From an uncultured Solirubrobacteraceae bacterium (GTDB lineage: Bacteria; Actinomycetota; Thermoleophilia; Solirubrobacterales; Solirubrobacteraceae): a DNA stretch of 64,000 nucleotides. The DNA is taken from NCBI GenBank assembly GCA_964588985.1, contig CAZPQW010000016.1, forward strand, positions 15,452-79,451. The letters are read 5' to 3'. Position 1 is the stretch's first letter, and every line of letters starts with the position of its first letter. Made by a program: the position numbers and the translations under genes. This document shows positions 1 through 64,000 of this stretch, one piece after another. The notes beneath the pieces are model-generated. The model worked only from the letters and a program-made list of their open reading frames with translations, had not been told where the DNA came from and did not search any database.

Positions 1-137
1 GACCGTTGGACGATATGGCTCGGCGGTGGGGGTAATCACGCAGCGAAACTGTCGACACAAACGCAACGCACGGGAGGCTTAGCGTAGGTGAGGGGAGGCG
101 GAACGGATCTCCGTTCCGATGGGAGTCGTATAGGTCC

Positions 138-1385
138 TTGGGAGTCAAATTGAGCCAAAAGCTTGAGGGTCTCACGGCCACCGCGGGTGACACCGCCGTG
201 GTCGAGATCGAGGAGTTGCAGGGGATCATCAGCGAAGGTCAGGAAAAGGGATTCCTGGCGGCCGACGTACTCATCGCGGCGGTCGAGGAGGCGGAGCTCT
301 CGCCTCAGCAGACACACGACCTGTTCAGCTATCTGGAGGAGCACGGGATCGACCTCGCCGGTGCAGGCGAGGCGACGGGAGAGCTGCACCCGGAGGGGCG
401 CGAGCGTCCCGCCACCGAGCAGCCCGACGCACCGGCCGGCGACGGCGCGGAGCTTGCGAGCGTCGAGCACGACGAGGTCGAGGACCGCGACGAGCAGATC
501 CAGGGCCTGCACTCGCGCCTGGAGGATCTCAAACGGCCCGACATCGACCTCACGGTCGAGCCGAGCCTCGACTCGCTGCGGCTGTACCTGCGCTCGATCG
601 GGCGGGTGCCGCTGCTGAGCGCCGAGGAGGAGGTCGCGCTCGCGAAGCGCATCGAACGCGGCGACGTCGCCGCCAAGCAGCACATGGTCGAGGCCAACCT
701 GCGCCTCGTCGTGTCGATCGCCAAGGGCTACGTCGGACGTGGCCTCACGCTGCTCGACCTGATCCAGGAGGGATCGCTCGGGCTGATCAGGGCGGTGGAG
801 AAGTTCGACCACCGCCGCGGCTACAAGTTCTCCACCTACGCCACCTGGTGGATCCGCCAGGCGGTCACCCGCTCGCTCGCCGACAAGGGACGCACCATCC
901 GCATCCCCGTGCACATGGTCGAGCGGCTCAACAAGCTCATCCACGCCGAACGCAGACTCATCCAGCAGCTCGGGCGCGAGCCCAACCCCGCGGAGCTCGC
1001 CGAGGAGCTCGAGTGCACCGTCCGCGAGGTGCGCGACGTGATGCGCATCACCCAGCAGCCGATCTCGCTCGAGAAGCCGGTCGGCGAGGAGGACGACTCC
1101 TCGCTCGCCGACTTCGTCGAGGACGCAACCGCCGAGTCGCCGTTCGAGATCGCCTCCGAAGCGCTGCGCAGGGAAAACGTCACGCGCGTGCTCGCGTGCC
1201 TGCCGCGGCGCGAGCGCGAGGTGATAGAGATGCGCTACGGAATCGTCGGCGGGCGCTCGCGCACCCTCGAGGAGGTCGGCCGCGCGTTCAACATCACCCG
1301 CGAGCGCGTCCGCCAGATCGAGAACCGCACGCTCAAAAAGCTGCAGACGCTGCCCGACGCGCAGCCGTTGCGCGAGGCCTCCTAG
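138..1385 (+). CDS. RNA polymerase sigma-70 factor, RpoD/SigA family (primary or paralog)
   Basis: Region 1.2 [21 protein letters not shown], region 2 [10 protein letters not shown]...[15 protein letters not shown], region 4 [22 protein letters not shown] start uncertain. Confidence 0.93.
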
Positions 1386-1464
1386 CCTCGAGCAGCCTCA
1401 ATCGCAGGCCGTCCCGCGCGGCGGCCTGCGAGCAACATCGGAAGGCCCTAAACTGACGGCCCCT

Positions 1465-1546
1465 GGCGGGGTTCCCGAGCGGTCAAAGGGGACGCGCTGT
1501 AAACGCGTTGGCTCTGCCTTCGCAGGTTCGAATCCTGCCCCCGCCA
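1465..1546 (+). tRNA. tRNA-Tyr (GTA)
   Basis: Acceptor stem GGCGGGG/CCCCGCC, anticodon arm ACGCG-CTGTAAA-CGCGT, long variable arm, T-arm GGTTCGAATCC; CCA not encoded. Confidence 0.97.
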
Positions 1547-1674
1547 TCTCGATGCGCCGACGGACATGGAGGTCCAGTCGCGGAAGATCCGGCCAACGCC
1601 CGAGAACATTAGGCTTTCCGGTGGGCTTCTGGGAGTCATGGGGATGGCTCGCTGCGCGCAGACGGTTCTGAGCA

Positions 1675-1723
1675 GGAGCATTTCGGGAGCAGAGCTGGCT
1701 CGGGATCGGGAGCATCGGAAGCA
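1675..1723 (+). repeat. Clustered GGAGCA direct repeats, possible integrase arm-type sites
   Basis: GGAGCA at 1675, 1686 and 1709 and GGAAGCA at 1717, about 130 bp downstream of tRNA-Tyr. Confidence 0.4.
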
Positions 1724-1817
1724 AAGGCCGTCGAGGGACGCGCGTCGAGGACGAAAAGAGGGCGCTAAGTGCCGAATATCACGCTGAACCGTCGAGCCTC
1801 CGTGTCACACTGCGGGC

Positions 1818-2798
1818 ATGGCGGAGGAGCCGATCAAGATTGATTCCGACTGGCTCAGGATCGATGTCGAGTCTGTTGAGATAGGCGACCCCGAGCCGGA
1901 TGGCACGCGGTCGCTTCGGGTCCGCTTCTCAAAGGCTCGCTACAAGCTCCAGGAGGACGGGAGCGTGCGTGACATTCAGACCAACGATGTCTTCCCGCCC
2001 GAGGTCTGGGAGAGTGCGATCAGTCAGATACTCAACGCGGTCGCCAACGGGCCGACCATCGAGTCGCCCAAACGCCAGGACCTCTACGAGAGACTTCAAG
2101 AGCGCTCGGAGGCAGTCGGCTACGCCCTTGAGCACCCCGAGTCGATCGAGCAGCCGCAGTCGCCGGAGAACCCGCTGGCCGATTTGGTCGGCTCTGAGGT
2201 AGCGGTCGCCGCCCTGTGCATCGATCTTGTCGGCTCGACCCAACTGCAAGCGAGCAATCCCGATGCCTACGGGCGGATCGTCCCGCTGCTGCTGCGCGAG
2301 CTTGCCCAGATCGTTGGGGACTGCGATGGGGTGATCGTCAACTTCACGGGCGATGGTCTGATCGCGGCCTTCGACGGCCACGGCATCTCGATCGCTGCCT
2401 GCGACGCCGCGATACATGCCGCCTCGGTCATGGTCGCGGTCGTCTACACGGCGCTAAACGTGCAACTTGAACGTCACGGCCTGCCCGCCGTCGATATCCG
2501 CATCGGAGCCGACGCTAGCGAGGCGTCGGTGCGCGTCGTTGGCAGCGCGGCCTCCCGTACTCAGCCCGACGTGTACGGGATGGCTCTCACGATGGCAGCA
2601 AAGATTCAGGCCGTCGGTGCGCCCGGCGAGGTCTGGATAGGTGAAAGGCTCCACGGCCACCTGCACGTCAATAACCAAGTGACCTGCGTACCCGTGGAGC
2701 CGCCTGCTAGCTGGCGCTTCGTCAACGGCGGCAACTGGGCCTACAAGCTCTACGCGATCCCTGTGCGATCGTGGGTAGCAAGGCCCGAGGCTGCCTAA
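1818..2798 (+). CDS. Class III adenylate/guanylate-cyclase-family protein, atypical (Pycsar PycC-like features)
   Basis: CIDLVGST and NFTGDG metal-binding Asp motifs, IRIG, DVYG..LTMAAKIQ, PGEVWIGE. Confidence 0.85.
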   Translation: MAEEPIKIDSDWLRIDVESVEIGDPEPDGTRSLRVRFSKARYKLQEDGSVRDIQTNDVFPPEVWESAISQILNAVANGPTIESPKRQDLYERLQERSEAVGYALEHPESIEQPQSPENPLADLVGSEVAVAALCIDLVGSTQLQASNPDAYGRIVPLLLRELAQIVGDCDGVIVNFTGDGLIAAFDGHGISIAACDAAIHAASVMVAVVYTALNVQLERHGLPAVDIRIGADASEASVRVVGSAASRTQPDVYGMALTMAAKIQAVGAPGEVWIGERLHGHLHVNNQVTCVPVEPPASWRFVNGGNWAYKLYAIPVRSWVARPEAA

Positions 2799-2940
2799 CG
2801 CAGCCGTGCTAACAGCAGCGTTCGGCTGGCTTCCTGACCGGAATCGCTAGGTGCTTGACCTGTTTCGCCGTAAATGACCCACCTACAGTGATCATGGTCG
2901 AGGGACACTGGCGCAGGTGGCCTCGCGGACCGTCGTGGCC

Positions 2941-3765
2941 TCAATAAACGGGCGTTCCAGCGAGGTCCGACTGCACAACAGGTGCCGCCAAGCCGTACCG
3001 CAAGCACACCTTCTTCACGAGTTCGGCTAACCATGCGGGTGCTGCTGGCGACACATGTACGCGCTCGATAAGGCGGTCAAGATCCACTGAGACTCTGACC
3101 CCCTGGGGGACCTGCTCATCGGGGTCAACACATCGCTCATCGCGCTCACCGTCAGCCGCCTGACGGCTGCAGTAGACCGCGCGCAACTCGCCCTCGAACT
3201 CAAAGCTATGCCGCTTGTGAACAAACGGGGCCAAAGCGTTACCTTCTGGAATCCAGTCCGCGTCGTAGTCCATGTACTGAACCCGTCCTATGTAGACACG
3301 TGGCGTTGGATCGCTTTCCGGCAAGCTTTCAATCGGTCCGAAAGCGCTCCTCAGTCGCTCAAAAGTCGAGCGAATCGCTACCCCTCCAGTCGGTGGTACG
3401 TACAAGCCCCAAAGTGCCGCGCTCTCGCGCTGGTTCATACTCCAGCAGTTGATAAAGGTCTCACGCCGGGCCTTTAGTCGCATCTCGGCGAGAAACGACC
3501 ACATCGCGTCCAGGTTCTCTGTAGCTACAGGCTGCTTGTAAAGCTCCGGGTACATCAATGGCCTCACCAGCGGGTTCACGCGGGACAAGCTCCCCTCGAA
3601 AGGATCACTCAGGCGCTCGGCGCATGCGAAGAATAGGGATTGGGTGTCGAGCATGGATACAAGCTTCGTGAAGTCGATGTAGCGCCAGACGACCGCTTGA
3701 AGATCTTCGGGCGGCGTAAACACGGGATGCTCTGTGTAGCGGAGGTCTAGCGGCTCGATTTCCAT
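2941..3765 (-). CDS. DUF2971-like protein
   Basis: WRYIDF...DPFEG...NCWS...ESAALWGLY..GVAIRS...KRHSFEFEGELR pattern. Confidence 0.8.
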   Translation of the reverse strand: MEIEPLDLRYTEHPVFTPPEDLQAVVWRYIDFTKLVSMLDTQSLFFACAERLSDPFEGSLSRVNPLVRPLMYPELYKQPVATENLDAMWSFLAEMRLKARRETFINCWSMNQRESAALWGLYVPPTGGVAIRSTFERLRSAFGPIESLPESDPTPRVYIGRVQYMDYDADWIPEGNALAPFVHKRHSFEFEGELRAVYCSRQAADGERDERCVDPDEQVPQGVRVSVDLDRLIERVHVSPAAPAWLAELVKKVCLRYGLAAPVVQSDLAGTPVY

Positions 3766-4216
3766 AGGCAGAACCTATCGCGTGCGGGCGGCAGTCTCGC
3801 TCAACAGCGGGCCTCAGGCGGGCGGTATTGACTTCGACGCCGTAAACGGCCGAACGGTCCTTTATTGCTGGGGATCCACCGCATCGCGTCGCCGGGAACG
3901 CTAACCGCTTTGCTGGGTTTCGCATTTCAGCGAGACGGGTTTCTTCTTTCGTTGTGGCGGCTTCCTAGGCCACTTGATGCAGGCCACTTCGCCGCTGCCT
4001 CAGATCGTCACACAGATGATCTCGGCGTTGCTGCGGCCGGACGTACAACCCAGCCAGCATATATCGTTCCCAGGCGATTGTCCCGGACCGCCGACTCATC
4101 CCAATTACCGATCAAAGTCAGGCACGGTTCCGATGCGGCCCCATTCCCATTTGAGAGCGTTCATCTTCCAAGGCACACAGAAGGCGGGGGCCGACGCTGC
4201 CGAGCATAGCCGTGCG

Positions 4217-4618
4217 ATGGGCGAACTGGTGTTGACGAAGGAGCAGCAGCTCGAGCACGATCATCTATATAGCTGCCTGTCGGTTCTCGATGGCAAGGCC
4301 GCGGCGCTCCTACAGTTCGACTCGATCCTCATCGCGACATCGACGATCGTGCTGTCGCTCCTAGAAGCCGGAGTAGATGCGAGTTCTGTAGCAGTGGCGG
4401 CAGCACTGATCTTCGCCACCATCTCGTCTGCGACGACTCTTGCCGTCATAACTCTATTCTGGACTGAGGCTTCCGACCTCAGCACGCCGGATGTCTACCT
4501 GCACCATCTACTTGGCGTTCGCGATCAAAGAACCGTCCGCTATCGACTCGCGTGGCTCGCCGCATGGGTGTCTCTTGCCGCTCTGGTGATCGGAGCGATC
4601 TTGAACCGCGTACTCTGA
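4217..4618 (+). CDS. Small 3-TM membrane protein, Pycsar TM-effector-like
   Basis: ATG 4217 in the 3974-4618 frame; LDGKAAALLQFDSILIA motif before TM1, TM2, polar loop, basic patch (RTVRYRLAW) before a C-terminal TM. Confidence 0.6.
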   Translation: MGELVLTKEQQLEHDHLYSCLSVLDGKAAALLQFDSILIATSTIVLSLLEAGVDASSVAVAAALIFATISSATTLAVITLFWTEASDLSTPDVYLHHLLGVRDQRTVRYRLAWLAAWVSLAALVIGAILNRVL

Positions 4619-4638
4619 GGCTGCCACCAACAGTAGGC

Positions 4639-5109
4639 TTACGTACCGATGTCCTCTCGCCAGGCCTCCGGCCAGCGCTCTTGGAAGTCCCTCATCAGGG
4701 CAATGCAACGAGCATCGTTCAGCAGCGTCACCTCTACCCCTCGAGCTTTGAGATAGTCGATCGCGCCGGGAAACGTCACGGCCTCCCCGACTACGACGCG
4801 AGGAATGCCGAACAGCAACACCGCACCGGTGCACATGTCGCACGGAGCGAGCGTGCTGTAGAGGGTCATGCGCCGATAGTCCCTCCTTCTGCCAGCGTTC
4901 CTGAGACAGGCAACCTCACCGTGCGCGATCGGATCGCCCCGCTGAATTCGCTCATTGTGACCAACGGCGACAAGCTCGCCGTCAGCACCCAGCGCAGCGC
5001 CGATTGGTATACCGCCTTCGCTCAGGCTCTTCTGTGCCTGCCGGTATGCCTCTTCGAATATCGCCCGCTCGCCGGGGTCGAGGACGTTCATGTCTTTCCT
5101 TTGTCGCAT
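4639..5109 (-). CDS. Zinc-dependent cytosine/nucleoside deaminase (FCY1/TadA-like fold)
   Basis: EGGIPIGA, HGE and PCDMC zinc motifs. Confidence 0.92.
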   Translation of the reverse strand: MRQRKDMNVLDPGERAIFEEAYRQAQKSLSEGGIPIGAALGADGELVAVGHNERIQRGDPIAHGEVACLRNAGRRRDYRRMTLYSTLAPCDMCTGAVLLFGIPRVVVGEAVTFPGAIDYLKARGVEVTLLNDARCIALMRDFQERWPEAWREDIGT

Positions 5110-5244
5110 TGCCTGGGAGTGAGCGTCGCCGACCGCTGGTCAAGCGTCAATTGATGACGCGTGAACCGCGCTGCGGTCACCGTAGCTGCTTGGCTGGTCA
5201 TATTGCGGGGACGAATCCACGGGAAGGGCGCTCACGACAAGGCG

Positions 5245-5272
5245 CAGTCCTCGACCCTCAGTCCTCGACCCT
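5245..5272. repeat. Perfect 14-bp tandem duplication CAGTCCTCGACCCT x2
   Basis: Read directly at 5245-5258 and 5259-5272. Confidence 0.85.
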
Positions 5273-5403
5273 CTTGGTTTGCACTGACGGCCCAGTCGGC
5301 CCCCGCCACTGCAGCACACTCAGAGCGCTGTGGAGTCTGCGGATGTTGTGCCAGGTCTCGATGTAACCGTGCAAATCAAAAGCAATGATATAGAATTACA
5401 CGG

Positions 5404-6567
5404 ATGATCAAGCGACGCGTGGGTGCTGAAGTCGCCGAGCTGCTGGACCATGTTCCGGCCGTCGCCCTCCTGGGACCGCGGCAGTCGGGCAAGACGACGC
5501 TGGCCCTCGAGATCGCCGAGAGGCGGCCATCGGTGTACCTGGACCTCGAGTCCGCCGCCGACCGCGCCCGCGTCTCCGAGCCGGCCCTGTACTTCGCCGA
5601 CCACACGCACGAGCTCGTGATCCTCGACGAGATACACCGTGCCCCTGGCCTGTTCGAAGCACTGCGCGGCGTAATCGACCAGGGCAGGCGCGAAGGCAGG
5701 GGGGTCGGCCGGTTCCTGCTGCTCGGCTCCGCCGCGATCGACCTGCTGGCGCAGTCGGGCGAGAGTCTCGCGGGGAGGATCGCGTTCGTCGAGCTCGCGC
5801 CGTTCGACATCACAGAGGTCGGCGCGGCCGAGCTGGACCGGCTCTGGGTCCGCGGAGGATTCCCCGACAGCCTTCTCGCGGCTAGCGACGCGACCAGCCT
5901 GCGCTGGCGACAGGACTTCATCCGCACATACCTCGAGCGCGAGATTCCGCAACTCGGCCCACGCATCCCGGCCGAGACACTGCGACGGCTGTGGACGATG
6001 TTCGCGCACCATCAGGGCGGCCTGCTCAACGCCGCGCAGCTCGCACGCGGACTCGGCGTGAGCGGGGCAACGATTGCCCACTACCTCGACCTGATGGTCG
6101 ACCTGCTGCTCGTGCGGCGCCTGCCACCCCACCTATCAAACGCCGGCAAGCGGCTCGTGCGCTCACCGAAGGTCTACATACGCGACAGCGGCCTCGTGCA
6201 CGCGCTGCTCGGCCTGCCCGACAAGGAGACGCTGCTCGGACACCCAGCGGCCGGAGGAAGCTGGGAGGGCATGGCAATCGAGAACCTACTCGCCGCGGCA
6301 GGGCCACAAGCTCAGGGGAGCTTCTACCGCACAAGCCACGGTGCGGAGGTCGACCTCGTCCTCACCTGGCCCAACGGCGAGGAGTGGGCAATCGAGATCA
6401 AGCGCAGCCTCGCGCCGACCCCCGAGCGCGGCTTTCACTCCGCCCTCGCCGACCTCAACCCCAAGCGCGCACTCATCGCCTACCCCGGACCAGACCGCTA
6501 CCCCCTCGCGCCGACAATCGAAGCGATCGGCTTGGCAGAGCTATGCGAACAAACACAGGCAAGCTGA
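5404..6567 (+). CDS. AAA_14 ATPase with DUF4143 domain
   Basis: Walker A GPRQSGKTT, Walker B ILDEIH, ESLAGRI, RGGFP, SPKVYIRDSG, C-terminal EVDLV..IEIK. Confidence 0.93.
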   Translation: MIKRRVGAEVAELLDHVPAVALLGPRQSGKTTLALEIAERRPSVYLDLESAADRARVSEPALYFADHTHELVILDEIHRAPGLFEALRGVIDQGRREGRGVGRFLLLGSAAIDLLAQSGESLAGRIAFVELAPFDITEVGAAELDRLWVRGGFPDSLLAASDATSLRWRQDFIRTYLEREIPQLGPRIPAETLRRLWTMFAHHQGGLLNAAQLARGLGVSGATIAHYLDLMVDLLLVRRLPPHLSNAGKRLVRSPKVYIRDSGLVHALLGLPDKETLLGHPAAGGSWEGMAIENLLAAAGPQAQGSFYRTSHGAEVDLVLTWPNGEEWAIEIKRSLAPTPERGFHSALADLNPKRALIAYPGPDRYPLAPTIEAIGLAELCEQTQAS

Positions 6568-7367
6568 GCCGCGTTCCTCTCAGACGACGTGGGACTGAAC
6601 TGGTCTCGGCCGCGCGCGGTCTGAATCGACACCCGGCGCTCCTCGAAGCGGCCAAACGAACGCGAGAGCGGCTGCTGGGTGACGAGCAGTTCATCGACCG
6701 GCTGTCCACGGCTCGCGGTCGCCCAGCCGACCTCGCCACTCGCGAGCTCAGCACGCTCAGAGGCGACGCTCCAGGTGTGCTGGGCGAGCTCGGCCTCACC
6801 GCTCTGCAGGCCTGGCAGGCACTCGCCGAGAACCGGGGTCGCGGTCGCGGCGAGGTCGATGTCGCGATCATGTTCACCGATCTCGTCGGGTTCTCCAGCT
6901 GGTCGTTGCAGGCGGGAGACGACCTGACGATTGCGCTTCTGCGCGACGTCAGCGACGCGATCGAGCCACCGATCCTGGAGCGCAGGGGTGAGGTGGTGAA
7001 GCGTCTCGGCGATGGCTTGATGGCCGCGTTCTGGGACGCATCCAGCGCCACCGAGGCCGCCTTCGAGGCGTGCGAGCGCGTCTCCTCGATCGAGATACCC
7101 GACTACCGTCCCCGGCTGCGGACCGGCATCCACCTCGGTCGTCCACGCAAGATCGGAGGCGACTACTTCGGCGTCGACGTGAACATCGCGGCGCGCCTCG
7201 TCGAAGCCGCCGAGCCCGGGGAGATCCTCCTCTCGGAGAGCGCCATGCGGTCACTCGGCGCGTTCGAGGTGAGCGCGACGGAGCGGCGCATCACAGCGAA
7301 GGGCGCCCCCGCGAATCTCCTCGCACACGCGGTGCAACAACCGCTTGGCGCCTCCACAAGGCCGTAG
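6543..7367 (+). CDS. Class III adenylate cyclase (Rv1647-like)
   Basis: FTDLVGFS, VKRLGDG, RTGIHLG, DYFGVDVNIAARL. Start uncertain. Confidence 0.88.
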   Translation: MRTNTGKLSRVPLRRRGTELVSAARGLNRHPALLEAAKRTRERLLGDEQFIDRLSTARGRPADLATRELSTLRGDAPGVLGELGLTALQAWQALAENRGRGRGEVDVAIMFTDLVGFSSWSLQAGDDLTIALLRDVSDAIEPPILERRGEVVKRLGDGLMAAFWDASSATEAAFEACERVSSIEIPDYRPRLRTGIHLGRPRKIGGDYFGVDVNIAARLVEAAEPGEILLSESAMRSLGAFEVSATERRITAKGAPANLLAHAVQQPLGASTRP

Positions 7368-7481
7368 ATCACGACGCAACTGCGGCCGAAACCCGACTGC
7401 ACCGCAACCCGGGCGCGAGGCCTCCCCTTGGCCCCGCGCCCGACCCCGTCTCCTGCGGCGACTCCCCCAGCCGCCGACCCC

Positions 7482-8993
7482 TCAGGTTTCGGCTTTGATC
7501 TCCACCGCTTCGGCGTTCTTGATTTTGCCCTTGCTCGTCAGCCCAGCCTGAGCAGGGGCGCCCGCGCCGATGGTGGCGAGCAACGTCTGGCCAGCGCCTT
7601 CTTCGAAGCGTTCGGGCGCCTGTTTGCCGGCGACGGCGCTGAACGCGAGCGTTGTCGAGGTGGCCATCTTCTCGACCGCCCCGATCGGCGCGATCACCGA
7701 GCCGCTCACCGAGATCTTGCTGCCGGAGGCGCATTCGGCGGTGAGCAGCGTGGGCGAGTGCGTGAGATCCAGGCCGACCGAGACGTGGAGCTGTTCTCCT
7801 TCGACCGCGTCGGCGATGAACCCGAGCGTGCCCGCGAGCGCGCTCGTGACGATTTCCCCGTTCGCCGCGCCGGCGCTCTGGCAGGCTTCCTTGCTCGTGG
7901 CGAGCTTGCAGCCGGTGAACGTGGTCGTCGCGGTGGCGGTTTTCGCGCCCGTGTACTGACCAGCGGTGACCGCGTGCGAGCACCGCACTCCCGCCCCTCC
8001 GACCGTTTCGAGGGTGCTCGCACCGGCGTTGACGGTGAACGAGGGCTTCGGGCCCGGCCCGGTGGTCCATTCATACCGCCCGCCCTTCGCGGTGGTCAGA
8101 CAGCCCGCGTCGGCGTAGCTTCCGCTGTAGGTCTTTTCCTTGCCCTGCCCCACGCCTTCGAGCTTCACGCAGCGACCGAGCTCGGGGAGTTCCCGCTCGG
8201 CCCTCAACGTCGCCGCCGAGACGTTCTCGAACGTGTTGTTCAGAACCGCCGTGTTGTGCCCCGCCGCCGCCGGCACGCCCGCGATCAGGTCCACCGAAGG
8301 GTCGATCAGGAGCGACAGCAGGCCGCCGCAGCCGCCCGCGCCGGGAACGGAGAAGCTGTTGTCCACCACCGAGCCGCCGCTGATCACGATGATCCCGCCC
8401 GCGCCCGCGAATTCGAGTTTGCCCGCGCTGCCCGAGATCGGTTTGTTCGGGGAGGGCGGGCTCGTTGTGCCGCTCGTCAGCTGCAGGTCCACGGGCGTCG
8501 TGTTCGAGCCGATGTAGCACGAGCCTCCGAGCAGCGGGTTACCGAGATTGACCTTGATCGGGAGCGACACCGCGACGCCTTTGCGCGCGAAGAAGTTCGG
8601 CAGGTTGAGAACCACGGGGCCGGTGAGCTCAGCCGTGGCCTGCACTTCGGTGAGCCCCGGCAGCAGTTCGATGCCGATCAGCCCGCCCGGCAGCTGGAGC
8701 GCCGTCTTGGACAGGGTGTTGCCGTCGGCCGCCGGGACGATGTCGGGCGAGGTCGCCGTCAGACCGCCCTGGAGCGTGATCGTCTTGTTGATCGGAACGG
8801 CCTTGTTGCCGAGGTGGAATTCGCCGCTCGTGGTGTAGGACACGATGCAGCTCACGACCGCCGGGTTGCTCGTGGGACAGTCGTCGAAGACCGAGAATTC
8901 CTTCTGGAGCCCGGCCATCGCGGACCCGGCGCCGACAAGCGCGGCCACCGACGTCACGAGCGCGACCAAGGCCATCCTCACCTTCAAATCCAT
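7482..8993 (-). CDS. Secreted beta-rich two-domain protein with paired cysteines
   Basis: Signal peptide ending AMA, AGGAGG RBS, G/T/S-rich with many Cys. Confidence 0.8.
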   Translation of the reverse strand: MDLKVRMALVALVTSVAALVGAGSAMAGLQKEFSVFDDCPTSNPAVVSCIVSYTTSGEFHLGNKAVPINKTITLQGGLTATSPDIVPAADGNTLSKTALQLPGGLIGIELLPGLTEVQATAELTGPVVLNLPNFFARKGVAVSLPIKVNLGNPLLGGSCYIGSNTTPVDLQLTSGTTSPPSPNKPISGSAGKLEFAGAGGIIVISGGSVVDNSFSVPGAGGCGGLLSLLIDPSVDLIAGVPAAAGHNTAVLNNTFENVSAATLRAERELPELGRCVKLEGVGQGKEKTYSGSYADAGCLTTAKGGRYEWTTGPGPKPSFTVNAGASTLETVGGAGVRCSHAVTAGQYTGAKTATATTTFTGCKLATSKEACQSAGAANGEIVTSALAGTLGFIADAVEGEQLHVSVGLDLTHSPTLLTAECASGSKISVSGSVIAPIGAVEKMATSTTLAFSAVAGKQAPERFEEGAGQTLLATIGAGAPAQAGLTSKGKIKNAEAVEIKAET

Positions 8994-9092
8994 TCCTGAT
9001 CCTCCTGATTAGGCATCGCTCTGTCCCCCTCCCCAGACGGGGCAGGGCGGTGATCCTACTCAGGTTGACGAAATCTCACAAGTACATTTCTT

Positions 9093-9115
9093 ATGCACAA
9101 GTCTTGACTTTGCAT
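9093..9115. promoter_or_regulatory. Imperfect palindrome in AT-rich upstream region, possible operator
   Basis: ATGCACAAGTC-tt-GACTTTGCAT; CACAAGT also repeated at 9077. Confidence 0.35.
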
Positions 9116-9199
9116 GGAAAGGTAATAAATGGCGAATTACTTAATAGTCAACCCGTGTGCCTACCGGTGAAAGGTGACACAACCACGACTGCCAGCCGC

Positions 9200-10672
9200 T
9201 CAGGCGACCGGAGCCAGCGCCTCCGGCACGCGCACCGCGCGCAGGTCTCCATCCGGCTCGCGCACGATCCCCGCGGCACTCACCTGCGGCCACGGCGCAC
9301 CCGGCCGCGCGAGGTGGAAGCCCTGCACGAGCGGCACACCGAGCCGCCGCACCGCGTCGAGCTCCCCCGCCGTCTCCACTCCCTCGGCCACGAGCAAACT
9401 GCCGACCTGCTTGGCGTAACCGGCGAGCGCGCCCACGAGCGCGGCACGCTCACCGTCGCCGTCGATACCGGCGACCAGCGAGCGGTCGAGCTTGAGGTAG
9501 GCGGGACGGACGGAGGTGATCTGGCGCAGCCCCGAGTAGCCCGCGCCCATGTCGTCGACCGCGAGGCTCACGCCACGCGCCCGCAACGGCGCGATGACGA
9601 CCTGCAGCTGCATGTCGCTGTGGACGAGCGTCTCCTCGGTGACCTCCACGATCAGCCCCCGCAGGTCGTCCTGCCCGCGCGCGCCGACGCGTTCGAGCAT
9701 GTCGATGGTGCGGTCTTCGAGCAGCACGGGCGCGGACAGGTTGAGCGAGAGGCTCGTCCCTGCCGGACGGCGCGCATACAGCTCGAGCGCCAGACGCAGG
9801 CACGCGCGCTCGAGCGCCGGGCGCTCCCCGAGCTGCTCCGCGAGCGCGAACCAGTGCAGCGGGCTTCCGTCCATGCCTGGCTGGGAGAAGCGCGCTAGCG
9901 CCTCGTATGCGTGCACCGTGCCGGTGCGGATGTCCACGATCGGCTGCACCGCCATCGACAGCCCCTCGCCTAGCAGCAGCTGCGCGAGCGCGCCTTCCGC
10001 GAGCGCCATGTCGCCACCCGCAAAGCCCTCGCCCGAGGGACGCGCGGGCGCCCCTCCCTCCCCCGCGTTCGCGCGCCCGCTGCGCTCAGCCACGCGCGCG
10101 GCGATGTCCCCGGCGAGCAGCAGCGTCTCGGCGCTGTCGGCCTGCAGGCGCGCCTGGCGCAGCAGCAGGTTGAGCTCGTTGGTGAGCCTGCCCGCGGTGA
10201 GCAGGAACGCGACCGTGGCGACGCACATCGCGGCGTAGTCGCCGTGCAGGTAGCCCGCGCGCGCGATCGGCAGCGCGAGCGCGCCCAACACGATCGTGCG
10301 GCCCATCCAGTGCACTCGCCCGCCGCGCGCGAGCACGCCGCTCGCGACCGCCACCAGCCACAGCAGGCTGAGCACGTTCACCCACTGCCCGCCGAAGCCG
10401 ATCAGCAGCACGCCCGCGCTGCCGGCGAGCGACTCCTCGACGCTCAGCCACCGAAGCCGGGGCGCGGCGAGCTGCACACCGGCGGTGAGGGCGATCGTCG
10501 CGAAGGCGATGAGCCCGAGCGTCGGATGCGGAAGCAGGCTCGACTGGGAGAGAACCAGCGCGATGCCGACGAAACCCACGGCGACGCGCGTCGTCGCGGC
10601 GGTCCTGCGTGCGCGCAGGATGTGACCGCCCGTCTCGATCGGTACAGGAGCGGCTAGCAACTCCATCGTCAC
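9200..10672 (-). CDS. Membrane-anchored EAL-domain c-di-GMP phosphodiesterase
   Basis: Several N-terminal TM segments; QPIV, YEALAR, LNLS, EVTE, DDMGAGYS, KLDR, AEGVE, QGF. Confidence 0.92.
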   Translation of the reverse strand: MTMELLAAPVPIETGGHILRARRTAATTRVAVGFVGIALVLSQSSLLPHPTLGLIAFATIALTAGVQLAAPRLRWLSVEESLAGSAGVLLIGFGGQWVNVLSLLWLVAVASGVLARGGRVHWMGRTIVLGALALPIARAGYLHGDYAAMCVATVAFLLTAGRLTNELNLLLRQARLQADSAETLLLAGDIAARVAERSGRANAGEGGAPARPSGEGFAGGDMALAEGALAQLLLGEGLSMAVQPIVDIRTGTVHAYEALARFSQPGMDGSPLHWFALAEQLGERPALERACLRLALELYARRPAGTSLSLNLSAPVLLEDRTIDMLERVGARGQDDLRGLIVEVTEETLVHSDMQLQVVIAPLRARGVSLAVDDMGAGYSGLRQITSVRPAYLKLDRSLVAGIDGDGERAALVGALAGYAKQVGSLLVAEGVETAGELDAVRRLGVPLVQGFHLARPGAPWPQVSAAGIVREPDGDLRAVRVPEALAPVA

Positions 10673-10752
10673 CCGATCGACCTCGCGCGCGCACGGCTTG
10701 AGGGTGGAGACCGTACTTTCGGCCGATCGGCAGTCGCGTGCCGGCAGCCGCC

Positions 10753-11289
10753 TCAGTCTTCGATGCAGGGGGCTCCGGCGAGCTTTCCCTCGACGAGCGC
10801 CGCGTGCGCGTGTGCGGCGTGCGTGCCCGGAGGCAGGCCGAGCCGCAGGCCCACGCGACGCAGCAGCTCCAGCATCTGCTCCCGCTCGTCAGCGCTGAGA
10901 TCAGCGCACAGGTGCTGCTCGAAGCCGGTCGCCACGACGAGCGCCTGACCGAGCAGCTCGCGCCCGTCGTCGGTCAGGTGCAGCGCACGGGTGCGCCGGT
11001 CCAGCGGGTTGTGCCGGCGTTCGAGCAGCCCACGCTCCTCGAGCCCGTCGACGAACGCGACCATCCTGCTCGGGGGGATCTGCAGCCGCTCGCCGATCGC
11101 CTGCTGGGACTGGCCCTCGGAGGCTCCCACGGCGCGCAACAGCGCGAACTCGCGTGGTTCCAGCTCCAGCGGCGCGAGCGTCTGGTGGAAGTGGCGGCTG
11201 ACGGCGTAGCCGGTCGAGGAGAGTGTGAAGCCGACCGAGCGGAAGGAAGCGCTCGCATCGAGCGTCGGTACGTCTATGTCGCTCTCCAT
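10753..11289 (-). CDS. MarR family transcriptional regulator
   Basis: LEERGLLER...DRR...LHLTDDG motif; divergent from the MMPL operon. Confidence 0.92.
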   Translation of the reverse strand: MESDIDVPTLDASASFRSVGFTLSSTGYAVSRHFHQTLAPLELEPREFALLRAVGASEGQSQQAIGERLQIPPSRMVAFVDGLEERGLLERRHNPLDRRTRALHLTDDGRELLGQALVVATGFEQHLCADLSADEREQMLELLRRVGLRLGLPPGTHAAHAHAALVEGKLAGAPCIED

Positions 11290-11375
11290 ACCCCCGATGA
11301 TACTGCAGCGGAAAGACTTCTTATGTATATTATTCTGCACGGAATCATTCCTACCCGAATCGATGGAGTAGAACC

Positions 11376-13532
11376 ATGACATCGCTCACCCGCTGGGTCC
11401 TCGCCCACAAACGCATCGTCGTCGGCTTCTGGGTCGTGCTGACCCTCGTGGGCATGGTCTCGTCGAGCTCCGCGACGAAAGCGCTCAAGCAGAAGTTCTC
11501 CGTGCCGGGCAAGGAAGGCTGGCTGACCAACCGCCAGATCGCGAAGGACTTCCACGGCACCGGCGGCAACGGCGCCCCGCTGCTCGCGGTGGTGACGCTT
11601 CCCGCGGCCAGCCCCGTCGACTCCAAGAGCGTGCAAAGCGAACTGCGCGCGGTGGAATCGCGGATCGAGAGCACCCTGCCGGGTACGCGCATGGCTGGCT
11701 ACGCGAGCACGCACGAACAGGCCCTCCTGTCGAGCGACAGGCACACGACGTTCATCGTCGCCTACCCCCCGCCCGACCCGACGCAGGCGTTCGAAAACAA
11801 CCCCGAAGCGGCGAAACGCGCGAGCGCGGCGCTGAAGGGCGCGACCGTGGCGGGCGCCCCGGTGCACCTGACGGGCTACGACGCGCTCTCGAACCAGAGC
11901 GGCGGCGGCAAGGGGCCGGGCGTGCTGCTCGAGGCGATGCTCGGCGGGCTCGGAGCGCTGCTGGTGCTGGCGTTCGTGTTCGGCTCGTTCCTCGCGGTCG
12001 TGCCGATCATGATGGCGATCGTTTCGATCCTCACGACGTTCCTCGTCGTTTGGGGCCTCACGACGATCACGGAAGTCTCCCCGATCGTGCAGTTCCTGAT
12101 CGCGCTGATCGGGCTGGGCGTGTCGATCGACTACTCGCTGCTGGTTGTGGTCCGCTGGCGCGAGGAGCGCGCCCACGGCCTGTCGGGCGAGGAGGCGATC
12201 GAGCGCGCGATGCAGACCGCGGGTCGGGCGGTGGTGTTCAGCGGCACGACCGTCGCGATCGGCCTATTCGCGCTCGTCGCACTGCCGGTGCCGTTCCTGC
12301 GCTCCGTCGGCTACGGCGGCATGCTGATCCCTCTGATCAGCGTGATCGTGGCGCTGACGCTGCTGCCGGTGGTGCTGAGCAAGCTCGGCTCGCGCCTGGA
12401 CTGGCCGCACATCCGCGACGACGACAAAGCGAGCCGCTCTTGGACGGGCTGGGCGAACCTGATCGTGCGCGCGCGTTGGGTCGCCGCGCTGGGCGCGGCG
12501 CTCATGCTCGCTGCGCTCGTGCTCGCGGCGACGAACCTGCAGCTGGGCACGTCGAACGTGAACACGATCGCCAAAGAAGGCGACGCCAAGCAGGGCCTCA
12601 TCGCGCTCGAGCGCTCGGGGATCGGCTCGGGCGTGATCGTGCCGAACGAGGTGCTCGTCGAAGGCGCGAGCTCTCCGACCGCGGTGGCGCAAACGCTCGC
12701 GAAGCTTCCGGGCATCCACGGCGCGGTCGCGCCGAGCTCGTCGCGGTGGCGCCGTCCGGGCGCGGCGGTCGTCGACGCATTCACCATCCCCGACGCCTCC
12801 ACGGCGGCCGGCCGCTCGACGCTCGAAGACGTGCGCTCAACCGTGCGCGCGGCGTCGCCGGGAGTCCGACTCGGCGGGCTGGCCGCGCAGAACAAAGACT
12901 TCATCGACGCGGTGTACGGCAACTTCCCGCTGATGATCGCGTTGATCGCCATCATCACGTTCATCCTGCTCGCACGCGCGTTCCGCTCGCTGCTGCTGCC
13001 GCTGAAGGCGGTGATCCTGAACGTGATCAGCGTGGGCGCCGCGTGGGGCGTGCTCGAGCTGGTGTGGCAGACCGGCCACGGCTCGCACCTGATCTGGGGC
13101 ATCTCGGCGACCGGGTCGATCACCGCGTGGATCCCGCTCATGGTGTTCGCGTTCCTGTTCGGTCTTTCTATGGACTACGAGGTGTTCATCCTGGCGCGCA
13201 TGCGCGAGGAGTACGACGCGACCGGCGACACGAACACCGCGGTGGTGCGCGGCATCGGGCGCACGGGCCGGCTGGTGACGAGCGCGGCGCTGATCCTGTT
13301 CCTCGCGTTCGTGTCGCTCGCGTCCGGCCCCGAGACCGAAATCAAAGTCCTCGCGACGGGCCTCGCTGCTGGCATCCTGCTCGACGCGACGGTGATCCGC
13401 GCGCTGTTCGTGCCAGCGGCGGTGTCGCTGTTCGGCCGCTGGAACTGGTGGCTGCCGCACCTGCCCGCGCGGCTCCTGCGCGTGCAGCCATCGCTCCCGC
13501 CGCGCGTCGCGACCGAGTCGGAGGCGTCGTGA
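11376..13532 (+). CDS. MMPL/RND family transporter
   Basis: Two repeats with GLGVSIDYSLL and FGLSMDYEVF motifs. Confidence 0.95.
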   Translation: MTSLTRWVLAHKRIVVGFWVVLTLVGMVSSSSATKALKQKFSVPGKEGWLTNRQIAKDFHGTGGNGAPLLAVVTLPAASPVDSKSVQSELRAVESRIESTLPGTRMAGYASTHEQALLSSDRHTTFIVAYPPPDPTQAFENNPEAAKRASAALKGATVAGAPVHLTGYDALSNQSGGGKGPGVLLEAMLGGLGALLVLAFVFGSFLAVVPIMMAIVSILTTFLVVWGLTTITEVSPIVQFLIALIGLGVSIDYSLLVVVRWREERAHGLSGEEAIERAMQTAGRAVVFSGTTVAIGLFALVALPVPFLRSVGYGGMLIPLISVIVALTLLPVVLSKLGSRLDWPHIRDDDKASRSWTGWANLIVRARWVAALGAALMLAALVLAATNLQLGTSNVNTIAKEGDAKQGLIALERSGIGSGVIVPNEVLVEGASSPTAVAQTLAKLPGIHGAVAPSSSRWRRPGAAVVDAFTIPDASTAAGRSTLEDVRSTVRAASPGVRLGGLAAQNKDFIDAVYGNFPLMIALIAIITFILLARAFRSLLLPLKAVILNVISVGAAWGVLELVWQTGHGSHLIWGISATGSITAWIPLMVFAFLFGLSMDYEVFILARMREEYDATGDTNTAVVRGIGRTGRLVTSAALILFLAFVSLASGPETEIKVLATGLAAGILLDATVIRALFVPAAVSLFGRWNWWLPHLPARLLRVQPSLPPRVATESEAS

Positions 13533-14533
13533 TGGGCGAGAACGGCATCGAGGTGCAGGGCCTGGTGCGCGACTTCAAGGGCGGCGTGCGGGCAGTCGAC
13601 GGGATCGACCTGCACGTCTCCCCCGGCGAGATCTACGGCTTCCTCGGTCCGAACGGCGCAGGCAAGTCGACGACGGTCCTGGTGCTCACGACGCTGCTGC
13701 CGCCCACGTCGGGCACCGCGCGCGTGGCGGGGCTAGACGTGGTCCGCCAGGGCGCGGAGGTGCGTCGCGCGATCGGCGCCTCGCTGCAGGAGTCGGCGCT
13801 CGACCCGTTCCTGACGGGCCGCGAGCACATGCGCCTACAGAGCGCGCTGCACGGCCTCGGCAAGGCGGAGCGCGAGAAGCGAGGCACGGAGCTGCTGGAG
13901 CGCGTCGGGCTGACCGATGCGGCAGACCGCAAGGTGGGCGGCTACTCGGGCGGGATGAAGCGCCGCCTGGATCTCGGTCTCGCGCTGGTGCACGGCCCGC
14001 GGCTGCTGTTCCTCGACGAGCCAACCACGGGCCTCGACCCTCAGAGCCGCGCGGCGCTGTGGGACGAGGTGCGCCGCCTGGCGAACGACGGCGTGACGGT
14101 GTTCCTCACGACGCAGTACCTCGAGGAGGCGGACGTGCTCGCCGACCGCGTGGGGATCATCGACCGCGGCAAGATCGTCGCGGAGGGCACGCCCGCCGAG
14201 CTGAAGGCGGCGATCGGCCGCCCGAGCGTCGAGGCGACGCCCGCGGACCCGGGCGACCGCGAGCGGTTGACGGCGGTGATGGGACGCTTCGGCGAGCCCG
14301 CGGCGGCATCGCCGAACGGCGTCGCGGCGCGACTGCCGGAGGGCGTGGGCGACCTCGCGGAGATCGTGCGCACGCTCGACGCGGAGCACATCCCGATCGC
14401 GGACCTGCGCCTGCACACCCCCACCCTCGACGACGTGTTCCTGGCCAAGACGGGGCGCTCGCTGGAGGGCGCGGGCGACGGCGCGGACGCGGGCCCGGAG
14501 GAAGAGCGGGCGACGACGGCGGTGGGCTCGTGA
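13532..14533 (+). CDS. ABC transporter ATP-binding protein (DrrA-like)
   Basis: GPNGAGKST, YSGGMKRRL, LFLDEPTTGLDP; coupled to the MMPL stop. Confidence 0.95.
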   Translation: MGENGIEVQGLVRDFKGGVRAVDGIDLHVSPGEIYGFLGPNGAGKSTTVLVLTTLLPPTSGTARVAGLDVVRQGAEVRRAIGASLQESALDPFLTGREHMRLQSALHGLGKAEREKRGTELLERVGLTDAADRKVGGYSGGMKRRLDLGLALVHGPRLLFLDEPTTGLDPQSRAALWDEVRRLANDGVTVFLTTQYLEEADVLADRVGIIDRGKIVAEGTPAELKAAIGRPSVEATPADPGDRERLTAVMGRFGEPAAASPNGVAARLPEGVGDLAEIVRTLDAEHIPIADLRLHTPTLDDVFLAKTGRSLEGAGDGADAGPEEERATTAVGS

Positions 14534-15309
14534 ACGGCTCGCACGCGACCCAGATCGGCGTGCTGGCGAGGCGCTCGATGCTGAAGACGCTGCGCCAGCC
14601 GTTTCAGATGTTCCCAATCGTGTTCTTCCCGCTGATCCTGCTGGCGGTGAACGCGAGCGGCCTGCGCGCGGCGACGCGCCTGCCCGGCTTCCCCACCCAC
14701 TCCTACATCTCCTTCGCGATCGCGGTGGCGTTCATCCAGGGAGGCATGTTCGCGCTGATCAACACCGGCACGAACCTCGCGGAGGACATCGAGAGCGGCT
14801 TCTTCAACCGCCTCGCGCTGACGCCGCTGCGGCGCGTGTCGCTGATCGCGGGGCTGCTGGTGGGCGTGGCGGCGCTCGGCGTGCTGCAGTCGGGCGTGTA
14901 CATCCTGATGGGCGTGATCGCGGGCGCCCACCTCGAAGCGGGCGTGGGCGGGGCGCTCGTGATCCTCGCGCTCGGCTCGCTCACGGCGGTCGGCTTCGGC
15001 GCGCTCGGTTGCGCGGCGGCTCTTCGCACCGGTTCGGGCGAGGCGGTGCAGGGCCTCTTCCCCCTGTTCTTCGTGTTCATCTTCCTGTCGTCGAGCAACC
15101 TCCCGCGCAACCTGCTGCGGACGGGCTGGTTTCACACGGTCGCGACCTGGAACCCGATCTCGTACCTGATCGAGGGCTTCAGAAGCCTTTTCATCTATGG
15201 ATGGGATGGCGCGGCGTTGTGGCGTGGCTTCGCGGTGGCGATCGGGCTGACGCTTCTGGCTCTCCTCGCGGTGGCCGGGGCTATGAACACCAGAATGCAA
15301 CGGACATGA
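14530..15309 (+). CDS. ABC-2 type permease
   Basis: Six TM segments, DIESGFFNRL, WNPISY; GTGA overlap with the upstream gene. Confidence 0.92.
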   Translation: MNGSHATQIGVLARRSMLKTLRQPFQMFPIVFFPLILLAVNASGLRAATRLPGFPTHSYISFAIAVAFIQGGMFALINTGTNLAEDIESGFFNRLALTPLRRVSLIAGLLVGVAALGVLQSGVYILMGVIAGAHLEAGVGGALVILALGSLTAVGFGALGCAAALRTGSGEAVQGLFPLFFVFIFLSSSNLPRNLLRTGWFHTVATWNPISYLIEGFRSLFIYGWDGAALWRGFAVAIGLTLLALLAVAGAMNTRMQRT

Positions 15310-16097
15310 GCGGCACACGTGTGACCGGCGGTGGGATCTGGCGCGTGGCGGGCACGATCGCGTGGCGCAGCCTGCACACGTACGTGCGCCGGCCGGACCT
15401 GTTCGTTCCTTCGCTGGTGTTCCCGCTGATCTTCCTCGCGAGCTTCGCGGGCGGGCTGTCGGCGCTGGGCTCGGTGCCGGGCTTCCACTTCCCGGCGGGC
15501 TACACGGCGTTCCAGTTCGTGTTCGTGCTGTGCCAGTCGGCGATGTTCGCGGGGCTGTTCACGGGCTTCACGCTCGCGTTCGACTTCGAGAGCGGCTTCG
15601 CGCGGCGGCTGATGCTCGCGGCGGAGGACCGGCGCGGGATCGCGCTCGGCTATGCGCTGGTGGCGCTGTCGCGCGCGGCGATCACCCTGAGCGTGGTCAC
15701 CGCGGTGGCGGTGGCGACTGGGATGCGGGTGACGGGCGACGGCGTGGACGTGTTCGGGCTGTATGGGCTGGCGGCGCTGCTGGTGCTGGTGGGCTATGGC
15801 TGGGCGGCGGGCGTGGCGTTCCGCTTCCGCTCGATCCAGGCGGGGCCGCTGATGCAGACGCCGGTCTTCCTGATCATCTTCCTCGCCCCGGTGTACGTGC
15901 CGCTGGGGCTGCTCAAAGGCTGGATTCACACGGTGGCGAGCGTGAACCCGGCGACCGCCTTCCTGGAGGCCGGCCGCGGACTGATCTCGGGCGTGCACGA
16001 CCACACGGCGCTCGCGTACGTGTGCGCGGTGGCGCTGATCGGGCTGTTCGGGATCTGGATGCTGCTGGGGCTGCGCAGCGCCGAACGCTCGACCTAG
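15306..16097 (+). CDS. ABC-2 type permease
   Basis: DFESGFARRL, VNPAT; ATGA overlap with the upstream gene. Confidence 0.92.
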   Translation: MSGTRVTGGGIWRVAGTIAWRSLHTYVRRPDLFVPSLVFPLIFLASFAGGLSALGSVPGFHFPAGYTAFQFVFVLCQSAMFAGLFTGFTLAFDFESGFARRLMLAAEDRRGIALGYALVALSRAAITLSVVTAVAVATGMRVTGDGVDVFGLYGLAALLVLVGYGWAAGVAFRFRSIQAGPLMQTPVFLIIFLAPVYVPLGLLKGWIHTVASVNPATAFLEAGRGLISGVHDHTALAYVCAVALIGLFGIWMLLGLRSAERST

Positions 16098-16156
16098 TGT
16101 TCACGGAGCCCTCGACTGGGCTCGCGCCGCAAGGCTTTAAGTCCTAGTCAGAAACA

Positions 16157-16501
16157 CTATGACGAAGATTGAAGCCGCCGAGCGAGCTCCTCGGCTTGAG
16201 TCGTACTCAAGAGCACCCTTTGCAACACGCCGTGGTTACGCACCGCAAATGACAACCCCGGCACGTTTCGCCGCACGATGAAGAGCTGATCGAGGCGGAT
16301 GGTGCGCGCGACGAACATCAGCCACGGGAGACGCAACCCGACCTTCATCCCGCCCCGCATCGCCTCGCGGACTGGATTCTCGACGACCTCGACTTCGCTG
16401 ATGTCCGAGCGCGCGAGGGTGAGGTCTCGCATCAGCCCGAGCACCTTCTCCCACCGGGCCAGGCGCACTTCGACGGACTGCTCGGTGACGATGACGCGCA
16501 T
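16157..16501 (-). CDS. Hypothetical protein (possible PH-like fold)
   Basis: MRVIVTEQSVEVRLARWEKVLG..., GLRLP motif; divergent from the next gene. Confidence 0.65.
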   Translation of the reverse strand: MRVIVTEQSVEVRLARWEKVLGLMRDLTLARSDISEVEVVENPVREAMRGGMKVGLRLPWLMFVARTIRLDQLFIVRRNVPGLSFAVRNHGVLQRVLLSTTQAEELARRLQSSS

Positions 16502-16580
16502 GCGCGAAGCGTATCCGGCTTGCAAACGCGGCCAATGGGGGTAGAACGAGGGAGAGGAAATCGAGCGAAGGGAGCGGGCG

Positions 16581-17024
16581 ATGGTTGAGTCCTCGGGGAC
16601 GCCCACCAGAGTGCTGGTGGTGGCGCACAAGACGGCGGCGACGCAACCGCTGCTGGATGCGGTGCGAGCGCGCGCCGCAAGGGGCCCGAGCAGCTTCACG
16701 CTGCTTGTCCCGAACGCGGCCCACGGGCTGCACAGGGTGGTGGACGCGGAGGATCAGGGAGCGGACGAGGCCCGGTCGGTGATCGCGCAGGCGGTGCCGC
16801 TGTTGAGCGATGCGGCGGGCGCACCGGTGGAGGGCATCGTTGGCGATCCGGACCCCACGGCGGCGGTTCAGGACGCGCTCAACCTGCGCGGCTTCGACGA
16901 GGTGATCGTCTCGACGCTCTCACCGCGGTTGTCGCGCTGGCTGAAACTGGACCTGCCGAGCAAGGTGTCGGGGATGGGGCTTCCGGTGACCACCGTGACC
17001 CCGACGGACGAGCACGAAGGATAG
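16581..17024 (+). CDS. USP-like conserved hypothetical protein
   Basis: RVLVVAHKTA...GDPDP..A...DEVIVSTL...SRWL. Confidence 0.75.
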   Translation: MVESSGTPTRVLVVAHKTAATQPLLDAVRARAARGPSSFTLLVPNAAHGLHRVVDAEDQGADEARSVIAQAVPLLSDAAGAPVEGIVGDPDPTAAVQDALNLRGFDEVIVSTLSPRLSRWLKLDLPSKVSGMGLPVTTVTPTDEHEG

Positions 17025-17077
17025 CGATGACGACAGTTGTCAGCACGATAGTCTTGCGTTTATAAATCGAAGCCTGC

Positions 17078-17134
17078 AGACAGTTCGGAGACGCCTCAGA
17101 CCTTACGAGACATCTGTCTGTGGAACTTTCGTCT
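17078..17134. promoter_or_regulatory. Phased AGAC repeats and an AGAC-N4-GTCT palindrome upstream of the XRE gene
   Basis: AGAC at 17078, 17089, 17098, 17108; GTCT at 17116 and 17131. Confidence 0.4.
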
Positions 17135-17156
17135 GAGCAGAGCGAGAGTTGAAACG

Positions 17157-17375
17157 ATGGAGACTGTCCGCAGACAATTTGCCGCCAACCTACGCCACCA
17201 CCGCGACCGCGCGGGGCTGTCTCAGGAGGCGCTGGCGGACATCTGCGATCTGCACCGCACCGAGATCAGCCTGCTCGAGCGCTGCAAGCGCTCGCCGCGC
17301 CTTGAGACGATCGTGATCCTCGCCCACGGACTGCAGCTCTCCTCCCCGGGTGAGCTGCTCGAGGGAATCAGCTAG
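17157..17375 (+). CDS. XRE/Cro family HTH regulator
   Basis: GLSQEALA...LHRTEISLLER..RSP. Confidence 0.9.
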   Translation: METVRRQFAANLRHHRDRAGLSQEALADICDLHRTEISLLERCKRSPRLETIVILAHGLQLSSPGELLEGIS

Positions 17376-17424
17376 AGGCACGTGGCAACGCGCCGAGGCG
17401 CGGACGCACCGGCCCAGTCGCGCG

Positions 17425-17661
17425 TCAGCTGTGGGCCGGCTCTGCGCGCAGGATTCGCGTGCCACCGTCAGCCGAGACCAAGACGACAGCTCGGTTGTCG
17501 CCGAGAGCCCGCTCGATCGCGGCATCGGTGTGGGGAGTATCGGCGTCGATGAAAGCCGCGCGCTCAGGGTAGGGCGAGCGTTCCAAGATCGCCAGCTCGA
17601 TCGCCTCGTCCATCACACGAGCCGCGGGTGATCCGTTGCCGTTGGTGCTCATCTGCGCCAT
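17425..17661 (-). CDS. Small hypothetical protein
   Basis: ATG with GAGG upstream; plausible composition. Confidence 0.55.
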   Translation of the reverse strand: MAQMSTNGNGSPAARVMDEAIELAILERSPYPERAAFIDADTPHTDAAIERALGDNRAVVLVSADGGTRILRAEPAHS

Positions 17662-17798
17662 GCCTCGATCATAGGTTGATAGCCGCCCGTCGCATCGTGT
17701 GCTGGCTCGTTCATGCTGCCAACCTACGGCGCGCTTGCGATGGGACTCTCGCGCGACCTGGCCGCCGAGCCGTCTGGAGCCCCACTTACTGTTGCCGC

Positions 17799-18521
17799 AT
17801 GAGCTGGCACACGGGCAGACTTGCGGCTTTCGACATCGAGACGACGGGCATCGATCCGACACGCGATCGCATCGTGACGGCGGCGGTGAGCGTCGTCGGC
17901 GGCGGACAGCCCTCCGAGCATCGCTCGTGGCTGGTTGACCCAGGCATCGAGATCCCGGCCGGCGCTACCGCCGTGCATGGCATCACGAACGAGCGCGCCC
18001 GGGCCGAGGGGCAGGACCCGCGCGAGGCGGTGGAGGAGATCACCGCGGCGTTGGCCGAGCAGCTTCGCGGCGGCGTGCCGGTGATCGCTTTCAACGCACG
18101 CTTCGACCTGACGATCCTCGATCGCGAAGCCCACCGGCACGAATGCCAAGCGCTCGTCGACCGCGTAGGTGGAGAGAGCGGCATGCTCGTGATCGACCCT
18201 CACGTCCTCGACAAGCAGTTCGATCGTTTCCGGCGAGGAAAGCGGACGCTGGGCGCTGTGTGCGAGCACTACCGCGTCCCATTCGACGAGGCGCACGCCG
18301 CGGGAGCGGACGCGCTCGCGGCGGCCCGACTCGCGTACAGGCTCGGCTCGACGGTCGAGGAGCTGCGCGACCTCGACCTCCCCGCTTTGCACCGCGAACA
18401 GATCTCGTGGGCGGCCGAGCAGGCCGCGTCGCTGCAGGACTACTTCCAGCGCCAGGGCCGCAACGAGCACGTCGAGGGGGCCTGGCCGGTCATCCCCGAG
18501 GCTCTCCCGCAGGCCGCCTAG
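17799..18521 (+). CDS. DEDDh 3'-5' exonuclease (DnaQ-like)
   Basis: FDIETTG, VHGIT, FNARFD, AHAAGADA. Confidence 0.93.
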   Translation: MSWHTGRLAAFDIETTGIDPTRDRIVTAAVSVVGGGQPSEHRSWLVDPGIEIPAGATAVHGITNERARAEGQDPREAVEEITAALAEQLRGGVPVIAFNARFDLTILDREAHRHECQALVDRVGGESGMLVIDPHVLDKQFDRFRRGKRTLGAVCEHYRVPFDEAHAAGADALAAARLAYRLGSTVEELRDLDLPALHREQISWAAEQAASLQDYFQRQGRNEHVEGAWPVIPEALPQAA

Positions 18522-18581
18522 ACGCGGGCCGCCCAGCGGGTTTGGCTAGCTGCGCCCGAGCGCGATACAGTGCTCGCACCC

Positions 18582-18654
<73 letters not shown>

Positions 18655-18667
18655 TGCCGAGCGCTGC

Positions 18668-19918
18668 TCACCCCTCCCGCGCCAGCGCCAGCACCCTCCG
18701 CACAGCGTCGAACAGCGGCGCCGGCATCCGCTCGGGCGGCAGCGAGCGCAGACGTCGCCACGCGTGCTCGGGCTTGTGGTGGTGGCCGACGAGCCCCGCT
18801 GCGCCCTCGAAGTCGGGGATCAGCATCACCGTGTGCTCCGGTCCGGCGAGCTTCGCGATCCTCGCGTTGAGGCCGCGCATCGAGGCGCTCGGGCGTCGGC
18901 CGGTGGGCGCGTCGCGGTCGTAGACGGCCACGAACGGCACGCGCGCCGCCCTGCACACGCGAGCGAACAGCGGGATGTTCGACTTGCCGCCGCAAGCCAC
19001 GATCGAGATCCCCTCGCGGTCGGGGTCGGCTCCGAGCGCGTCGAACACGAACGGGAACGCGAGCTTCTCCGTCTGCCCCTCCACCAGCAGCGCCGCGCGC
19101 GCGAGGAACAGCTCGCTGCGCTCCGCGTCGAACTCGCTCAGCACGCGGAAGTCCTCGTCCGGTGTGATCGGGTGCGGCTGCATGATCGTGGTGCCGCTCG
19201 AGGGGTGGCGCTGCACGAGCGCGAGCTCCTCCAGGCGCGCCACGTTGAGGAAGCTCGGCGAGTGCGTCGAGTAGATCACCTGGCTGCCGGCGTCCGCAAA
19301 GCGACGCAGCAGCCGATAGAGGTAGCGCTGCGCCTGCGGGCGCAGATACAGCTCGGGCTCCTCGATCAGCAGCACCAGGCCGCACAGGCCGGAATCGCAC
19401 GACGCCGCTATCGCGTTCACAAGCGACATCGCCGGCGCGGTCGCCCCGTCCCCATCGACGCCGAGCTGCTCTGTCATCTCCCGGGCGAGGCTCTCGACCG
19501 CCGGATCCGCGCCCTCGAGCCCGCCCGCCGACGCAAGCACCGCACCCGTCCGCAGCTCGCCCGGCAGGAACGCCACCGGAGGGCGCGCGCCGCCGTCGAG
19601 CCGCGCGATGTCCGGCGGACGCGACGTGAGCGACAGCTCGCCGCCTCCGACGAGGGTCCCGTCGATCGCGATCTCTCCCGCGCCGCCGGCGAACGTGTCC
19701 TCCACGCCGAGCGCCCTCACCGTCGGATCGAGCAGCGCACGGATCGCGAGCAGCAGGTTCGACTTGCCCGCGTTCGCTTCACCCACGAGCGCGCACAACC
19801 GACCGGGCGCGATCGACACGTCGAGGGCCGAGCGAAAGCCGCGCACGCGCAGCCGCTGCAGGCCGAACTCCGCGCGCCCCTCCTCCGCAGTCGGCTCCTC
19901 CTCGGACACGTCGTCCAC
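18668..19918 (-). CDS. OLD-family ATP-dependent nuclease (ABC ATPase + TOPRIM), compact
   Basis: GFRS, GEANAGKSN, IEEPELYLRPQ, STHSP, LVEGQTE, GGK, DRD. GTG start inferred. Confidence 0.88.
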   Translation of the reverse strand: MDDVSEEEPTAEEGRAEFGLQRLRVRGFRSALDVSIAPGRLCALVGEANAGKSNLLLAIRALLDPTVRALGVEDTFAGGAGEIAIDGTLVGGGELSLTSRPPDIARLDGGARPPVAFLPGELRTGAVLASAGGLEGADPAVESLAREMTEQLGVDGDGATAPAMSLVNAIAASCDSGLCGLVLLIEEPELYLRPQAQRYLYRLLRRFADAGSQVIYSTHSPSFLNVARLEELALVQRHPSSGTTIMQPHPITPDEDFRVLSEFDAERSELFLARAALLVEGQTEKLAFPFVFDALGADPDREGISIVACGGKSNIPLFARVCRAARVPFVAVYDRDAPTGRRPSASMRGLNARIAKLAGPEHTVMLIPDFEGAAGLVGHHHKPEHAWRRLRSLPPERMPAPLFDAVRRVLALAREG

Positions 19919-19938
19919 CGGGATGCCGATCCGCCGAG

Positions 19939-21159
19939 CTAACCCTCGGAGGTGGCGATGTTCTCGAACACCGCCGCCATCCCCTGCCCCCCGCCGATGC
20001 ACATCGTCTCGAGGCCATAGCGCGCGCCGCGCCGCGCGAGCTCGCGCAGCAGCGTCGTCATGATCCGCCCGCCGGTCGCGCCGATCGGGTGCCCGAGCGA
20101 GATACCCGAGCCGTGCACGTTGACGCGCTCGAGGCCGTCGGGCAGGTCCCACTCGCGCAGCACCGCGAGCGCCTGCGCGGCGAACGCCTCGTTGAGCTCG
20201 ATCAGGCCCATGTCCGCCATCGTCAGGCCCGCACGCTCGAGCGCACGCCTGCTCGCGGGCACCGGGCCGATGCCCATCGTCTCCGGCGCCACGCCTGCCG
20301 CGGCCCACGACACGAGGCGCGCGAACGGCTTCAGTCCCATCTCGGCGGCCTTCTCGGGGTGCGTGACGATGCACACCGCCGCGCCGTCGTTCTGGCCGCT
20401 CGCGTTGCCCGCCGTGACGGTCGCTTCGGGGTCGGTGCGGCCCATGATCGGGCGCAGCTCGCCGAGACGCTCGAGCGTGGTGTCCGCGCGCGGGTGCTCG
20501 TCGCGGTCGATCAGCCTCTCCTCCTTGCGGCTCTTCACCAGCACCGGCACGATCTCCTGTGCGAAAGTGCCGTCCTCCTGCGCGGCCACCGCTAGTTGGT
20601 GCGAGCGCAGCGCGAACTCGTCCTGCTCGGCACGCGGGATCGAGTACTGGCGGCGCAGGTTCTCCGCCGTTTCGATCATGCCGCCTGGCATCGGGTGGTT
20701 TATGCCCCCGGCGGTGATGCGTCCACGCACGAGGCGATCCGCGAGCATCACACCGCCGCCCTTCACGCCCCAGCGCATGCCCGTGGCGTAGAACTCCGCC
20801 TGGCTCATGCTCTCCGCGCCGCCCGCCAGCACCAGGTCGGCCGCGCCCGTCTGGACCTCCATGCAGCCGAGCATCAGCGCCTGCAGGCCAGCGCCGCAGC
20901 GTCGGTCGACCTGCATCCCCGGAACCTCGATCGGCAGGCCCGCGTCGAGCGCCGCGATCCGGCCGAGCGCGGAGGCCTCCCCGTTTGGGTAGCCCTGGCC
21001 GAGGATCACGTCGTCGATCTCGCCCGTCGGCAGCGACGTCCGCGCGACCAGCTCGCGGATTACGGTGGCCGCCAGTTCCGTGACCGTCACGTCGCGGAAC
21101 ATGCCGCCGAAGCCGCCCACAGCGGTCCTCAACGGTTCGCAGATCACGGCTTCGCGCAT
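19939..21159 (-). CDS. Acetyl-CoA C-acyltransferase (thiolase)
   Basis: DRRCGAG, NEAFA, GHPIGATG, CIGGGQG. Confidence 0.96.
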   Translation of the reverse strand: MREAVICEPLRTAVGGFGGMFRDVTVTELAATVIRELVARTSLPTGEIDDVILGQGYPNGEASALGRIAALDAGLPIEVPGMQVDRRCGAGLQALMLGCMEVQTGAADLVLAGGAESMSQAEFYATGMRWGVKGGGVMLADRLVRGRITAGGINHPMPGGMIETAENLRRQYSIPRAEQDEFALRSHQLAVAAQEDGTFAQEIVPVLVKSRKEERLIDRDEHPRADTTLERLGELRPIMGRTDPEATVTAGNASGQNDGAAVCIVTHPEKAAEMGLKPFARLVSWAAAGVAPETMGIGPVPASRRALERAGLTMADMGLIELNEAFAAQALAVLREWDLPDGLERVNVHGSGISLGHPIGATGGRIMTTLLRELARRGARYGLETMCIGGGQGMAAVFENIATSEG

Positions 21160-21170
21160 CGCCGCGGAGC

Positions 21171-21998
21171 CTACAGCGAGATCTGAACCCGCCGGGGCCC
21201 GGTCGGGATCGCCGACTTCGGCGGCTTCGCGCCTTTCCCCGACCCGGACGTACCGCCGGCGTTCGCTCGTGCGACGAGCAGCGAGAACAGCTCCTGCTCG
21301 GCGCTCGCGGGGAACGGCACGGGCAGCCCGAAGCTCAGCATTTGCACCTCGTCCTGGCCGTGGGTGAAGCCCACCATCTCGATGTAGAAGGGAACTTTCA
21401 CTTCGTGAAGCGCGAACGCGCCCGTGATGCGCCACGCGAAAGTGCCGGACGTGCCTGCCGCGGACGGCGTTCCGCTGCTGATCGACACGAGCTTCGCGCT
21501 CGCGCCGCCCTGTGTCTGCTTCGCGAGCAGCTCGCGCATGAAGCTCATCAGGCACACGCGCGCGTGGGCGCTGCGAATCGCCTTGAGTTCAGCGGTCGCC
21601 TGTGCGGGCGTCGCGACGATCGTGACGGACGAGCTCACTGTCAGGTGGAGGACCTGGGCGTGGTGTTCGAAGCTCTTCGAGCTCGCTTCGGCCAGCGCGT
21701 CGCTCGCGGCCTGCTCGCCCATGCAGCGCGCGAGCTTGTGTTCCAACTTCTTTTCGACCAGCGTGTCGTGTTCGTGTGCGCGCGCTGCCGTGAAGCCCGG
21801 GAGGTCGCTCGCCTGCAGGTTCAGCGTGACTGCGAGCCTCCGGGCGCGTGCTCGCGTCAGCCCCAGCTTGACGTGCGTGGAGGAACCGGAGACCGTCTTC
21901 GCGCCGCCGAAGTGCGCGCTCTTGCCGCACGCGACGAGGAGAGCTGCGGCTGCGAGCAGCAGGAGGATGACGGCCGTTCGGCGCAAGCTCAGACGCAT
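21171..21998 (-). CDS. Putative lipoprotein
   Basis: Lipobox LVAC after a hydrophobic stretch. Confidence 0.75.
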   Translation of the reverse strand: MRLSLRRTAVILLLLAAAALLVACGKSAHFGGAKTVSGSSTHVKLGLTRARARRLAVTLNLQASDLPGFTAARAHEHDTLVEKKLEHKLARCMGEQAASDALAEASSKSFEHHAQVLHLTVSSSVTIVATPAQATAELKAIRSAHARVCLMSFMRELLAKQTQGGASAKLVSISSGTPSAAGTSGTFAWRITGAFALHEVKVPFYIEMVGFTHGQDEVQMLSFGLPVPFPASAEQELFSLLVARANAGGTSGSGKGAKPPKSAIPTGPRRVQISL

Positions 21999-22852
21999 AG
22001 CTCTCCGCGCCCGACGACCACGGCCGACCCGCCCACCTCGACCCTGTCGATCCGCTCGCCGTCGCCCTCGGCCCACGCGTACAGCAGCGACGGGCGGCCG
22101 ACCTCGACGCCCTGGCTGATCTCGATCTCCTCCCCGGAAACGATCCGTCCGTGGCGGTAGAGGTGCACAGCCAACGGGCCCGCGGCGGAGCCAGTGGCGG
22201 GGTCCTCGCCCACACCGAGCGCGGGCGCGAACATGCGCGTCTTCCAGTGCTTGCCAGCCCCGGCGAAGCAGTTTGCCTCCACCTGGCCCAGCCTCGCCAA
22301 CGCGCCGAGGTTCGGGGCAAGCGCGGAGACCGCATCACGGCTGTCGAGCTCCACGTAGACGTGGCGGGGCCCGTTGCAGTAGACCTCCACCGGCAGGCCC
22401 GAGCGCTCCACGCCGAGCGCCGCGAGCAGCGCCGTCTCGTGCGCGAACGCCTCCCACGTGGGGATCGGCTGGACCATCCAGCCGGAGGCCACGCGATCCC
22501 CGTCCTCCCCCAGGCGCAGGCGCACGGGCACCAACCCGCCGGTCGTCTCGAGCGTGACGGTGTCCTGCCCGAGCGCCCGTCCGAGCACGATCGCGCAGCC
22601 GAGCACCGGGTGTCCCGCGAAAGGCAGCTCGCCGCCCGGCGTGAAGATGCGCACGCGCGCGTCGCCGTCTCCCTCGGCGGGGAACACGAACACGCTCTCC
22701 GACAGGTTCAGCTCGCGCGCGACACGCTGCATCCGCTCCTCGCTCACGCCGCGAGCGTCTGTGAACACCGCCAGCTGGTTGCCCTGCAGGGGCGTGTCGG
22801 TGAACACGTCCAGCAGGACGTATTCGAGCGGGCTACGCACTCGCGCGGCCAC
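21989..22852 (-). CDS. PhzF family isomerase
   Basis: DVFT..GNQLAV, LSESVF, ELPFAGHP, EDPATGSA. Confidence 0.94.
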   Translation of the reverse strand: MAARVRSPLEYVLLDVFTDTPLQGNQLAVFTDARGVSEERMQRVARELNLSESVFVFPAEGDGDARVRIFTPGGELPFAGHPVLGCAIVLGRALGQDTVTLETTGGLVPVRLRLGEDGDRVASGWMVQPIPTWEAFAHETALLAALGVERSGLPVEVYCNGPRHVYVELDSRDAVSALAPNLGALARLGQVEANCFAGAGKHWKTRMFAPALGVGEDPATGSAAGPLAVHLYRHGRIVSGEEIEISQGVEVGRPSLLYAWAEGDGERIDRVEVGGSAVVVGRGELCV

Positions 22853-23639
22853 GCATCAGCTGCTTGTACGCGTCGGCCACGAGCGGGATGCGCAGGCGCG
22901 GCGCGCGGCGCATGACCCAGAACGCGGCGCGCAGGTGAGGACGGTCGACGACCACCACGGGGCCACCCTTCTCGGTCGCACGCACGATCGCGCGTGCGAC
23001 GTGGTCCGCGGACATCGCCTTCTCGGGCACGACGCCGCCGGTCGGTCCCCAGCGGTGCTCTTCCTCGAGCTGATCCGTCGCCACGTCGCCCGGGCACACC
23101 ACCGTGGCGCTCACGCCGCTGCCGGCGAGCTCGTGCGCGAGCACCTCACCGAGGCCGACCATGCCCCACTTGCTCGAGCAGTAGGACGCGTAGGAGGGTC
23201 CTCCGATCAGACCCAGCTCGGATGAGACGAGCACGATCCGCCCGCCGCGGCGCTCGCGCATGCTCGGGAGCACGCTCTGGGCGAGCCAGATCGCGGCTCC
23301 CACGTGCAGGCGGTAGCTCTGCTCGAAGTCGGCGGGCGTCACGTCCTCGACGAAGTCGCGCCGCAGCACCCCGGCGCAGCTGATCAGCGCGTCGATCGGC
23401 CCGAGCGCCGCGCTCACCTCCGCGACCGCGCGTGAGCACTCGGCGGGGTCGGTGAGGTCGGCGGCGACCACGTGGCGCTCGCCCTCGAATCCGGCGGCGA
23501 TCTCGGCGAGCAGCCCGGCGTTGCTCGCCACCAGCCCCACCTTGGCTCCTAGCGAGGCGAAGCGCTGCGCGGTCGCGAGGCCGATGCCGCGCGAAGCGCC
23601 GGTCACGAGGACGGTCTTGCCTGCGAAGCTCGCGCTCAT
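22833..23639 (-). CDS. SDR family oxidoreductase
   Basis: TGASRGIG, YCSSK. Confidence 0.93.
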   Translation of the reverse strand: MSASFAGKTVLVTGASRGIGLATAQRFASLGAKVGLVASNAGLLAEIAAGFEGERHVVAADLTDPAECSRAVAEVSAALGPIDALISCAGVLRRDFVEDVTPADFEQSYRLHVGAAIWLAQSVLPSMRERRGGRIVLVSSELGLIGGPSYASYCSSKWGMVGLGEVLAHELAGSGVSATVVCPGDVATDQLEEEHRWGPTGGVVPEKAMSADHVARAIVRATEKGGPVVVVDRPHLRAAFWVMRRAPRLRIPLVADAYKQLMRGRASA

Positions 23640-23684
23640 GGGGCGGAACCTTAGTCCGCGCGCTTGCCGCTAGCGTTTGCGCCC

Positions 23685-24431
23685 ATGACCGAGGGCAAAG
23701 GCAGGGTGAGACTGCGTCAGGCGGTGCTCGTGGCGGGAGAGCTCGAGCCGGCGGCCGCGGCGCTGCGCTCGACGTTGCACCTGGGCGAGCCCTACCGCGA
23801 CCCGGGCGTCGGCGCGTTCGGGCTTCAGAACGTGGTGTTCGCGCTCGGCGACCGCTTCCTGGAGATCGTCTCGCCGATCGCTGAGAACACCACCGCCGGC
23901 CGGTACCTGCAGCGCCACGGCGGAGACGGCGGCTACATGGTGATCTTCGACATCGAGGACCAGGAAGACTTCGAGGGGACGCGATCGCGCGCGCTCGCGC
24001 TCGGAGTGCGCGTGGTGTTCGAGATCGCCCTGGAGGACATCGCGACGGTCCATCTCCACCCCGCCGACATGCGTGGCGCGATCGTCTCGCTCGATCGCTC
24101 GGACCCCTACGGCAGCTGGCGTTGGGGCGGCCCGGACTGGACGGGACAGATCGGGACAGGCGCTGAGGGGCGGCTGGTCGGCGTCACCATCGCCGTGGAC
24201 GATCCGTCTGCAGTCGCGGCGCGCTGGGCGAAGGTGCTGGGCGTGGCGATGAGCGACATAGAGCTACCGACGCTGCTCCTGGACGAGGGCGAGGTTCGCT
24301 TCGAGAGCGCCACCGACGAGCAGTCCGAAGGACTGGCCGAGATCGCGGTGTCGATCCCGTTCGAGCTGCCCGGCGGAGCCGAGACGGTGGAGCTAGGCGG
24401 GGTGCGGCTGCGACGCGTTGTGGAGGCCTGA
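23685..24431 (+). CDS. VOC/glyoxalase-like protein
   Basis: RLRQAVLVA, FGLQN, FLEIVSP, GGDGGYMVI, HLHPAD. Confidence 0.8.
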   Translation: MTEGKGRVRLRQAVLVAGELEPAAAALRSTLHLGEPYRDPGVGAFGLQNVVFALGDRFLEIVSPIAENTTAGRYLQRHGGDGGYMVIFDIEDQEDFEGTRSRALALGVRVVFEIALEDIATVHLHPADMRGAIVSLDRSDPYGSWRWGGPDWTGQIGTGAEGRLVGVTIAVDDPSAVAARWAKVLGVAMSDIELPTLLLDEGEVRFESATDEQSEGLAEIAVSIPFELPGGAETVELGGVRLRRVVEA

Positions 24432-26015
24432 GACTTCGGGCATCGCAGGCACGGAGGTGGGCGCAAGACGGGCTTCGCGGCGGGCGGCGAGCTCGACCAT
24501 GAACGCGTCGACCACGCGCGGGTCGAACTGGCTGCCGGCGCACTCGAGCAGCTCGTGCACCGCTTCGGCTTCGGTCTTCGCTTCGCCGAACGGGCGCGCC
24601 GCGATCATCGCGTCGAACGAATCGCACACGAACACGATGCGCGCCGCGAGCGGGATCTCCTCGCCGGCGAGACCGTGCGGGTAGCCGCTGCCGTCGAAGC
24701 GCTCATGAGTCGCGCCCACGATCTCCGCGACGTGCGCGAGCGCGGGGGCGGCGCCGAGGATGCTCGCGCCGATCGTCGGGTGGCGGCGCATCAGGTCCCA
24801 GTCGTGGCCGTCCAAGGGGCCGGCCTTGTGCAGCACCGTGTACGGGATCGCCATCTTGCCGATGTCGTGCAGCTCGGCCGCGCGGACGGTGTTCAGGAGG
24901 TCCCCTCCGGTGAGCCCCAGGCGGCGAGCCACGCCGTCTGTGAGCTCGGCCACGTGGGAAGAGTGTTCGTGCAGTCCGGGCTCGTGGGCGGCGAGGATCT
25001 GGAGCGCGAGGTCGCGGGTCTGCGTGACGGCGCTCGCGCGGCTGGATTCCTTGCACGCGTACATGCGCTCGTCCGCGAGCTGCAGCGCCATGTCGGGGCC
25101 GGAGGCCTCCTCGGGGAGCATCACCGACCCGTGTGAGCTGGTGATCGAGAACCCCTCGCCGTCCTCCGCGAGGGCGAGGGTGCAGGCCTCGACCATATCC
25201 TCGCCGCACTCGCCCCACAGCAGCGCGCAGAACTCGTCGCCGCCGAGGCGGTATGCGCGCCCGTCGGCGCCCACGGCGTGCTTGAGAGCGCGCGAGACGC
25301 GGCCGAGCAGCAGGTCGCCGCCGAGGTGGCCAAACGTGTCGTTGTAAGCCTTGAAACCGTCGAGGTCGAACATCAGCAGCCGCACCGTCTTGCCCTCGTT
25401 GGTGACGTGCCAGATGCCCGCGAGATCCTCGGCGAGCTGGCGACGGTTGGCCAGTCCGGTCAGCGGGTCTATCGTCGCCTCGCCGCGCTGGTGGAGTTCG
25501 GCGGTCTCAAGGGCCCACACGATCGACACCACCGCCACGAGCAGGGCGAGCGTGGTCATCACGGGCACGGGGTTCTTGAGCGTCTCGCCGGGGTCGAGCC
25601 CGAGCGTGACGACGAGGATCACCGCGACGGTCAGGGCGAGGCCCGCGATCACCACCTGCGGGCGAAAGCGCGCCGCGACCATGCCGGCCGGCAGGACGAG
25701 CCACGGAAGCGCGGGACTCTTGGGGCCGCCGCTCAGGACGACGCCCGCGGCGAGCAGCGCCATCGTCATGAGGATCGCGCTCATGCTCACACGCTCCGGG
25801 TGGTCGCTCGCGGCCATGCGGCGGTCGATGCTCAGGAAGTTCAGCGCGGACAGGCCGAACAGGACCAGCGTCCACCAGCCAAGCCAGGGCGTGGCGAGCA
25901 CGAGGGTGACGCCCACCGCTCCCGATCCGACCTTGCGGATCATGCTCACGCGGCTGTTCGCGTCGGCGACGCGCGCGCGGTCCATCTCGGTGGGGCAGAG
26001 CCAGCTTTCCGACAT
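24393..26015 (-). CDS. Membrane GGDEF + HD-GYP bifunctional c-di-GMP enzyme
   Basis: TM region; DPLTGLANRR, RLGGDEF, LHDIGK, HERFDGSGYP. Confidence 0.94.
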   Translation of the reverse strand: MSESWLCPTEMDRARVADANSRVSMIRKVGSGAVGVTLVLATPWLGWWTLVLFGLSALNFLSIDRRMAASDHPERVSMSAILMTMALLAAGVVLSGGPKSPALPWLVLPAGMVAARFRPQVVIAGLALTVAVILVVTLGLDPGETLKNPVPVMTTLALLVAVVSIVWALETAELHQRGEATIDPLTGLANRRQLAEDLAGIWHVTNEGKTVRLLMFDLDGFKAYNDTFGHLGGDLLLGRVSRALKHAVGADGRAYRLGGDEFCALLWGECGEDMVEACTLALAEDGEGFSITSSHGSVMLPEEASGPDMALQLADERMYACKESSRASAVTQTRDLALQILAAHEPGLHEHSSHVAELTDGVARRLGLTGGDLLNTVRAAELHDIGKMAIPYTVLHKAGPLDGHDWDLMRRHPTIGASILGAAPALAHVAEIVGATHERFDGSGYPHGLAGEEIPLAARIVFVCDSFDAMIAARPFGEAKTEAEAVHELLECAGSQFDPRVVDAFMVELAARREARLAPTSVPAMPEVSGLHNASQPHPA

Positions 26016-26124
26016 TGCACCCCCACCGTCGTCCGCCGGAGGGCATTGCTTGAAGGGCGCTAAGCGGCTGCACAAAAAATCTCAACGCTTACTTCGGAAG
26101 ATACGAACAGGACGAATACGCCGT

Positions 26125-26382
26125 CTAACGGGACCTCAACTTCGTGGGCGAGAGGTCCGGGTAGGAACTCATGGAGATCCGACGCGCGACCCGTCCGCTA
26201 TCGACGTCGGCGAGGTAGTAGAGGACGGAGAACGCGACGAGCTCCTCGACGCTCACGCCCAGGCGTGCGCTTTCCTCCCGCACCGCCTCCCACGCGAACA
26301 CGTCCATCGGCAGGTTGAGGCTGCGATCCGCATCGGCCTCCACCGCCTGCTCTGCGCCCACAGCCGCCCTCGATTGGATCAC
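26125..26382 (-). CDS. Small hypothetical protein (possibly RHH-like)
   Basis: AWEAVREESARLGVSVEELV helix pattern. Confidence 0.55.
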   Translation of the reverse strand: MIQSRAAVGAEQAVEADADRSLNLPMDVFAWEAVREESARLGVSVEELVAFSVLYYLADVDSGRVARRISMSSYPDLSPTKLRSR

Positions 26383-26504
26383 GCCACACTTCTACTCAAC
26401 GGGAGACGTCCGTCGATGTTCACGCGCGCGCGGACCAAAAAAGGCTGAACTTTGCTCGCGCGAGGTGCGTTTCCGCGCACCGCCGTTCGGGTACGGTCAA
26501 CAAC

Positions 26505-27494
26505 ATGAACCTCAACCCCCTCCGCCGCTCGCGGCCCACGCTCCCCGCCCCTCGCGCGCTGCTCACGCTCGCGCTCACCCTCGCCGCGATCGGCGCGGTC
26601 GTATCCGGGGTGGAGGCGGCCACGCCACCTGCACCGAGCGCGAGCACGGGGGGCACCTCGGGCGTGAGCTATTCGGCGGCGACGCTCCACGGGTACGTCA
26701 ACCCGCACGGCCAGGCCACCGACTACGTCTTCCAGTACGGCACCACCCGCGCATACGGCTCGCAGACCCCCCTCGCCCCCGCCGGGAGCGGCACGAGCAG
26801 CATCCAGGTGACCCAGGCGGTGAGCGGGCTGCAGCCGCTGAAGACCTACCACTACCGCATCCTCGCCACCGGCCCGGGCGGAGCGACGGCCGGCGGCGAC
26901 CGCACGTTCACGACGCCGAAGATCCCGCTGTCGGTGGCGATCGTTGGCGTGCCCAACCCGGTGGTGTACGGAAGCACGGCGTTCGTCGAGGGAACGCTGT
27001 CCGGGACCGAAGGAGCCAATCATCTGGTCCAGCTCGAAGCCAACCCCTTTCCTTATGTGAGCGGCTTCAAGGTCGTGGGCAACGCCGAGCGCACGAACAC
27101 CGCCGGCGGCTTCTCCTTCGCGCTTCCGGGGCTGCTGGAGAACGCGCAGATCCGCGTGGTGACGCTGGGCAAGCCGCTCGTGTCGAGCCCTGTGCTCATC
27201 GAGGGCGTCGCGGTGCGGGTGACCCTGCACGCGCGCGCGACGAGACGCCGCGGCTTCGCGCGGCTGTACGGGACGGTCACGCCCGCCGAGGCCGGCGCGC
27301 TGGTTGGCTTCCAGCTGCTGAAGCCGGGGCACCGCTCGGTCAACGTCGGCGGCACCGTCGTCAAGCAGGGCACGAGCGCCGTCTCGAGCTTCAGTCGCGT
27401 GGTGCGTGTGCACCGAGGCCTGTACAAGGCGCTGATCAAGGTCTTCGACGGCGCCCACGTGGCGGGCTACAGCGCTCCTGTGCTAATCCGTTAG
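26505..27494 (+). CDS. Secreted protein with FN3-like domain
   Basis: Signal peptide; ATLHGYVNPHG..Y.FQYGTT..YG...GL.P.KTYHYRI.A. Confidence 0.82.
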   Translation: MNLNPLRRSRPTLPAPRALLTLALTLAAIGAVVSGVEAATPPAPSASTGGTSGVSYSAATLHGYVNPHGQATDYVFQYGTTRAYGSQTPLAPAGSGTSSIQVTQAVSGLQPLKTYHYRILATGPGGATAGGDRTFTTPKIPLSVAIVGVPNPVVYGSTAFVEGTLSGTEGANHLVQLEANPFPYVSGFKVVGNAERTNTAGGFSFALPGLLENAQIRVVTLGKPLVSSPVLIEGVAVRVTLHARATRRRGFARLYGTVTPAEAGALVGFQLLKPGHRSVNVGGTVVKQGTSAVSSFSRVVRVHRGLYKALIKVFDGAHVAGYSAPVLIR

Positions 27495-27496
27495 GC

Positions 27497-27988
27497 GTGC
27501 GGAGAGCGCTGGAGTGGCTGGTTCCGGCGGAGAACCCGTCGGGAGCGATCTACGGCGCGATCGTGATCGGCGCGCTGCTCGCGGCTGAGAGCGGCCGCCA
27601 CGAGAGCTACGTCGGCACGATCGGCTCGGCCGCGATCGCGACCGCGCTGTACTGGCTCGCGCACGCCTACGCGAGCGTGCTCGGACGCCGTCTGGCGACC
27701 CACGAGCGCCTCACCGCGGGCGCACTCGTGCGCGCGCTGGGCCACGACTGGGCGCTCGTCCGCGGCGCGGCGGTGCCGCTGGTCGCGCTCGTGGCCTCCT
27801 GGATCGCGGGCGCCGCGCAGGAGACGGCCGTGAACGTGGCGCTGTGGAGCACCGTCGCGAGCCTGCTCGCCTTCGAGGCGATCGCTGGCATTCGCTCGCA
27901 TGCGAAGCCGGGGGAGCTGGTGCTCGAGATGAGCGTGGGGGTCACGATGGGCGTCGCGATCCTCGCGCTGAAGATCGTCCTGCACTAA
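27497..27988 (+). CDS. Integral membrane protein
   Basis: AIYGAIV...YWLAHAYA; about five TM segments. Confidence 0.8.
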   Translation: MRRALEWLVPAENPSGAIYGAIVIGALLAAESGRHESYVGTIGSAAIATALYWLAHAYASVLGRRLATHERLTAGALVRALGHDWALVRGAAVPLVALVASWIAGAAQETAVNVALWSTVASLLAFEAIAGIRSHAKPGELVLEMSVGVTMGVAILALKIVLH

Positions 27989-28109
27989 ACAGCCCATTCT
28001 GCGGAACGAATTGGCTGTAGACAAAAAACCGCTGACATGGAATGATCTGTGATCGTCGGATCGTTTGACAAACGTCGTCCGGCTGGAAAGATCGATTCGG
28101 GGAGGTCGA

Positions 28110-29492
28110 ATGGCAGCGGGAGGGAGATCGTCGTTGACTCAGCGCGCTGGTCGCGCTGGACGCGAAACCACCCCAAACTCAATCAAGCCCCTCTACAAAC
28201 GCCTGCCGCACGGCCCGCACAGGCTCGATCGCGACCAGGTGATCCTCCACCAGCGGGCGCGCATCCACGGCGCGATGGTGGAGGCGGTGGCGGAGTGCGG
28301 CTACGAGAACACGAGCGTCAAGCAGGTCATCAGCCTCGCGGGCGTCTCGCGGCGGTCCTTCTACGAGCAGTTCGCGAACAAGCAGGAGAGCTTCCTCGCG
28401 ACATTCGACCTGCTCGCCCACCAGACGGCCCAGCGCTCGCGCACCGCTTACGTGACCGCCGACGGCGGCCTCGAGGAACGGCTCGGGGCGGCGTTTGGCC
28501 AACTCGCGGCCACGGCCCGCGACGAGCGCAAGCCGACGATCCTCGTGATGCTCGAGGCGCAGACCGCGGGCCCGCCCGGCACGATGCGACTGTGCAAGGG
28601 CATCGCCACGTGCGAGCAGATGCTCTCGCTCAGCTTCGCCGACGACCCACACGCGGACCCGCTGCCGACGCCGATTGTGCGCGCGATCGCCGGCGGGCTG
28701 CACGGCGCGGCCTCGCAGGTCATCCGCCGAGGCCCGGTGGAGAACAGCGCGCACCTCGCCGAGGAGATGTTGCGTTGGACGATGCTCTTCCAAGCTCCCG
28801 CGGCGGCCCAGCTGGCCGATCGCCTCGCCCCACGACTCAGCCAGCGGATGCGCGAGATCTCGACCATGGGCACACGTGCGCCGGTCGAGGCGGAGGCGGC
28901 GAGCGCGGACGATCGCGAGCTCCTCATGCAGAACGCCCTGCGACTGGCGACGATGCACGAATATCGCGAGCTGACGGCACCGCAGATCGCGGACGAGGCG
29001 GGGCTGTCGATCGACGTCTTCCTGCAGCATTTCGCGGGCAAGAACGAGTGCTACGTGGCGGCGTTCGACATGATCGGAGAGGATCTGCTCGCACTCGTCG
29101 CCAGCCCCGAGCTGACCTCCACCTCGGATTGGCCGCGCGCGGTACGGCGCACGGTTGCTCGCCTGATGCGCGACCTCGCGGAGCAGCCGCTGCACGCGCG
29201 CACGATCGCCCAGGAGGCGTTCTTCGCGGGCGGCGACGCGGTGCGGCGCGATCTCGCGCTGGCCCGCGGCATCGCCACGCTGCTCACCGAGGGAGCACCC
29301 GGCCCCGCGCCGAGCGCGTTCACGCTTGACGGCATCGCCGGCGCGATCTGGCACACGATCCGCTGCCAGGTGGCGAGCGGCCGTATCCAGCTGCTCGACG
29401 CGCTGTCGGACTATGTCTCCTACATCGTGCTCACACCCTTCATCGGAGGGCGGGAGGCGAGCGAGATCGTGACCGAGGAGCCGCCCGTTTAG
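28110..29492 (+). CDS. TetR/AcrR regulator with two tandem TetR-like units
   Basis: GYENTSVKQVISLAGVSRRSFYEQF and ELTAPQIADEAGLSIDVFLQHF; GGAGG RBS. Confidence 0.9.
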   Translation: MAAGGRSSLTQRAGRAGRETTPNSIKPLYKRLPHGPHRLDRDQVILHQRARIHGAMVEAVAECGYENTSVKQVISLAGVSRRSFYEQFANKQESFLATFDLLAHQTAQRSRTAYVTADGGLEERLGAAFGQLAATARDERKPTILVMLEAQTAGPPGTMRLCKGIATCEQMLSLSFADDPHADPLPTPIVRAIAGGLHGAASQVIRRGPVENSAHLAEEMLRWTMLFQAPAAAQLADRLAPRLSQRMREISTMGTRAPVEAEAASADDRELLMQNALRLATMHEYRELTAPQIADEAGLSIDVFLQHFAGKNECYVAAFDMIGEDLLALVASPELTSTSDWPRAVRRTVARLMRDLAEQPLHARTIAQEAFFAGGDAVRRDLALARGIATLLTEGAPGPAPSAFTLDGIAGAIWHTIRCQVASGRIQLLDALSDYVSYIVLTPFIGGREASEIVTEEPPV

Positions 29493-29494
29493 GG

Positions 29495-29520
29495 AGCCGG
29501 AGGGAGCCGGAGCTCCGGCT
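29495..29520. terminator. Palindrome/short tandem repeat between convergent genes
   Basis: AGGGAGCCGG x2 and the AGCCGGAGCTCCGGCT palindrome. Confidence 0.4.
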
Positions 29521-29788
29521 AACGACGCCGGCGCGTGGTGCGTTCGACGAAGTACGTGAGCACGATGCCAACGAGCAGCGAGAGCACGATCACCACGATC
29601 AGCGGCGCGTTGCCCGAGCCGAAGATCCAGTTGACCTTCACGTCTTTGACGTTGAACACCGCGAACAGCGTGATCAGGACCGCGAGGATCACCAGGGCGC
29701 CGGTGCGCGCCCGCTCGCCGCGGCCGCGCTTGGCGGCCTTCTTCGAGGACTTCTCCGAACCGGGCTGCTGTGCGGTTGGCGCAGACAT
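29519..29788 (-). CDS. LapA-like/DUF1049 small membrane protein
   Basis: Two TM segments with FAVFN...V.VNWIFG...PL. Confidence 0.8.
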   Translation of the reverse strand: MSAPTAQQPGSEKSSKKAAKRGRGERARTGALVILAVLITLFAVFNVKDVKVNWIFGSGNAPLIVVIVLSLLVGIVLTYFVERTTRRRR

Positions 29789-29792
29789 GAGC

Positions 29793-30386
29793 CTATGTTG
29801 ATCCTAGCTCGGTGCGCACCCACTCACAGCCCGCGGAGAGATCCTCGACGCCGAGCGCGGCGGCGACGTTGAGCGCCATGCCGTGGCGGAAGAAGTCGTC
29901 GAGGCGCTCGGGCTCGGCGCCGGAGAGCTCGCCCGCGAGCGCCACGAGCTGCGCGTAGCGGTGGCGCACAAGCGCGCGCACGACCTCGTCGTCGCACGCG
30001 GCGTAGGACTGGTGCTGGAGCATCAGGTAGTCGCGGTCGCTCAGCAGGAGGCTCTTGTAGGCGCGGCCCATCGCGTCGAGTGCGTCGACGCAGTCGGCGG
30101 GCGCACCCCCCTCGCGGTACTCGGCCGCCGCGCGCTCGAACATGTCGGCGACGCGCTGGAAGCTCAGCTCGAGCGCCGCGAGGAACAGCTCGCGCTTGTT
30201 GGAGAACAGGCTGAACACGTACGGCTGCGCGACGCCGACGCGCCGCGCAATGCGCTCGACGGGCGTGCCGTGCAGGCCGCCGTGCGCGAACTCGTGCACC
30301 GCCGCGGCGATCAGCTCCTCGCGGCGCTGGGCCGCGGGGACGCGCCTGCGGGCGTGCTCGCCGTCGGTCAGAGGCCGCGCGCTCAA
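29793..30386 (-). CDS. TetR family regulator
   Basis: FAHGGLHGTPVERIARRVGVAQPYVFSLF; TTG start overlapping the MFS stop. Confidence 0.9.
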   Translation of the reverse strand: MSARPLTDGEHARRRVPAAQRREELIAAAVHEFAHGGLHGTPVERIARRVGVAQPYVFSLFSNKRELFLAALELSFQRVADMFERAAAEYREGGAPADCVDALDAMGRAYKSLLLSDRDYLMLQHQSYAACDDEVVRALVRHRYAQLVALAGELSGAEPERLDDFFRHGMALNVAAALGVEDLSAGCEWVRTELGST

Positions 30387-31804
30387 GCCGACTCCCCCAC
30401 GAGCGGTGCCCGCCCTGCCGGCATCTCCGAGACCGCCGCCCGCATCGCGAAGGGGAACATCAGCACAACCAGCGCGCCCGCCGCGAGAACCGCCACGCCG
30501 ACCCACATCGCGGGGAACAGGCCGTCGACGAACGCCTGGTGGGTGCCGTAGCCGCCGGAGCCGGTGAACACCGACGCAAGCACCGCGACGCCGAGCACGC
30601 CGCCGACCTCGCGGATGGCGTTGTTCGCGCCCGAGGCTTGGCCGGCCTGCTCGGTGCGCACGGATGCGAGCACGGCGTTGGCGGACGGGGCGAACACGAG
30701 CGCCATGCCGGCGCCGGCCATGATGAAGGGGACGATCATCTGCGAGTAGGACACGTGTGTGGACAGTATGGCCGCAAGCCAGGCGAGCGCGCCGGCCTGG
30801 AGCGAGAGGCCGGCGACCATGAAGGGACGGCTGCCGAAGCGCTCGGAGAACACGCCCGCGAATGGCGCGACGACCATCGAGGCCCCGGTCCACACGAGCA
30901 GCTTCAGCCCGGCCTGCAGCGGCGTGTTGCCGAGCACGTTCTGCATGTACTGGGAGAGGAAGAAGATCGACCCGAACATGCCGAAGTACATGCTCAGCGA
31001 CGCGACGTTGGTGACCGCGAACGAGCGCTTGGCGAAGAACCCCATCGGCAGCATCGGCTCGCTCGCGCGCAGCTCCCACACGACGAAGCCCGCGAGCAGC
31101 AGCGCGCCGCCGATCAGGCTCGCGAGCACCGTGGAGCTGGTCCAGCCGAGCGACTGCGCGCGCACGAGGCCGAACACGATCCCGAACGCGCCGCTCGATC
31201 CGAGCGCGAGACCGGGGACGTCGAGCGTGCCGTAGGGGCCGCGGCTCTCGCTCAGCACGCGCGCGGCGAGTGGGATCATGCACACGCCGATCGGCACGTT
31301 GATCCAGAAGATCCAGTGCCAGGAGATGCCCTGCACGACCGCGCCGCCGACGAGCGGGCCGAGCGCAACGGCGATCCCGCTGATGCCCGACCACACGCCG
31401 ATCGCGATCCCGCGTCTCTCGTCGGGGAACGCTTCCGCGAGCAACGTGAGCGTCAGCGGCGTGACGACCGCCGCGCCGGCCCCCTGCACGGCGCGCGCCG
31501 CCACCAGCAGCCCGGTCGACGGCGCAAGCGCCGCCATCGCGGAGGCTGCGGTGAAGATGCTCATGCCGATCACGAACATGCGCTTGCGCCCGAAGCGGTC
31601 GCCGAGGGCGGCGCCGGTGAGCAGCAGCACCGCGTAGGAGAGCACGTAGGCGTTGACCGTCCACTCGAGCGCCTGGATCGAAGCGCCGAGGTCGCGGTGG
31701 ATGGTGGGCAGCGCGACGCTCACCACGAGGTTGTCGAGCACCACCATGAACAGCGCCGTCGAGACGATCCCCAGGGTCCAGCCGTTCCTCCGCGAGTCGC
31801 TCAT
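30383..31804 (-). CDS. DHA2 family MFS efflux transporter
   Basis: FMVVLDNLVV, LGDRFGRKR, WHWIFWINVPIG; 14-TM pattern. Confidence 0.95.
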   Translation of the reverse strand: MSDSRRNGWTLGIVSTALFMVVLDNLVVSVALPTIHRDLGASIQALEWTVNAYVLSYAVLLLTGAALGDRFGRKRMFVIGMSIFTAASAMAALAPSTGLLVAARAVQGAGAAVVTPLTLTLLAEAFPDERRGIAIGVWSGISGIAVALGPLVGGAVVQGISWHWIFWINVPIGVCMIPLAARVLSESRGPYGTLDVPGLALGSSGAFGIVFGLVRAQSLGWTSSTVLASLIGGALLLAGFVVWELRASEPMLPMGFFAKRSFAVTNVASLSMYFGMFGSIFFLSQYMQNVLGNTPLQAGLKLLVWTGASMVVAPFAGVFSERFGSRPFMVAGLSLQAGALAWLAAILSTHVSYSQMIVPFIMAGAGMALVFAPSANAVLASVRTEQAGQASGANNAIREVGGVLGVAVLASVFTGSGGYGTHQAFVDGLFPAMWVGVAVLAAGALVVLMFPFAMRAAVSEMPAGRAPLVGESA

Positions 31805-31818
31805 CCCATGCTCCTAAC

Positions 31819-31873
31819 TTAGTGGTCGCTAATCTCCTCGCGGTGAGCTTAGCAGCCACTAATAAGATGTCAA
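31819..31873 (-). promoter_or_regulatory. Sigma-70-type promoter with two TTAG-N6-CTAA operators
   Basis: -35 TTGACA (31868-73), 16-bp spacer, -10 TAAGCT (31846-51); TTAGTGGTCGCTAA at 31819 and TTAGCAGCCACTAA at 31849. Confidence 0.75.
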
Positions 31874-31914
31874 GAGAGGAGGGCCACCGCGCGCACGGCG
31901 AATACCATGGTGTG

Positions 31915-32544
31915 ATGAAGCCGAGCATCAGCGGAGCACTCGCCGTCGGTCTCTCGAGCGTCGCGCTGCTCGGCGGCTGCGGCTCGCAGACCAAGACCGT
32001 CTCCGAAACTCAGCCGCCCGCGAGCACGCAGCCGGCCACCACCGCCACCCAGCCGACGACGAGCACCGCGCCGACGAGCAAAAGCCCGGCCACGGGTGCG
32101 GACGGCGGGACCCCCGCGCCGAGCACCACCCGCACCGCGCCCGCGCCGGCGTTCACGCAACAGGAAACCCACGCCGAAGGCGTGAGCGCCGCCGCCGAAC
32201 TCGTGCGGGCGCGCGGCTACACGCCGAACAGCACCGCCGAATACCACGCCGGCCAGACCCTTCGGGTGCTCGTGGGTACGCGCACGGGCTCCGCCGACGG
32301 CTATGGCCAGCAGGCGTTCTTCTTCGTCGGCGGCCGCTACATCGGCACCGACACCAAGGAATCGAGCGCCACCGTGAAGGTGGTCTCCCAGAGCGACACC
32401 GAAGTGACGCTCGCCTACCCGGTGTACAGGAAAGGCGACCCGCTCGCCTCGCCCTCGGGCGGACAGGCTACCGTGCGCTTCCAGCTGAACAACGGCAAAC
32501 TCGCCGCGCTCGGCACGATCCCGCCGGCCAGCTCTCGCAACTGA
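31915..32544 (+). CDS. LppP/LprE family lipoprotein
   Basis: Lipobox LGGC, T/P-rich linker, FFFVGGRYIGTD. Confidence 0.85.
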   Translation: MKPSISGALAVGLSSVALLGGCGSQTKTVSETQPPASTQPATTATQPTTSTAPTSKSPATGADGGTPAPSTTRTAPAPAFTQQETHAEGVSAAAELVRARGYTPNSTAEYHAGQTLRVLVGTRTGSADGYGQQAFFFVGGRYIGTDTKESSATVKVVSQSDTEVTLAYPVYRKGDPLASPSGGQATVRFQLNNGKLAALGTIPPASSRN

Positions 32545-32623
32545 TCTCAGCGTGCCCGCTCGCACGAGCGGAGGTCCTATCGTGGTGGGAGATCGAAAGA
32601 CCCCACGAGAAAGGCTTGATCGA

Positions 32624-33022
32624 ATGAGCGCACAGATCGACGGCAAGGCCGAGGCACTGCTCAAGGCCAAGAACTTCGCCCACGTGGCGACACTCCGCGC
32701 GGACGGCTCGGTGCAGACGGCGCCCGTGTGGGTGGACGTGCAGGACGGCCGCCCGGTGGTCAACTCAGCCGAGGGACGCGCGTGGCCGCGCAACCTCGAG
32801 CGCGACCCGCGCGTGACGCTGACGGTGCAGAACATGGAGAACCCCTACGAATACGTCGAGGTTCGCGGGCGCGTCGCCGAGCGCACCCACGAGGGCGCGG
32901 ACGAGCACATCGACTCGCTCGCGAAGAAGTACATGGGCGTGGACTCCTACCCGATGCGCCAGCCGGGCGAACAGCGCGTGATCATCCGCATCGAGCCCGA
33001 GCACGTCCACGTGCAGGGCTGA
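32624..33022 (+). CDS. PPOX-class F420-dependent oxidoreductase
   Basis: ATLRADGSVQTAPVW, NLERDPRV, YVEVRG. Confidence 0.92.
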   Translation: MSAQIDGKAEALLKAKNFAHVATLRADGSVQTAPVWVDVQDGRPVVNSAEGRAWPRNLERDPRVTLTVQNMENPYEYVEVRGRVAERTHEGADEHIDSLAKKYMGVDSYPMRQPGEQRVIIRIEPEHVHVQG

Positions 33023-33041
33023 CAGCCGCGCCAAGCCGAGA

Positions 33042-33317
33042 TCAGACGCGACGCAACAGCCGCCGCCACAGCGACGGGGCGCGCGGCTGCGTGCGCAGCC
33101 ACTCGTCGCGTAGGACCAGTTCTCCTCGAGCCCTGGCCTTCATCACACAGCGCGTGTGGGCATGGCGGCGTCGGCTGCTGTCGCCTTCGGGCTTGATCAG
33201 CATATGCTCGCTGACAGAAGCCAGATGAAGACCACATATAGGACATCGATACGTCGCCGGCTTGAGATTGGCCGCGCTCCGTACCGTCCACCATGGAGCC
33301 GCCGGAAGGTTGGACAT
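33042..33317 (-). CDS. Small putative zinc-binding protein
   Basis: YRCPIC...EH...RRHAHTRC. Confidence 0.7.
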   Translation of the reverse strand: MSNLPAAPWWTVRSAANLKPATYRCPICGLHLASVSEHMLIKPEGDSSRRRHAHTRCVMKARARGELVLRDEWLRTQPRAPSLWRRLLRRV

Positions 33318-34388
33318 CGCCCCATTGTCGCGCCGCTCGGCGCCACGCTCGCGGCCGGCGTCGCGGTGGGCGTCGCGGTCGTGCTCGCGAGGGCCACGCG
33401 CGAGCGCCGAACGCAACCGCTTCCCGACCTCGACCGGCGACTGGGCCTGAAACCCGACGAGACGCTCGCCCACGGCCTGCAGCGCATGGCGCTCGGCCAG
33501 GTCGACCTCGCGCTCGAGCAGCTCGCGGGCGCGAGCGCGGGGGAAAAGCGCGCGGAGAAAGCCGTGCACGAGACGCGCAAGGCGCTCAAGCGCCTGCGCG
33601 CGCTGCTCAGGCTGCTGCGGCGGGAGCTCGGTGAGGACGCGTTCGCCCGCGAGGACGCCGCGGTGCGGGACATCGCCCGACAGCTGTCCGGCGCCCGCGA
33701 CGCGGAGGTGATGCTCGCGACGCTCGACGCGCTGATCGAGCGCCACCCGCGCAAGCTCGCGCGACGCAAGGGGGTACGCCGGCTGCGTCGAGCGCTGCTC
33801 GCCGAGCACGAGCGGACGGAGCACCAGACGCTCGGCGACGGCGCCGCGCTGGAGCACGTGCTAACGGAGCTGCGCGACCTGCGGGTGAGGGTGGTCGCGT
33901 GGCCGCTGCGCGATCGCGACGCGACGAGGCAGGTCGATGCGGGACTGCGGGATCTCTATGCCCAGGGACGCAAGCGCTACCGGCGCGCGGAGCGCACGCG
34001 GGGCAAGGACATCCACGCGATGCACCTGTGGCGCAAACGCGTCAAGGACCTCCGCTACGTCGCGGAGATGCTCGAGCGCGGATCGAAGTCGCAGAAGAAG
34101 CGCCGCGGACGGTCGGCGCACCTGCACCGCCTGGCCGACCGCGCCGACACGCTCGCGGAAGTCCTCGGCGAGGACCACGACCTCGCGGTGCTCGCCGAAC
34201 GCGTCCGGGCGCAGGCCAAGCCGGGCAACCGAGCCCGCAAGAAGTCGAAGCGGGTCGGGCGCGCCACGCGCAAGGCGCTCTTGAAGCAGATCGCGCGTCG
34301 GCGGCGCAAGCTGCGCAGGCAGGCGCTGCGCGAAGGGGAGCGCCTGTATCGGCGCGGCCCCAAGAGGTTCGTGCGCGAGCTCAGCTGA
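33225..34388 (+). CDS. CHAD domain protein
   Basis: VHETRKALKRLRALLRL, RDAEV, HLWRKRVKDLRY, LGEDHDLAVL. Start uncertain. Confidence 0.88.
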   Translation: MKTTYRTSIRRRLEIGRAPYRPPWSRRKVGHRPIVAPLGATLAAGVAVGVAVVLARATRERRTQPLPDLDRRLGLKPDETLAHGLQRMALGQVDLALEQLAGASAGEKRAEKAVHETRKALKRLRALLRLLRRELGEDAFAREDAAVRDIARQLSGARDAEVMLATLDALIERHPRKLARRKGVRRLRRALLAEHERTEHQTLGDGAALEHVLTELRDLRVRVVAWPLRDRDATRQVDAGLRDLYAQGRKRYRRAERTRGKDIHAMHLWRKRVKDLRYVAEMLERGSKSQKKRRGRSAHLHRLADRADTLAEVLGEDHDLAVLAERVRAQAKPGNRARKKSKRVGRATRKALLKQIARRRRKLRRQALREGERLYRRGPKRFVRELS

Positions 34389-34854
34389 CGCTGACGAGCG
34401 TCATCGTGCGCTTGCCCCTGGGCAGCGCCACCGGAACCTTGTCCCCGGCCTTGCGACCGAGCAGCGCCACCGCGACGGGGGATTCCGCCGACAGCAGCCC
34501 GTCTTTCGGGGACGCGTCGTGCGAGCTGACGATCCGCCAGGTCTTCTCGGCGCCGTCCTCGTCGCGCACCACCACCGTCGAGCCGAAGCCCACCACGCCG
34601 TCCGCGCCAGTCGGCTCTTCCTCGACCACCACCGCCTGCGCGATCTTCTCGCGCAGCCTCGCGATCTTCGTCTCGAGGTGCGCCTGGTCGTTCTTCGCGT
34701 CGTGGTACTCGCTGTTCTCCTTCAGGTCGCCCCATTCGCGCGCGGTTTTGATCCGTTCCGCGATCTCGCGACGACCCGTGTCCTCGAGCGACTCCAGTTC
34801 CGCCTTCAGGGCCTCCAGGCCCTCAGCCGTTGTCAGGTTGCTCGCCTCGGTCAC
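34381..34854 (-). CDS. greA: Transcription elongation factor GreA
   Basis: AREWGDLKENSEYHDAK, SPVAVALLG. Confidence 0.93.
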   Translation of the reverse strand: MTEASNLTTAEGLEALKAELESLEDTGRREIAERIKTAREWGDLKENSEYHDAKNDQAHLETKIARLREKIAQAVVVEEEPTGADGVVGFGSTVVVRDEDGAEKTWRIVSSHDASPKDGLLSAESPVAVALLGRKAGDKVPVALPRGKRTMTLVSVS

Positions 34855-34899
34855 CGCCGTCCAGCCTACTCCACCCGCCACGCACGCCGAGCTATAGAT

Positions 34900-36180
34900 C
34901 TAAAAATAGGTGCTCGCCGGCGAGGACAGCAGCGCGTAGATCTGCGCCACCGCCGCCTGGTAGAGCAGTTGCGCCGACGGCGGCGTGCCCGCCACGAACA
35001 CGTCGTCGGTCAGGCGCCTGTACTGCCACGCGTAGTTGACGTAGTTCTGCGCCGGCGCCTTCCCGGGCGGGTCGTGCGTGATCGAGTCGAGGTACATCAG
35101 GTTGCGAAAGAACACCGCCGGGAAGAACGGGTTCTCGCCGGCGAGCCGTTCCGGCGTGAAGTACGCCACCGCCGCCCGCGCGGTCTGGCGGGCCTGGTAG
35201 AGAAAGCCCGCGTTGCCTGTCGCCTGGTAGAGCATCGCGCCCGCGCCGATCATCGTGCCCTGGTTGTAGCTCCACAGCGATCCTTCCACCACGCCCTTCG
35301 GGTTGACGTGGTCGGCGTACAGTTCGCCCGGCGCCAGCAGGCAGGTGCGCACCCACTGGTAGGCCATTTCCGCGAACCGCAGGTACTCCGCGTTGTGCGT
35401 CAGCCCGTACAGCTGCAGCGCCAACTCCGCCGCCGGCGCGGTCGTGACCGTGTTGCGGTCGGTGTTCGTCGCGGCGTTGTCGAACGGTATGCCGCCCGGG
35501 CAGCCCAGTTCCGGGTTCGTCTGCCACGCAGCTGTCTCGAACGCCATGATCGCTTCCGCGCTTTCGCGCACCGACGGTTCGTGGGTCAGCTTGTACAGCC
35601 GCACCAGCTCGATCCCCACCCAGTCGTTGTCGTCGTAGTACTTCGTGCCGCCCGGCCCCGCCGGCGGCGCCACCGTGCCGTCGAACGCCGCCAGCGTGCT
35701 CGTGAACACGCCTTCTTCCGCACCCGAGTTGTTCGCGTCGAGATACGAGCGCAGGCCCACCTCGCGGGCTTTCAGTTCGCGCGCCATCGACACCCCCAGG
35801 TGCGGGATGTTCGCCAGGCTCACCGTCACCGCGAGCGCCTGCGAGAACGGCCACAGATACGAGAACGGTTCGCCCGCGTACAGGCCCGAGCCGAGCAGGT
35901 AGTAGTGCGCCTGCATCGCTTCGAACGCCGCCAGCGCCCGCGCCGGGTTGCCCCGCAGTTTCGCCTTCTTGGACTTCTTCTTCTTCGATTTCGAAGCGGA
36001 GGCGCGCGCGAATTCCGAGACGCGCGGATGGAACGCCGCGCGTGTCGCGCCCGCCGGGTAATGCGACGGATCGGCCTGTGCCCGTGCAGCGCTCGCGGCC
36101 CGCGCGGTGGGGGCCGCGCTGAGCAGCAGCACGCCACACAGGATTCCGAGCGCGTGTCTGTGGCGGAGGCCGGCGATCAT
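34900..36180 (-). CDS. Secreted glycoside hydrolase family 76
   Basis: Signal peptide; YYDDNDW, GGIPF, WSYNQG. Confidence 0.88.
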   Translation of the reverse strand: MIAGLRHRHALGILCGVLLLSAAPTARAASAARAQADPSHYPAGATRAAFHPRVSEFARASASKSKKKKSKKAKLRGNPARALAAFEAMQAHYYLLGSGLYAGEPFSYLWPFSQALAVTVSLANIPHLGVSMARELKAREVGLRSYLDANNSGAEEGVFTSTLAAFDGTVAPPAGPGGTKYYDDNDWVGIELVRLYKLTHEPSVRESAEAIMAFETAAWQTNPELGCPGGIPFDNAATNTDRNTVTTAPAAELALQLYGLTHNAEYLRFAEMAYQWVRTCLLAPGELYADHVNPKGVVEGSLWSYNQGTMIGAGAMLYQATGNAGFLYQARQTARAAVAYFTPERLAGENPFFPAVFFRNLMYLDSITHDPPGKAPAQNYVNYAWQYRRLTDDVFVAGTPPSAQLLYQAAVAQIYALLSSPASTYF

Positions 36181-36225
36181 CGAAGTCAAGCAAACACAAC
36201 CGGCGACGGCGCCATTCGATTTGGT

Positions 36226-37077
36226 ATGAAGGCGGTCTTGCACTTCGACTACGCCACCGTCGGGCACGTCGCGGTCGACGTGCTCCCCGACGGCTCGCGC
36301 CGCGCCGGCGGGGCGGCGTTCTACAGCGCGTTGCAGGCCGCGCGGCTGGGTCTGAGCGCATTGGTCGTCACGCGCGGCGTGCCCGAGGAGATCGAGGAGC
36401 TGCTCGCGCCCTACAGCCACGAGCTCGAGCTGCGGATCCTCCCCGGCGAGCACACCACCACGCTGCTCACCTCCGGCGCGGGCGCCGAGCGCAGCCAGTG
36501 CGTGTCCGCGTGGGGCGGTCCGATCGACGAGGACCTCGAGCTCGACGGCTCGATCGTCCACATAGCGCCGGTCGCGCGCGAGACCCCCACGCGCTGGCGC
36601 GGGCGCAGCGAGTTCGTCGGGCTCACGCCGCAGGGGCTCGTCAGGCAGTGGCCGGGCGAGGATCGCCGGATCGCGCTCACCGCGCCCACCCCCGTGAGCG
36701 AACGCGTCGCCGACGGCTGCAACGCGGTCGTCGTCAGCGAGCACGAGCGCGCCGCCTGCTCCACGCTGATCGCGCGAGCGCTGTCCGCCGGCGCGGTCGT
36801 AGCGGTCACCGACGGCGCCGAGCCCAACACGCTGCTGCTGGGAGACGGTCGGGAGCTCGCGCTGGATGTGCCCTCCATCGACGTCGCGCGCGACGACCTC
36901 GGCGCCGGCGACGTGTTCGCCGCCGCGTTCTTCGTCGCGCTCGCCGAGGGACAACCGCCCGCCGACGCAGCCGGCTTCGCCAACGCCGCCGCCGCCGTGC
37001 GCATGCAGGGCGAGGGAGCCGGCGCGGTCGGCGATCGCGACGCCGTCCTGGCGCGGCTCAGCGCCGTGAGTGGCTGA
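36226..37077 (+). CDS. PfkB family carbohydrate kinase
   Basis: GGAAFYSA, DDLGAGDVFAAAF, ANAAAA. Confidence 0.9.
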   Translation: MKAVLHFDYATVGHVAVDVLPDGSRRAGGAAFYSALQAARLGLSALVVTRGVPEEIEELLAPYSHELELRILPGEHTTTLLTSGAGAERSQCVSAWGGPIDEDLELDGSIVHIAPVARETPTRWRGRSEFVGLTPQGLVRQWPGEDRRIALTAPTPVSERVADGCNAVVVSEHERAACSTLIARALSAGAVVAVTDGAEPNTLLLGDGRELALDVPSIDVARDDLGAGDVFAAAFFVALAEGQPPADAAGFANAAAAVRMQGEGAGAVGDRDAVLARLSAVSG

Positions 37078-37089
37078 GAGGCAACGGCC

Positions 37090-38136
37090 TCAGCCGGCGA
37101 GCGCCGCGTCGATCTTCCGCGCCAGCTCCCGCACGTCGACCCGCTCGCTCGCGCCACACGCGCGGACCGCCAGAATCAGACTGCCGCCCACCGGCGCCAT
37201 CTCCACCTTCGCCACGCGCGCACCCGGCGCGCACGCGTGGATCGCACGGGTGAGCGGCTCCACGAACACGGGGCCAGCCTTGAACGCGCTGCCGATCAGT
37301 CCCACGGGGAACACCCCGTCGCCAGACGCTTCCTCGCCCGCCAGGCACGCCCGGCGGATGACCGCCGCGATCTGCTCGCCCAGCTCGCGTGCGCCCCGCT
37401 CGTACAGCGCGCGCGCCACCACGTCGCCACGCTCCGCGAGCTTCGCCGTCTCCGTCGCGAACGCCGCGATCTCGCCCTTGGTGAGCGGCTTGGAGTACAC
37501 CAGGTGCGCCGCCGCCTCCACGCTCGGCGCGTCGAAGAACTCCATCGCCGCCTCGCTCAGCCCGGTCGGCGGGCCGGATGACTCGCGGTCGCGCAGCGCC
37601 GCCTTGATCGACTGCACACCCAGCCAGTAGCCCGAGCCCTCGTCGCCCAGCACGTGCCCCCAGCCGCCCGCGCGCCACGCGCGCCCGTCAGGCCCCACGC
37701 CGAACACGTTCGAGCCCGTGCCCGAGATCACCGCCACCCCCGGTCCGCCGCCCGTCGCCGTCGCCCACGCGCCCACCACGTCGTTCACCACGATCCACGC
37801 CTCGGTGCGCGCGGCACGCACGTGCCCCGCGATCGAGTCGGTGTTCGTGCCCGCCACCGCGATCACCGCCGTCGTCAGCTGCCCACCGTCTATCCCCGCG
37901 CTCCGCATCGCGCTGTCGGCCGCGCCCAGCAGCGCATCCACGGCCGCCCTCGCGCCGACCGCGTCCTCGTTGCTCGGACCGCCGTGGCCGATGTGCACCG
38001 ACCCGCTGTCGAGGTCGAGCACCGCCGCGAGCGTCTTCGTCGCGCCGCCGTCGACCCCGAGCACGTAGCGCGCGCCCTCGCGGGTCTGGGGATGCGTCAG
38101 CGCCGGCGGAAGCTGTACGAGAGGATCGCGGCGCAT
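37090..38136 (-). CDS. BadF/BadG/BcrA/BcrD-type ATPase (N-acetylglucosamine kinase-like)
   Basis: GVDGGATKT, VND, SGTGS, GGWGHVLGDEGSG. Confidence 0.93.
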   Translation of the reverse strand: MRRDPLVQLPPALTHPQTREGARYVLGVDGGATKTLAAVLDLDSGSVHIGHGGPSNEDAVGARAAVDALLGAADSAMRSAGIDGGQLTTAVIAVAGTNTDSIAGHVRAARTEAWIVVNDVVGAWATATGGGPGVAVISGTGSNVFGVGPDGRAWRAGGWGHVLGDEGSGYWLGVQSIKAALRDRESSGPPTGLSEAAMEFFDAPSVEAAAHLVYSKPLTKGEIAAFATETAKLAERGDVVARALYERGARELGEQIAAVIRRACLAGEEASGDGVFPVGLIGSAFKAGPVFVEPLTRAIHACAPGARVAKVEMAPVGGSLILAVRACGASERVDVRELARKIDAALAG

Positions 38137-38225
38137 TGGCGCAGATCCTCCCAGGATTCACGGATGGGCACGCGCAGTCGGAAATCGCGCGCGCGTGGAT
38201 TCAACCATCTAGGATCGAGCCCGCC

Positions 38226-39203
38226 ATGGACGCCGCCGCCATCTTTCCCTCCGCGCGGATGCGCGCGGGGATGTACGAGTCCTTCTACCTGCGCGCGGTC
38301 TCGCCCAGCGAGCCGGTGGGCGTGTGGATCCGCAACACCGTCCACAAGGCGCCCGGGCGCCCGCCGCAGGGCTCGGTGTGGTGCACCGTGTTCGACGCCC
38401 GCGCCGGCGCGCCCTTCATGCACAAGCACAGCACGCACCAGCTGAGCGTCCCCGCCGGCGGCTGGATCGCGATCGGCCCAGACACCAGCATGGGAGCCGG
38501 CCGTGCGCAGGGAAGCTGCGGCCCCGCACGCTGGTCGCTGACCTACTCGAGCGCTGAGCCCGAACTGCGCCACCTCTCCCCCGAGTGGCTCTACCGCATG
38601 CCGCTGCCGCGCACCAAGCTCACCAGCCCCGCGCCCGCCGCCGCGTTCGACGGCGTGCTCGAGCTGGACGGACGCGACCCGATCGAGCTGAGCGGCTGGC
38701 GCGGCATGGTCGGCCACAACTGGGGCAGCGAGCACGCCGAGCGCTGGATCTGGCTGCACGGGATCGACTTCGCCGACACGCCCGACGCGTGGCTCGACGT
38801 GGCCCTCGGCCGGCTGCTCATCGCCGGCCGCATGACCCCGTGGGTGGCCAACGGCGTGCTCAGCCTCGACGGCCGCCGCCACCGTCTCGGCGGCCTCGGC
38901 GCGCGCGGGCTGCGGGTGAGCGAGAGCGCCCAGGGAGCCGTGCTGGAGATCCCCGGCGGGCACGGCCTGTCGCTGCGGGCGCGCGTGGACGTTCCGCCCG
39001 GGTCGGCCGCCGGCTGGCGTTACGCGGACCCCGACGGCGGCGAGCACGACGTCGTCAACTGCTCCGTCGCCGCGCTCGAGCTGACCGTCGAGCGGGAGGG
39101 CGCCCGGTCCAGGACGCTGCGGACGGAGCAGGGCTGCGCGTATGAGTTGGGGATGCGCGAGCGCGACCACGGCGTCGCGATCGCCCCGTTCTCCGACGGC
39201 TGA
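38226..39203 (+). CDS. Hypothetical protein, tocopherol-cyclase/AttH-like beta fold
   Basis: YESFYL, GMVGHNWGSEHAERWIW. Confidence 0.65.
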   Translation: MDAAAIFPSARMRAGMYESFYLRAVSPSEPVGVWIRNTVHKAPGRPPQGSVWCTVFDARAGAPFMHKHSTHQLSVPAGGWIAIGPDTSMGAGRAQGSCGPARWSLTYSSAEPELRHLSPEWLYRMPLPRTKLTSPAPAAAFDGVLELDGRDPIELSGWRGMVGHNWGSEHAERWIWLHGIDFADTPDAWLDVALGRLLIAGRMTPWVANGVLSLDGRRHRLGGLGARGLRVSESAQGAVLEIPGGHGLSLRARVDVPPGSAAGWRYADPDGGEHDVVNCSVAALELTVEREGARSRTLRTEQGCAYELGMRERDHGVAIAPFSDG

Positions 39204-39221
39204 CTCAGCTGAGATCCACCA

Positions 39222-39427
39222 CTGCGACTGGGCCGGCGAGAAGTTACCGGCCCAGCCGTGTGGAGGGGTCTGAGGAGCCTTGAACCGGCCCCTCAGGAGG
39301 GGAGGAGAGAAACGTCATGTGGGAGTGCTCTGCCGGCTCACGGCGGATTGGCCTGGATGAGAGACCTCCGCCCAGTCCATCGGACCTACCGTCCCGACTC
39401 GCTGGTGAACGTGTTACCGACATTGCT
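39222..39427 (-). ncRNA. Candidate structured small RNA
   Basis: Own promoter-like TTGACG-16-TATGTT, several stems that need G-U pairs on the minus strand, CU-rich linkers, terminal GC hairpin. Confidence 0.5.
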
Positions 39428-39432
39428 CAGTA

Positions 39433-39460
39433 AACATATCAAGAATATGGAGATCGTCAA
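39433..39460 (-). promoter_or_regulatory. Sigma-70-type promoter facing the intergenic region
   Basis: -35 TTGACG (39455-60), -10 TATGTT (39433-38). Confidence 0.55.
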
Positions 39461-39510
39461 GGGGTGCCCGTAAAGATCTCCAAAGGCGTCGAGCGGCCGC
39501 CGCAGCGCTC

Positions 39511-41262
39511 ATGCCCAAGCTCGATCCGGCCGATCTGCCATATGCAGGGCATTCCACCATGCAAGAGCCGCAGATCACAACACCGCAGCCCGGGCCGACC
39601 GCCGACCCGACGCTCGACGGGCAGCGCCTCACGGTCGCGGCCGAAGCGCTGCTGCGCGAGCATCCCGACGCTTATGTGTGCGGGCTCGCCGCCAACGGGC
39701 TGATAGTTCCCGTGCCGCAGACCGTTGGCCTGTGGGGCCAGGGGCTGATCGAGGGCCGGGCGCTGATCGATCACGTGGTGGCGGCCGATCGCATCACCGT
39801 CACCAGGCTGTGGGTGCGCATCCAGGAGGAGGGCGCCGCCTCGGCGAAGGTGCGGATGCTGCGCAAACCGACCAGCTGGGCGACGCTTCACTTCCTCGAC
39901 CTGCGCGAAATCCACGGCGTGCTGCTCGGCATCGTGATCCCCAGCTCCGAGGAGGCCCAGGACGCCGGCGAGCTCGAGGAGCTGCCGTTCGCCGCGCCTC
40001 GCTTCTGCTCGCTGATGGAGGACGAGACGGCCAAAGTGCTCGACTGCGACGACGCCTTCACGGAGATGTTCGGCTACACGCTGGAGGAGCTGCTCGGCGA
40101 GTCCGTGCTCGACCAGATCCACCCCGACGACCAGGGCCGCGCGGTGGAGGGCTGGCTGGCGGTCGTCTCCACCAACCGCGACCAGCAGACCCGCCTGCGC
40201 CGCAGGCGCAAGGACGGGACGTGGATGTGGGTCGACACGACGCTTCGCAACTACCTCAACCAGCCCGGACGCAACCACGTGCTGGTGGAGATGATCGACA
40301 TCTCCGCCGAGATGCAGGCCCACGAGGCGCTCCAGGAACGCGAGGAGCTGCTGCGGCGCCTGACGAACGCGATGCCCGTCGGGCTGCTGCACCTCGACGT
40401 GGAGCGCAGCGTCGTCTACCACAACGCCAGACTGCTGGACATCCTCTACGGCTCGGACGCGAGCACACCCGAGCAGACCGTGGCCGAAGAGACGCCCGCA
40501 ACCGGGAGCTCCAACGCGGACGCCGACACCGCGAGCACGCTGCTGCAGACGCTGAGCGACGAGGGCAGGGCGGCCTTCGACGCGGCGCTCGCGGAAGTGC
40601 TCGGCGAGGGCGCCGATCGCGACGTCGAGGCCGACATCGTGCTGCCCATGGGCGCGTGGCGACGCGCGCTCTTCAGCCTGCGTGCGCTGCTGCGCGCGAA
40701 CGGCGAGGTGAGCGGCGCGATCACCTGCGTGCTCGACGTGACCGACAGCGCCCGCGCCCGCGAGGAGCTCGAGAAGCGCGCCACGTACGACACGCTCACG
40801 CTCTGCCGCAACCGCTCGTCGATCATCGCCGCCCTCGAGCACGAGCTCGAGCGCGAGGACGGCGCGCGCACGGGCGCTGTCTACGTCGACCTGGATCTCT
40901 TCAAGCCCGTCAACGACACCCTCGGGCACGCCGCCGGCGACGAGCTGCTGGCGCTCGCCGGCGAGCGCCTCAGGCTCGCGAGCCGCGACAGCGACGTCGT
41001 GGGGCGCCTCGGGGGCGACGAGTTCCTCGTCGTCCTGCGCGACGTCCCCGACACCGACACCGCCGTGCGCGTCGCCAACCGCATCAGCGAGGTGCTGTGC
41101 GGGACGTGCGAGCTCTCCTGCGGCAGCGTCGAGCTGCGCGCGAGCATCGGCGTCGCGTGCTCGGCCGACGAGACGATCACGGCCGAAGAGCTCGTCAAGC
41201 GCGCCGACGCCGCGATGTACGCGTCAAAGGACCAGGGCCGGTGCGCGCCCGTCCTCGCCTGA
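39511..41262 (+). CDS. PAS-domain diguanylate cyclase
   Basis: IHPDD PAS motif; FKPVNDTLGH, RLGGDEF, ADAAMY. Confidence 0.93.
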   Translation: MPKLDPADLPYAGHSTMQEPQITTPQPGPTADPTLDGQRLTVAAEALLREHPDAYVCGLAANGLIVPVPQTVGLWGQGLIEGRALIDHVVAADRITVTRLWVRIQEEGAASAKVRMLRKPTSWATLHFLDLREIHGVLLGIVIPSSEEAQDAGELEELPFAAPRFCSLMEDETAKVLDCDDAFTEMFGYTLEELLGESVLDQIHPDDQGRAVEGWLAVVSTNRDQQTRLRRRRKDGTWMWVDTTLRNYLNQPGRNHVLVEMIDISAEMQAHEALQEREELLRRLTNAMPVGLLHLDVERSVVYHNARLLDILYGSDASTPEQTVAEETPATGSSNADADTASTLLQTLSDEGRAAFDAALAEVLGEGADRDVEADIVLPMGAWRRALFSLRALLRANGEVSGAITCVLDVTDSARAREELEKRATYDTLTLCRNRSSIIAALEHELEREDGARTGAVYVDLDLFKPVNDTLGHAAGDELLALAGERLRLASRDSDVVGRLGGDEFLVVLRDVPDTDTAVRVANRISEVLCGTCELSCGSVELRASIGVACSADETITAEELVKRADAAMYASKDQGRCAPVLA

Positions 41263-41293
41263 CAAGCGGAACGGCTCGCGCAGAGAACGCAGA

Positions 41294-41339
41294 AGGGCGG
41301 GAAGTCAGGAGCCCGTTACGAGCGCCCGCTCCCCGCCCT
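41294..41339 (-). terminator. Hairpin between convergent genes
   Basis: AGGGCGGG...CCCGCCCT extended stem. Confidence 0.5.
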
Positions 41340-41375
41340 CGAGCGAGATTGCGAATCTAACCTAGGCGGCGAGGA

Positions 41376-42107
41376 CTATTCGAAGCCGAGGTTTCCCCCG
41401 ATCAGTTCCTCGTGCAGCACACCCCTGTAGGAGCCGGTTTTGGCTTCGGGGTGTTTGAATTCCGAGCACTCGCCTTCTTCGAAGCTGAATTCCATGTTCT
41501 TGAATTCAGTCGAGATCTGCAGCTCCTTCTGGAAGCCGGTCGGGAACGCCTTGAGGTGCGTGCTCGCGACTTCTTCGTTCGAGAACAGAGCCGCCGAGTA
41601 CTGTTCTTCGGGTTTGGCGATCGCCCTCATCGGCACCGTCTGAGCGGGCCAGCTGATCAGGCACTTGATGCCCGTGATTTTCAGTTCGGCCGCGCCGCTG
41701 CCGATTTCAACCGAGCCTTCTTCGCCTTCCGTGCCGACTTCGGCGGAGCCGTTGGCGTGGAAGCTGTATTCGACCGGCGCCAGGAACCTGGTCTTCAGCG
41801 TCGCTGGTTCCGCGCCGACTTTGATCGACGTCGTGCAGCCGTGGTATTTGGCCACGACCTTCAGCGTCGCGGACGCTTCTTCGGTCACGATCCCCTTCGT
41901 GCCCGCGCTTTCGCAGGTTGTGTGGATCGGTCCGAATTTGAACGCCTGCGGCCCGACGCTGCCGCCCTTGACCTTGCCCGGCGTCGCTTCGGAAATCGTC
42001 TTTTTCGCGATGCTGGCCGTAAAGGTGTGGGCCATCGCGGCGGTGGCGCTGAGCGCAACCGCGCACACGGCAGCCATCAGCCCGAGTGTGATCCTCACGC
42101 GTCTCAT
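41376..42107 (-). CDS. Secreted beta-rich protein with paired cysteines
   Basis: Signal peptide ending AMA, AGGAGA RBS. Confidence 0.8.
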   Translation of the reverse strand: MRRVRITLGLMAAVCAVALSATAAMAHTFTASIAKKTISEATPGKVKGGSVGPQAFKFGPIHTTCESAGTKGIVTEEASATLKVVAKYHGCTTSIKVGAEPATLKTRFLAPVEYSFHANGSAEVGTEGEEGSVEIGSGAAELKITGIKCLISWPAQTVPMRAIAKPEEQYSAALFSNEEVASTHLKAFPTGFQKELQISTEFKNMEFSFEEGECSEFKHPEAKTGSYRGVLHEELIGGNLGFE

Positions 42108-42535
42108 TCTCCTAGGTCCTCGCTTTCGCCCCGGAAGGCTAGATTCGGCTAGTTGTTGTCAACCTGATGCCGCCCGCGGGTACTTGGGTTCCCCTCCACA
42201 GACCCCGAGATGGCGGGCCGAGCATACCATAGGCGCACCGTCCGAAACGCAGCGCAGAACCTGCCGACATCCAGTATCGGTGGGGAAAATCGCGGACATG
42301 GCCGACTCAAAACTCAACCCGACCCGTCACAACCGCTCGACATCTCGTTTGCATGACGTTCACAAGCGATGATGCTGGACGCTAGCGTACCCAATCGTTT
42401 CGCATCGCGCTCCCCGGGCTTAGCTCTGTATTAGGCGCGGCTGGCAGTCTCCCCTCATGGCTCTACCCTCCCAGGCGTAGGGCCAGGGCCCATCGGACCA
42501 CCATTCACGGGCCCGCAACCAAGAGCGCACAACCC

Positions 42536-43249
42536 ATGGCCGGTACACCCAAACGGAAGATCATGATCGGCGTGGCCGTGCTCGCGATCCTCGTCGGGAC
42601 GGTCCTTGCGATCGTGACGGCCTCCGGCTCGAGCGAGGGGCCGCTGGTACGTCCGCACCACGATGCGGATGCTCGCGACAGTCGCGGCGATCTCGCGCTC
42701 GCCTCCGCCTACCTCGGCGTCTCCAGGGCGCAGCTTCGACACGAGCTGAGCTCCGGCTCGACGCTCGCCGACATCGCCAACGCGACCAGCGGGCACTCCG
42801 CGTCCGGCCTAGAGCATGCGATGTTCGCGGCCAGAGCGGCGCGCCTGAGCGAAGCTGTCTCCACGGGAGCGCTGTCCAAGGCCAAGCAGACGAGCAGACT
42901 TGCGAGGCTGTCCGAACACCTCGCCGCCGAGATCTACCGTCAGCACACCGTCAACGCCGGATCCGGCGACATCGCGACCGCGGGCGCCTATCTCGGGCTC
43001 ACGACCAGGCAGATCCGCGACGAGCTGCGCTCCGGACGCTCGCTCGCCCAGATCGCGGCCGCCAGGGCGGGGAAGTCCGCCGGCGGCCTGATCCACGCGC
43101 TCGTGACCGCCAAGCGCGCCGCGCTCGCGGCCGCCGTCCACTCGGGGACGCTCAGCCGCTCGGCCCAGAGCACGATGAGCGCCGAGCTCGAGCGACGGGC
43201 GACCGCGGAGGTCGACCGCGTGCCTTCCAAGCGCGCCGCCCGCGGCTGA
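42536..43249 (+). CDS. Membrane-anchored protein with two internal repeats
   Basis: N-terminal TM; AYLG.S/T..Q.R.EL.SG.S/TLA.IA repeated twice. Confidence 0.75.
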   Translation: MAGTPKRKIMIGVAVLAILVGTVLAIVTASGSSEGPLVRPHHDADARDSRGDLALASAYLGVSRAQLRHELSSGSTLADIANATSGHSASGLEHAMFAARAARLSEAVSTGALSKAKQTSRLARLSEHLAAEIYRQHTVNAGSGDIATAGAYLGLTTRQIRDELRSGRSLAQIAAARAGKSAGGLIHALVTAKRAALAAAVHSGTLSRSAQSTMSAELERRATAEVDRVPSKRAARG

Positions 43250-43266
43250 CGGTCGGGCCGCTCCGT

Positions 43267-43695
43267 TCAGGCCCCCGCCGGGTCCTCCAGCCTGAAGTGC
43301 GGGTTCTCGATGATGCCGATCGGCGAGCCCAGCGGGCTGTCCACGCTCGCCACGCGAATCCCGTCGCCCACGTCGTGGACCGCGCTGCGCTCCGTCGCGC
43401 CGTGCGACAGCAGCCACGCCATGCCCGCATCCGCGTCGTCCACGCCCCAGTAGGTCATCGGACCGTCCGCCGCGGGCATGTCCGGGTTCAGGCCCAGCTC
43501 GTAGCCGCCGACGTTGTAACCGACGTAGAACGGCTCGTCGAAATACGGGGCGATCCCGAGCAGGTCCGTGAACCAGCGCTTGGCCTCGTCGAGGCTCGGC
43601 GCCGGGTAGATGATCGTTCGCAGGCCGAGGAACACAGGTGCAAGTTTCACATAGCGAGAGGACGGCACTTTCGCGCGCGCCGGCTGACTTTGCAC
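43267..43695 (-). CDS. VOC family protein
   Basis: GLRTIIY...PYFDEPFYVG..VGGYELGL...DVGDGI. True start probably slightly downstream. Confidence 0.88.
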   Translation of the reverse strand: MQSQPARAKVPSSRYVKLAPVFLGLRTIIYPAPSLDEAKRWFTDLLGIAPYFDEPFYVGYNVGGYELGLNPDMPAADGPMTYWGVDDADAGMAWLLSHGATERSAVHDVGDGIRVASVDSPLGSPIGIIENPHFRLEDPAGA

Positions 43696-43800
43696 TCGAA
43701 AATGCAGACGTAAGGCTTCTTTCTGAGGCCGTCGATGTCCCCGTCAAAGGACACGTGTGTGTCCGTATCCAAAAGACCAACAAGGGGGCACAACGTGTTC

Positions 43801-44253
43801 ATGCACCTTGGCAGGCGCAACAAAAGCGCCGGCCGCAAACGTAAGACCGCGGCGCTGCTTGCGCTCGTGCTTGCAGCCATGATCGGGGTGGGCGCTTACG
43901 CGTTTACCGCGAGCAACGAAATCAAAGCTCGGTACGCAGGTGCCGGCACAGCGACGGTCAGCGGCTACACGAACGCCAAAGACGTCAGCTACACGTGGAA
44001 CGAAGCAGGCACCAAGATGACCGCCACCAACTTCGTGTTGGAAGGCAGCGAAATCCCGTCCGACGTCAAGGTCGCCCTGACCGAAGGCGCTCCGAAAACA
44101 GCCGACTGGGTCGACTGTGCAGGCAGCGGTGGAGAAATCAAAGAACTCACCGCAACGACGTTCGAAGTCTCCTGCAAATTCGAAGTGGAAAACAAACTAG
44201 GTGACAACCTGGCAGTAGCAGCAGTCAGCGAAGGCACCGTGGTCATCGAATAA
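43801..44253 (+). CDS. Secreted protein with SipW-type signal peptide (TasA/camelysin-like fibre subunit candidate)
   Basis: Basic N-region, h-region, GAYA|FT cleavage pattern, beta-rich with two Cys; immediately upstream of a SipW-like peptidase. Start may be GTG 43795. Confidence 0.7.
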   Translation: MHLGRRNKSAGRKRKTAALLALVLAAMIGVGAYAFTASNEIKARYAGAGTATVSGYTNAKDVSYTWNEAGTKMTATNFVLEGSEIPSDVKVALTEGAPKTADWVDCAGSGGEIKELTATTFEVSCKFEVENKLGDNLAVAAVSEGTVVIE

Positions 44254-44269
44254 CGAGACCCATGGGCTC

Positions 44270-44300
44270 GCGGAGCGGCCGGAAACCCCGGCCGCTCCGC
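44270..44300 (+). terminator. 13-bp perfect hairpin between subunit and peptidase genes
   Basis: GCGGAGCGGCCGG-aaacc-CCGGCCGCTCCGC. Confidence 0.65.
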
Positions 44301-44313
44301 ACCTTTACCAGTC

Positions 44314-46197
44314 ATGAAACCGAGACTCGTCAAACGAATCGCATCCAGCGCCCTAGGACTGATCGTCCTGGGGCTCGTGTGGTTCTACACGGCACCGACG
44401 GGCTTCGGCGGCTCCACGACCTACGTGGTCACACACGGAGTCAGCATGGAACCTCGCTTCCACACGGGCGACCTCGCGATCGTTCGCAGCCAGAGCAGCT
44501 ACCACGTGGGCGAAGTCGTCGCCTACGAGAGCAAGATGCTCGGCACCGTCGTGCTGCACCGGATCATCGGCAAGACCGGCGACCGGTACCTGTTCAAGGG
44601 CGACAACAACCACTTCATCGACTTCGAACATCCGACCGCCAAGCAGCTGGTCGGCTCGCTGCGGCTGCACATCGCGGGCGCGGGCGCGGAGTTCCAGTCG
44701 ATCCGATCCCCGGCGCTCGTCGGGATCCTCGTCGCCGTCGCGATCCTACTGCTCACCGGAGGCGTGTTCACCAAACGCCGCAGGCGCAGGCGCAGGCAGG
44801 CGCAGGACGATGTGCAGACCACCCAGCACCAGCCGATGCGAGCACTGAAGCGCCCCTCCGAGCACGCGACCGGCGTACTCACGGTCGGCCTGATCGCCCT
44901 GTTCCCGTTCGTGCTGCTCGCGCTGCTCGCGTTCACCCGTCCGCCCACCGCACGGCGGCCCTCAGAAATCTCCTACAAGCAGAGCGGCAAGCTCTCATAC
45001 TCGGCGCACGCGACGCCTGGACCGACCTACGCGAACAACGTCGCCCAGACCGGCGACCCGCTCTTCACACGCGTCGTCAACGACGTCGACCTGCACTTCG
45101 AGTACCGGCTCGACACGACCGCCAAGCAGTCGCTCGCCGGAGCCGCCTACATGTCCGCGAACGTCGCATCGACGAGCGGCTGGCACACGACGCTCGCGCT
45201 CGGCGGCACCACCCGCTTCCACGGCAACCGCGCGACCGTCGACGCGACGCTCGGCCTGAACTCGCTTTTCGACCTGCTCCATCGCGTCCAGGCCACCACG
45301 GGGGTCAGCAGCGGCTACACGCTCACCCTCGTTCCCCACGTCAGCACGCACGGGACGATCGACTCCAAGCCGCTGCACGCGACGTTCGCGCCGCAGATTC
45401 CCTTCACCGTCACCCCGCTCGAGGTCGAGCCCGTGGCGGCCAGTACCAGCACGACCACCACCACCGACGCGAAACCAGCGAAGAGCCCCTTCGCGCCCGC
45501 CGCGTCCGGCACGGTGAAGGGAACCGACTACAAGCCGCTCTACCTCCCGCTCGGGTTCGCGCGTCCGTCCGTGTCCACCGCGCGCCGTGTCGCGCTGGGC
45601 GGGATCGCGCTCGTCGTGCTCGTGCTGCTCGGGGTCCTCGCCCTCCCCCGGCCACGACGCAAGGCCGAGTCGACGACCATCCGTTCGCGTTACGGGCGCA
45701 TGGTCGTGCAGGTGGATCGCGTCTGGCAGCTGCCCGGGGTGCCAGTGATCGACGTCGCGGACATGGACGCGCTCGCTCGGATCGCCGAACACTACGATCG
45801 CTCGATCCTGCACGAGACCACCGACGAAGGCGAGGCCTTCTGGGTCACCGACGAGAGCGGCCAGTTCCGCTACGCGATCGGCGTGTGGGCGCCCGCGGCG
45901 CTTGCCCCGGAGGCGATCGGCGAGCAGATCGCGGCCGAGGCTCCCCTCTACCCGGAGCCAGAGGCGCCGGCCGAGGAGCTTCCGTACGAACCGTTCACCG
46001 GCCAGGCCCACACCGCCGAGATCCCGCTCGGCGGGTTGGTGTCCGTGTATGAGACCCAGCCCGCGCCCGAGATCTTCGCGAGCGCCCCGGTCGTGGAGGA
46101 CTGGGCCGCCCACGACGCCGCCGACGCGATCGTGCGCGAATGGCGCGCGGGGTGGGACACGGCGGATGTGACGCGGACGTCGAGCAGCCCCGTCTGA
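44314..46197 (+). CDS. SipW-type signal peptidase I (S26B) fused to a large DUF5305-like C-terminal region
   Basis: GVSMEP (Ser), GDL, VLHR (His), KGDNN..D; extra TMs, beta-rich domain, acidic tail. Confidence 0.85.
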   Translation: MKPRLVKRIASSALGLIVLGLVWFYTAPTGFGGSTTYVVTHGVSMEPRFHTGDLAIVRSQSSYHVGEVVAYESKMLGTVVLHRIIGKTGDRYLFKGDNNHFIDFEHPTAKQLVGSLRLHIAGAGAEFQSIRSPALVGILVAVAILLLTGGVFTKRRRRRRRQAQDDVQTTQHQPMRALKRPSEHATGVLTVGLIALFPFVLLALLAFTRPPTARRPSEISYKQSGKLSYSAHATPGPTYANNVAQTGDPLFTRVVNDVDLHFEYRLDTTAKQSLAGAAYMSANVASTSGWHTTLALGGTTRFHGNRATVDATLGLNSLFDLLHRVQATTGVSSGYTLTLVPHVSTHGTIDSKPLHATFAPQIPFTVTPLEVEPVAASTSTTTTTDAKPAKSPFAPAASGTVKGTDYKPLYLPLGFARPSVSTARRVALGGIALVVLVLLGVLALPRPRRKAESTTIRSRYGRMVVQVDRVWQLPGVPVIDVADMDALARIAEHYDRSILHETTDEGEAFWVTDESGQFRYAIGVWAPAALAPEAIGEQIAAEAPLYPEPEAPAEELPYEPFTGQAHTAEIPLGGLVSVYETQPAPEIFASAPVVEDWAAHDAADAIVREWRAGWDTADVTRTSSSPV

Positions 46198-46226
46198 GCA
46201 CCGCGTCGATCTTCGCGAAGCCCGCC

Positions 46227-47702
46227 TTACGCCGGAGAGGCTCCGCGACTCGCAAGCTGTCCTACGAACCGCACCGCCCCTGGCATCCGGCGCGCGAGCG
46301 CAACGGCAACACGATCTGAGCGGCGCATGTACCCTGCCGCCCCGTCGAGCTCGGCCTGCGGTGCGCGCTCCTCATCCAGAGCGTAGAGGCGCCATGAGCC
46401 GGGAACGCCCTTCAGCTCGTGCTCGCCGCGGCTCGTGAACAACATGTTCGAGCCGACGACGAGCTCCTTGACAGTCGAAGAGACCACGATCTCGCCGGGT
46501 TCCGCGAGCGCGCCGACGCGGGCGCCGATGTGGACGGCCAAACCACCGAGATCGTCACCGACCACCTCGCACTCGCCGGAGTGGATACCGCTGCGCAAAC
46601 GTATTCCGAGCTCCGCGACGCCCTCGCGTATCGCCTCAGCGCAGCGCATCGCGATCGCCGGCCCGTCGAACGCGGACAACGACCCGTCACCGATGTGCTT
46701 CACGACTCGGCCGCCGTGCTCGGATACGGTCCTGTCTACGAGTTGGTCGTGGCGCTCCAGCACCTCTCGCCAGGCGCGATCGCCGAGCTCCGCCGCGCGC
46801 GACGTCGAGGCCACGATGTCCGTGAACAGCACGGTCGCCAGTATCCGGTTCGGCTCTGTGCGGTGCACGGCGCCGGTGACGAACCGCTCGACCTCCTCCA
46901 CCAGCCCATCGGCGAACCAGAAGGCGTGATCGACACCCGGGAGCGTGACGAGGCGGGCGCCGGTTATCCCATCCGCAAGCTGCTGGCCGGCCTCCACCGG
47001 AATGATGCTGTCGTCGACCGCATGCACCACAAGCGTCGGCATGCGCACCGCCGACAGGACGTCGCGCACATCGATCCGTACCACGGTTTCGATGAGGGCT
47101 CGGGCCATTCGCGGGCTCGCCGCGGCCCTCGCGAACATCCCGAACCCGCGCTTCTGCGACTCGGTCATGGTCACGCTCGGGGCCAGGGTCTTCATCAGCA
47201 TGCCCCCGTCACCCCAATGGTCGAGTATCTCGTCGAAATCCTCGAAGCTGCGTTCCGCGCGCTGGAGGACCTCAGCTGGCCACGTCTCGCGGGCAGCCTC
47301 CATCGCGCATGCGAACGCCCCGAACAGCACCAGCAGCGAGACCCGCTCCGGATGCATCGCTGCCATCAGCACCGCCGCGGGACCACCCTCCGAGACACCC
47401 AAGAGCGCGGCCCGGCGCGAGCCCGCCGCGTCAAGGACCGCGTCCATGTCGGCCACGCGCTCCTCGAGCGTCGGCAGCTGCCGGACCGGGTCCGACAGAC
47501 CGGTGCCGGGCTTGTCGTAGATGATCAGCCGCGCGAATGAAGCAAGGCGGCCCATGAAGCGCGCCATCGCAGGCTCTGCCCACTGCAGATCCAAGTGCGA
47601 GATGAAGCCCGGCGACAGGAGCAGATCGACCGGACCGTCGCCCACCACCTGATAGGCGATCGAGATCCCGTCTCGCTCGACGTACTGCGTCTGCGGCTGC
47701 AC
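46227..47702 (-). CDS. Alpha/beta hydrolase + class III cyclase fusion (LipJ-like)
   Basis: IAYQVVG, GTGLSD, GVSEGG; FTDIVAST, KHIGDG, VHIGARV, ELKGVPG. Confidence 0.92.
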   Translation of the reverse strand: MQPQTQYVERDGISIAYQVVGDGPVDLLLSPGFISHLDLQWAEPAMARFMGRLASFARLIIYDKPGTGLSDPVRQLPTLEERVADMDAVLDAAGSRRAALLGVSEGGPAAVLMAAMHPERVSLLVLFGAFACAMEAARETWPAEVLQRAERSFEDFDEILDHWGDGGMLMKTLAPSVTMTESQKRGFGMFARAAASPRMARALIETVVRIDVRDVLSAVRMPTLVVHAVDDSIIPVEAGQQLADGITGARLVTLPGVDHAFWFADGLVEEVERFVTGAVHRTEPNRILATVLFTDIVASTSRAAELGDRAWREVLERHDQLVDRTVSEHGGRVVKHIGDGSLSAFDGPAIAMRCAEAIREGVAELGIRLRSGIHSGECEVVGDDLGGLAVHIGARVGALAEPGEIVVSSTVKELVVGSNMLFTSRGEHELKGVPGSWRLYALDEERAPQAELDGAAGYMRRSDRVAVALARRMPGAVRFVGQLASRGASPA

Positions 47703-47911
47703 GACAACGAGTCTACGCTCGCGAGGACGACAAATGTCGAATGCGCGGCTAGTTCAGGTGTTGGGAACTTCACTACACAGGTCCACAGCCATCGGGCTCC
47801 GTATCTTGAGAAAATCGCGCAAATGCCGATAACAAGCGCAAATCGCGTAGATCACGCTATAATGATCTCGACCTCGCTCAGTGATCAAAAGCCTTTCGGA
47901 AGGAACCAGCA

Positions 47912-48181
47912 ATGTCCGCTGTCGGCTCACAACCAAGGCTGCTCTCCACAAAGCAGGCCGCCGAGCTGCTCAACGTCAGCAGACGCACGATCCTCAACTG
48001 GATCGAGGCGGAGAAGATTCCCTACCTCAAGCTGCCAGGTGGGGACTACCGCGTCCCACTCGCCGGCCTGCTCGCCTCGCTGTCCGGCACCTACCGCCTG
48101 GATGAGGAGATCCGGGCGCTGGATCAGCGATTCGCAGGAGTCAGCGACCAAGACGTACAAGCCGCTCTCGCAGACCTCTAG
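47912..48181 (+). CDS. HTH_17/excisionase-family DNA-binding protein (putative antitoxin)
   Basis: LLSTKQAAELLNVSRRTILNWIE..KIP...PGG.YR. Confidence 0.85.
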   Translation: MSAVGSQPRLLSTKQAAELLNVSRRTILNWIEAEKIPYLKLPGGDYRVPLAGLLASLSGTYRLDEEIRALDQRFAGVSDQDVQAALADL

Positions 48182-48213
48182 CCTCGAGATCGGCGTCCGG
48201 TAGACCATCGCCA

Positions 48214-48894
48214 GTGCGTCCCGTCGTGCTAGACACCAGCGTGATCCTGCCGGCGGTCATCTCCCCGAGGGGCTACCGCCGACGCTTCTGGGTGCTGCTG
48301 GCGTTCGGCGCACTCGCCGAACGACGCGACCTCGCCCGCCTGCAAGACGGAGCACCACGAGCTGGCGCACACGAGGCACTGCGCGGGCATGACATCGCCT
48401 CGCTGGCAGCACAGGCGGAAGCCAGATATCAGCGCCTCCGTGACGCCCTGCCGTCCAGCTGCCCCGATCACTGGCGACTCATCGGCTCGCGCCCTCTACT
48501 CGCCGAGTACGAGCGCAAGCTGCACGAGATCGGGCCGAGACTCGATCCCGACCTCCGCCCCACCGACATCGAAACGATCAGACGACAGATCGAGGCAGTG
48601 TGCGTGGACATGACCGACGACTTCGACCCCGAGCTGATCCCGACCTACACGGCCGACCGCAAAGACGACCCCGTAATCCACACAGCTCTGCTCGCCGACG
48701 CCACATGGCTGATCGCCGACGACAAGAGGCACATCTCCACCGACCCCACGGGGATCACCGAGTACCAGCTACCCGGAACGACTCATCGCGTGAGCGCGCT
48801 CACCTTCAGCAGCTTCCTCAACCAGCTCACCGAAGTGGATCTCGACGACATCGACCCGAGCCTGATCCAGTCGGCGTTCGCGCCAATCCGCTAA
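48214..48894 (+). CDS. PIN-domain protein (putative VapC-like toxin)
   Basis: VVLDTSV, LAEY, DRKDDPVIHTA, LIADDKRH. Confidence 0.82.
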   Translation: MRPVVLDTSVILPAVISPRGYRRRFWVLLAFGALAERRDLARLQDGAPRAGAHEALRGHDIASLAAQAEARYQRLRDALPSSCPDHWRLIGSRPLLAEYERKLHEIGPRLDPDLRPTDIETIRRQIEAVCVDMTDDFDPELIPTYTADRKDDPVIHTALLADATWLIADDKRHISTDPTGITEYQLPGTTHRVSALTFSSFLNQLTEVDLDDIDPSLIQSAFAPIR

Positions 48895-49284
48895 ACCGAT
48901 CTACGAAGCTACGGCTTCAAAGGTGTTGAACGAGATGACGAAGGCGACGCCTGGCGCGCATACAAGCTCCTTCAGATACCGCTCCCGTGGGATGTCTTTA
49001 CCGAGCGCAGCCGGAACCTGCTGAACAGGGTGAGCGATCCTCGCTTGCCAGCCACACGGGTCGAGACGCGAGACCCGAGTTCGTGGGCTGGTTCGGTTGT
49101 GCCACGGTACGAACAGCTACGCGATCAGTACGCAACCTGGGAGGCCAACCCAGACAAAAAGCTCGCATCCGCCGGCGAACAGGGCGTAGCCCGCTTCAAT
49201 CGACTCATTGCGAGAGAACGAGAGCGCGAGGCCAGTGAAGACGACGATTGGAAATGGCTCCGCCCCGTAGCCCGGGTGTCCTGA
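48895..49284 (+). pseudogene. Orphan 3' remnant of a larger gene
   Basis: Open for 129 codons directly after the PIN stop, no convincing start/RBS; SWAGSVVPRYE...EREREASED tail. Confidence 0.45.
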
Positions 49285-49353
49285 GACGTCTTGGTCAGTC
49301 GTGAGTACACCGCGTCGCACAAGCGGCAACGCACGCCGGGTGGCCATTGCCGC

Positions 49354-50238
49354 CTACGAAAGTGCGCGCTCGGCTTCGGCAGCCAGGCGTCCCACGGAGT
49401 TCGCCGACGCGGAGCTGCCAGCCCGCGCGATTTCGGTGATAGCCTGCTTTATCTGAGCCGCTTCTCGGCCGAGTCGCGTTTCTCCTGACGCTCCAAGGAC
49501 AAGAAAGTAACCGTGCACGAGCGTCGCAATATTCTGGACATCGCCATCGTCTGCGTTGCCACGTCTCCACCATTGGCATAGGTTCTCCCACGCCACGACA
49601 ATACGGTCGTCGGTAAGGTAGTCGGCTACGTCATTGACGAGAGTGTCTCGTACCTTGTCGAGAACCCCCGCCATGACCTCGCGAGGCGGGCTCTTGCCTG
49701 CGCTTCTGATAGCGAACATGTCGGTTCCAAGCTGGAAGAAGGCCAGCAGATCGTCTCCCGCGAACTGAAGCAGGGCCATGATACGGCCCCGGGTGACGTC
49801 GTGCTTGGCTGGCTGGGCCTCGCGCGCGATGTCAACTAGCCCGCGACTGATGCCAATCGACTCCCCGGTAGCGATCATTGCCTCGACGTCTCGGTCCGTA
49901 GTGGCACCGCGAGCCGCTGCTGCTTGAAAGTTGTAAGAGAACTCACCCAAGCGGTAGGCGGCCCTGCACCGCGCCGCTATTTCCCGCCGCAAATCGTCGA
50001 GCCTTCGGCGATCTGACGTCGTCGTGATCTCGGCGAAAGCCACCCCGATACCACCAGCCAGCAGCGCGCCAGCGACCAGATTCCTTGCATCCTGGCCGAG
50101 ATACACTAGCTCGTAAACGAACACGCCCGCACCCACCGACAGCACTGCGAGTGCCAGGTTATACAGCCGAATGTGCTTTCGCGTAGACCAGCGTTGGATG
50201 GTCGCTAGACGCTGGCGGACAGTCGCGATGTAACCCAT
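49354..50238 (-). CDS. Hypothetical 2-TM protein with helical C-terminal domain
   Basis: Two hydrophobic segments near the N-terminus; 294-aa ORF. Confidence 0.75.
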   Translation of the reverse strand: MGYIATVRQRLATIQRWSTRKHIRLYNLALAVLSVGAGVFVYELVYLGQDARNLVAGALLAGGIGVAFAEITTTSDRRRLDDLRREIAARCRAAYRLGEFSYNFQAAAARGATTDRDVEAMIATGESIGISRGLVDIAREAQPAKHDVTRGRIMALLQFAGDDLLAFFQLGTDMFAIRSAGKSPPREVMAGVLDKVRDTLVNDVADYLTDDRIVVAWENLCQWWRRGNADDGDVQNIATLVHGYFLVLGASGETRLGREAAQIKQAITEIARAGSSASANSVGRLAAEAERALS

Positions 50239-50343
50239 GGGTAGATCCTAGGCCATGTACGTTCGTGTCAATACGTCGCACAATCGGCGATGTAAGCCAC
50301 TCGGGAGCCAAGACGTAGTGCCATCAGCGCGCGACGCCCTTCG

Positions 50344-50898
50344 CTATGCGCCAAACAAGTCAGCTCGCCGCTGGGAGCTGACAGTGATCCAGTTTTCACT
50401 CGCGATCATTTGAGCCTCGTAAGCGGCCACGCCCTCGATCCCCGGTGTATATGCCACTCGCACCGTCTCATCCGCGCGCAGCGAGATCAAGCCAACTCTT
50501 TGCCCATGAATGTACTCATAGATTTCGAATGAACCAGCAAGACACGTGTAGATGTCGTCAGCTGACTTTGTGATGTCCACGCTGTTTGAGCCTCGCGCAT
50601 AGAATTCCCACGGCCCTTTGCATGTACCGACCAACCAGCAGCTGGTTCGATACTTTCCGTTCGGCGGCCGCAGAATCGCCCCCCAGACCTCCCCGCCGTA
50701 TACCAAGACCTCTCCCTCGTCCGTCATCTCGACGGCGAAGTTAGACTCAGGCCCGAATTTGTATTGGCTACCGTCGTCTGACCTAACTTCAGCTACGCCA
50801 CTATCGTTTGTAGTGTACAACGTGCCGGCCGTCAGCTTGATACCAGGCTCCAAAGCTGGCTCGAGTCCCGACGCCTTAGTCAGTATGTAAGCGGGCAT
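50344..50898 (-). CDS. Soluble FecR-like beta-domain protein
   Basis: GGAGG RBS; L.AG.LYTT..SG.AEV...DGS....GPES resembles the FecR repeat start; no signal peptide. Confidence 0.65.
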   Translation of the reverse strand: MPAYILTKASGLEPALEPGIKLTAGTLYTTNDSGVAEVRSDDGSQYKFGPESNFAVEMTDEGEVLVYGGEVWGAILRPPNGKYRTSCWLVGTCKGPWEFYARGSNSVDITKSADDIYTCLAGSFEIYEYIHGQRVGLISLRADETVRVAYTPGIEGVAAYEAQMIASENWITVSSQRRADLFGA

Positions 50899-51024
50899 AT
50901 GTATCCTCCGTTTAGATGTGAAGCGGCGATAAAGACAGGATGCAGCCTACCCAGCGATTGCCCCAATGCACTACGACGTTGGATCGCATAACCAAGTATT
51001 CGCTGTTCTTCGGGCGGGATTGGC

Positions 51025-53154
51025 TCAAGAGTGGGCGCCAGGCTCTTCCTCATTGAGCGGTTCGCAAACCTGCTCCTTCTTGTCATCAGCGAGGGGAGCG
51101 TGTGGCTTCTCCGCGACGTACGTCAAGAAGTCTGCATCAGCGCTATACCAATTGGGATCAGTCGCGACAGCCTTCGGAGAGCTCGACTCAAGGTCAGCGT
51201 ACACACGCACCTTGTGAAATCCCGCGTCCATGAGAATCTGAGCAAGCTGTCCCTTTCTGAATGGATACATCCGAAGCGCACCGACCTCGCGTCTATCAAG
51301 CTCTTCGAGCAATTGCGGAGTAAGAACCTCGACTGATCGAAGCTGATGGTCGAAGCTATAGTCGCTCGCGTAGTAGCGAAACGTCACACCATCCTCGGCA
51401 ATTGTCTTCGGGCAAGCCCGTATTTGATCACCGCAGTACATGACCCGGTTATGGTAGGGAAAATGGCGGACTGGATTACGCAAGATGGTTTGCACGTCAT
51501 CGGGATCCATGAAATGTGCAAAGTTCCGCTCATCGATGACAATTCGTCCTCCAGGACGAAGTACATCGTAAAATGCATCCATTACGCGTTTCTGCTGCTC
51601 GACGCTAGTGACTAGACACAGTGAATTGCCGAGTACAAGCATCGTGTCGAAGAAGTGCCCGAACTGTGCTGGAAAGTGACGCCAGTCGTGCGTATACACA
51701 GGAACCCGACGACGTCCTACCTTCTCGCCGATAATTCTTCGGTAAACGGGCTCAATCTCATTAAGGCTTATGTCGTAACCGTGTTCGGCCAGCCAGAGCC
51801 CATCGGTACCAATGCCTGCCGCGGCATCTAGAATTGCGCCTCCACGATTCGGGCGCAAAATCGAATCGAAAAACGGGCCGAGTTTCTCCATCCGGATGTC
51901 GGGATTCATGAAACTCTCCCAAGCGAGGCAGAGGGGTTTATGAAAGATCTCTGGAACTGCTGCTTTGAGGGGCAGTGCCATCGCTTCCGGCGTTTCATCG
52001 CCGCTAGCGAGTCCATCCTTAATCACGTGAATTAACTCCGTACACTGATCGTACCAGTTATCACCGGGAAATACCATCCAGAGATGTACTGTTTGCGGCT
52101 CCTCACTCTCGCAGAAAAGGAGCGCATACTGGTCGTACCAAACAGCGACATCCACGGTGGGCAGCGGCTCGCCACCAATACGCTCGGCGACGATACCTAT
52201 CGCACGGTCCGCCTGCGCTCGATCCATGTGCCAAAGCTGGACGTTGAATTCTTCGTGCCAATCGAGGAAGCGACCGTATCCAGTCTCGTAGTGGTCTATG
52301 TAGTCGTCACGGAAGCGATCATGAGCACCGATTAGGATTCGTGTGTTAGGCGGAGCTGTGCCGTGTCGCGAGAGCATCTGACCGTGAGCGCGAAGATAGT
52401 TAGGATAGATCGCGACGAACTGGCTTGGAAGATGGCTATCGGTACCGTCATATCGCCCTTCGCCAAAAGCGAAACTTTGCTCAGTCCAGAACCGAACCTC
52501 AGCGATATCCAGCTCTGCGCCTTCTTGTGAAAGTATGGCCTTAATTTGAATATCGAGGCGGCCAAGATGGCGGTTAACAAACGCCAACAGTGTCCCACGC
52601 ACCGGCCCCTGGGCCGATGCGGCAATTAGATAGAGATTCCTCACGAGGGTGCCAACCATCAGGTTCGTAACCTGGGACACTAGAAGATAAGAGACAAGCA
52701 AGATGGCGATTGCGAGAGGCACTTCGCCTCCCAATCCGGAGACTTGCACGTGGAATGCCTTGGAGATGCCGATCAATCCAACAGCGGCAAGGCCAGTCGC
52801 GATGCCATCAACAAGGAGAGGACCGTTTGCACGCATTCGGAGCCACCATGCGGCGATACGCGGGAGCAACCGCGTGTGCAAAACGCGGACGATAATGCGC
52901 TGAGAGACAAAATAGGTGATGACGAACGCTATACCGCCAATTACGAAGTCGCTGTCCTGGAAGAGGCGTCGCGTTTGCGTGTGCACGAATGCGAGGACCC
53001 CATAGGCAGCTCCGGCCCCAATGAGCAGTTGAACAAACTCTCGTCGTGCCAAGACGTGCAAGCGCGTGGTTACTCCGCTCCACGCGTTCCTCAAGAACGC
53101 TTCAGCAGGTTCGAGTCTCCGGAGCGCCTCCTGGGGATGATTTTGATCTGGCAC
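51025..53154 (-). CDS. 4-TM + uncharacterised domain + class I SAM methyltransferase (glycine/sarcosine N-methyltransferase-like)
   Basis: ILDAAAGIG, DWR, FDTMLVLGNSL, FYDVLRPGGRIVIDERNF, MYCG, FRY, MYPFRK. GTG start inferred. Confidence 0.8.
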   Translation of the reverse strand: MPDQNHPQEALRRLEPAEAFLRNAWSGVTTRLHVLARREFVQLLIGAGAAYGVLAFVHTQTRRLFQDSDFVIGGIAFVITYFVSQRIIVRVLHTRLLPRIAAWWLRMRANGPLLVDGIATGLAAVGLIGISKAFHVQVSGLGGEVPLAIAILLVSYLLVSQVTNLMVGTLVRNLYLIAASAQGPVRGTLLAFVNRHLGRLDIQIKAILSQEGAELDIAEVRFWTEQSFAFGEGRYDGTDSHLPSQFVAIYPNYLRAHGQMLSRHGTAPPNTRILIGAHDRFRDDYIDHYETGYGRFLDWHEEFNVQLWHMDRAQADRAIGIVAERIGGEPLPTVDVAVWYDQYALLFCESEEPQTVHLWMVFPGDNWYDQCTELIHVIKDGLASGDETPEAMALPLKAAVPEIFHKPLCLAWESFMNPDIRMEKLGPFFDSILRPNRGGAILDAAAGIGTDGLWLAEHGYDISLNEIEPVYRRIIGEKVGRRRVPVYTHDWRHFPAQFGHFFDTMLVLGNSLCLVTSVEQQKRVMDAFYDVLRPGGRIVIDERNFAHFMDPDDVQTILRNPVRHFPYHNRVMYCGDQIRACPKTIAEDGVTFRYYASDYSFDHQLRSVEVLTPQLLEELDRREVGALRMYPFRKGQLAQILMDAGFHKVRVYADLESSSPKAVATDPNWYSADADFLTYVAEKPHAPLADDKKEQVCEPLNEEEPGAHS

Positions 53155-53234
53155 GCGCGGGAGGGTACCATCCAGCGCGCCCGATAGATGGGCGAGTTCG
53201 GGATGATGGAGTCGGGGGCGATGGTGCGTGCTGG

Positions 53235-53658
53235 ATGCGTCGCATCGGCGAACTCCTTGAGCTGCACAAGGCGGCGTGTCCGAGAACGTGATGCGCCGCA
53301 CGACCAAGCGCATCGAAACCGAGGAAACCACACTCAACGACCTGCTGAGCCGCTCGAAGGTCTCGAAGACATCCACAGTCGCTGGAGGACGCACTGACCC
53401 TCACCGAGAAGCCGCTCGAAAGCTACCTGGAGGCAAGCGATCTCGGGCGACGCGTCCTCAACCAATTCTTCTACAGCGAGATCCGCGTCGGAGAGGACGC
53501 GTCACCGAGGCAACCATCGAGAAGCCCTACGAGCGCATCATCGCGCGACGCCTGGTCCGCCGCCGCCCCGAGAACTGCCCGCCCGTCCAGCAGCGCTGCA
53601 CCCAGCCAACCCCCGACCCCTTTTCTTTGAGACCGGGGTTTGACCGCGAACGAAATGA
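53235..53658 (+). pseudogene. Frameshifted C-terminal remnant of a large serine recombinase
   Basis: Pieces across frames: LLELHK; RIETEE..LNDLL; LEDALTL..PLESYLEASDLGRRVLNQFFYSEIRV; EKPYERI. Ends at the att fragment. Confidence 0.55.
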
Positions 53659-53702
<44 letters not shown>

Positions 53703-53842
53703 AGCCTCACCCCTGATTTACTGGACCGTAAACCAGCATTTTAGCGGGACTTTTGTCGAGTCGCTAGGGTTCGATCGAGCTGGTTGGGGAGAAAACGCGG
53801 GAGAAAAAACGTCCGCACGAGGCGCTATCGTTTGCGGTACGA

Positions 53843-55006
53843 ATGAGCCCTGTAACGGCACCTCCAATCGCCTCCGTCTCCGGCCACGTCAAACGCCGCG
53901 TCGGGAAGCGACGCACGACTTGGTACGCGAAGTGGCGCGACGCGACGGGCGAGCAGTTCGAACGCAAGATCGGGCTCGACTGGACCGAGAAGGGACCAGC
54001 ACCGCCAGGCTTCCTGCGAGACAAGGACGCTACGGCAGCGCTCGAGGCGATCCTCACCGACGCTCGACGCGGCGCCCTGGAGCAGACCCGAACCGGACTG
54101 ACCACGACGATGCTCGCCGAGGACTGGATCGCCTACGGCATCCACGAGCGCGACTGGAAGCCCTCAACACTCTCGGACAACCGCTCCGTCGTAAAAGCGC
54201 ACATCAAGCCGACTTTTGGCTCGCGGCGGCCCGAGAAGATCACCGCCGAGCAGATCGAGGATTGGCGCGACGAGCTCGTTGAGGAGCATGGCGTCAGCAG
54301 GCGCACGGCCAACAAGGCGCTCGTCATCCTCGGCGCGATTCTCGAGCGTGGCCGCAAGCACGGCCTGGTGACCAACGTGGCGCGGGAGGTTCCCAAGCTC
54401 CGCGATCGCTACGACCCCAACGACTACGACTTCTTCTCGCCCGCGGAGATCCAGAAGCTCGCCGGCGCCACCGAGTCAGACCAGGACGGCGCGATCTTCC
54501 GCGTGGCAGCGTTCACGGGCCTTCGGATGGGCGAGCTGATCGCCCTACGCTGGCGCGACGTCGACTTCGACGGCGAGTCCCTGCACGTCTACGGCTCCTA
54601 CTCACTCGGCGAGCTGACCACACCAAAGTCCGGGCTCACGCGCACAGTCCCGATGGCCGAGCAGGTCATCGCTACGCTCAAGGCCCAAAAGCGTCGCCTC
54701 GCCGACACCGGCCGCGAGAGCCTCGTCTTCCCCGGCACACGCGGCGTATACCTCGATGGGTCGGCCCTACGCCGTCGCTACAAGAAGGCGCTCACCAGCG
54801 CGAAGCTGCGCCCGCTGCGCTTCCACGATCTACGCCACACCTTCGGCTCGATCGCCATCAGCGAGGCCACCATCATCCAGGTCCAAGCATGGATGGGCCA
54901 TGCCGACGTACAGACCACGATGAAGTACATGCACCACCGCAGCCGCGCAGACGACGCCAAACTCCTCTCAGCGGCGTTCCGTTCTAAACGCTCACATCTG
55001 GCATGA
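53843..55006 (+). CDS. Tyrosine recombinase/integrase
   Basis: TGLRMGELIALRW, TPKSG, FHDLRHTF, MGHAD..TTMKY. Confidence 0.96.
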   Translation: MSPVTAPPIASVSGHVKRRVGKRRTTWYAKWRDATGEQFERKIGLDWTEKGPAPPGFLRDKDATAALEAILTDARRGALEQTRTGLTTTMLAEDWIAYGIHERDWKPSTLSDNRSVVKAHIKPTFGSRRPEKITAEQIEDWRDELVEEHGVSRRTANKALVILGAILERGRKHGLVTNVAREVPKLRDRYDPNDYDFFSPAEIQKLAGATESDQDGAIFRVAAFTGLRMGELIALRWRDVDFDGESLHVYGSYSLGELTTPKSGLTRTVPMAEQVIATLKAQKRRLADTGRESLVFPGTRGVYLDGSALRRRYKKALTSAKLRPLRFHDLRHTFGSIAISEATIIQVQAWMGHADVQTTMKYMHHRSRADDAKLLSAAFRSKRSHLA

Positions 55007-55150
55007 TCATCGGGTGCAGGCCGAGGACTGTTCCGGTGCTTTGTTGACTTGCTCGATCGGGAGGTCTTCTGGCCCGTAGATTGTAGTTGTCGTCCCGTCG
55101 GCCATCAAACCACGGGGCCCCCTGCTTGGCTGCCTTCTGCCAGCACAGGC
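55007..55150 (-). pseudogene. Degenerate RHS-core fragment
   Basis: YGPEDLPIEQV matches YGPNGLPIEQI of the RHS gene; shared 11-mers TGCTCGATCGG and TGGCCCGTAGA (55050-55080 vs 56337-56367). Confidence 0.7.
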
Positions 55151-55306
55151 CGGTCGCTCGACGCTGAGCGCCCCGAACCCGAACAGCAGCATCGTCACGC
55201 TCTCTTCGGCAGCCAGCTTCTCAGGGTTGCGGAAGTTCGTCTCGATGCCATTAGCCACTATCGAGGAAGTCGAAACGGTAGATGAAGCTAAGGCCTCAAC
55301 GACTCG

Positions 55307-55549
55307 CTACTTCTCGTCCTCCGCGAGCGTTTCTGACACACAGTTCTTCCAGTCCCCGAGTGCTGCGGGATCCACTGAACTACCGTCGACCTCAAGTTCA
55401 ACGTCACCGACTAGCGTCCTTACCGGCCCCGAACCGCTCGTGCGATCAAAGTACCCGGACAAGAACTTGGCCATCGCACGAAACCCCTGGCTGGCCGTGA
55501 GCGTCACTCCGTCCAAGTCTGAGAGCTTGACAGGCTCCTGCGTTGTCAT
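55307..55549 (-). CDS. Putative immunity protein for the RHS toxin
   Basis: 80-aa acidic ORF 15 bp after the toxin stop, with AAGGAG RBS. Confidence 0.7.
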   Translation of the reverse strand: MTTQEPVKLSDLDGVTLTASQGFRAMAKFLSGYFDRTSGSGPVRTLVGDVELEVDGSSVDPAALGDWKNCVSETLAEDEK

Positions 55550-55564
55550 CTTGCCCTCTCCCTT

Positions 55565-58500
55565 TCAAGGCAATGGCACATTATTGACACCTCCGTTTGT
55601 GATAGCTCCTTCAAACACCTTTGCCCACACCTGCGTTCCGTTCGGAAGCGTCTCGCGATAGAGGGTCTCACCACCTCCGCCGGTTCGGACGTAGTTCACG
55701 GACTTCACAACGCCTTCAATAAGCGCCCGGTTCTCCGGCGTATCCTCAGCGAGATGGCCTGCCGCATCGCGGAAGATGTGCTCGGTAGCACTCTCGGCGA
55801 TCCTCGCTCCGTCCGCGCCGATCTCGGCCTCGCCCTCGCCGGGGATGAGGACTGCGGTGGCGAGTCCTGTGTATCCGCCGGCTTGGTAGGCGCTGGAGCA
55901 GGTGTTGACGTTGTCGTTGCCGAGTTGTTCGCGGACCCATTTTGTGCCGCCGAATGTGATGGTGTCGCCCCATCCGGCGATCCCTTCGCCGACTTCTTCA
56001 AAGAAACCGAGCCCAGTAGGGTCAGCGTGATTGATCGGGTTGTCGCCTGCGTAGTTGTAGCGTTCGTGGGTGATCGCCGCGAGCGGATCGACGCTGAGGA
56101 ATTGCACCGTCTTGGGGTCGTAGACCCTTGCGCGCATGTAGATGAGTCCGGTGTCGGTTGAGGTCAGCTGGGCGTCGTAGCCGAGTGGTGCCATCGCGGT
56201 GCCGGTGTGCCCGGTCTGGTTGCCGTAGGCGTCGTAGGTAAACGACGCTTCTTTCGCCCCAGTGGTTTTGGTCATCAGCCGTGTGCTGCCTTGCTGGTCG
56301 TGGTGGAGGTAGAGCACCGTCCCTCCGCTTGATATCTGCTCGATCGGTAGCCCATTTGGCCCGTAGACGTAGCTGTTGAGGCCGCCCGTGAGGAGCAGAG
56401 GCAGTGGTGCGCTCGCGTCCCATACGAAGTAGGTCGTGATTCCGGAGATTGTTTGGGAGGCTCTCATGCTGTTGCCGTCGTAGGCGTAGGTGTCTTTGAT
56501 GGCGGTAGTTTCGCCTTCAGCGGGTCTTTCTACTGATATCAGGTTCCCGGCTTGGTCATAGCCATATGTTGTAGCGGGGCCTGGTGTCGGCGTGGTCTTC
56601 GTGCGTTGGCCTGAGCTGTTGTATTCGTATTTCAGGCTCGGGCCGGTTTCGATCTCGTCGGCTTTGTCGTAGGTGTAGCTGCCGGTCCCGATTTTGATGG
56701 GGTTGTTCCCGCCGCCGTACTGGTAGCTGGTTCCTGCGCCTTTGGTGAGCCGGCTGTCGGTGTCGTATTCGTTCGCTGGTTTTTCTTCTCCGGGTAGCCC
56801 TTTCGAGGTGGCTTCTTTGACCTGTCCGTTGTTGTCGCGGGTGTAGGCAAGCGACGCGAGTGTTTCCGCGCCCTTCATCATCTTGATTTCACTCACGCGG
56901 TCCGCTTCGTCGTAGGTGTATTTGTCTTCGTTGCTTGTCCCGGACGGGAAGGTCGTGGTGGCCTGGTCGGAGTCGGGGTCGTAGGAGAATTTGGTGGCGT
57001 TCCCGAGCCAGTCGGTGGTCTTGCTAAGGCGACCCGTTTTGTCGTATTCGCGAGTAACGGCTTTGCTGCTGGGATACGTGATCTTGGTTGGCTCGTTGGC
57101 TAGGTCGTATTCGTAGCTGACTTTTTCGCTGTGCTCGTTCTGGGCTTCGGTGAGCCTGTCCAGTTCGTCGTATTTGTAGGTTGTTTCGCCTGTCCCGTCG
57201 GTCATGTGAGTCAGCTTGTCGTCACCGTTGTATTCGTATTTGACGGCTGGTGTTTTTCCATCGGAGTACGTGACTTCTTTCGGCCTGTTTGCCGGGTCGT
57301 AGGTGTAGGTCGTGGTGCGCGCGGCGGGGTCCGTTACCGTTTTGAGGTTTCCGGCCGGGTCGTATTCCTTTTTGGTTTTCCGTTCCTTAGCGTCGATGAC
57401 TTCGGTGACTTGCTCAAGCAGGTTGCGCACGTATTTGGTGACGTGTTTATCGCCATCGGTTTGGCTCGTGATCTGCCCTTCGCTGTCGTACCCGGTTTCT
57501 GTGGTGTTGCCTTTCGGCTCTTCGGTGATCGTCAGCTCGTTGTCCGCGTCATAGGTGTATTTCGTTTTGTTGGTGTTCGGGTCGGTCAGCGTTTCGAGGT
57601 TGCCGTTGGCGTCGTAGGCGTATTTCGTGATGTGCCCGAGCGGGTCGGTGATCTTGATCGCGCGGCCCTGCGCATCGAGTTCGAACGTGGTCGTGTATTT
57701 GCTCGGTTCGCCACCTTCGACGTTGCCTCGTGGGCTGACCGTCGAGGTCTCCTGCGAGTCTTCGTTATACGCCCAGGTGCGCTTGTCGCCTTCAGGGTCC
57801 GTTTCGCCTGACTTGTCGCCCTTGCTGTCGTATTCGAATTTCGTGACGTGTTTGAGCGGGTCTTCCACGCTTTCCAGATCACCATTCGCGGCGTATTTGG
57901 ATTTCGTGGCTTGTGTTGTCGCGCCCGGTGCTGGACGTTCGATGACTTCGGGGTTGCCGTGCGTGTCGCGTTTGGTTGTCGTCGTCTCGCCATCGGGGGT
58001 CGTGTGCGTCAACACGTCATGCGTCGTGTTGTAAGTCCATTTCGTTTCGTTACCGTTCGCATCCTTTTCGCTGATGCGATCGCCAGCCGTGTTATACGTG
58101 TATTTCGTGATGTGGCTGTTCGGGTCGGTAACCGAGACTAGATTTTCGCCTTCGCCGTATTTCATTGTGGTCGTGACTTCCGAGCCCGTACCCGATGCGT
58201 GCGTGACGCTCGTGGGCTGATACACCACATTGAACTTCTCAACGGTCGTGGAGCCGTTCGGTTCGGTGATTGTCGTTTCGGGGTTCCCAGCTTCTTTTCC
58301 GTAGCTCCATTTCCGTACTCGCCCGAGCGCGTCTTTTTGTTTGACGACCCGATGGGCCGCGTTGTATTCGGTGCTCACGACATTCCCGCGCCCGTCGATC
58401 ATTTCCGTCATTTCGTGCCCAGCATTGTATTTGAACCGCCAACGCGGGCTCGATTCGCCGGGCTCGGTGACACTCGCGAGGTTTTTCGATTCATAACCGT

Positions 58501-60670
58501 ATTTCACGACGTGCCCCATCGGGTCCGTGATACTTTCGACCTCTTTTTCGCCGTTATACGCAAACGTCAGTTTCCGGCCAGCAGCATCGCTGATCGATTC
58601 GACCAGCCCTTCCCCGCTCCATTTCACGGTCGTGGCATTACCATTGCGATCCGTGCGCGCCGTCAACTGACCGGCTTCGTTGAACGTCAGCTTGCTCTGA
58701 CTGGGCAGTGTATACACATAGCTGCTGCCTTCTTTGACGAGCGTCGCCTTCGTTCGTAGGTCGATCGCCTTGAATTTGCCTTCAATGATGAGAAAACGCG
58801 CCGACGAGCCGTTGTCTTCATACACCGCGACACTCGGCCAGCCACACGTAACGCCGCCGCCTCCGCCTTCGGCTCCCTGCACAGGAAAACAAGGCGTCGA
58901 GCCTTCAAGATGAGCACTCGCCGGACCCGTCCACCCATACCCAAACGGACCACCACTAGCACCCTGCAGCGACGCACGACGCGAGTTATACGTACGCGTG
59001 ACCGCAAGCCCAGGCCCACGACCACCAACCGAGAGATCGGTCTGACTCTCAACCTGATTACCAGTCGCGCAATTCACCGGCTTACCCAACAAACACGGTT
59101 CGTCAAGCAGTTTCGCGGGATTACGCAAACCATAGGATTCGCTTTCCCATTCTTCTTCTTCCTGCGACGTCGGAAGGACCGTAAGCAAAATCGATTCAAC
59201 CGAGATACTCCCACCATCAGTAGCCGTAGCACCTTCTTCGCTACCAGCCGGCACACCCGTCAAACCAAAACCAATCGAAACCCAGGAAAGGCTTTTACAC
59301 GCCAGTTCTTCCGCCGGGTTCGCCCAATGAAACGCCAAGCTCGAAGGTATCGCACCCGTTTCACTTTCAGTCCCCCGATTACAAGCCGACAACTCCCACC
59401 AAGTCCCCGACCCCGTGGCCGGCGATTCACTCCTCGTACCAGAAATACCAAGAAATTCCACCGTTTCCGGTTTCATGTGCGCCGGCACAGGCATTTTCAA
59501 ATACCCTTCAATCCCACCATTCACAAAGACTTTCGGTGCGACTTCAAGCGGAAATTTCGTAGCCGGCGCAGAAACAAAATACGCACCATGAGACCATGTG
59601 ATGAATTCCGCGAATATCGCGTTGAATTCCGTACCAAACGTCAAACCACCAAGCGGCAAAACCACAGTCGGATCAACAAGCACCGGATACGCCACATCCA
59701 TCTGACGATGCGCGACCGTCAACAACAGTTCATCCCCGACCACCAGCATCGAGACCGGCACCACAGACCCCTGAGCATCCCGCGCACTCGGCGGATTGAT
59801 ACCCGCGATCAACACACCATCACGAACAACCTCCGCACCACCATCCGCAGTCATCTCAAGGCTCGCGCCCGCCGGCAAGCTCACCCGATAACGCACCTCT
59901 TCCGGGCTCAAACGCGAACGCAACACCGCAAAGAACTCAGCCCCATGAACCGACGGAGCAACAGACCCATCCATATCCGTGCCGACCTCCGGGAAGAACA
60001 CACTCTGACCGCCCACAACCCGGCCACGCACATCGGCACCCTCAAGCGACACCCGCAACCCAGCACCACCAACGGCCACCCCGGCCGAGGAATCCCTCGC
60101 GATCGCCACACCCGTGACCGGAGCTACCGGCACGAACCCCGCGCCGCCCGCCTGCAGGCGAAGATCAACCGGACGCTTCCCGCCCCGACCATCAACACGC
60201 AACAGCGTAGTAGACCTCTCGATCTTCAAACCCCGAGAACCCCGCACGACAGCTTCGCTATCGCTCAAATACCGCACGACTCGACCCGACTTCGCGACCG
60301 ACACCGCCGGATTCACGCTCGCCCCCGCCAGCACCGAACCAAAATCACGCCGCAACAACCCCTCCGCACCAGCCGCCCCCAAACCATGAAACGCCATCAA
60401 CGAAGCCCGCCGCTGCGCCCGCATCCCAGGACCCGCCAACAACCGACGACGACGAGCAGCCCGCGCGTCCATCACCCGCAGCCGCGCCGCAGACACCCGA
60501 GACACACCCAGACCACCAGCCACAGCACCACCACCCCCCGCCCGACCAGACGCAGTACCAGCCACCACGAACACCAGAACCGCCGCGCACACCACCGCCG
60601 AAACAGCCACCCAGCGACCACGCGACCCACCCAGCGCCCGACGCCTCAGCCAATACCCTCTGGACAGCAC
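55565..60670 (-). CDS. Secreted RHS/YD-repeat polymorphic toxin
   Basis: Signal-like N-terminus, PVNCATGN...RTYNS...FGYGW (DUF6531-like), many YD repeats, RHS core ARVYDP...PINHADPTG, variable C-terminus. Confidence 0.95.
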   Translation of the reverse strand: MLSRGYWLRRRALGGSRGRWVAVSAVVCAAVLVFVVAGTASGRAGGGGAVAGGLGVSRVSAARLRVMDARAARRRRLLAGPGMRAQRRASLMAFHGLGAAGAEGLLRRDFGSVLAGASVNPAVSVAKSGRVVRYLSDSEAVVRGSRGLKIERSTTLLRVDGRGGKRPVDLRLQAGGAGFVPVAPVTGVAIARDSSAGVAVGGAGLRVSLEGADVRGRVVGGQSVFFPEVGTDMDGSVAPSVHGAEFFAVLRSRLSPEEVRYRVSLPAGASLEMTADGGAEVVRDGVLIAGINPPSARDAQGSVVPVSMLVVGDELLLTVAHRQMDVAYPVLVDPTVVLPLGGLTFGTEFNAIFAEFITWSHGAYFVSAPATKFPLEVAPKVFVNGGIEGYLKMPVPAHMKPETVEFLGISGTRSESPATGSGTWWELSACNRGTESETGAIPSSLAFHWANPAEELACKSLSWVSIGFGLTGVPAGSEEGATATDGGSISVESILLTVLPTSQEEEEWESESYGLRNPAKLLDEPCLLGKPVNCATGNQVESQTDLSVGGRGPGLAVTRTYNSRRASLQGASGGPFGYGWTGPASAHLEGSTPCFPVQGAEGGGGGVTCGWPSVAVYEDNGSSARFLIIEGKFKAIDLRTKATLVKEGSSYVYTLPSQSKLTFNEAGQLTARTDRNGNATTVKWSGEGLVESISDAAGRKLTFAYNGEKEVESITDPMGHVVKYGYESKNLASVTEPGESSPRWRFKYNAGHEMTEMIDGRGNVVSTEYNAAHRVVKQKDALGRVRKWSYGKEAGNPETTITEPNGSTTVEKFNVVYQPTSVTHASGTGSEVTTTMKYGEGENLVSVTDPNSHITKYTYNTAGDRISEKDANGNETKWTYNTTHDVLTHTTPDGETTTTKRDTHGNPEVIERPAPGATTQATKSKYAANGDLESVEDPLKHVTKFEYDSKGDKSGETDPEGDKRTWAYNEDSQETSTVSPRGNVEGGEPSKYTTTFELDAQGRAIKITDPLGHITKYAYDANGNLETLTDPNTNKTKYTYDADNELTITEEPKGNTTETGYDSEGQITSQTDGDKHVTKYVRNLLEQVTEVIDAKERKTKKEYDPAGNLKTVTDPAARTTTYTYDPANRPKEVTYSDGKTPAVKYEYNGDDKLTHMTDGTGETTYKYDELDRLTEAQNEHSEKVSYEYDLANEPTKITYPSSKAVTREYDKTGRLSKTTDWLGNATKFSYDPDSDQATTTFPSGTSNEDKYTYDEADRVSEIKMMKGAETLASLAYTRDNNGQVKEATSKGLPGEEKPANEYDTDSRLTKGAGTSYQYGGGNNPIKIGTGSYTYDKADEIETGPSLKYEYNSSGQRTKTTPTPGPATTYGYDQAGNLISVERPAEGETTAIKDTYAYDGNSMRASQTISGITTYFVWDASAPLPLLLTGGLNSYVYGPNGLPIEQISSGGTVLYLHHDQQGSTRLMTKTTGAKEASFTYDAYGNQTGHTGTAMAPLGYDAQLTSTDTGLIYMRARVYDPKTVQFLSVDPLAAITHERYNYAGDNPINHADPTGLGFFEEVGEGIAGWGDTITFGGTKWVREQLGNDNVNTCSSAYQAGGYTGLATAVLIPGEGEAEIGADGARIAESATEHIFRDAAGHLAEDTPENRALIEGVVKSVNYVRTGGGGETLYRETLPNGTQVWAKVFEGAITNGGVNNVPLP

Positions 60671-60856
60671 ACGGCCTCCCTGTAGATAGATACTCGTAAT
60701 AGATGTTGTTGCAGCGGCGCTGCGAGCGCAGTCCAGCGTCTGGATGAGCGCGCTGTTATGAGCAAAGCCAGCAGTGAGATACTGGCGCGGGGCTCAGATT
60801 CCGGTGGTCATGATTTTGAGGCTAAGTGGATTCACGGACGGAACGACAGAAGCGGC

Positions 60857-61063
60857 TCACGACTCGACCAAACGCAGCCGGCTCGACGATGTGATCTCAG
60901 GGAGCTCATCCGCCATCGGTCGATATCCGAGACGCGATCGGATGTAGTCCGACACGCTCAACTCTTCATAGCCTGCCAAGACCGCGACCTCCGCAAGCTC
61001 GAACGGCTGGAGCCGGACGACAGCCACCTCAGCTGCCGCGATCTTCTTGCTGCTGCTGTTCAT
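60857..61063 (-). CDS. Small hypothetical protein (RHH-like)
   Basis: VVRLQP.E...A....LSVSDYIR; ATGA overlap with the upstream gene. Confidence 0.6.
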   Translation of the reverse strand: MNSSSKKIAAAEVAVVRLQPFELAEVAVLAGYEELSVSDYIRSRLGYRPMADELPEITSSSRLRLVES

Positions 61064-61293
61064 ATGTGGATCAGGCCGATAGCGTCGAGTCGTTCGAGTG
61101 CTGGCGTAGGGAAGATGAGGTCTCGATCTACGCGCACCACGCCTACCTCTACAAGGCTCGTCACGGCGGCGCCCGCGCGATCCCTGCTCACCTCACGAAT
61201 GGAGTCGCAGAGATCCTCAAGGACCACGCCGTCGGCTTTGTCCAGCAGCTCTAGGACAACGGCTTCTTGGGCCTTTGTATCCTCCTCAGGCAT
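61060..61293 (-). CDS. Small hypothetical protein (wHTH-like)
   Basis: AVTSLVEVGVV...PTPALERLD. Confidence 0.6.
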   Translation of the reverse strand: MPEEDTKAQEAVVLELLDKADGVVLEDLCDSIREVSRDRAGAAVTSLVEVGVVRVDRDLIFPTPALERLDAIGLIHI

Positions 61294-61424
61294 AGCGATG
61301 AAGCCTCTTTCATCGGTGTGTAAGGAGGGCTGGGCGCGATCAACGCTCAGCCCTCCGCTAGCTTTGCGAGTAGCAGCCTACAGAAACTTTGCCGTCCTGT
61401 GAAGTCCCAGAGTCCAAACTCCCG

Positions 61425-61676
61425 ATGAATCCCGAACTACCCAGCGCCCCCGACTACGCCCAACTCGGCCAAGCGCTGCGCTCCCTACGCAACCGAGCGG
61501 GCCTCACGCAGGTCCAAGCCGCCGACAAAATCGGCGTCCGAGATAACTTCCTCTCCCAGATCGAGAACGGCAAGCGCGGGATGCGATGGCACACGCTCTT
61601 GGCGATCCTCAACACCTACGACGCAGACCTACGCCATCTCGCTGATGCGATAGACGAGGCAAGCGCTCAACCCTAG
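61425..61676 (+). CDS. XRE family HTH regulator
   Basis: LRNRAGLTQVQAA...LSQIENGKR. Confidence 0.9.
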   Translation: MNPELPSAPDYAQLGQALRSLRNRAGLTQVQAADKIGVRDNFLSQIENGKRGMRWHTLLAILNTYDADLRHLADAIDEASAQP

Positions 61677-61707
61677 TCCGCTGGTCGAGGGTTGGTAGGG
61701 TTGCCGG

Positions 61708-61959
61708 ATGAACCCCGACCTACCAGAGGCGCACCTCTACATCGCGCTCGGCAAGGCCCTTCGGTCACTCCGCGACCGATCCGGGCTAACACAGGTCGAA
61801 GCCGGCAAGCGCGCCAACATACGCGCAACGTTCATCTCGCAAATCGAGAACGGCTCACGAGGAATGCGCTTCCACACCCTCATCGCCCTCCTCGACAGCT
61901 ACAACGCCGACCTGGCCGACCTCGCAACCGGATACAAAAAAGCCACCGGCGAACTGTAG
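61708..61959 (+). CDS. XRE family HTH regulator (paralog of the upstream gene)
   Basis: LRDRSGLTQVEAG...ISQIENGSR. Confidence 0.9.
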   Translation: MNPDLPEAHLYIALGKALRSLRDRSGLTQVEAGKRANIRATFISQIENGSRGMRFHTLIALLDSYNADLADLATGYKKATGEL

Positions 61960-61968
61960 GAGCCTGGC

Positions 61969-62559
61969 CTATCCGGGCGTGCTGCACGCGAAAGCTGCCC
62001 GGCAGACATCCCCCAGAGTCTCAACGGTCTCGGCTACCTCGCCATCGAGATATGACCACCGCTGACCGCCCGCGGGCTCGCGCGCGTACAGCGCGAGCAG
62101 AAGACCTGGGACCGTGAATGGCGCGTTGACCTGCAGGACTGGCGGTGAACCATCCAGCGGATAGCCCATTGCTCCGTCCAGCAATGCTGACCAAGAATCC
62201 TCACGGCTCACGTCTGAGACCACGACGGCCACACAGGCATCTGGTCCGCCATAGCCCGCGAACTTGCGGGCGAGCCCCTCGCGGATATCGGCGGCAACAC
62301 TGTGCCGTGCATCCGAGCCTGAGTAGAAAGCCACGGCGACAGCTTCCAGTGGGGCGCTGATCACACCGGGGAACGGGGCGCTGACCGCCGCAGCCGGCCA
62401 GCGCATCGAAGGATTGAGAGTCGCACTTGAGCCGAACAGGATCATCGCCGCAATCTGGTTTGCCTCAGCCGACATCTGGTAGACGCGCCCGCCTCGATCG
62501 GCCAGACCGCGCAGCCGCTCCACCGACGTTAGCTCGATGAGCGCCGCCAGCGAACTCAA
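61969..62559 (-). CDS. Hypothetical protein, possibly frameshifted at the 5' end
   Basis: 196-aa ORF; a better GGAG+GTG start lies at 62599, one base out of frame. Confidence 0.5.
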   Translation of the reverse strand: MSSLAALIELTSVERLRGLADRGGRVYQMSAEANQIAAMILFGSSATLNPSMRWPAAAVSAPFPGVISAPLEAVAVAFYSGSDARHSVAADIREGLARKFAGYGGPDACVAVVVSDVSREDSWSALLDGAMGYPLDGSPPVLQVNAPFTVPGLLLALYAREPAGGQRWSYLDGEVAETVETLGDVCRAAFACSTPG

Positions 62560-62933
62560 ATCGCCGGGGAAAAGCCGAGCCTGCGAATCCGATGCTCACC
62601 GTCAGAGCTCCAGCTTGGAGCCCACTGCTTCGGTGCGTCGGGATGACGCAGGGCGTATTCGACCATCCAAGGGCGCGCTCTGGCAGTTAGATCATGGAGG
62701 CTCTTGACCTCGACTAGGACGTGGCGCCCGCGAACACCGAACGCGGCTCCCGAGAGTCAAAAGTCGGCTACACCTCCACTGGGCAGACGGGCGTCCTCCG
62801 GCTCGAGGATAGGTGCCTCGCCCGTGATCGCAGCGATTAGAGAGGCGACGGTCTCCTCAGCCTCGGCGCCCGGGTCCACCACCGCAGGTTATACAAGCCC
62901 ACACAGATCCGAAGCCAAAAGCAGCTACCGGAC

Positions 62934-63320
62934 GTGCCGAGTTTGCGGTCGCGACCCCGGCGGGTTTTGTCAAGTCGACGCCATTGGTACGGCGATAGAG
63001 TCGCGTGCGTGGAGGGGAATGGCACGAATGGCACGGGATCGCACGCGGCGTGGCTTGCGGAGGGTGCGGCACTGGCGCGCGAGCTGAGGACCCAGGAGGA
63101 CGAGGTGCTCGGTGTGCTCGCCATCGACCCTGTGCGTGCCGGTGATGCGCTGGTTGCTTTGTTCGAGGCAACCGCTGACCGGATCGCGAATCCACTGCCG
63201 ACGGCTGAGGCTCTGCCGCCGGAGGAAGCCGCGCGGCACCGAGAGGAAGAAGCAGCCGCCGCCACTCGCTTTTGGGAGCGCTGCAATGAACTCGCCGCGA
63301 TGATCAGCTCGCGCACCTGA
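62934..63320 (+). CDS. Hypothetical protein
   Basis: Helical acidic ORF; start uncertain. Confidence 0.4.
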   Translation: MPSLRSRPRRVLSSRRHWYGDRVACVEGNGTNGTGSHAAWLAEGAALARELRTQEDEVLGVLAIDPVRAGDALVALFEATADRIANPLPTAEALPPEEAARHREEEAAAATRFWERCNELAAMISSRT

Positions 63321-63378
63321 TGTGAGCATGTAGGAGCGAGAGGTGCATGACCCGCTTATGGCTCTCTTCGGTTGAGCG

Positions 63379-63789
63379 ATGACCAGTAAGGTCCGCACAG
63401 GCTCACTGCGGGAGCGAGAAACCAGCACGTCGCGCCCAGTGCAGTTGGAGCAAGCGAGCCCGACAATCGCGTCGTCCCCTCACCTGCTAGAGCTGGTCGC
63501 GCAGCGAGTGCGGATCATCGGTGAGCCATCCCGGATACGCCTGTTGCTCTTGATCGAGCAGCGCCGCGCAAGCGGCCAAGAACTCTGCGACGAGCTCCTC
63601 TTGTCCCATCAGAGCGTTTCAAGACATCTCAGCGTCATGCACGGCCAGGGCATCCTCACCCGCGAGCGTGAGGGGAGCCGCGCCTACTACGCGATCTCCG
63701 AGTACACCGCCCTGCGGATCATCCATCTCGCGACCGCCAGCACAGCCAGCTATATCGAAGAGCTAGCCGAACTCGCTCAACTCGCCTGA
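63379..63789 (+). CDS. ArsR/SmtB family regulator
   Basis: IGEPSRIRLL, SVSRHL..M...GIL..EREG..AYY. Confidence 0.85.
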   Translation: MTSKVRTGSLRERETSTSRPVQLEQASPTIASSPHLLELVAQRVRIIGEPSRIRLLLLIEQRRASGQELCDELLLSHQSVSRHLSVMHGQGILTREREGSRAYYAISEYTALRIIHLATASTASYIEELAELAQLA

Positions 63790-63920
63790 GCGTTCCAAGC
63801 GCCGGATTGACTCAAGGCGGCTCGCGACGAGCATCAGCGGCAAGCCCGAGCGCTGCGATCCGCTTTCGCTGCAGCGCTCTACGGCCGCCAGCACAGCAGA
63901 ACTGCCACACAGACTAGATG

Positions 63921-63953
63921 CATGGCTGTGCCATGACTGTGCGAGCGCTGTGC
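63921..63953 (+). repeat. Three tandem 11-bp units ending CTGTGC
   Basis: CATGGCTGTGC CATGACTGTGC GAGCGCTGTGC. Confidence 0.7.
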
Positions 63954-64000
63954 AATTCGTTGGATGCTTCTATGTTGTCAAGGGCGTTTTTGCGAAGTGT

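Follow-up and report, generated by a model that had tools for sequence, protein, structure and literature searches.

The window, a 64,000-nt stretch of DNA from an uncultured Solirubrobacteraceae bacterium, encodes a real and apparently undescribed kind of enzyme (gene 1), in which a membrane-anchored small-molecule methyltransferase is combined with a PLD-shaped domain that lacks the catalytic motif. The explanation that we favor, and to which we give about an even chance of being correct, is that gene 1 is a horizontally acquired, stand-alone, membrane-tethered N-methyltransferase of the amino-acid type, with a ligand-binding pseudo-PLD domain that gates the lid at the N-terminus of the enzyme, and that the neighboring genes 2 and 3 are orphan cargo of the island. 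The features concerned are:

47912..48894, plus strand: HTH_17 (excisionase/AlpA-like) gene and PIN_3 gene, at the opposite edge of the low-GC stretch from the integrase (Pfam)
49354..50238, minus strand: gene 3, 294 aa, two TM helices and an all-helical domain (ORF, hydropathy, model)
50344..50898, minus strand: gene 2, 184 aa, soluble FecR-like beta fold with no TM helix and no leader (ORF, hydropathy, ESM Atlas search)
51025..53154, minus strand: gene 1, 709 aa, four TM helices, helical stalk, HKD-less PLD-fold domain and GSMT-like SAM methyltransferase (ORF, 16 homologues, family alignment A1)
51085..51939, minus strand: gene-1 residues 406–690, GSMT/GNMT-type methyltransferase with a class I SAM fold (Pfam Methyltransf_25, NCBIfam, PDB)
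51952..52602, minus strand: gene-1 residues 185–401, PLD-superfamily fold lacking HKD, preceded by the second stalk helix (AF2 model, structure search)
52648..53040, minus strand: gene-1 residues 39–169, membrane anchor of four TM segments (Kyte-Doolittle scan)
53656..53702, minus strand: att-like remnant of 47 nt, comprising 46 nt from the 3' portion of tRNA-Arg(ACG) and one flanking base (sequence identity)
53843..55006, plus strand: tyrosine integrase gene beside the tRNA fragment (Pfam Phage_integrase, E 7e-26, and Phage_int_SAM_3)

The homologue search returned 16 homologues of gene 1 besides itself, 13 of which are close (P0002–P0014). The start of the gene is uncertain: the GTG at 53154, which gives 709 aa, agrees with the 660–710 aa of the full-length close homologues, while the frame is open upstream as far as 53394 and contains an alternative ATG at 53313, the start that matches a 762-aa database model of the protein. 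Consistent with the initial annotation, which had assigned four TM helices to gene 1, hydropathy gives four segments (residues 39–58, 70–89, 112–131 and 138–169), with outside loops of about 11 and about 6 residues. The sequence motifs reported in that annotation (DWR, LGNS, IDERNF, YCG, MYPFRK, TRILI and DVAVWYDQYALL) are all found in the translation.

The initial annotation had likened the middle domain to catalytically dead PLD-fold sensors, and the analysis bears out a fold of the PLD superfamily that lacks HKD. Its AF2 model (pLDDT 86.5, pTM 0.79) was compared with the PDB using VIA-align, and all 22 chains matched at Z ≥ 8 belong to the PLD superfamily. TrmBL2 is the top structural neighbor (Z 12.0, rmsd 3.0, 135 aligned), NucT, Nuc, FAM83B and TrmB match at Z 9.3–11.4, and phosphatidylserine synthase and bacterial PLDs at Z 8.2–9.7. 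Taking these matches together with those from Foldseek, the sugar-binding domain of TrmB and the domain of unknown function DUF1669 of FAM83B rank somewhat below TrmBL2. Although the catalytic members of the superfamily (Nuc/NucT, Zucchini, bacterial PLD, phosphatidylserine synthase, BfiI) share the fold (Z 8.2–11.4), gene 1 differs from them in having one PLD unit per chain and in lacking the HxK(x)4D motif, which is absent throughout the protein. The motif occurs in only one of 17 aligned members, at a column not common to the other rows, and anywhere in the chain in five of 150 representatives of the PLD-like domain. What the family has conserved is a polar set of its own, including Tyr, Ser, Pro, Arg, His and Asp, with Tyr, Pro, Arg and His each conserved in 99–100% of the 150 representatives.

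The C-terminal domain of TrmB and TrmBL2 and the DUF1669 of FAM83 are likewise not known to be catalytic. They resemble the middle domain in being a single PLD-fold unit (Z 9.3–12.0), and the TrmB chain matched was deposited as its sugar-binding domain (PDB title). However, they have no sequence similarity to the gene-1 domain and do not share its conserved polar set, and the gene-1 domain is joined to TM helices and a methyltransferase, where theirs go with DNA binding or kinase docking. No Pfam family covers the PLD-like domain, and a family profile searched against PDB sequences gave no matches at E ≤ 10.

The glycine/sarcosine N-methyltransferase type that the initial annotation had proposed for the C-terminal domain was likewise borne out, the closest solved relatives being MpGSMT (PDB 5gwx, E 1.7e-12) and GNMT. 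Gene 1 shares with these enzymes the class I SAM fold and the DWR, LGNS, D-x-RN-aromatic, YCG and aromatic-P-aromatic-RK motifs. In MpGSMT, Asn134 is described as binding the substrate amine, Arg167 and Tyr206 as binding the carboxyl group, and Tyr185 as catalytic (PMC5146677). By alignment, gene 1 retains equivalents of these four residues, which hold and methylate glycine or sarcosine, and of the lid residue Trp34; in 74 family methyltransferase domains, the Asn is kept in 69, the Arg in 70, Tyr185 in 62 (with Phe in five more) and the Trp in 73. Furthermore, the PLD-like domain of the gene-1 family ends only about 10–25 residues ahead of the Trp34 equivalent. The N-terminal lid of MpGSMT is described as regulating activity and as having to rearrange for a complete active site to form.

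With GSMTs as its best relatives among both solved structures and NCBIfam models, and with the glycine-binding residues conserved, gene 1 could be seen as a betaine-pathway GSMT orthologue that serves osmoprotection and carries an odd N-terminal extension. We consider this very unlikely. MpGSMT and GNMT are soluble chains of about 260–295 residues, unlike the 709-aa gene 1 with its TM helices and PLD-like domain in front, and the NCBIfam model GlySarMtaseBact scores gene 1 at 80.4 bits, far below its 350-bit cut-off. In the gene-1 family His138 is replaced by Leu, and a Phe lies eight residues before the Trp34 equivalent, in the place expected for the MpGSMT lid Tyr26 (a position assigned by spacing only, not by alignment); the Y26F exchange is described as having cut MpGSMT activity 74-fold. 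No sarcosine/dimethylglycine methyltransferase for the later betaine steps adjoins gene 1 among its Pfam-annotated neighbors, no other GSMT-like gene scores above 20 bits in the genome, and a search of 400 related genomes did not turn up the gene.

In our favored reading, gene 1 would be held at the cytoplasmic face of the membrane by its four TM helices, which leave only very short loops outside. A two-helix stalk leads to the PLD-superfamily domain, which has lost HKD while keeping its own conserved polar site, and which may bind either a small ligand, as does the TrmB sugar-binding domain, or a membrane or transport partner. This domain runs straight into the lid at the N-terminus of the GSMT/GNMT-type methyltransferase, and its state could gate the SAM-dependent N-methylation of a small acid-bearing amine, similar to glycine or an amino acid, to yield a betaine-type product.

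The PLD-like domain was found in 328 representative clusters. Among the best 150 of these, 72 carry the GSMT-like methyltransferase in the same chain and 128 have at least one TM segment ahead of the PLD-like domain (four TM segments in 4 of 150). The two domains are coupled across the family, and a family methyltransferase gene directly follows in three of the five loci that encode the PLD-like domain only. In the other two (L051 and L052), no family methyltransferase was found within about 6 kb, and the coupling is thus not universal. This exception, the score of 80.4 against 350 bits, the His138 to Leu replacement and the Phe at the lid Tyr26 place count against the favored reading.

A further possibility, which we regard as unlikely, is that gene 1 N-methylates a membrane-lipid head group with a free amine and carboxylate (of the ornithine lipid, homoserine/betaine lipid or phosphatidylserine type), held in place by the PLD-like domain together with the TM anchor. 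Head groups of this kind are bound by lipid synthases of the PLD family, cardiolipin synthase and phosphatidylserine synthase among them. The prevalence of membrane anchors in the family, the structural matches to phosphatidylserine synthase and bacterial PLDs, and pocket residues suited to an amine and a carboxylate all fit this idea. Yet some family members lack a membrane anchor or are fusions with HerA- or KaiC-type ATPases, and no lipid-synthesis genes adjoin gene 1 within the window. Moreover, split forms come after PotABCD-like ABC importers in three loci and a few unusual members are fusions with ABC permeases, which points to a soluble imported substrate.

The ORF listing and the G+C profile support the earlier description of three intact, co-oriented, lower-GC genes. 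The ORFs (51025–53394, 50344–50898 and 49354–50238) all lie on the minus strand, separated by gaps of 126 and 105 nt, and the G+C content is 0.526–0.556 over 50500–52999 and 0.596–0.640 over 49000–50499, compared with 0.666–0.710 in the stretch 44500–47499. The tRNA att site claimed previously corresponds to the 47-nt remnant, which is identical at 47 of 47 positions to the 3' portion of an intact tRNA-Arg(ACG) carried by another contig of this genome, C24, although neither ARAGORN nor Rfam calls a tRNA there. The initial annotation also placed gene remnants on either side of the three genes; Pfam gave no match at E ≤ 1 to the five small ORFs scanned in or beside both flanks, of which four lie in the flanks and the fifth is an 80-codon stretch that continues the gene-1 frame upstream. 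A search of 400 other genomes from the same class as the window, two of the same genus included, did not detect the PLD-like domain, and in the taxonomic order to which the nearest genome relative belongs it was present in two of 350 other genomes. The low G+C content, the adjoining integrase and tRNA fragment, and this scattered distribution argue for horizontal acquisition of gene 1.

Gene 2 had been called a leaderless FecR-like protein, and its predicted fold agrees: an ESM Atlas structure search matched it to FecR-domain clusters at TM 0.76–0.79 over 164–171 residues, hydropathy gave no hydrophobic segment, and SCWLVGTC is present. FecR typically has an anti-sigma N-terminal part. Unlike FecR-domain proteins (PF04773), gene 2 is a 184-aa stand-alone cytoplasmic domain, with no TM helix and no Pfam match at E ≤ 0.01. 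Gene 3 shows the two TM segments claimed for it in the hydropathy scan; its model (pLDDT 70.3) gave no assignable fold in a structure search, the top Z of 7.8 being inside the helical noise.

While the PLD-fold, GSMT/GNMT-like and FecR-like domain assignments of the initial annotation thus stand, its proposal that the three genes form one system finds no support. In that proposal, the FecR-like protein would be modified by gene 1, or receive a signal from it, within a sensor-gated methylation system, and the 2-TM protein would serve as output. Co-orientation, short gaps that could still allow a single operon, and a common lower G+C content are in keeping with it, as is the rarity of all three genes (one detectable relative for gene 2, two for gene 3). 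However, apart from the window's own genes, no gene-2 or gene-3 relative was found beside a gene-1 relative in 37 fetched loci (tblastn, E < 1). Among the closer relatives (41–49% identical) the test is thin, since flanks are visible only for L001 and L012. L001 is the nearer of the two (49% identity), and the gene downstream of its gene-1 relative encodes an unrelated multi-TM protein. The gene-3 relative P0021 lies on a 1.9-Mb contig, no gene-1 relative being listed on a contig of equal size, and its source yielded no gene-2 relative. Genes 2 and 3 therefore do not appear to travel with gene 1, and a three-gene system is unsupported. In addition, the pocket has kept residues for binding a small amino acid and so gives no hint that the substrate is a protein. 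We consider a joint system improbable, but sensor-gated methylation a reasonable mechanism if confined to gene 1; its relatives' neighbors vary between loci, and the family behaves as a self-contained module.

It is conceivable, if doubtful, that gene 1 is an anti-phage or anti-plasmid effector, in which the PLD-like domain senses a trigger and the methyltransferase either runs unchecked, depleting SAM and accumulating SAH as GNMT can, or makes a toxic methylated product, so that the infected cell stops growing; to our knowledge, SAM-sink defense has no precedent. The mobile context and very sporadic distribution are compatible with such a role, but no relatives were found in viral contigs, 14 neighbors scanned gave generic matches only, and PADLOC, a check proposed in the initial annotation, matched no known defense system. 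Its mad2 profile matches gene 1 over only 124 of 492 positions, at 39 bits and on the SAM-binding core, and its mad1 profile matches the HTH_17 gene at 47912–48181 with 28.5 bits, a generic HTH match. MADS is described as an eight-gene system, mad1–8, in which mad2 is a predicted N6 DNA methyltransferase (bioRxiv 10.1101/2023.03.30.534895). Although the island thus has matches to two MADS profiles, both fall on generic parts, the remaining six genes are unmatched, and gene 1 lacks a (D/N/S)PP(Y/F/W) motif.

Some relatives reside in plainly metabolic or transport operons, with PotABCD-like importers or HpcH aldolases, which speaks against a conflict role. Conversely, others have defense-type genes nearby: Mrr_cat, RNase_T and AAA_14 in L004, DUF4917 and a caspase in L013, AAA_22 and OLD-TOPRIM in L019, SIR2_2-TPR in L020, and HerA in L022. 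These neighbors, together with the HerA- or KaiC-type ATPase fusions seen in three of 19 unusually built representatives scanned from the best 150, are easier to reconcile with a part in conflict than with metabolism, a point against the favored reading. The low third-codon-position G+C (GC3) of the L004 relative (0.21) also favors such a role, most of its neighbors having values of 0.4–0.8 and the ORFs just downstream 0.31–0.39.

The initial annotation had drawn attention to three intact, co-oriented genes of lower G+C content and had suggested that they could form a single sensor-gated methylation system. The observation itself is confirmed: all three are minus-strand open reading frames, separated by gaps of 126 and 105 nt, and the G+C content is 0.53–0.56 over genes 1 and 2 and 0.60–0.64 over gene 3, as against 0.67–0.71 over the genes to their left.

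Features of the locus (window coordinates)
51025–53394, minus strand: gene 1, intact ORF, encoding 709 aa from the GTG at 53154
50344–50898, minus strand: gene 2, intact ORF, 184 aa
49354–50238, minus strand: gene 3, intact ORF, 294 aa
53656–53702, minus strand: 47-nt fragment of tRNA-Arg(ACG), matching at 47/47 positions the 3' part of an intact tRNA that this genome carries on a different contig
53843–55006: tyrosine integrase gene, to the right of the tRNA-Arg fragment

The attractive three-gene 'system' dissolves, however, when neighbors are compared across loci. Loci encoding relatives of gene 1 were obtained from species-representative genomes (10) and from metagenomes (26); 23 of them extend beyond the methyltransferase part, L004/L026 and L021/L022 are duplicates, and several are short. 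In tblastn searches with genes 2 and 3, nothing below E = 1 was found in the fetched loci, the window's own locus being the sole match. This negative is weakest for the closer relatives of gene 1 (41–49% identity), whose flanks are visible in two loci only; in L001, whose gene-1 relative is the nearest for which flanks are visible (49%), the gene that follows downstream encodes an unrelated multi-TM protein. Pfam scans of 114 neighboring ORFs in 16 loci revealed no recurring partner of the fused form, and a conserved operon partner was rejected because the neighbors vary in every locus. A predicted complex of gene 1 residues 185–709 with gene 2 gave ipSAE values of 0.00 and 0.00 and the tool verdict 'no answer', which favors neither view. 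While the domain-level reading of the initial annotation largely stands, its joining of the intact, co-oriented genes into one system is unsupported, as no relative of gene 2 or gene 3 lies beside gene-1 relatives in the fetched loci, and we consider such a system unlikely.

Genes 2 and 3 are each nearly orphans: a search of 5.8 billion proteins, restricted to those sharing exact 5-residue words, returned one relative of gene 2 (49% identical) and two of gene 3 (44%). Gene 3 was not found in 300 other genomes of the window's class, nor its relative P0021 in 400 other genomes of the phylum. Gene 2, which has neither a TM segment nor a leader, matches no Pfam family at E ≤ 0.01, FecR (PF04773) included. 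Its Atlas model superimposes on FecR-domain clusters in which 88–100% of the members carry PF04773 (TM-score 0.76–0.79 by query), and its feature score to a FecR cluster in the ESM Atlas is 0.93; gene 2 is therefore predicted to adopt a FecR-domain fold, the comparison being one of predicted models on both sides. Gene 3 has two TM helices and is otherwise all-helical (model pLDDT 70.3). Its best structural match (CAMP factor, Z 7.8) falls within helical noise, and neither Foldseek at E ≤ 0.001 nor the ESM Atlas provided a match.

The evidence instead supports gene 1 as a self-contained module, consisting of a membrane anchor, a pseudo-PLD domain and a GSMT-type methyltransferase. The methyltransferase matches only generic class I domains in Pfam, and its closest solved relatives are the glycine/sarcosine N-methyltransferase MpGSMT (PDB 5gwx; E 1.7e-12) and GNMT. 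According to a study of MpGSMT (PMC5146677), the substrate is held at its carboxyl by Arg167 and Tyr206 and at its amine by Asn134, the methyl channel is lined by Tyr185 and the lid residue Tyr26, and the active site is completed only once the N-terminal H1 helix (Tyr26, Trp34) has rearranged; the Y26F substitution is described there as lowering activity 74-fold. Residues of gene 1 were mapped onto MpGSMT through a phmmer alignment to 5gwx (chain index minus 21), and all five of the substrate and catalytic residues Asn134, Arg167, Tyr206, Tyr185 and Trp34 are present.

Equivalents of MpGSMT residues in gene 1, from the alignment to 5gwx
Asn134: N of LGNS
Arg167: R of DERNF
Tyr185: Y of YCG
Tyr206: first Y of FRYY
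Trp34: W of WESF

Among 74 methyltransferase domains of the family, the Asn is conserved in 69, the Arg in 70, the Tyr185 equivalent in 62 (with Phe in another five) and the Trp in 73; the Tyr206 equivalent was examined in the 16-row family alignment. The pocket differs from that of MpGSMT in that His138 is replaced by Leu in the gene-1 family, and a Phe lies eight residues before the Trp34 equivalent, where the lid residue Tyr26 would be expected, a placement by spacing only, as the region falls outside the alignment.

Despite this resemblance, known GSMT- and GNMT-type enzymes are small soluble proteins, whereas the pocket of gene 1 belongs to a protein that also has a membrane anchor and a domain of PLD shape. 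Gene 1 scores 80.4 bits against the GSMT equivalog NF051855 (NCBIfam; profile positions 24–206 of 259), below the 350-bit cut-off. A plain betaine-pathway GSMT, for which the retained pocket residues would speak, is accordingly a very improbable identity for gene 1, and its relatives should not carry the label 'glycine/sarcosine N-methyltransferase' without evidence, as they do in some sources.

Gene 1 also matches the PADLOC model mad2 (39.3 bits over 124 of 492 positions). MADS is described as an eight-gene system in which mad2 is a predicted N6 DNA methyltransferase (bioRxiv 10.1101/2023.03.30.534895). At the gene-1 locus there is no full-length match to mad2, and PADLOC models of mad3–8 have no match in genes 2 and 3 or in 14 neighbors. 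Gene 1 contains no (D/N/S)PP(Y/F/W) motif, and the mad2 match therefore reflects the shared SAM-binding core and is no evidence of a MADS DNA methyltransferase. An HTH_17 gene to the left of genes 1–3 matches mad1 at 28.5 bits, most likely as a generic HTH match. It is directly followed by a PIN_3 gene (window 47912–48894, plus strand), and the two resemble a toxin–antitoxin or an excisionase-plus-nuclease pair.

Hydropathy places four TM segments within residues 39–169 of gene 1, the loops on the outside measuring about 11 and 6 residues; since the number of TM helices is four, both termini should be cytoplasmic. Residues 140–405, modeled from a 17-row alignment (pLDDT 86.5, pTM 0.79), comprise an alpha/beta domain preceded by a pair of long helices. 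Comparison of this model with 48,161 PDB representatives gave 22 chains at Z ≥ 8, every one of them from the PLD superfamily. The best match was TrmBL2 (Z 12.0, rmsd 3.0, 135 aligned), followed by NucT (Z 11.4), the DUF1669 domain of FAM83B (11.1) and Nuc (11.1), and further top chains included Zucchini, SauUSI, polyphosphate kinase, BfiI and TrmB (Z 9.3–9.4 for TrmB). Foldseek agrees, its top matches being TrmBL2, PLD, FAM83 and NucT. Gene 1 contains no HxK(x)4D (HKD) motif; among the 17 aligned members a single one matches it, in a column not shared by the other rows, and five of 150 representatives match it somewhere in the chain. The view that the middle domain is a PLD fold devoid of the HKD motif is thus borne out. 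By sequence, none of the 17 members matches a PLD-type Pfam family at E ≤ 1, and a search of PDB sequences with the domain found no match. Tyr, Pro, Arg and His are each conserved in 99–100% of the 150 representatives, and Asp and Ser are nearly so; because these polar residues are so strongly conserved, the domain is not degenerate despite its lack of HKD.

A profile of the PLD-like domain alone recovered, among 1.84 billion, 328 representatives of 50%-identity clusters at E ≤ 0.001, of which 281 reached E ≤ 1e-10. Architectures were counted in the best 150 of the 328.

Architectures among the best 150 of 328 representatives
GSMT-like methyltransferase fused to the PLD-like domain: 72
Chains lacking a methyltransferase, most of them about 300 aa long: 78
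One or more TM segments ahead of the PLD-like domain: 128
Two TM segments: 90
Four TM segments, as in gene 1: 4

In 72 of these 150 best-matching clusters, a GSMT/GNMT catalytic pocket is thus linked to an anchor and a PLD-shaped domain that has no Pfam model. A narrow search of the full-text literature found no description of this architecture, which may be published all the same. In three of five PLD-only loci (L022, L027 and L028), a methyltransferase gene of the family directly follows, and the split pair closes an operon for a PotA/PotD/PotB/PotC-like ABC importer (L022:4883–9891, L027:165–3707, L028:3263–8957); at the other two (L051 and L052), no methyltransferase of the family occurs within about 6 kb. 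At L051:6353–10700, a 406-aa PLD-like member lies beside a 1107-aa B12-binding radical SAM protein and an HD/HD_assoc phosphohydrolase. Pfam scans of 19 unusual representatives identified an ABC importer permease domain ahead of the PLD-like domain in three PLD-only proteins (P0077, P0161, P0163), as well as PLD–methyltransferase pairs fused to a C-terminal ATPase, HerA-type in two and KaiC-type in one (P0114, P0126, P0140); these ATPase-fused forms have no TM helices. One ATPase-fusion relative without TM helices (L019:4791–7517) is flanked by an AAA_22 ATPase gene on one side and an OLD-TOPRIM gene on the other. The N-terminus of P0016, considered cyclase-like from its motifs, has no Pfam family at E ≤ 0.001, and that assignment was dropped.

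The most likely mechanism for gene 1, to which we would give roughly even chances, is that a ligand or a partner gates the N-methylation of a small amine. The PLD-like domain would sense a ligand or partner and gate the methyltransferase lid, and the enzyme so gated would N-methylate a small amine. We favor gating on account of the position of the PLD-like domain, which closely precedes the segment equivalent to the gating lid of MpGSMT, and we infer the substrate class from the conserved Asn, Arg and Tyr residues. For the split forms, the link to polyamine-type importers suggests an imported amine as substrate. Methylation of a lipid head group, for which the membrane anchor and the pocket residues would speak, is unlikely. 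If the PLD-like domain does gate the lid, the family would be a compact means of tying SAM use, or the synthesis of betaine-type metabolites, to a signal from the membrane, from transport or from a ligand, and would merit a name and a test.

The distribution of the module is scattered. Searches of 400 other genomes from the window's class, among them two congeners, did not find the PLD-like domain, which was found in two of 350 other genomes of the order to which the L001 genome belongs; in the window's genome it occurs once, and no further GSMT-like gene scores above 20 bits there. Viral contigs yielded no relatives of genes 1, 2 or 3, and plasmids a single 26%-identical match, limited to the methyltransferase part of gene 1, and none for genes 2 or 3. 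The evidence supports horizontal acquisition of the module in the window's genome. Of the integrase and bracketing att pair that define a tRNA island, window 46000–56000 contains the integrase and one tRNA-Arg fragment; a second copy of the 47-nt att-like sequence is absent from this interval, the sole other copy being the intact tRNA on another contig. The fragment was called by neither ARAGORN nor Rfam, which has no match at E ≤ 1 in the same interval. Five small ORFs in or beside both flanks match no Pfam family at E ≤ 1 and so give no support to the flanking gene remnants reported in the initial annotation, and neither promoter-like sites (1 versus a shuffle mean of 1.9) nor terminator-like sites (4 versus 3.8) are enriched over shuffles. 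This DNA is contained in 21 sequencing runs, every one labeled rhizosphere metagenome and none listed as an RNA run; contigs from four runs are fragmentary over window 45000–57000, where the sole joints have sides of 20–28 nt, too short to bear on excision or borders.

Several relatives occupy compositionally odd or defense-rich stretches, with neighbors that include Mrr_cat, DUF4917, caspase, OLD-TOPRIM, SIR2_2 and HerA, and others lie in metabolic or transport operons. The L004 member has a GC3 of 0.21, as compared with 0.4–0.8 in most neighbors and 0.31–0.39 in the ORFs just downstream, and looks like a recent transfer into a defense-type island. It is encoded in a Methanoregula MAG (L004:7845–9632, the same sequence as L026:1034–2821), near Mrr_cat, RNase_T, DUF2779 and AAA_14/DUF4143 genes. 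A conflict effector acting via SAM/SAH, which would suit the defense-type settings more readily than the transport operons, is an unlikely role for gene 1. Improbable, too, is a broader reading, in which the pseudo-PLD/GSMT-like pair would be an unrecognized, widely scattered 'gated methyl-sink' that serves as a conflict effector in mobile islands such as the window's. The PLD-like domain would then supply or release the lid in response to a ligand, a transporter (as in the ABC-permease fusions) or a ring ATPase (as in the HerA and KaiC fusions), and in mobile islands the module would collapse the SAM/SAH balance of the infected cell; if true, prokaryotic immunity would thereby gain a new effector chemistry.

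Further genes of note surround the locus. Just to the right of the integrase, a 1701-aa Rhs/YD-repeat protein (RHS_repeat, DUF6531) is encoded at window 55565–60670 (minus strand), followed by an 80-aa ORF (55307–55549, minus strand) that could be its immunity gene and has a weak BT_2262-like_C match (E 7e-4); both lie within the same lower-GC stretch as the integrase. To the left, a 172-aa ORF precedes the gene for a 627-aa protein (44314–46197, plus strand) that begins with a Peptidase_S24-like domain and matches DUF5305 weakly, and a 491-aa protein in which an alpha/beta hydrolase domain is joined to a class III adenylate/guanylate cyclase domain (46227–47702, minus strand) has weak PADLOC matches to Pycsar cyclase models (E 9e-5).
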